From assembly GCA_043753995.1 (NCBI GenBank), contig JAYUVP010000132.1, forward strand, positions 1 through 21,086: a stretch of 21,086 nt of DNA, in the 5' to 3' direction. The DNA is from Fibrobacterota bacterium. GTDB taxonomy: Bacteria > Fibrobacterota > Fibrobacteria > UBA11236. Both the position numbers and the translations under genes were made by a program. The notes below the pieces were generated by a model, which was not told where the DNA came from, did no database searches, and saw only the letters and a list, made by a program, of their open reading frames with translations. Below, one piece after another: positions 1 to 21,086 of the stretch (positions within the stretch are counted from its first letter, which is position 1; every line of letters starts with the position of its first letter).

Positions 1-2
1 GT

Positions 3-182
3 GTAGAAGGTCTGGCCGATGTCCGTATTATTTGCGCGATCCATGAATCCGCTAGGACCGGAAAGCCCGTGGCTGTCGAAAAGGTCGCTAAACGGAAGCG
101 TCCCAACGGTAAAATGGAGATCAACCTGCCACCGGTTAAAAAACCGGAATTGTTCCACGCCGATAAGCCAACCCAGGATTGA
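3..182 (+). CDS. Gfo/Idh/MocA-family (glucose-fructose oxidoreductase-like) oxidoreductase, 3' end only
   Basis: Not in the ORF track. Frame +3 reads VEGLADVRIICAIHESARTGKPVAVEKVAKRKRPNGKMEINLPPVKKPELFHADKPTQD* with TGA at 180-182. EGLADVRII.AI.ESARTG.PV is the typical last helix of this family. Confidence 0.75.
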   Translation, partial: VEGLADVRIICAIHESARTGKPVAVEKVAKRKRPNGKMEINLPPVKKPELFHADKPTQD

Positions 183-200
183 CCCAGGCCGCATCGACGC

Positions 201-2705
201 CTACCTAGCAATCGCTACCGTTATGGAAATACGTCCAACCGTGGCCAAATAAATGCCCCGGGGAAGATCACGGAGATCCATTTCGCCTTTACCTATGCGG
301 ACTTCCTGCCCGCGTAAATCGGTCAGACGAATGATGGCATTGCCGCTGGCCAAGATGGAATTGCCCTTGCGGTGCAGATGGACTTGTGAGATTGGAAAAT
401 GATTTGGGATATCCGTCACCGATCCCGGAGTATAATCGATCCTGTCCGGGCAAGTATTCGGGTTCCCGCTTTCCTCGGCGAAAAGGATACCACGGCCCGC
501 ACCCCCACCCACGTATACCCGCGAGAAAACGCAAGGATCGCCCACTAGCAACCCGAACCCACCGTATTGGTGAGCATCCTCATCGATTCGATCCCAGGTA
601 GCCCCGTCATCGATGGAACGGAAGAGTCCTTTGACAAAATCTGAGCGCTCACCAGCGACATAAATCGCCGGAATCCCTGGAGTCTTTCCTTTACCGAAGG
701 CGATGGCGGTCGCGAAGGATATACCCTCGACCTGGGTCAAGGTTTTGCCCGCATCGGTGGATCGAAAAACGACATTCGATCCGGCGCCGATATAGGCATT
801 GGCTTGAGTGAACCAAATTTCGCCCGCAGCCTTAGGTGAGACGAAGGCGCGAAAGTATTGATAGGCCCACCAATCTGCTCGGCCCAGTTCGCCATTCGTG
901 GCGCTCCAGCTCACCCCATGGTCGGTGCTTTGGAAAAACTGGCCGATCTTGGGGTTATTAATATAAAAGACACCCGGGGTCACTGGGTCGGCCAATACCC
1001 GGAATCCCACATCCGGCGTGGTTAGGAGCGAAGAGTCGGTCAAGGATTTTGTCCATGTATTGCCCTTATCCTTTGACCAGTAGACGCCATGCGATTGCAT
1101 ATTCCACACGATGCTCGAACCATCGGCGGACAAGGCCGCGAAATTGGTTTCACTGGTTGAACCCCAGTCTGAAAGGGCTACAGGAGGATGGGAAGCGAAT
1201 TCCGTCCAGGATTTTCCGCCATCCTCGGACCATCCACCCAGGCCATGATCCAAACTCTTATAAATGCGAATCATTTTTTTCTGGGCTAATGCCGCCACCG
1301 AAATATCGTAGTTGGTACCCACGTCCACATCATGCGGGCGTGCCGGAGGCACCGTGAGACTGGCATGATAGGCACCATTCACATCTCCCATCACGCTCAC
1401 GAGCGGAGCTCCATAGGTCGGGCTCACCGCTCCCAGCGGAACCGTCTCCTCTAAGCCCTGGTCGGTGAAATACCAGGTTGGCAATTCTGCTTTGGCATTG
1501 GTCGTGCTCCAGACGCCGGCGCCTGAACCGAAAATAATATGATTCACATTTGACGGATCAATGGCCAGGGCCGTGATCCAACCTGGATTGCTGGAAGCGG
1601 CCCAGGCCGCGCTGACCGTGTCGAAAGTGGCCTGGAGGAGTATGTCGGTCCATGTTTTTCCTCCGTCACGGCTCTGGTACATAGCCTCGCAAGGCGCGAA
1701 AGTCGATGGGCTGCGGGGATTGTCCTGGCAACGCCACCAGCCATTCGATACCACGATCACACGGTTCGAATCGGTCGGATCCAAAGCCACCGCGCCATAG
1801 CCGAAATTCTTGGTATAGCCATTCCATTCCTTAGAAGGCATGGTCAAAGAAGTGAATGTCTGTGAGGTGATATTGTATTTCCAAACCGATCCATCCCCGG
1901 TGCCGCCTTGGTCCATCGGATATTCCTTATTCGCGGTCAGCCAAATCGAATGGGACAGGCGCGAATATTTCATTTGATAAATCACATCGGTTAGACTGTC
2001 GATCTGGGTCCAGGCCAATCCATCGGGGCTTTTCCAAAGGCCGCCCGTGCTGGGTGCCGCATAGACATTACCTGCCGAATCGAGTACCACGGCGCCCACC
2101 GCCGTACTGTCTCCCAGGGCAGCCACCGTGGTCCAGGTGTCCCCTCTATCCGTGCTGCGAAGCAGTCCATTTTGATTCGTGCCCAAGTAAATCATGGCCC
2201 CCTTCACCGCAATGCGTGAGCCCATTCCGCGCCCCTGTCCATTGCCCGCGAAGCAAACATTGCCATTGCCGGTGAGCGCCGAGGCCTTGGTTCCAGCGAT
2301 ATTGTCTTGGCCGAGTGTGATTTTTGTCCAAGTCGCGCCGCGATCCGCTGAGCGCAAAAAGGAGGCGGCTCCGCACCAGGAAAGTGACGTATAAAGTCCC
2401 CCGGTCAGGTAGACATAATTCGTGTCCTCGGGATCGAGGCCAATGCCGATGGAGCCCATATCATTGCCGTCGGTGAAGCTATCGGTAATGGAGATCCAGT
2501 CCTTGCCATTGGATGGGTCGAGGCGATAAGCTCCGCCGACATCGGTGCGCGCATAGGCAGGCCCGCCCACCTTGGGATGAAAAAGGACTTCAGGGACATA
2601 GCCGCCACCGCGGAATTGGACGCTCTGCCATTTGTATTCGGCATGAACGACGGTAGCGATCAAGCAAGAGGCGACAATCAATTTGTAGTTGTGGATTGTT
2701 TTCAT
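201..2705 (-). CDS. Secreted GH74 xyloglucanase-like glycoside hydrolase (BNR/Asp-box beta-propellers) with C-terminal T9SS-type sorting domain
   Basis: Start placed at ATG 2705 (MKTIH..., signal peptide ending VVHA) rather than GTG 2726. Motifs: YKWQSVQFRGGGYV, YARTDVGGAYR (catalytic Asp codon 2541-2543), GNGQGRGMG, SVMGDVNG (second Asp codon 1383-1385) and many S.D.G.TW Asp-boxes. The C-terminus is DLRGQEV...LPRGIYLATV. Confidence 0.9.
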   Translation of the reverse strand: MKTIHNYKLIVASCLIATVVHAEYKWQSVQFRGGGYVPEVLFHPKVGGPAYARTDVGGAYRLDPSNGKDWISITDSFTDGNDMGSIGIGLDPEDTNYVYLTGGLYTSLSWCGAASFLRSADRGATWTKITLGQDNIAGTKASALTGNGNVCFAGNGQGRGMGSRIAVKGAMIYLGTNQNGLLRSTDRGDTWTTVAALGDSTAVGAVVLDSAGNVYAAPSTGGLWKSPDGLAWTQIDSLTDVIYQMKYSRLSHSIWLTANKEYPMDQGGTGDGSVWKYNITSQTFTSLTMPSKEWNGYTKNFGYGAVALDPTDSNRVIVVSNGWWRCQDNPRSPSTFAPCEAMYQSRDGGKTWTDILLQATFDTVSAAWAASSNPGWITALAIDPSNVNHIIFGSGAGVWSTTNAKAELPTWYFTDQGLEETVPLGAVSPTYGAPLVSVMGDVNGAYHASLTVPPARPHDVDVGTNYDISVAALAQKKMIRIYKSLDHGLGGWSEDGGKSWTEFASHPPVALSDWGSTSETNFAALSADGSSIVWNMQSHGVYWSKDKGNTWTKSLTDSSLLTTPDVGFRVLADPVTPGVFYINNPKIGQFFQSTDHGVSWSATNGELGRADWWAYQYFRAFVSPKAAGEIWFTQANAYIGAGSNVVFRSTDAGKTLTQVEGISFATAIAFGKGKTPGIPAIYVAGERSDFVKGLFRSIDDGATWDRIDEDAHQYGGFGLLVGDPCVFSRVYVGGGAGRGILFAEESGNPNTCPDRIDYTPGSVTDIPNHFPISQVHLHRKGNSILASGNAIIRLTDLRGQEVRIGKGEMDLRDLPRGIYLATVGRISITVAIAR

Positions 2706-2820
2706 TTCCAGAGGGTAGGCCGACACCTCTGTCCCTGCCGGTACACTACGGGTTAAGCCGCTGCATTGAGTTTCAGCGATGCCTCAATGGATCCTCAACG
2801 CAGGACAAGAACAGCAAGAT

Positions 2821-2910
2821 CCCCAAACTGGGGGCGCGTTCGCCCCCTCGGCTGAGCCTCCTCGCTTCGCTTGCGGGGTCTCAGCCTACCCCCACCGCCC
2901 CAAGGGGCGC
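2821..2910. repeat. GC-rich multi-hairpin palindromic element (REP-like)
   Basis: Three stems: GGGGGCG/CGCCCCC (2830-2847), GGCTGAG/CTCAGCC (2850-2886, enclosing CTCGCTTCGCTTGCG) and CGCCCC-AA-GGGGCG (2896-2909). There is only one copy in the window, so repeat status is inferred. Confidence 0.5.
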
Positions 2911-2925
2911 CTTCCCTGATGTATC

Positions 2926-2941
2926 TGTGATGTAAGTCACT
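2926..2941. promoter_or_regulatory. CRP/FNR-family-like binding site
   Basis: TGTGA-TGTAAG-TCACT matches 9 of 10 positions of TGTGA-N6-TCACA. It lies at the edge of the AT-rich divergent promoter region between the GH74 and DUF1080 genes. Confidence 0.4.
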
Positions 2942-3081
2942 TATAAACAAATATCCCTAGAATCGTATTTGAACCCGTTGGACAGTTTTAGAAAATATTG
3001 GAATGAAAGTCCAAACACGCCTTTCTCCTTAGCCGTAGATTTCCTCAGGCAAGTATTAGCACAGTCTTTAAGGGGGGCACT

Positions 3082-4416
3082 TTGTTGGCTCATTCCATCA
3101 CCATGGGAATCCTTTCATCCCTGGTTCTGTCGGTAAGCGCTCAGACCCTCGATCTCAGGGGCCGCATCGTGCAAGCGAACGGGACTCCCATCCCGGACGC
3201 CACGGTGGAATTAAAGGTTCGCGGGACTTCCGTGAAATCTGGCACGGACGGTGCCTTCGCCTTCAGCGGCAATGTCGGGCTGGGCCCAGTGGACAAGCTG
3301 CCTTTCGCGTATCGCTTGGCGGCCAATTTCCTCTCCGTCGAGATTGCCAGTCCGCAAGAATTGCGCATCGAAATCCTAAGCGGCGCGGGTCGCGTGCTGG
3401 GCGTCTTGGATCGCCGCTTGGATGCAGGGCATCACCGCATCGCCCTGGACCAAGCTTTACCCGCTCCCGGCGGAAACGCGGGCTTGTATTTCCTCCGGCT
3501 GCGGCTGGGCGGGGAAACCCTCACCCATCCCTTCTTCCATTCGGGAAATAGCTCAGCGGGATTGATTTTCGCGCCACCGTATCGGGAGGCCGCAGGCAAA
3601 CGGGCCGCTACCGTCGACACCTTGCGAATCCGTAAGGCTGGTTTTCAGGATTTGGCCAAGGCTGTCGACAGCTACACGGCTGGCAACCTGGGTGACCTCA
3701 CCATGGTGGCAGCTTCCACGGGTGGCTGGGTCAATCTCTTCAATGGCAAAGATCTGACTGGCTGGCTGCCCCTGATCCACAAATCCAAAGTGGGGGAAAA
3801 CATCTATGATACCTTCCGGGCCGATTCGGTGAATAAGGTCATCCGGGTCGCCTACGATAAATACCCGAACCAGGACTTCGCCGATCGCTGCGGGAATCTT
3901 TATTATAACCGGCGACTCACCAATTACCGCATCCGGGTAACCTATCGATTTCTTGAGCCCCAGGCGAAGAATCCAGTGGGATGGGGCCATAACAATTCGG
4001 GCCTGATGATATTCGGCATCGATCCCACCACGGTCACGGGAGACCCGGAATTTCCCCCGATCATCGAGATCCAATTGCTAGGCAGTCCTACCAATCCCGG
4101 AGGCGGCGGCTCTACGTCGCCCAACCATTGCGAGCCGAATGGGATGAGGATGAAGTCGTCCACGGCCAGCTGCGGCGATAACCGCACCGGCAAGGCTCCC
4201 AATCCTGCGGGGGATTGGACCACGGTCGAGGCCGAAGTGCATGTCACCGGCACAACCAAGGTTTTCCAATTGCCCGATACGACCAAGCCGGTTTTCACCA
4301 TGGTCGGACCCCCTACGTACAACTCACAGGCTGTCACGGGCGGGTTTATCTCGCTGCAATCGGAAAGCCAGCCCATCGAGTACAAGGACATCCTGCTCAT
4401 GGAGTTGTCCCAGTAA
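3082..4416 (+). CDS. Secreted DUF1080 (3-keto-disaccharide hydrolase-like) protein with N-terminal carboxypeptidase-regulatory-like domain
   Basis: SD-like AAGGGGGG precedes the TTG start; signal peptide ends VSA-Q. N-terminal GRIVQANGTPIPDATVEL...DGAF; C-terminal GWVNLFNGKDLTGW, NNSG, IEIQL and GFISLQSE...IEYKDI, all typical of DUF1080. Confidence 0.85.
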   Translation: MLAHSITMGILSSLVLSVSAQTLDLRGRIVQANGTPIPDATVELKVRGTSVKSGTDGAFAFSGNVGLGPVDKLPFAYRLAANFLSVEIASPQELRIEILSGAGRVLGVLDRRLDAGHHRIALDQALPAPGGNAGLYFLRLRLGGETLTHPFFHSGNSSAGLIFAPPYREAAGKRAATVDTLRIRKAGFQDLAKAVDSYTAGNLGDLTMVAASTGGWVNLFNGKDLTGWLPLIHKSKVGENIYDTFRADSVNKVIRVAYDKYPNQDFADRCGNLYYNRRLTNYRIRVTYRFLEPQAKNPVGWGHNNSGLMIFGIDPTTVTGDPEFPPIIEIQLLGSPTNPGGGGSTSPNHCEPNGMRMKSSTASCGDNRTGKAPNPAGDWTTVEAEVHVTGTTKVFQLPDTTKPVFTMVGPPTYNSQAVTGGFISLQSESQPIEYKDILLMELSQ

Positions 4417-4431
4417 GGCAAGCGGACAATT

Positions 4432-5319
4432 TCAATCCTCGGTTTTAGGGAGCGCACTCACCTTGATATGATAGGGTTTTGTTCCAAATTCCGGCAAATC
4501 CGTACCCTCCCCTCCCACGGCAGGGGTATTGACCCAGTAGGAAACTCGAATGACGTATTCGCCGGGTTTCACCACATCCGAAATCTCAATCAAATCGGAT
4601 CCTCCGGTGCCGGAATAGGAACTCTCAAAGGATTTGCCATTAGCGTCAAAAATTGCGAATTCCGGATTCATTTCTATTGGGATTTGGGTGAGGGCGACTC
4701 GGATGCGTCCGGAATCGACCAAGGTCACCTTGTAATGGTCGTAAAAATCCTGCTCATTATTGGATCCGTGGTGGTAGAGCAAGGCGCCATAGGTTGAATC
4801 CAAAGTGATGGCAACGGCTTCAGTCAATTTATTGTTGGGTTCAAGCGAATCGTATACCGGTACATATTCGAGTCGAAGGGTATAGGGCTGGTCGTTGGAG
4901 TAAGCAAGCCAATCGCTGATATCGACATAATAGGTTTTACCCGGAACCACGGAAATCCACGCGCTTAAATCCGCACCCTGGGTACCATTGTTGCTTATAA
5001 CGCCATAGGATTGTTTGAGTTCGTTGTAGAAAAGTATTTCGGGTTTGCCTGGGAATGGGGAAAGATGGGCAATCACGTATCCGCCCAGTTCGAAAGAATC
5101 AGGCGCAGTGAATGAATAGAAGTCGTGATCATTATGGGTTTGTATGCGAGCCTTCACGGGCACGCCTATTTTTATCGGGGTGGCGCTTCTGGCGTCATTA
5201 TTGGACTCATAAGCATCCACGTATAATATTTCGGATACTGTCGTATCCTCTGCTTTCTCCAGGGCGGTGCATCCGACAATCAATGCGGCTCCAAGGAATA
5301 GGTTGTTCCGGTATTTCAT
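4432..5319 (-). CDS. Lipoprotein with two tandem PPC / pre-peptidase C-terminal-like beta-sandwich repeats
   Basis: Lipobox LIVGC. Repeat 1: DAYESNNDARSATPI...DHDFYSF...GKTYYV...YTLRL. Repeat 2: DSLEPNNKLTEAVAI...YDHYKV...GEYVIRV...YHIKV. Confidence 0.8.
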   Translation of the reverse strand: MKYRNNLFLGAALIVGCTALEKAEDTTVSEILYVDAYESNNDARSATPIKIGVPVKARIQTHNDHDFYSFTAPDSFELGGYVIAHLSPFPGKPEILFYNELKQSYGVISNNGTQGADLSAWISVVPGKTYYVDISDWLAYSNDQPYTLRLEYVPVYDSLEPNNKLTEAVAITLDSTYGALLYHHGSNNEQDFYDHYKVTLVDSGRIRVALTQIPIEMNPEFAIFDANGKSFESSYSGTGGSDLIEISDVVKPGEYVIRVSYWVNTPAVGGEGTDLPEFGTKPYHIKVSALPKTED

Positions 5320-5695
5320 TTTTAGGCCTTTTCGACGAAATGGGTATTCAGGGCGTGTCGCCTTCCAAGCTTGGATGCATGGGGATGCCGAAATGCCTCA
5401 TTTTTGATCGGAAATTTCTCCTGAGTTCGCCCACTCCCATCTCTTTCAGGCTGCCGCCGGTGTCAGGTGGGTGGGCCCGTATTTCCAGCCGCTGTCGAAT
5501 CGCTTGTAGGTGAGATGGCGAAGGCTTTTTGAAATCAGATCCACCTACGCAGCCGGGAGGTTGGCCGGGCACTTGCCCTTGACAGCCAAGGTGGCCGAGC
5601 CATGGATTTACTTCTTGCTGGCTGGGAGGAAAGTCAAGGTCCGGACTGCAAACGCTGAGGCGAGGTCGCGGCCAATTTTGCTCATGGCTGGTTCC

Positions 5696-6865
5696 TCAAC
5701 GGAAGACAATATCATCCAGATCTACAAAGGTGCCGCCAATTGGAATTTGGAACTCAATGGCGAGCACCTTGCGTCCGAACACTTTCCAAGTCACTAGCGA
5801 ATCCGGCGTTTCGGGATCGGGTGTCATAGACGCCGTCGCCAGACAAGCATTGCGCCATTGGAGAGACGATGGAAGGGTCGAGGAAAGAGCCGGCCGCACT
5901 CCCGAAACGGAGTCGCGCTGAAACACGACATAGAGAAGGGTGTCGGTACGGTAGCTGAAGCAGACCTTACTGTAAGCGCTGATGTCCAGCGCGAGGCCGG
6001 TGAGGCCAAGAGCGAACCAACCGAAGTCCCCCGTGCCGGTGAATCGCGCATGAAAAACCTTTCCATTGCGCGTGGAATCAGGGCCCATGGCCTGGAGCAT
6101 ATCCGTTTCTTGGGAGGAAACCGGAAGGGTCATTTCCATTTGCGTTGTCCACGTATACCACGGAGACATGGCGGGTTGACTCTGAAAAAGCATCGGGAGA
6201 GTCGTGCCGGATTCGAAGTCGTCTATCCATAAGGGGGGTACCGTGGTGTCGCTGGTCAGGGTAACATTGCCGTTTCCTTCAAAACGTGTGATACCGTCTT
6301 CCAGGATGACGGTGCCCAAGGGGCGAAGTGCCCCCGTATCGGCATCGAAAACAAGGGAGTATTTCGCCTTCGGAATTCCGGTGAACGAGAACGATCCGTT
6401 CGCTTCCAGCAGCGCAGAATGAAAGGTGGAGTCGAGTAGCATGCGACCTTCGGCGGTTCCGGATCCTTCGGTCCAATGACCATGAATTTCACGCAAGGTA
6501 TCCAGGTGAATGGTTTGGCGGTCTCCTTCTTGGATGAAAATGCGTTTGGACCATGCGCCCAGGCCCTTCGCGGCATTGCGGATTTCGAGGAAGGCATAGG
6601 CTTCCTGCGGAAGCTGGATGATGCCTGCCGAGTCGCCAAAGGCGGTGTCGACCCAAGCGGGTTTGCTGGTGGGTATATCCCATTGGCGAGCGGCCAAAAG
6701 GACGCATCCGGGAAGGGGTTGTCCCTCCGGACCCAGTGCGACCACGGTACCGCCATTGGTGGTGGTCGTGGTTTTGCCCGCCACGGAATTGCTTTCGCAG
6801 GAGGCTAGAAACCAGGCCAATCCGGCGGTGAATAAACCCAGGAAATGCGAAAGGCTGCGGTTCAC
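5696..6865 (-). CDS. Lipoprotein with Ig/carboxypeptidase-regulatory-like domains and C-terminal CBM11/CIA30-like galactose-binding-fold domain
   Basis: The GTG start overlaps the upstream stop (GTGA) and has a GAGGA SD. Lipobox LASC is followed by VAGKTTTTTNG; NGSFSFTGIPKAKYSL in the middle; C-terminal WIDDFESG...LDISAYSKVCFSYR...VDLDDIVFR. Confidence 0.75.
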   Translation of the reverse strand: MNRSLSHFLGLFTAGLAWFLASCESNSVAGKTTTTTNGGTVVALGPEGQPLPGCVLLAARQWDIPTSKPAWVDTAFGDSAGIIQLPQEAYAFLEIRNAAKGLGAWSKRIFIQEGDRQTIHLDTLREIHGHWTEGSGTAEGRMLLDSTFHSALLEANGSFSFTGIPKAKYSLVFDADTGALRPLGTVILEDGITRFEGNGNVTLTSDTTVPPLWIDDFESGTTLPMLFQSQPAMSPWYTWTTQMEMTLPVSSQETDMLQAMGPDSTRNGKVFHARFTGTGDFGWFALGLTGLALDISAYSKVCFSYRTDTLLYVVFQRDSVSGVRPALSSTLPSSLQWRNACLATASMTPDPETPDSLVTWKVFGRKVLAIEFQIPIGGTFVDLDDIVFR

Positions 6866-7686
6866 CTGGATTCCTCGGGGAGTCGTGACAAGGGGAAAAG
6901 CTGTAAGTTCAAATGATAGACGCGATCCGACTTGGGTGAGTTCTCCACGAGCTTGGCAACATTGGCTTGAAATTCCCGGACGATGACCTTCAAGTCCGTC
7001 AAAGTTTGCGCGTCGATATTCATCGTCATCGTCGATATGTCCCGAAATTCGGCGGGCGTAACATCCAAGGAGCGGGAGGCCAATTCCATGGTGGTCTTCT
7101 GGAAAGACTTGATGGCCTCGGCCTTCCAGTTATCGCCCGAGTGGAGATGGGTGTCGATGATTTCGTAACCGGTTGCCGTCCTACGTGCCATCCCTATTCT
7201 TTCGAGCAGGAAAACGGCGCGCATGGCCTCGTCCGCAGGGACGGGGGGTGAGAGCCGGGAGCCCAAGGCCTCGTAGTCCCCGTCGAAAAGTTGGCAGTCG
7301 AGCAAGGATCGGAGCGCCACGTGAATCCAATTGGAGAAATACTCTTCTTGGTCTTCCCTCACCACGGTATAGCCCACGCCTCGCAGCTGCATCAAACGAT
7401 CGTGAAAGACGCGCGCCTGGTTTTCCGTTTTGGCCTTGTTGAAAGAAACCAGGTTTCGAAAGTATTCCAGAGATTCGTCGGTCAGGCCGAAAATGCCCGC
7501 CATGCGGTCCACCAAGTCGTCGCCCAGGTGGAGTTTTTTCTGTAATAGGCGAGTCAGATAGCTGGAATCCATCCCCACCTTGTTCCCGATGTAACGATAG
7601 GAAAAAGACCTTTTTTGCTTGCGGCGCTCCTCATAGGAGTCTTTAAGGTATTCCCTGTAATCGGAATAGTTGAACAAGTCGGGCAT
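6862..7686 (-). CDS. TIGR02147-family protein (N-terminal HTH-like region + DUF4423)
   Basis: 274 aa with family-typical LFNYSDYREYLKDSYEERR...FSYRYI, EYFRNLVSFNKAKT, YFSNWIHVALR, RDISTMTM and VYHLNLQLFPLS. Confidence 0.9.
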   Translation of the reverse strand: MPDLFNYSDYREYLKDSYEERRKQKRSFSYRYIGNKVGMDSSYLTRLLQKKLHLGDDLVDRMAGIFGLTDESLEYFRNLVSFNKAKTENQARVFHDRLMQLRGVGYTVVREDQEEYFSNWIHVALRSLLDCQLFDGDYEALGSRLSPPVPADEAMRAVFLLERIGMARRTATGYEIIDTHLHSGDNWKAEAIKSFQKTTMELASRSLDVTPAEFRDISTMTMNIDAQTLTDLKVIVREFQANVAKLVENSPKSDRVYHLNLQLFPLSRLPEESR

Positions 7687-7836
7687 TGAAACCCTAATCT
7701 AAACCCGGTCAGCCGCTCGGCTCGTCGAAATAGGGCGCCTCGATGGCAATATTTCCGTAAAATCCCAAGTTACTCGGGGCTTCCGCGCTCGTTGTCGCCG
7801 TTTTCGCCTGCGCCCGCCATCCCCTACAATGGATGG

Positions 7837-9072
7837 GTGATACACCAAGCTTGGGTCGCGCTATTTCCCTTGGCGACCTGTCTCCCGGTTTTTGCCGAGC
7901 GTCCCCTGGCGCCGGAAGCTCCGCTTTCCGTACCTTCGCTGGCCTATGGCCGCGGTGGAAGCAGCGCCCTGGAGGGCGTAGGCGGTCTCATGCACAATCC
8001 CGCCACCTTGCGATGGCGCGGCGGGGCCCAAGTCGAAATGGGCATGATTTCCTTGGCCTCGGGTCTTTCGCCTTATGCCGTGATGGGTTATCAAAATCCC
8101 GGAGGCTCGGCGGGAGCCTTGGGCGGCTTTCGCGCCGAAGCTGAGGACTATGCCTATCAGGGAGTCTTAGGGGGATTCACTTGGCCGCTGGGGGATGACG
8201 CCAGCGTGGGATTGGGCATTAGCGGTGTTTTTGCCCAGGGTGATTTCGGGGCCGATGCGCACGCGGGGCTTTGGACCCAGGTCGGAGATCATGGCGAGGC
8301 CGGTTTATTTGTGAAAAATATCATGGCTTCCGGATTAGGAGAAGTGCCGGAAGGCTTCAGTACGGATCGCGAAGTGGGCTTTGGTTTCGGAACGGCTTAT
8401 GAGCATGTTCGTCTATGGCGTTTTTCATTGCGCGATATCGGCTTGCATTATGATTTTGCCTCGGACCATTGGTTGCCTTCGGCCTGGCGGCATAGCGTCT
8501 CAGGACAAATTTGGCTGCCCCCTGGGGGCTCTTGGGGTTTGCTCACGGGCCTAAGCGTAGGCGGCGAGGATCCCTCACCCAAGCCTTCTTTCGGATTCGG
8601 CGCGCGCTTGCCTTTTGGGGGTGGAGCTTTGCGCATGACCTATGCCTTGTCTCCGTCCATGAAGGCCGAAGCGGGCCAAGGTCAAAGCCAAAGTTTGGCA
8701 TTGCACTATGAAGTGGGGCGTCAGAAAGATGTCTTGGCTCCGGAATTGCAAATCCATGCTTTGCCGTCGCGGATTTCCGTCGACAGCGTGGGAAAGGCCG
8801 GTTTGTATTTCCGCCTGCAAGCCGAAGATCCCGACGGCGAAACCGCCGAATGGGAATTATTGATTCTGCGCACGGACGCCTCGGGAAAGATCGGCGAAGC
8901 CGTGATGAGATATCACGGAAAGGAATTGCCGCCGCGCCTCATTCGATGGTCGGGCGATGATGTGGGCGGACAGGCAGTTGCACCTGGCTTATATGCTTAT
9001 CGCTTCGAGGCCGCCGACAAAGCGGGCCACGAAACCACGGCCCCCATTGGCTTAGTGGAATTGCTTCCTTAA
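7837..9072 (+). CDS. PorV/FadL-like outer-membrane beta-barrel fused to C-terminal FlgD-Ig-like domain
   Basis: Start placed at GTG 7837 (the ORF track gives 7792), with a signal peptide ending PVFA. SLAYGRGG...LMHNPATL resembles the plug motif and is followed by Gly/aromatic amphipathic strands. The C-terminal part reads WELLI...IRWSGDDVGGQAVAPGLYAYRFEAADKAGH. Confidence 0.65.
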   Translation: MIHQAWVALFPLATCLPVFAERPLAPEAPLSVPSLAYGRGGSSALEGVGGLMHNPATLRWRGGAQVEMGMISLASGLSPYAVMGYQNPGGSAGALGGFRAEAEDYAYQGVLGGFTWPLGDDASVGLGISGVFAQGDFGADAHAGLWTQVGDHGEAGLFVKNIMASGLGEVPEGFSTDREVGFGFGTAYEHVRLWRFSLRDIGLHYDFASDHWLPSAWRHSVSGQIWLPPGGSWGLLTGLSVGGEDPSPKPSFGFGARLPFGGGALRMTYALSPSMKAEAGQGQSQSLALHYEVGRQKDVLAPELQIHALPSRISVDSVGKAGLYFRLQAEDPDGETAEWELLILRTDASGKIGEAVMRYHGKELPPRLIRWSGDDVGGQAVAPGLYAYRFEAADKAGHETTAPIGLVELLP

Positions 9073-9097
9073 TATCGCTTCCATAATATCGTTTCCA
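9070..9097. repeat. Tandem 14-bp direct repeat
   Basis: TAATATCGCTTCCA (9070-9083) is followed directly by TAATATCGTTTCCA (9084-9097), with one mismatch. Confidence 0.8.
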
Positions 9098-9129
9098 TTG
9101 TTTGTTGCGACGGAATAATCTTTCCGCTG

Positions 9130-9152
9130 TGACATTTCAAAGTCATGACATT
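9130..9152. promoter_or_regulatory. Candidate operator upstream of the giant protease gene
   Basis: TGACATT occurs at 9130-9136 and 9146-9152, overlapping TGAC-N8-GTCA (9130-9145) and the palindrome GTCATGAC (9142-9149). Confidence 0.35.
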
Positions 9153-9358
9153 GTAAGAGTCCGGTAACGTTTTTTGATTTTCGTGCGTCCTATGATTAAT
9201 TCTTGGTATACCTTACGGTACCCTCGAAATCACCTGAATAAAAACGACGATTCCAGCCGTCGACTTTTATCCGGACGCTTTCGACCGCACTGATCAAACC
9301 ATCGTTTAACGGGCGCTCCCTCTTCGGGGCGCAGGCAAATCCTTTTGGAAGGACGCAT

Positions 9359-12300
9359 ATGCTGTACTCATCCCTATGGAAAAACCGCAAGCGCCTGGCC
9401 CTGGCTTTCTCCGCCGCCATGATGGTACCCATCCTCAGCCTTTCACAAAGTCGTCCTCCCGATCCTACAGCAGAATTACTACCGACTTCCCTGACTGCCA
9501 ATGTGGCGCATCAGGATGCACCAGTGGATTTGACCTCGACCTTGACCAATACCGGAGGGAGTCCGCTCACCTGGAGAATCGGTGCCATCCGCGACGTCAG
9601 CGCAGAATCTGCTCCAGCCGTTGCTACGGGACCTATAGCCACCGCGCGCCTTTATAATAAGACCCAGGTGCAAACCCTCGACTATGCTCCGGGGGAAATC
9701 ATCGTTGGGCTTAAAGAAGAGCCGGCAGGAACCGCAACCGGGAAAGTGGCTGCCAAGCCCGCTCCCACCGGTTTTCTCGGGGGCCGGGCCAAGGTCCGTC
9801 GCGAACTCATTCGCGCCCGCCGAGTTGAGCGCAAAATCCCCGGCGCCCGTCAGGCGGCCCCAGTTCAAAGACCCGGCCGCAAGCTTTTCTTGGTGGATGT
9901 CGCCGACAAAAGCAAGGCCGGCATGCAAAAGGCCATTGACGAATTGCGTAAAGATCCGACCGTGGCTTATGCCGAGCCGAATTATCAGTTGAAGGCCATA
10001 GGCATCCCCGACGATCCGCATTTTGACTTGCTCTATGGCATGCACAATGTCGGGCAAAATAATGGTGTGGTCGACGCCGATATCGATGCGCCCGAGGCTT
10101 GGGACATGGCCACGGGCGATGACAATGTGCTGGTGGGCGTCATCGACACGGGCATTGATTATTTGCATCCCGATCTCGTCGACAATATGTGGACCAATCC
10201 CGGAGAAATTCCCGGCAATGGCATCGATGATGAGGGCAATGGCTATGTCGATGACGTGCACGGCTATGACTTTGCGAATCATGATGGTGATCCGATGGAT
10301 GACCACTATCACGGCACGCATTGCGCCGGCACCATAGCGGCCCGCGGTAATAATGGCATTGGCGTTGCGGGCGTAGCCTGGAAGGCCAAGCTAGTCGCCC
10401 TTAAATTTTTAAGCGCAGGCGGTTCGGGCAGCACGGCGGATGCCATTGAAGCCATTGCCTATGCCAATGCCATGAATATTCCCATCACCAGCAATAGCTG
10501 GGGTGGAGGTGGTTTTTCCCAAGCGCTGAAAGACGTGATTGATGCGGGTGGCCAACGTGGCTTTTTGTTTGTCGCCGCTGCAGGCAATAATGGCAGCAAT
10601 GCCGATCAAATTCCGATGTACCCGGCCGCCTATGAAAGCGACAACATTATTTCGGTAGCTGCCACCGACAGTCGAGACGGCCTTGCCGGATTTTCCAATT
10701 ATGGCAGAGTCTCGGTGGATTTAGGTGCCCCGGGAGTCAGCATTTATAGCTGTCAGCCCGGCAACCGATATCAATATCTCTCGGGCACATCCATGGCCAC
10801 GCCCCATGTCGCCGGTGCCGCCACCTTGCTGAAGAGCTATAACCCGCAATTGGGTTATATCGACATCAAGGCTGCGCTGATGAGAAGCGTGGATTCGATA
10901 GCATCGCTGAGCGGGCGAGTCGCCAGTGAAGGGCGCCTCAATATCCAGCGCGCCTTGGGCATGGTGAATCCTCCTTGGGTGACCCTCGCCCCACGAGGAT
11001 CAGGTGAGCTTACCCCGGGCGCCTCCCAGGTTTTGACCGCGACGGTGAATCCGGCCGCGCTCACCGCGGGCGAACATCGCGCTCTGGTGCAAATCGTGAC
11101 TAATGATCCGGCCAATCCCAATCGCGAACTCGAGGTGGTGGCGCATGTCGCCCCTTGCCGTAACTTGTCTGTCACCCCAGAAGCGCTGGATTTCGGCGAC
11201 CTTTGGGAAGGCGCTTCGCGGGCGTTGACTTTGACCTTGAACAATTCTTGCAATGATGCCACTCGCTTGGACTCGGCCTTGTTCTCCGAAAGCGTTTTCA
11301 GCATTGCGAATGCTTTGCCCTTGACCGTACCAGCCTTCGGCAAGGCCACTTTAGAAGTGGTTTACCGACCTCCCGCCATTCAGGTGGATTCCGGCGTGGT
11401 GACTCTGGTGAGCAATGCCGAGGATCATTCCCGCATAGCCATTCCGCTGCGCGGTACGGGCATTGCCGCTCCGAGCATTGCCGTCAGCCCCTCCAGTTTC
11501 GAATTGACTTTGAATCCCAGTGAGCAAGCTATTCGTCAGTTCACGGTACGCAATACCGGCGGCGATGTTTTGACCCTGAAGCTGGCCTTTAAGGAAGGTT
11601 CGGCAGCCCAAGCGATAGGCCAGGCCTTATTGATTCCGGGGCAAGCCAAGAGTGGCGCGGCTTATGGTGATGGATTGCGTAAGAACTTGGTCGCTCCGAA
11701 AGGCAAGGTGGCAATCCGAGCCACAGGCGAAAGTCTCAGGGTGCTTTATCTCACCACTCTACTCGCGACGGGTCGATCAGATGATCTGGTTCGAGGCTTA
11801 CAGGGCTTGTCCAATGTGGCTTCGGTGGAAGTTTTAAATGGCCAATTCAATACACCGAATTTGGCGTATTTGCAAAACTTCGACATGGTCGTGGTATCCT
11901 CGAATTTTGGCTGGGCGGATCCTGTATTGCTGGGCAATACCTTGGCCGACTATGCCGATCAAGGTGGCGGGCTATGCCTCATGGTGGCCGCTCTCGCGAA
12001 CTCGGGGCCTTGGGGCTTGCTTGGTCGCATCACCACTCCTGAATACATGCCCATTCGCATGGCGGGTCCAGGGGTTGGCGGCCAAGCGGTTGAATTTGCG
12101 GCTCATCCCATCACGGCCGGGATGCAATCCCTGAGTTGCATTCTTCCCATCAAATCCTCCCAAACCCAGGGAGAGGGCATTGCCTTGGGTCATTATGCCA
12201 ATAGCACTCTTATTGGGGCGGTGAATCCGGCCAAACCCGTGGTGGCCATCAATGTTTTCCCCGCATCGGGGGCTTGGTCGGGAGATTTAGTGCTGATGGT

Positions 12301-15300
12301 GGGCAATAGTCTCGACTATCTGTCCAATGCCTCAGGTTGGGCCAAGGTGCAGCCCCGCAAGGCTTCGCTGGCTCCCGGCGATACTCTGAATTTCACGGTC
12401 ACCGTTTCAGCAGAAAAACAATTGGCCGGCGACCATTTGGGCAGTATAGCCATCGAGCATAATGCTCCCAGGGGAGATAATCCCCTGAATATTTCCTTGC
12501 TGATGCATGTGCGCCCGGTCAGCCTTTTGGCTTTGCCGGTACCCAAGCATGATTTCGGCGGCCTGCTCGTCGGCAATCAATCCCTGACAAACATAACTTT
12601 GATCAATTCTGGAAATCAAAGCACCACGGTGACCACGGTGGATTTGCCCAGCCCGTTTCACTTAAACACGGCCTTACCTCTCGTGATACCGGCTTTCTCC
12701 AAGGCGGAATTGGCTTTGACCTTTGCGCCGACGCTCGAAGGAGCGGTCTTAGGGATAGCCACTTTACATAGCAATGCGGCCGATCATCCCAGCTTGACCC
12801 TGGCCTTGCGGGGACAAGGTTTACCCGCGCCGATAGCCATGCTGACTCCGGAAAGCCTTTCCGTGAATCTGGCATACAATGCGGCGCCAGCGGATTTAAC
12901 CAGCATTTTGTCCAATCCAGGTCGCGGCGTTTTGAAATACACCGTTGGCGGATTTAAAGAAGTTCGCTCCGTCGCGACGGTAAACCTCTCCAAGGCCGTG
13001 CAAGCCGCGCGCATTTATCAAGCGGCCAATTACGATCGCGAAGCTATTCCTGGCGAATTGATTGTCGGCTTGCGCGAAAATACAGCGAGTATCGCCAATA
13101 TCACAGGCTTGGCATCGGTGGGTATCCAAGTCAAGCGTTCTGTATTGCGCGCCCGTTCAGCCAAAAGCGCCGTCCTGGGACAGCCCAAACGGAAAATATT
13201 GCTTGTCACCTATGCGGATGACTCCAAGGCGGGAATGCTGAGGGCCATCGAGGATCTGCGCAAAGACGCGAATGTGGCGTATGCCGAGCCGAATTATCGC
13301 CTCAAGGCCATAGCCACCCCCAATGATCCCGATTTCGGCTTGCTTTACGGTCTGCACAATGAGGGTCAAACCGGTGGCAGCAACGATGCGGACATTGATG
13401 CGCCCGAGGCCTGGGATAATTACACGGGAGAACACAATGTCATTGTCGGCATCATCGATACCGGCATTGATTATTTGCATCCCGATCTCGTCGATAATAT
13501 TTGGACCAATGCCGGAGAAATTCCCGGCAATAGCGTTGATGATGATGGCAATGGCTATGTCGATGATGTGCATGGATATGATTTCGCCAATCAAGATTCC
13601 GATCCCTATGATGATCACTTTCATGGGACCCATGTGGCGGGAACCATAGCAGCCAGCGGCAATAATGGCCTAGGCATTGTGGGTGTCGCCTGGAAGGCTA
13701 GGCTTGCCGCCCTCAAATTCCTCGATGCCGGTGGTTCGGGCTCCCTTGATGCTGCCGTAGAGGCCATCGCCTATGCCAATGCCATGGGCTTTCCCATCAC
13801 CAGCAATAGCTGGGGTGGCGGCGGCTTTTCCCAGGCGCTCAAGGACGTCATCGATGCCGGTGGCGAACAGGGCAATTTATTCGTCGCGGCTGCGGGAAAT
13901 GATTATTCCGACAATGATCAATACCCGGCTTATCCAGCGAGCTATGAAAGCGACAATATTATTTCCGTTGCTGCGACCAATAGCACGGATGGCAAAGCCG
14001 ACTTTTCGAATTACGGCGCCGCCACGGTGGATTTGGGCGCACCCGGCGTTGAGATATACAGCTGCGCTCCTGGTCAAGGTTATCAATATCTCTCGGGAAC
14101 ATCCATGGCCACGCCTCATGTCTCGGGCGCGGCGGCCTTGCTAAAAAGTTTTAATCCCCAAATGGAATATGCCCAGATCAAGGCCGCCCTTCTCGCCAGC
14201 GTCGATACCTTGTCTTCCTTACAGGGATTGGTGCTTAGCCAGGGTCGCCTGAATGTGCAGAAAGCCCTAGCCAACCTTTCCCCGCCTTGGGTAAGCCTAT
14301 CCCCGCGCGGATCGGGCCAAGTGGAACCCGGCGCTTCTCAAGCCCTGAATGTTCGCGTCGATCCGAAGGGATTGGTGGCTGGCGAACATCGCGGGTCTTT
14401 TACCCTGACCACCAATGATCCCAAGGCTCCGACCAAGACCTTGAGCATTGCCGCCACGGTGAGTGGCTGCCGTAACCTGTCGGTGACCCCTACCGCCCTC
14501 GATTTCGGATTGGTTTGGACGGGCTCCAGCAAGCGACTGGCCTTGAGCCTGGTCAATACTTGCAATGACTTCACCCAGGTGAATGCGGTGGAGCTGTCGC
14601 ATAAGACTTTCACCCGCCTTTTCGACTTGCCCGTACAAGTGCCGCCCTTCGGCAGCATTCAACTTGAAATCCTTTACACACCCGATGATCTGAACCAGGA
14701 CAAAGCCACCATCACGGTGAAAAGCAATGCGCAAAACCAAGCTTCCATCAAGGTATCGGCCAAGGGCACCGGCGTAAAGCCTCCGTCGATATCAGTCAAT
14801 CCCACCAAGGTGAATTTGACTATGGATCCCTCCGAGCAAAGGACTTCGGTGATCAAGGTGAGCAATAAAGGCGGAGCCGAAATGCGTGTCGCTTTAAGCT
14901 TGTCCCTGGATAAGAAAAAAGCCGACTCCGGTCTCGCACCTAAGGTATTGGTCTTGCCGCGTAAGGTCGGTTCGCCTTACCCTACTCATGCCTCCCCTTC
15001 CTTGAAGCCCAAAACCATTCACCCCATGGTTAAAGCTTCGGCTTCGGGTTTGAAAGTGCTATACCTCACCACCCTATACCTTCCCGATAGCCTGGATGAT
15101 GGTTTTATGCAAGGCATACGTGGCTTGCCCCAGGTCGCGGTTTTGGAAAGACTCGACGGCACGGTGAATGTGCCCAATGCCGACTTCTTGTCTGGCTATG
15201 ACGTGGTGCTGGTTTCGGCGGGAGAAGGGTGGGCTGATCCCGTTGCCATCGGAGATGCCTTGGCCGAATACGTTGATGCCGGAGGCAAGGTCTGCCTTTT

Positions 15301-18300
15301 AGTTGCGGCTATCGCAAATGGCGGACCCTATGAATTACAAGGACGAATCGCAACTCCTGATTATTTGCCCATGGTAAAGGCTGGCCCCGGCTATGGGGGA
15401 CAGGTCACGACTTTTACCGACCATCCCATTACCCAAGGTTTGAGTTCTATTGAATGTTTTGCGACTACCATGGCAAGTGAAACGCAAGGCAATGGCATAT
15501 CCCTTGGCCTCTACCCCTACGGAGAATTGCTTGGCGCCGTGAATCCCGACAAAGCCGTGGTTGCCATCAATGTTTTTCCGGCGGACGGGTTTTGGGCGGG
15601 CGATCTCATCCTCATGATGTCCAATACCCTCGACTACTTAGGGTCCATGTCCCGCTGGGCTAAAATTGAGCCGGCCCAATTGGTGATACCTCCAGGAAAA
15701 ACCGTCGAAGCAAAAGTGATTTTCGATACCGAAAACCTCGCGGCGGACCTTTATACTGGAACGCTTAAGCTCACCCATAATGCACCGGGCCAAGTCAATC
15801 CCCTGACGGTGCCTCTGAGCCTCACGGTCAAGTCGAAGAATTGCCTGGAGACTTCAGTCGCCGTCATCGACTTCGGGAAGGTCTGGACGGATCGCTATGC
15901 TCAGGCAACCGTGACGTTAAAAAATCCTTGCAATCAACCTACCCAGGTGAATTCCCTGGCCTTGTTGCCCAAGGTGTTCAAAACTTCGGTCGTGAAGCCA
16001 CTGACGGTAGACGCTTTCTCCGAAGTTGCCGTGGAATTGACCTATACACCCGACGATTTGTATCCAGACTTGGGCGGCTTGGTAATCAAGAGCAATGCCA
16101 AGGATAATCCCTTGGTCTTAATTGCACTCAAGGGTACGGGCATTCGTCCACCCTCGATTTCTATCAAGCCTTCGGCTTTGAATGTCGCCTTGGATCCCGG
16201 CGTGCAAGTCGCAAAATCCCTGGATATCTTCAATGCGGGTGGCGACACCTTGCGCTTGGCGGTGGCCGTCAAATCGGTGGCCGATGTCGCGAAGGGCAAG
16301 GCTCAGCCAAAAATCCTTCCCGGCAAAGCATCCATGGCTCGTCCCTTGGTCGGTAAGAAGCGCCCCATTTTGCCGCATGCTTCTGCGCGCGATTACCGTC
16401 CCCAGGCGGGAGGCAGTCTCAAGGTCTTGTATTTGCAAGCCATGGGAATCCCGACGGAAGGCGATTCCTTTGTGCAAGGACTGCGTGATCTGGCCAATGT
16501 CGACATCGTGGATCTTGTAGACATTCGCGAAGGCACGCCCAATCTTGAATATCTCCAAGCCTATGACGTAGCCTTGGTTTCTACGGACAATCCAGCCGCC
16601 GATCCTAAGGCTTTGGGGGATGTTTTGGCCGACTATGTCGATGCCGGAGGAAAAATCGCCATAATGGGGGCGACCTTTTACTCGGATTCTCCATTGGGCC
16701 TGGGCGGTCGTATTATGGATACGGCCTATTTGCCCATCCATCGGGGATATTTCACCAATGGTTTTAATTCGAAATCCCTTGTCGACCATCCCATCAATGA
16801 AGGCATCGGTTATATCAACTCCTATACTGTGATAGAAGCGGATTCGACGGTCGGTGCGGGTTTACCCCTCGGTAATTATGAGACGGGGTCCTTGACAGGA
16901 GCCTATCACGCCATAAAACCCATCGTTGCCTTGAATTTTTTCCCCATCGATGGCTTTTGGGGCGGGGACATTCTATTGATGATGGGTAACACTTTGGATT
17001 ATTTGGCCAATTCGATTCGGTGGATGAAACCCAAGGCCAAATCCTTGCTTGTGCCTCCGGGTAAAACCGTGAAATTGCCGGTGAATTTCAGCACTGAGGA
17101 AATGGTTGCTGGCCAATATGAAGGCATCTTGCGGTTCACCCACAATGCCCCCGCAATCACGACACCCTTGAATATCCCGGTCACACTTCAAGTGAAGAGT
17201 AAGCGTTGCTTGGCCGTCGAGCCTGCCACCTTGGATTTTGATAAAACCTGGAAAGGCGGATCCGATACTTTGGATTTGAGCCTTATCAATCGCTGCAATG
17301 AACCTACTCGCATCGAAAGTGTTCGCTTCGACGATGGGGCCTACAGTTCTGCGAATGCCATGCCCATGCTTGTCGAGCCCTTCGCGACCACGAAAATTCG
17401 CTTGGTATTCGCGCCCAAGGACACCAAGGTGCATAAAGGCAAGGCGGAAATTCGCAGCAATGCGCAAGACAATTCCCGCCTGATGGTGAGCTTGAAAGGA
17501 CAAGGCGTTTTGCCGCCGACGATTGCGGTGACGCCGGGCGAAATCAAGGTCAGCGTCAATGCGGGCGAAGTGAAGACTCAAAGCCTGACCCTCAGCAATA
17601 AGGGCGGGGACACCTTGGTGGCAACCCTCTCTTCTTCGGTAGAGTCAAAAACGGTGGCACCTAAGGCCGCGATGACATCCCTGGCGGTTGCCGGATACCA
17701 CGTGCTCTACCTAACGGATATGACGACCGACTCGATGGGATACGATCCCTTTGTAGAAGGCCTGAGATCCTTACCCAAGGTGGCGAGCCTAGATGTCGCG
17801 AATATCAACAACGTCAACCGCCAGGTGGACTTCCTTCTAGGATATGATCAAGTGGTAGTGGCCACGGTCAATGGCATCAAGGATTCCAAAGGCCTGGGCG
17901 ACGCTTTAGCCGATTATGTGGATTTGGGTGGGCGCATTTGCTTGATGAATGGCACTCTTACTAATTATGAATGGCTGAGAATAGAGGGTCGTATTTCCAC
18001 TCCGGAATACCTGCCCATGGTTCAAGCCGAAGGTGGATTTGGCGGTATCGTGACTTCCTTTGTGGATCATCCCATCAATGCGGGCATCAGTTATTTGGTT
18101 TCCTGGAGTCCCACGGTTTCGACGGAGGTGCAGGGCTATGGTCAACCCCTGGGTTACCTCGAGTCGGGTGCCTTGTTAGGCGCTTGGAATACCCAGAAGG
18201 CGGTGGTGGCCTTAAATATTTTGCCTTTCTTTGGGGCTTGGAATGGCGACTTAATTCCCATGATGGGCAATATTTTTGATTTTCTTGTCACCCGGAATAC

Positions 18301-19825
18301 TTGGCTAAAAGCGGCACCGAAGTCCTTGCGCATTCCTCCTGGAGGCACGGCGGTGGCCACGGTCACTCTCGATGGCAGTCGTATTGAGGCGGGCGCTTAT
18401 ATTGGTGCCGTCACGGTTGACCATAATGTTCCCGGCAAGTCGGCGATTCTCTTACCGGTAAATTTCACCGTGGGTGGTCGACTTGGAATCGAAGTCTCGA
18501 CGACTTCCTTAGATTTTGGGTCGACCTTGCTAGGGGATTCCGCTTCCCAGTCCTTTTCGGTATTGAATACTGGAAACCTTCCTGTTACGGTATCCGCTCA
18601 GTTCACCGGCAATTCCGCCTTTGCCCTGGACGCGTCTTTCCCAAGGAGGATAGAAGCAGGGCGATGGCTTACGCTGAATGCGACCTATACCCCAACTCTG
18701 CCAGGCGGCGCATCGGCGACCTTGATCTTCGAGGCCGCTGACTTGGCTCCCTTGACCGTAAGCATGACGGGCCTAGGGATTCGTCCAGCCGACTTGGTAG
18801 TAACTACCGCTCCCAGCCCCTTACTTTTTGACCTTCACCTGGATGGGCAGGATTCCGGCGAAATCGTATTGGCCAATGCGGGGGACGAGGACCTCACCTA
18901 CCGATTGTTTTTCCGGCCTGTCGTCTCGGATTCGCTCCCTCCGGATACCACAGGGACGGATACGCTCAAGGTTTATGGAGCTTCGCATTATGCACCCTTA
19001 ATCAAGGGCGCTCTGGATACCCGGGTAGGCGCTCCGGTCACGACGGCATTCGGCGGCCCCGATTCCTATGGCTACCGATGGTTTGATTCGCAGTATGAGG
19101 GAGGCCCTGCTTTCAAGTGGGTCGACATTTCGCGGAGCGGGCAACGGCTAGCCACGGTATCGAATTGCGATGACTGCTTCGAGAGCGTGCGCTTATCCTT
19201 CGCTTTCCCCTTCTATGGTCGGGCCTTTGAATCGGTATTCGTCAGCTCCAATGGATATGTCACTTTTGACACGGGTAGCGCGGCATTTTCCAATCATCCC
19301 TTGCCCAGCGCCGTCATGCCGAGTTCCCTGGTGGCGGCATTATTTCAAGACCTTTACCCTGCGGCCGAAGGCGCGATTTATTTCCAAGATTTTGGAGACC
19401 GGGCGGTTTTGCAATTCCAAAACGTCCCTGATTTTCTTGGCACGGGGCGATATGACTTCGAAATCATTCTTCGCGCTGATGGCATTATCGATTTGCAGTA
19501 CTTGACCTTGACCGGAGTTAAAAATACCGCGACGGTGGGTATTCAAAATGGATTGAAAGCGGATGGCCTTACCGTGGTCTATAATGCCGATTATTTGCAG
19601 GACAATCTTGCCATTCGTCTTCGCACTTGGTTGGCCTTGCCTCCCACCGTGGGAATCCTAGCCGGCCAGGAACAAAAGCGAGTGAAGGTGTCGGTGGACT
19701 CCCGGACCATGCCCCCTGGCAATTATCACGAAACGCTTAAAGTGGAGGGCCATGGCTCAAAGACTTTTGAGAGCGTGGAAATCCCGGTGGATATGACAAT
19801 TAATCCCGCCGCGGCGAAAAAATGA
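9359..19825 (+). CDS. Giant (3488 aa) secreted multidomain protein with two S8 subtilisin-like peptidases, ASH/choice-of-anchor-D Ig domains, four GATase1-like alpha/beta repeats and a nidogen-like domain
   Basis: AAGGA SD and a Sec signal peptide. Two full motif sets: IDTG (Asp codons 10145, 13457), HGTH (His 10310, 13622), AAAGN and GTSMATPHV (Ser 10790, 14102). Six DFG/DFD...G.G spacer domains, four VLYL...LA(D/E)Y.D.GG...HPI repeats, and GGPDSYGY...FPFYG...VSSNGYVTF near the C-terminus. Confidence 0.95.
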   Translation: MLYSSLWKNRKRLALAFSAAMMVPILSLSQSRPPDPTAELLPTSLTANVAHQDAPVDLTSTLTNTGGSPLTWRIGAIRDVSAESAPAVATGPIATARLYNKTQVQTLDYAPGEIIVGLKEEPAGTATGKVAAKPAPTGFLGGRAKVRRELIRARRVERKIPGARQAAPVQRPGRKLFLVDVADKSKAGMQKAIDELRKDPTVAYAEPNYQLKAIGIPDDPHFDLLYGMHNVGQNNGVVDADIDAPEAWDMATGDDNVLVGVIDTGIDYLHPDLVDNMWTNPGEIPGNGIDDEGNGYVDDVHGYDFANHDGDPMDDHYHGTHCAGTIAARGNNGIGVAGVAWKAKLVALKFLSAGGSGSTADAIEAIAYANAMNIPITSNSWGGGGFSQALKDVIDAGGQRGFLFVAAAGNNGSNADQIPMYPAAYESDNIISVAATDSRDGLAGFSNYGRVSVDLGAPGVSIYSCQPGNRYQYLSGTSMATPHVAGAATLLKSYNPQLGYIDIKAALMRSVDSIASLSGRVASEGRLNIQRALGMVNPPWVTLAPRGSGELTPGASQVLTATVNPAALTAGEHRALVQIVTNDPANPNRELEVVAHVAPCRNLSVTPEALDFGDLWEGASRALTLTLNNSCNDATRLDSALFSESVFSIANALPLTVPAFGKATLEVVYRPPAIQVDSGVVTLVSNAEDHSRIAIPLRGTGIAAPSIAVSPSSFELTLNPSEQAIRQFTVRNTGGDVLTLKLAFKEGSAAQAIGQALLIPGQAKSGAAYGDGLRKNLVAPKGKVAIRATGESLRVLYLTTLLATGRSDDLVRGLQGLSNVASVEVLNGQFNTPNLAYLQNFDMVVVSSNFGWADPVLLGNTLADYADQGGGLCLMVAALANSGPWGLLGRITTPEYMPIRMAGPGVGGQAVEFAAHPITAGMQSLSCILPIKSSQTQGEGIALGHYANSTLIGAVNPAKPVVAINVFPASGAWSGDLVLMVGNSLDYLSNASGWAKVQPRKASLAPGDTLNFTVTVSAEKQLAGDHLGSIAIEHNAPRGDNPLNISLLMHVRPVSLLALPVPKHDFGGLLVGNQSLTNITLINSGNQSTTVTTVDLPSPFHLNTALPLVIPAFSKAELALTFAPTLEGAVLGIATLHSNAADHPSLTLALRGQGLPAPIAMLTPESLSVNLAYNAAPADLTSILSNPGRGVLKYTVGGFKEVRSVATVNLSKAVQAARIYQAANYDREAIPGELIVGLRENTASIANITGLASVGIQVKRSVLRARSAKSAVLGQPKRKILLVTYADDSKAGMLRAIEDLRKDANVAYAEPNYRLKAIATPNDPDFGLLYGLHNEGQTGGSNDADIDAPEAWDNYTGEHNVIVGIIDTGIDYLHPDLVDNIWTNAGEIPGNSVDDDGNGYVDDVHGYDFANQDSDPYDDHFHGTHVAGTIAASGNNGLGIVGVAWKARLAALKFLDAGGSGSLDAAVEAIAYANAMGFPITSNSWGGGGFSQALKDVIDAGGEQGNLFVAAAGNDYSDNDQYPAYPASYESDNIISVAATNSTDGKADFSNYGAATVDLGAPGVEIYSCAPGQGYQYLSGTSMATPHVSGAAALLKSFNPQMEYAQIKAALLASVDTLSSLQGLVLSQGRLNVQKALANLSPPWVSLSPRGSGQVEPGASQALNVRVDPKGLVAGEHRGSFTLTTNDPKAPTKTLSIAATVSGCRNLSVTPTALDFGLVWTGSSKRLALSLVNTCNDFTQVNAVELSHKTFTRLFDLPVQVPPFGSIQLEILYTPDDLNQDKATITVKSNAQNQASIKVSAKGTGVKPPSISVNPTKVNLTMDPSEQRTSVIKVSNKGGAEMRVALSLSLDKKKADSGLAPKVLVLPRKVGSPYPTHASPSLKPKTIHPMVKASASGLKVLYLTTLYLPDSLDDGFMQGIRGLPQVAVLERLDGTVNVPNADFLSGYDVVLVSAGEGWADPVAIGDALAEYVDAGGKVCLLVAAIANGGPYELQGRIATPDYLPMVKAGPGYGGQVTTFTDHPITQGLSSIECFATTMASETQGNGISLGLYPYGELLGAVNPDKAVVAINVFPADGFWAGDLILMMSNTLDYLGSMSRWAKIEPAQLVIPPGKTVEAKVIFDTENLAADLYTGTLKLTHNAPGQVNPLTVPLSLTVKSKNCLETSVAVIDFGKVWTDRYAQATVTLKNPCNQPTQVNSLALLPKVFKTSVVKPLTVDAFSEVAVELTYTPDDLYPDLGGLVIKSNAKDNPLVLIALKGTGIRPPSISIKPSALNVALDPGVQVAKSLDIFNAGGDTLRLAVAVKSVADVAKGKAQPKILPGKASMARPLVGKKRPILPHASARDYRPQAGGSLKVLYLQAMGIPTEGDSFVQGLRDLANVDIVDLVDIREGTPNLEYLQAYDVALVSTDNPAADPKALGDVLADYVDAGGKIAIMGATFYSDSPLGLGGRIMDTAYLPIHRGYFTNGFNSKSLVDHPINEGIGYINSYTVIEADSTVGAGLPLGNYETGSLTGAYHAIKPIVALNFFPIDGFWGGDILLMMGNTLDYLANSIRWMKPKAKSLLVPPGKTVKLPVNFSTEEMVAGQYEGILRFTHNAPAITTPLNIPVTLQVKSKRCLAVEPATLDFDKTWKGGSDTLDLSLINRCNEPTRIESVRFDDGAYSSANAMPMLVEPFATTKIRLVFAPKDTKVHKGKAEIRSNAQDNSRLMVSLKGQGVLPPTIAVTPGEIKVSVNAGEVKTQSLTLSNKGGDTLVATLSSSVESKTVAPKAAMTSLAVAGYHVLYLTDMTTDSMGYDPFVEGLRSLPKVASLDVANINNVNRQVDFLLGYDQVVVATVNGIKDSKGLGDALADYVDLGGRICLMNGTLTNYEWLRIEGRISTPEYLPMVQAEGGFGGIVTSFVDHPINAGISYLVSWSPTVSTEVQGYGQPLGYLESGALLGAWNTQKAVVALNILPFFGAWNGDLIPMMGNIFDFLVTRNTWLKAAPKSLRIPPGGTAVATVTLDGSRIEAGAYIGAVTVDHNVPGKSAILLPVNFTVGGRLGIEVSTTSLDFGSTLLGDSASQSFSVLNTGNLPVTVSAQFTGNSAFALDASFPRRIEAGRWLTLNATYTPTLPGGASATLIFEAADLAPLTVSMTGLGIRPADLVVTTAPSPLLFDLHLDGQDSGEIVLANAGDEDLTYRLFFRPVVSDSLPPDTTGTDTLKVYGASHYAPLIKGALDTRVGAPVTTAFGGPDSYGYRWFDSQYEGGPAFKWVDISRSGQRLATVSNCDDCFESVRLSFAFPFYGRAFESVFVSSNGYVTFDTGSAAFSNHPLPSAVMPSSLVAALFQDLYPAAEGAIYFQDFGDRAVLQFQNVPDFLGTGRYDFEIILRADGIIDLQYLTLTGVKNTATVGIQNGLKADGLTVVYNADYLQDNLAIRLRTWLALPPTVGILAGQEQKRVKVSVDSRTMPPGNYHETLKVEGHGSKTFESVEIPVDMTINPAAAKK
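9464..15830 (+). repeat. Intragenic tandem duplication with about 3312-nt period (S8 unit + alpha/beta unit)
   Basis: The catalytic Asp, His and Ser codons and the PPW Trp codon (10976/14288) are all offset by exactly 3312 nt. The VLYL motif is offset by 3315 nt. A 32-nt identical run lies at 10151-10182 and 13463-13494. Confidence 0.9.
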
Positions 19826-19851
19826 AGCTGCGATTTTATTAGTTAAGGGAA

Positions 19852-21086
19852 ATGGCCGAACCTTCCTCCCCACTGACCGGTTTGCAAAGGGCCTTGGCCT
19901 ATTTGCATGAGGAAATCGAGCTGAAGCCCGGGCCGCCGGGCACCAGGCTTCCGACCGTGCGTCGCCTCGCCCAGGCTGCTGGGGTGGCCACGCGCACCCT
20001 CTGCGAGGCCTTAGCCGATTTGGAAAAGCGTGGGGTGGTGCAAAGCATTCCCAAGCGCGGCACTTTTTTTCAACGCCCCCCTGAGCCCACCCAGCCTATT
20101 TCAGCGGAAGAGAAATGGGAATTATTGTCGACACGCATCGAGCGCGATGTGCTCGCTGGCCATTTCCGTCCCGGCACTTCCCTGCCGCAGCTGCGCGAAT
20201 TGCAAGAGCATTATGGAGTCTCCTATCCGACACTTCGCAAAGCCCTGGAAATTCTGGTTCGCAGGGGAGTGCTCTTTCCCCACAAGCGCGCCTTTCGGGT
20301 GGCTCCCGCGCGTCAGGTGCTGGGCCAGGCTTCGCTGATATGCATTGGCTTGGGCGATGAAACCGGCCGCCTGCTGATTCAGAATCCCCGTTTTCAGGAA
20401 TTCGTTTTCGCTCTGCAAAATGCCGCCGCGATTCAACAAATACGGCTGACCCTCATCGGCCATACGCCGCGCCAGGGTCTAGCCTCTCTTTTCGATCGCA
20501 TCGCCTCGTTACGCACCCAGCAAAGCTGCATTGGCTTCGTGCTTTGGAATACCCATGTGCCGCCAGCGGCTTTTCTCAAAACTGTGGCGCATGTAAAAAG
20601 CTTTGGCCAACCTGTGGCCGTGATGGACGAGAAAAACAATCTCGATCTCGATCAGCCATTATTGCAGGATGGCGCCATCCGATCTTTCACCATTGCGGGC
20701 GTTGGCGCGGGACGGCAAATCGCGCGCTATTTACTGGGCTTGGGTCATCGTCGCGTGGCCTTTCTTTCCTGTTTTCATGGCGAGGGCTGGTCGCAGCGGC
20801 GGTGGCGTGGCGTGCAAGAGGTTTTCCGCACCGCCGGGCAATCAGAAAATCTCCGCCTGCTTTCCTTGGACGAAAGCGATGCCCTGTGGGAGCCCCAGCA
20901 TTCGCCTCCTGCCTTACGCGGCATTTACGAACATTTCCGGGCTTTTCTGACCGATGTGCGACAAGCCGCAAAAACCTATCCTGCGGCGCATCAGCTTTTG
21001 TATTTACAGCAAAACAATGAAAAACTCATGCGCGATTTGCGTATGGCCATGAGCATGCATCCTCTGCTCGATGCCTTGGCCGAAGA
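19852..21086 (+). CDS. Transcriptional regulator with two tandem GntR winged-HTH domains and a LacI-type ligand-binding domain, 3' truncated
   Basis: Not in the ORF track because there is no stop in the window. ATG 19852 follows AAGGGA. HTH 1: PGTRLPTVRRLAQAAGVATRTLCEALADLEKRGVVQSIPKRGTF. HTH 2: PGTSLPQLRELQEHYGVSYPTLRKALEILVRRGVL. LacI-like part: AGRQIARYLLGLGHRRVAFL...SQRRWRG. Confidence 0.9.
   Translation, partial: MAEPSSPLTGLQRALAYLHEEIELKPGPPGTRLPTVRRLAQAAGVATRTLCEALADLEKRGVVQSIPKRGTFFQRPPEPTQPISAEEKWELLSTRIERDVLAGHFRPGTSLPQLRELQEHYGVSYPTLRKALEILVRRGVLFPHKRAFRVAPARQVLGQASLICIGLGDETGRLLIQNPRFQEFVFALQNAAAIQQIRLTLIGHTPRQGLASLFDRIASLRTQQSCIGFVLWNTHVPPAAFLKTVAHVKSFGQPVAVMDEKNNLDLDQPLLQDGAIRSFTIAGVGAGRQIARYLLGLGHRRVAFLSCFHGEGWSQRRWRGVQEVFRTAGQSENLRLLSLDESDALWEPQHSPPALRGIYEHFRAFLTDVRQAAKTYPAAHQLLYLQQNNEKLMRDLRMAMSMHPLLDALAE

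Follow-up and report, generated by a model that had tools for sequence, protein, structure and literature searches.

Serial insertion of proteases and non-enzymatic modules into split ASH-like domains of a putative exported scaffold protein from a sediment Fibrobacteria bacterium

Introduction

Nested insertion of domains into a beta-sandwich is a known principle. In RrgA, the pilus tip protein of Streptococcus pneumoniae, D3 lies inside D2 and D2/D3 inside D1, so that each of these sandwiches combines an N-terminal with a C-terminal segment, and the separated halves of D2 re-associate by themselves (PMC5333627). The combination of a prodomain and an S8 protease with beta-sandwiches in one large exported protein is found in the ScpA C5a peptidase, in lactocepin-type CEPs and in fervidolysin. 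In these enzymes the protease forms an uninterrupted domain at the N-terminus, in some cases with a PA domain inserted into it, and the sandwiches come after it. Deseasin MCP-01 from Pseudoalteromonas sp. SM9913 is secreted as a free enzyme, carries a PKD domain at its C-terminus and has neither a split host domain nor a scaffold. Cellulosome scaffoldins serve as a long backbone, itself non-catalytic, along which several enzyme and binding modules are displayed next to one another. Tandem arrays of ASH-like domains are found in HYDIN, CEP192/SPD-2, CFAP65/74 and the bacterial “choice-of-anchor D” proteins, named after a C-terminal sorting signal that can be one of several kinds; all these arrays are described as contiguous domains.

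Here, we analysed a stretch of 21,086 nucleotides (the window) from a metagenome bin of an uncultured sediment Fibrobacteria bacterium, which encodes a giant protein (P0001) with tandem domains of the same superfamily. P0001 follows the same principle as RrgA, a split beta-sandwich with inserted domains. However, RrgA is one nested set in a four-domain Gram-positive pilin with isopeptide bonds, a sortase signal and a vWA-type insert, whereas P0001 uses an ASH/PapD-like fold seven times in series, always at one loop, with zymogen proteases among the cargo and without LPXTG. In contrast to ScpA, the CEPs and fervidolysin, prodomain and protease are here inserted as a whole into a sandwich that acts as their host.

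Results

Gene and repeat plan

A single open reading frame on the + strand (9359..19825) spans the whole arrangement and encodes a protein of 3488 aa. The order N-half of an Ig-like domain, cargo, C-half and intact ASH domain is run through seven times (units U1 to U7), with the last unit lacking the ASH domain. The chain comprises 13 Ig-like domains, every second of which is split at the same loop and bears a side module; two of these modules are subtilisin-type proteases and the other five are non-enzymatic. Using Pfam and our own HMMs, we recovered the cargo order given in the preliminary description (prodomain plus S8, alpha/beta, prodomain plus S8, three times alpha/beta, NIDO-like) as well as its six intact ASH spacers between the units. 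The N-half motif is present in 7 of 7 units, starting at residues 36, 704, 1157, 1808, 2264, 2719 and 3143 (nucleotides 9464, 11468, 12827, 14780, 16148, 17513 and 18785), in agreement with the earlier positions. All seven C-halves carry their motif too, and the HMM envelopes begin at residues 538, 992, 1642, 2098, 2553, 2980 and 3422, at most 6 nt away from where they had been placed. The term “system” was overstated: this is one gene, and the upstream gene shows no linkage to it in the relatives.

When all 13 segments are compared by blastp, U1 and U3 are 61 % identical over 565 aa, U2, U4, U5 and U6 are mutually 35-43 % identical over about 350 aa, and the six spacers are 24-43 % identical. 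Aligned over the whole unit, U1 and U3 share 63 % identity. The linkers between the sandwiches, read from the sequence, are short (about 3-8 residues). The features are listed below by position in the window, strand and residues (res.) of P0001.

9359..9451, +, start codon and predicted Sec signal peptide (res. 1-31, MLYSSLWKNRKRLALAFSAAMMVPILSLSQS); read from the translation
9464..9604, +, U1 N-half of host ASH-like domain (res. 36-82); motif, S8-type vs a/b-type profile hhalign 97.2 %
9611..10969, +, U1 cargo, fervidolysin-like prodomain and S8 subtilase (res. 85-537); Pfam Peptidase_S8 and Fervidolysin_NPro-like, motif positions D263, H318, N410, S478
10970..11158, +, U1 C-half (res. 538-600); C-half HMM E 2.1e-05, weak Pfam HYDIN_VesB at profile positions 54-97 of 100 only
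11159..11467, +, intact ASH/choice-of-anchor D spacer 1 (res. 601-703); ASH HMM E 4e-41, Pfam ASH, HYDIN_VesB, Cep192_D4 and NCBIfam NF012200 above cut-off for the protein
11468..11596, +, U2 N-half (res. 704-746); N-half HMM E 3.2e-17, row in alignment A1
11597..12331, +, U2 linker and GATase1/ThuA-like cargo (res. 747-991); cargo HMM E 1.3e-84, 43 % identity to U4, fold inferred from the U4 model
12332..12529, +, U2 C-half (res. 992-1057); C-half HMM E 2.7e-21
12530..12826, +, intact ASH spacer 2 (res. 1058-1156); ASH HMM E 1.2e-35, blastp to other spacers
12827..12964, +, U3 N-half (res. 1157-1202); four strands in AF2, block pLDDT 89-96, aligns together with the C-half to single ASH domains
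12965..14281, +, U3 cargo, prodomain and S8 subtilase (res. 1203-1641); D1367, H1422, N1514, S1582, VIA, alignment A2
res. 1307-1313, +, U3 prodomain end motif AYAEPNY; motif positions
14282..14473, +, U3 C-half (res. 1642-1705); C-half HMM E 1.6e-08, five strands in AF2, VIA
14474..14779, +, intact ASH spacer 3 (res. 1706-1807); best Pfam stretch for HYDIN_VesB Ig (1707-1801) and ASH (1709-1796)
14780..14911, +, U4 N-half (res. 1808-1851); AF2 strands 4-7, 11-15, 20-29, 35-44, pLDDT about 90, VIA rows span model residues 1..353
14912..15649, +, U4 linker (about 45 aa, low pLDDT) and GATase1/ThuA-like cargo (res. 1852-2097); VIA, Foldseek
15650..15847, +, U4 C-half (res. 2098-2163); AF2 strands 294-297, 300-303, 308-316, 323-333, 342-350, VIA
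15848..16147, +, intact ASH spacer 4 (res. 2164-2263); ASH HMM E 3.4e-40
16148..16276, +, U5 N-half (res. 2264-2306); N-half HMM E 3.7e-16
16277..17014, +, U5 linker and GATase1-like cargo (res. 2307-2552); cargo HMM E 4e-80, 40 % identity to U4
17015..17212, +, U5 C-half (res. 2553-2618); C-half HMM E 2.8e-24
17213..17512, +, intact ASH spacer 5 (res. 2619-2718); ASH HMM E 3.2e-42
17513..17641, +, U6 N-half (res. 2719-2761); N-half HMM E 8.6e-16
17642..18295, +, U6 short linker and GATase1-like cargo (res. 2762-2979); cargo HMM E 1.2e-75
18296..18484, +, U6 C-half (res. 2980-3042); C-half HMM E 2.8e-20
18485..18784, +, intact ASH spacer 6 (res. 3043-3142); best Pfam stretch for Cep192_D4 and DUF1573, NF012200 at 3044-3127
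18785..18928, +, U7 N-half, diverged (res. 3143-3190); alignment A3 of 11 NIDO-type units, hhalign to a/b-type N-half 98.4 %, two-chain fold test
18929..19621, +, U7 cargo, NIDO-like module (res. 3191-3421); Pfam NIDO below cut-off, nearest ESM Atlas cluster
19622..19825, +, U7 C-half (res. 3422-3488) and stop codon; C-half HMM E 7.6e-05, Pfam BACON_2 at profile positions 32-87 of 94 only

The split host domain

Compared pairwise by hhalign, the profiles of the three cargo classes match each other with 96.9-98.4 % probability for the N-halves (E 1.6e-10 to 8.8e-15) and 98.6-99.6 % for the C-halves (E 1.1e-15 to 1.1e-24). An HMM built from the C-halves of the alpha/beta units only also detects those of U1, U3 and U7 (E 2.1e-05, 1.6e-08 and 7.6e-05); the N-half HMM of the same origin misses the N-halves of these three units at E <= 0.01; these N-halves are a diverged subtype recognised only via profile-profile comparison and by eye. 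On an ASH profile, the N-halves align at positions 2-38 and the C-halves at 54-98, and the halves of P0001 match complementary, half-length parts of Ig profiles in Pfam at sub-threshold level (E 0.0043 to 0.17). Among 422 N-to-C pairs from 169 relatives, the host domain is uninterrupted (gap of at most 10 aa) in 19. Four of six uninterrupted stretches reach the Pfam cut-off of BACON_2 and/or HYDIN_VesB Ig over nearly the full profile, and two stay below. The C-half match begins at HMM position 5 or before in 95 % of the 422 pairs and the N-half match extends to position 35 or beyond (of 43) in 90 %, which bears out the proposal of one fixed insertion loop; according to the models, it is the loop after the fourth strand (C-C' loop).

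In the AF2 models of U3 (pLDDT 84.6, pTM 0.80) and U4 (pLDDT 86.5, pTM 0.74), four N-terminal and five C-terminal strands close into one sandwich with the cargo on its side. Using VIA-align, the U4 host was aligned across model residues 1..353 to 7n6g_4C (chain 787..891; Z 13.8, rmsd 1.7, 102 aligned), to the PapD-like domain of HYDIN 2e6j (Z 11.9, rmsd 1.9, 100 of 112 aligned) and to the CEP192 ASH domain 6fvi (Z 12.8). For U3, the alignments run across model residues 1..549 (7n6g_4C, Z 13.5, 103 aligned; 2qsv_A, Z 12.7; 6fvi_A, Z 12.4). Overall, the two hosts fit single contiguous ASH/PapD-like domains with Z 11.7-13.8, 97-114 aligned residues and rmsd 1.7-3.0 Å, and the best fold matches are domains of HYDIN and CEP192. 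The single sandwich is deduced from the alignment ranges and aligned lengths in the AF2 models, not from contacts.

The idea that both halves form one beta-sandwich around the cargo, put forward earlier for every unit, is thereby upheld for the U3 and U4 models. For U1, U2, U5 and U6 the same sandwich would follow by homology to the modelled units. For U7, when the N-half and the remainder were folded as two chains, the outcome was “weak support” (score 0.60, against 0.00 for the best of 3 controls), with at least 90 % of contacts agreeing between runs and a partner pLDDT of at least 80. In this test, 116 of 157 solved complexes attain the mark, as do 2 of 215 mismatched pairs; at scores of 0.60 or below, it is attained by only 18 of the 157 solved complexes but by both passing mismatches. 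These counts hold only roughly because an author-made alignment was used.

The six intact spacers pass the Pfam cut-offs for PF15780 (113.6 bits, cut-off 27), PF22544 (138.5, cut-off 25.5) and PF22073 (134.3, cut-off 35.5), and NCBIfam NF012200 (choice-of-anchor D) is matched in 4 stretches of spacer-type domains (191.9 bits, cut-off 45).

Cargo modules

P0001 matches Pfam PF00082 (Peptidase S8) in 2 stretches (E 4.3e-118) and, for the prodomain, PF22148 (Fervidolysin_NPro-like, E 2.2e-11). The catalytic residues are intact in U1 (D263/H318/N410/S478) and U3 (D1367/H1422/N1514/S1582) in the motif order D-T-G, H-G-T-H, G-T-S-M, and the columns of triad and oxyanion Asn are invariant in 29 aligned sequences (alignment A2). 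The nearest solved catalytic domain to U3 is deseasin MCP-01 (3vv3_B; Z 46.8, rmsd 1.6 Å, 311 aligned, 53 % identity). Further S8 matches of the U3 model include 7bj3_A (ScpA), 5xyr_A and 1r6v_A (fervidolysin), and the pro-forms 3whi_B, 3afg_B and 1r6v_A align from model residues 56-75 onwards, with 3whi_B and 1r6v_A covering 58/75 to about 486. Free-standing S8 genes (about 450 aa) match residues 140-485 of U3 only. The U1 and U3 cargoes are predicted subtilisin-type zymogens, consisting of prodomain and S8 domain with all catalytic residues present.

The U4 cargo (model residues about 89-291) aligned in VIA to 2gk3_A (Z 16.5), 3rht_A (Z 15.7) and 1t0b_A (Z 15.4), in Foldseek to the ThuA-like 4pxy_A (E 4.1e-06), and to many true GATases with Z 11.7-13.4. 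We rejected a class I glutamine amidotransferase enzyme: the fold is there, but the catalytic triad has no conserved residues, as no Cys, His or Glu, nor Ser, stands in an invariant or nearly invariant cargo column of 21 units. In Pfam, U2, U4, U5 and U6 have no match to GATase, ThuA (PF06283) or DUF4350 (PF14258) at E <= 1; in relatives, ThuA/DUF4350 reach 27.5-28 bits, under the cut-offs of 30.4 and 33.4. According to the model, the four alpha/beta cargoes are GATase1/ThuA-like folds without a catalytic triad. They share this fold with non-catalytic GATase1-like domains (STM3548 2gk3, ThuA-like 1t0b/4jqs, 3rht, IFT52 N-terminal 5fms, GH42 middle domain; Z 13.7-16.5, 179-209 aligned), but at 8-16 % sequence identity, and function is not transferable from these comparators.

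The U7 cargo matches Pfam NIDO (PF06119) with E 0.0021 and 18.6 bits (cut-off 25), and a relative (P0018) reaches 31 bits. The nearest ESM Atlas cluster is “NIDO domain-containing” (score 0.97), with NIDO in 54 % of its members. Because catalytic residues are absent, we would guess that ligand binding or the mediation of contacts is the probable role of the GATase1-like and NIDO-like modules.

Relatives

With a whole unit as query, a search of 1.84 billion representatives gave 1403 matches at E <= 0.001; a whole unit was also the query for the 169 relatives, in which unit counts are enriched by construction because of this query. The cargo of their 398 cargo-bearing units, all at the same loop, forms at least 29 BLAST clusters, including Laminin_G_3, LTD and InhA-like MAM; propeller blades, LRR and Calx-beta modules are also present. 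Up to 10 inserts per chain were counted among the relatives examined, and the insert length ranges from about 120 to over 500 residues. P0151, a protein of 3537 aa encoded on a 448-kb contig, is 54 % identical to P0001 and keeps its order of seven units; five units each are present in P0152, P0002 and P0003, and a paralogue in the genome of P0001 itself has a different module order. The cargo clusters and the reordered paralogue support the proposal that the side modules are swappable. Other proteases of the relatives (M4, C25, reprolysin) belong to the N-terminal region ahead of the repeats, and the M4 of the paralogue was checked and is not inserted in a host domain. Some relatives (class b) start with an S8 domain without a preceding N-half, and the next element, about 110 aa on, is mostly a fresh N-half and not a flush C-half.

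The plan appears common to hundreds of giant proteins, mostly from Fibrobacterota. Since the same grammar is used with other modules in the family, the host domain would be a general insertion platform. We found no description of this building plan in the literature, and the publications found on ASH arrays or choice-of-anchor D contained nothing on serial cargo insertion at the C-C' loop. While nested insertion as such is known from RrgA, the serial split-ASH plan with cargo is undescribed in the literature found.

Export signals

Residues 1-31 comprise a basic n-region, a hydrophobic core and the small residues S-Q-S. A lipobox, LPXTG or membrane anchor is absent from the sequence, and neither a T9SS C-terminal nor another sorting domain is among the Pfam matches of P0001 at E <= 0.01. 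The chain reads DMTINPAAAKK at its end, 6 residues past the last C-half, with no further C-terminal domain. Por_Secre_tail has only 6 matches at E <= 0.001 in the whole genome, of which 2 exceed the cut-off, and this contig has none; the relatives P0005 and P0006 carry PF18962.

Discussion

We read P0001 as a putative exported modular protease and binding scaffold. The whole explanation, namely an alternation of split hosts and intact ASH domains, 13 sandwiches, predicted Sec export and a stalk that would hold proteases beside binding modules, appears likely to us. Outside the cytoplasm, the chain, whose 13 sandwiches may form the rod suggested earlier, would act as a stalk that keeps two broad-range endopeptidases close to five non-catalytic modules; the latter might bind, and the proteases cut, protein-rich polymers in the sediment, followed by uptake. 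The earlier comparison with a cellulosome, as its protease analogue, went too far, as only 2 of 7 modules are enzymes and neither cohesin nor dockerin is among the 15 Pfam families of P0001 at E <= 0.01. Cellulosomes assemble non-covalently via cohesin-dockerin pairs and carry glycoside hydrolases, whereas P0001 is one polypeptide, so the comparison is only an analogy.

The protein could instead be primarily a surface fibre or adhesin to particles, prey or kin, with subtilases that only mature or shed the fibre. Five of seven modules are non-enzymatic, cargo of a lectin-like and adhesion type is present in relatives (Laminin_G_3, LTD, MAM, propeller blades, LRR, Calx-beta), ASH/PapD-like arrays such as those matched in HYDIN and CEP192 are known as structural projections, and proteases inside the chain could cut the chain itself. 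However, the S8 domains share 53 % identity with a secreted enzyme that degrades collagen (3vv3_B), and the digestive-type M4, C25 and reprolysin domains at the N-terminus of relatives fit degradation better than self-maturation alone, so that we regard this role as rather unlikely.

It is quite improbable that the halves are independent small beta domains on a string of beads and the AF2 sandwich an artefact. The structural evidence does consist of predicted models, and the N-terminal S8 domains of class b manage without an N-half. Nevertheless, the 44-residue four-strand and the 57-residue five-strand pieces each lack a full sheet pair, in two independent models both can be overlaid together on one and the same ASH domain, N- and C-halves correspond to complementary parts of Ig profiles, and the same domain is found uninterrupted in relatives; even behind the N-terminal S8, the next element is mostly a fresh N-half and not the flush C-half. 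An assembly artefact of repeats or a decaying gene, which a metagenome bin with internal repeats and Logan contigs covering only 9000-13703 and 18447-20000 of the stretch compared might suggest, is hardly conceivable: the repeats are too diverged (35-61 % identity at the protein level) for an assembler to collapse or chain them, the frame is open over 3527 codons, and the 54 %-identical protein on the 448-kb contig keeps the order of all seven units. The Logan records 1, 3, 4, 5, 6 and 8 agree with 0 other letters, although they may stem from the source sample.

Returning to the scaffold, autoprocessing of the subtilases would cut the backbone within a host domain, because protease and prodomain sit inside its loop. 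A two-chain sandwich would then be all that keeps the pieces together, so that the mature 3488-residue product might be a set of separate chains clasped non-covalently, with the prodomain tethered beside its protease as a built-in latch on activity. This product, and with it a host ASH domain that serves as an evolvable display platform accepting dozens of unrelated modules at its C-C' loop, is a tentative proposal that we put forward as possible. It raises the question of what becomes of a self-cleaving protease inside the loop of another domain.

For protein engineering, a small sandwich tolerating large inserts offers a natural display template, and for ecology the protein gives a hint of how uncultured sediment Fibrobacteria may attack proteins. 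For the annotation of giant bacterial surface proteins, unexplained gaps can be read as modules in a split Ig-like loop. At present, domain finders label such proteins “S8 peptidase” or “choice-of-anchor D” and leave long gaps in between, and in public records the names given to relatives go no further than “S8 family serine peptidase”, “choice-of-anchor D domain-containing protein” and “M4 family metallopeptidase”.

The repeat in the giant gene

The window is an entire 21-kb contig within a 5.2-Mb genome bin, and its open reading frame at 9359..19825 on the forward strand gives a protein of 3488 residues, at whose start a Sec signal peptide of the typical kind is read by eye from the sequence. 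For this protein the preliminary description had proposed seven units (U1 to U7), in each of which a cargo splits an Ig-like host domain into an N-half and a C-half, with six intact ASH-like spacers in between. The split units could be confirmed, as the motifs are found in 7 of 7 N-halves and 7 of 7 C-halves and the HMM envelopes deviate from the described coordinates by at most 6 nt. When the protein was cut into 13 segments at these coordinates and all segments were compared with one another, U1 and U3, both with a prodomain and an S8 protease (pro-S8) as cargo, shared 61 % identity across 565 aa, the four alpha/beta units (U2, U4, U5, U6) 35-43 % and the six spacers 24-43 % among themselves. 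Units of different kinds cross-match briefly in their C-terminal 45-60 residues.

Using a C-half HMM built from the alpha/beta units alone, we found matches in U1 (E 2.1e-05), U3 (E 1.6e-08) and U7 (E 7.6e-05), and the N-half HMM did not detect the N-halves of these three units at E <= 0.01. At the level of sequence profiles, the relationship of the halves across the cargo classes is settled by profile-profile comparison, which returned probabilities of 96.9-98.4 % for the N-halves and 98.6-99.6 % for the C-halves of the alpha/beta, S8 and NIDO classes. The profile of the intact ASH spacer is matched by N-halves on positions 2-38 and by C-halves on 54-98, a colinear and weak correspondence (14-72 %). 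Besides, each half matches only the corresponding half of Ig profiles in Pfam, always under threshold: the C-halves fall on HYDIN_VesB 50-97/100, BACON_2 32-87/94 and DUF1573 45-94/98, and the N-half of U4 falls on Cep192_D6 3-42/101.

One predicted sandwich from two halves

The alignment used for folding U4 held 21 units from the window, from a paralogue in the same genome and from 12 other genomes of the phylum. In the resulting model (pLDDT 86.5, pTM 0.74), residues 4-44 form four strands and residues 294-350 a further five; between them come first a linker of roughly 45 residues with little order and then an alpha/beta domain, which occupies 89-291. A structural search against 48,161 chains yielded two kinds of rows. 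Residues 89-291 align with GATase1/ThuA-like chains (2gk3_A, Z 16.5; 3rht_A, 15.7; 1t0b_A, 15.4; IFT52 N-domain, 13.7), and the range 1..353 aligns with single contiguous ASH/PapD/MSP domains with only about 100 residues aligned. Among the latter are 7n6g_4C (Z 13.8, rmsd 1.7 Å over 102 residues on chain positions 787..891), CEP192 6fvi (Z 12.8) and the PapD-like domain of HYDIN 2e6j (112 residues; Z 11.9, rmsd 1.9 Å over 100 residues). Since both halves together total about 105 residues, they must lie on one sandwich in the U4 model, as read from alignment ranges and not from contacts.

The U3 model, built from 29 sequences (pLDDT 84.6, pTM 0.80), first retrieved 44 subtilase rows and then, at ranks 45-50, ASH domains with Z 11.7-13.5; the ASH domains that matched U4 also span U3 residues 1..549 with 100-110 residues aligned. 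U7 was tested as a two-chain complex of its N-half (48 aa) and the rest (298 aa) with our own alignment, and scored 0.60 compared to 0.00 for the best control, with at least 90 % contact agreement between runs and a partner pLDDT of at least 80; the verdict was weak support. Because the alignment was our own, the benchmark counts apply only approximately to U7: 116 of 157 solved complexes reach the mark, as do 2 of 215 mismatches, and at scores up to 0.60 only 18 of the 157 solved complexes reach it, along with both passing mismatches. The proposal that the two halves form one sandwich is thus borne out by the U4 and U3 models on single ASH domains, with weak support from U7.

The linker between N-half and cargo in U4 (model residues 45-88, window 14912..15043) varies in length across the 21 aligned units with GATase1-like cargo and is missing in U6. 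Though poorly ordered, it nonetheless contains a short strand and an invariant proline, P77. The cargo passes straight into the C-half, without a return linker.

A fixed break point in relatives

A search with U4 against 1.84 billion representatives gave 1403 matches with E <= 0.001, of which 401 reach 1e-10 and 69 reach 1e-30; they are mostly proteins of 2000-6000 aa, and many of them align end to end with the unit. We scanned 169 proteins, namely the best 150 of the 1403 matches and 19 from a second search, with HMMs of both halves and obtained 436 N-halves, 509 C-halves and 422 N-to-C pairs; as the query was a whole unit, these counts hold for the family rather than for bacteria in general. 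The halves are separated by at least 60 residues in 398 pairs, by 11-59 in 5 and by at most 10 in 19, and these 19 of 422, judged by their spacing, are the host domain in its uninterrupted form. Out of six such stretches compared with Pfam, four exceed the cut-off of BACON_2 and/or HYDIN_VesB Ig over nearly the full profile and two stay below. The break point is fixed across the relatives: in 95 % of the 422 pairs the C-half match begins no later than HMM position 5, and in 90 % the N-half match extends to position 35 or beyond, of 43. An intact ASH domain lies within 15 residues after the unit in 277 pairs and before the unit in 295.

Three units with GATase1-like, NIDO-like and pro-S8 cargo adjoin directly in the 2248-aa protein P0163 (JGI, "subtilisin family serine protease") and its cluster, with LRR and Calx-beta domains behind them. 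As these units have no ASH spacers between them, the spacer is not obligatory.

Cargo modules

Both prodomain-S8 cargoes carry full D/H/N/S sets (U1: D263, H318, N410, S478; U3: D1367, H1422, N1514, S1582). The nearest solved enzyme is deseasin MCP-01 with 53 % identity and Z 46.8, and the structures of unprocessed pro-subtilisin, Tk-SP and fervidolysin align over the prodomain, too. The GATase1/ThuA-like fold of the four alpha/beta modules was identified solely via structure search; whole alpha/beta units matched no amidotransferase-type family in Pfam at E <= 1. Since in the 21-unit alignment no Cys, His, Glu or Ser of the cargo is invariant or close to it, these modules are not amidotransferases. 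The cargo of U7 is NIDO-like, under the Pfam cut-off; the Atlas cluster closest to it bears the name "NIDO domain-containing" (score 0.97).

Among the 169 relatives, cargoes of at least 60 aa form at least 29 BLAST clusters, with 190 alpha/beta, 36 NIDO-like, 34 in each of two unnamed clusters and 11 pro-S8 members, the remainder being smaller clusters and 10 singletons. Three of 11 cargo representatives exceed a Pfam cut-off (Laminin_G_3, lamin-tail domain and InhA-like MAM); one gives propeller matches below threshold, one a marginal DUF4350 match and six no match. S8 proteases occur in two settings in the family, either inserted flush between N-half and C-half, as in the window, or as a plain N-terminal leader, where an N-half follows about 110 residues downstream in most proteins and a C-half or other module comes next in a few. 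The free-standing S8 genes of the phylum (about 450 aa) align with U3 residues 140-485 only. M4, C25 and reprolysin domains of relatives are located in the N-terminal region before the repeats.

Relatives and a paralogue in the same genome

The relative P0151 (3537 aa, on a 448-kb contig) has seven units in identical order, with U4 54 % identical, and P0152, P0002 and P0003 combine S8, three alpha/beta units and NIDO. Another contig of the same genome (G000:C137, locus L006) carries a paralogue and its neighbour:

1211..8707, (-), paralogue of the giant gene, 2498 aa
8715..11138, (-), protein with PA14 and four Ig_3/I-set domains, 807 aa, ending 8 nt before the start of the paralogue

The paralogue begins with a signal peptide followed by FTP and an M4 thermolysin-like protease, which on checking is not an inserted module. 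After this leader come an alpha/beta (GATase1-like) unit, a unit with a cargo of 164 residues resembling the LTD cargo of the relative P0032, a pro-S8 unit and a NIDO-like unit, each preceded by an ASH domain.

At E <= 1e-10, a U4-like unit is present in 15 of 296 genomes of the phylum and in 0 of 151 genomes of its largest family; a U3-like match at E <= 1e-40 is present in 51 of 296. The source names of the relatives are Fibrobacteria, Chitinispirillaceae, Chitinivibrionales and one Polarisedimenticolia.

Proposed working and comparison with known systems

In the models, host and spacer sandwiches are shown alternating, with the modules placed laterally. As the linkers between sandwiches, read from the sequence, have only about 3-8 residues, an extended stalk is a plausible shape for the chain of 13 sandwiches. 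The two subtilases would be produced as zymogens, binding to substrate or surfaces may fall to the five non-catalytic modules, and the entire protein would serve extracellular protein degradation. The prodomain of subtilases is removed by autocatalytic cleavage. In U3, the motif AYAEPNY lies at 1307-1313 and a low-confidence stretch of the model at 1319-1349; autoprocessing by a cut after the motif, within this stretch, would sever the 3488-residue backbone inside the host domain. The host sandwich would then be the sole remaining clasp, and the prodomain would stay tethered beside its enzyme.

Exported subtilases of large size that are followed by sandwich domains are already known. Nested insertion into beta-sandwich domains is described for RrgA, where the two halves of the split D2 domain re-associate (PMC5333627); RrgA resembles the units of the giant gene in that a host sandwich is split by an inserted module. 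PMC11982257, from the literature on nested domains, beta-sandwiches and subtilases, describes a different arrangement, and a paper on giant genes in Omnitrophota (10.1101/2023.11.21.568195) contains no split Ig domains. Our searches found nothing on bacterial ASH domains with domain insertion or on giant proteins in Fibrobacterota, nothing relevant on PapD-like/Ig-like domains with inserted subtilisin or, by title and abstract, on "choice-of-anchor D", and only eukaryotic work when the ASH/HYDIN/PapD literature was searched for prokaryotes. Three features were absent from the literature that our searches covered: the serial use of an ASH-type domain as a host interrupted at one loop, the insertion of entire zymogen proteases and a grammar common to the whole family. 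The structural inference of the preliminary description holds, and its comparison with a cellulosome is an analogy only.

Neighbourhood, export and environment

The giant gene is a single gene and not a multi-gene system, and its neighbours, which include a DUF1080 protein, are unrelated to it:

201..2726, (-), exported BNR / Sortilin-Vps10 repeat protein, 841 aa
4432..5319, (-), PPC-like protein, 295 aa, weak PPC (pre-peptidase C-terminal) match (E 0.002)
5696..6865, (-), gene of 389 aa, no family
6862..7686, (-), TIGR02147 (Fsuc_second, DUF4423) gene, 4-nt overlap with the 389-aa gene
7792..9072, (+), protein of 426 aa upstream of the giant gene, no Pfam family
19852..21084, (+), regulator with two tandem GntR-type HTH domains (residues ~28-80 and 90-145), running off the contig

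The 841-aa protein may be a glycoside-hydrolase-like propeller, and the TIGR02147 and 389-aa genes may be a coupled pair; the presence of a TIGR02147 gene is in keeping with Fibrobacterota. The PPC-like protein has a lipoprotein-signal-like N-terminus and a similar-looking second half, and the regulator continues with a periplasmic-binding-protein-like part after its HTH domains. Over its final ~70 residues, the 426-aa protein has a weak similarity to part of the adhesin Lsa66 (NF053608, E 2e-05). Its gene has a conserved counterpart in 25 of the order's 39 genomes, a count that includes one unpublished genome. The gene was dropped as a partner of the giant gene, because in other genomes it sits on different contigs from the giant-gene homologues. 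As to export by T9SS, no C-terminal sorting domain was found in the 3488-aa protein, and Por_Secre_tail matches are few genome-wide.

Two runs from a single metagenome study of sediment contain the DNA of the window and are possibly its source sample; no RNA data set is listed among those containing it. Their Logan contigs cover 9000-13703 and 18447-20000 only and agree with the window wherever they overlap it, and the uncovered stretch between the two is uninformative. Short Logan contigs of low depth (156-236 nt) touch two places of the gene by 18-21 nt with differing letters between (10133-10153 with 13400-13417, and 11054-11071 with 12554-12572), and these contigs probably stem from other organisms or match by chance rather than reflecting a rearrangement.
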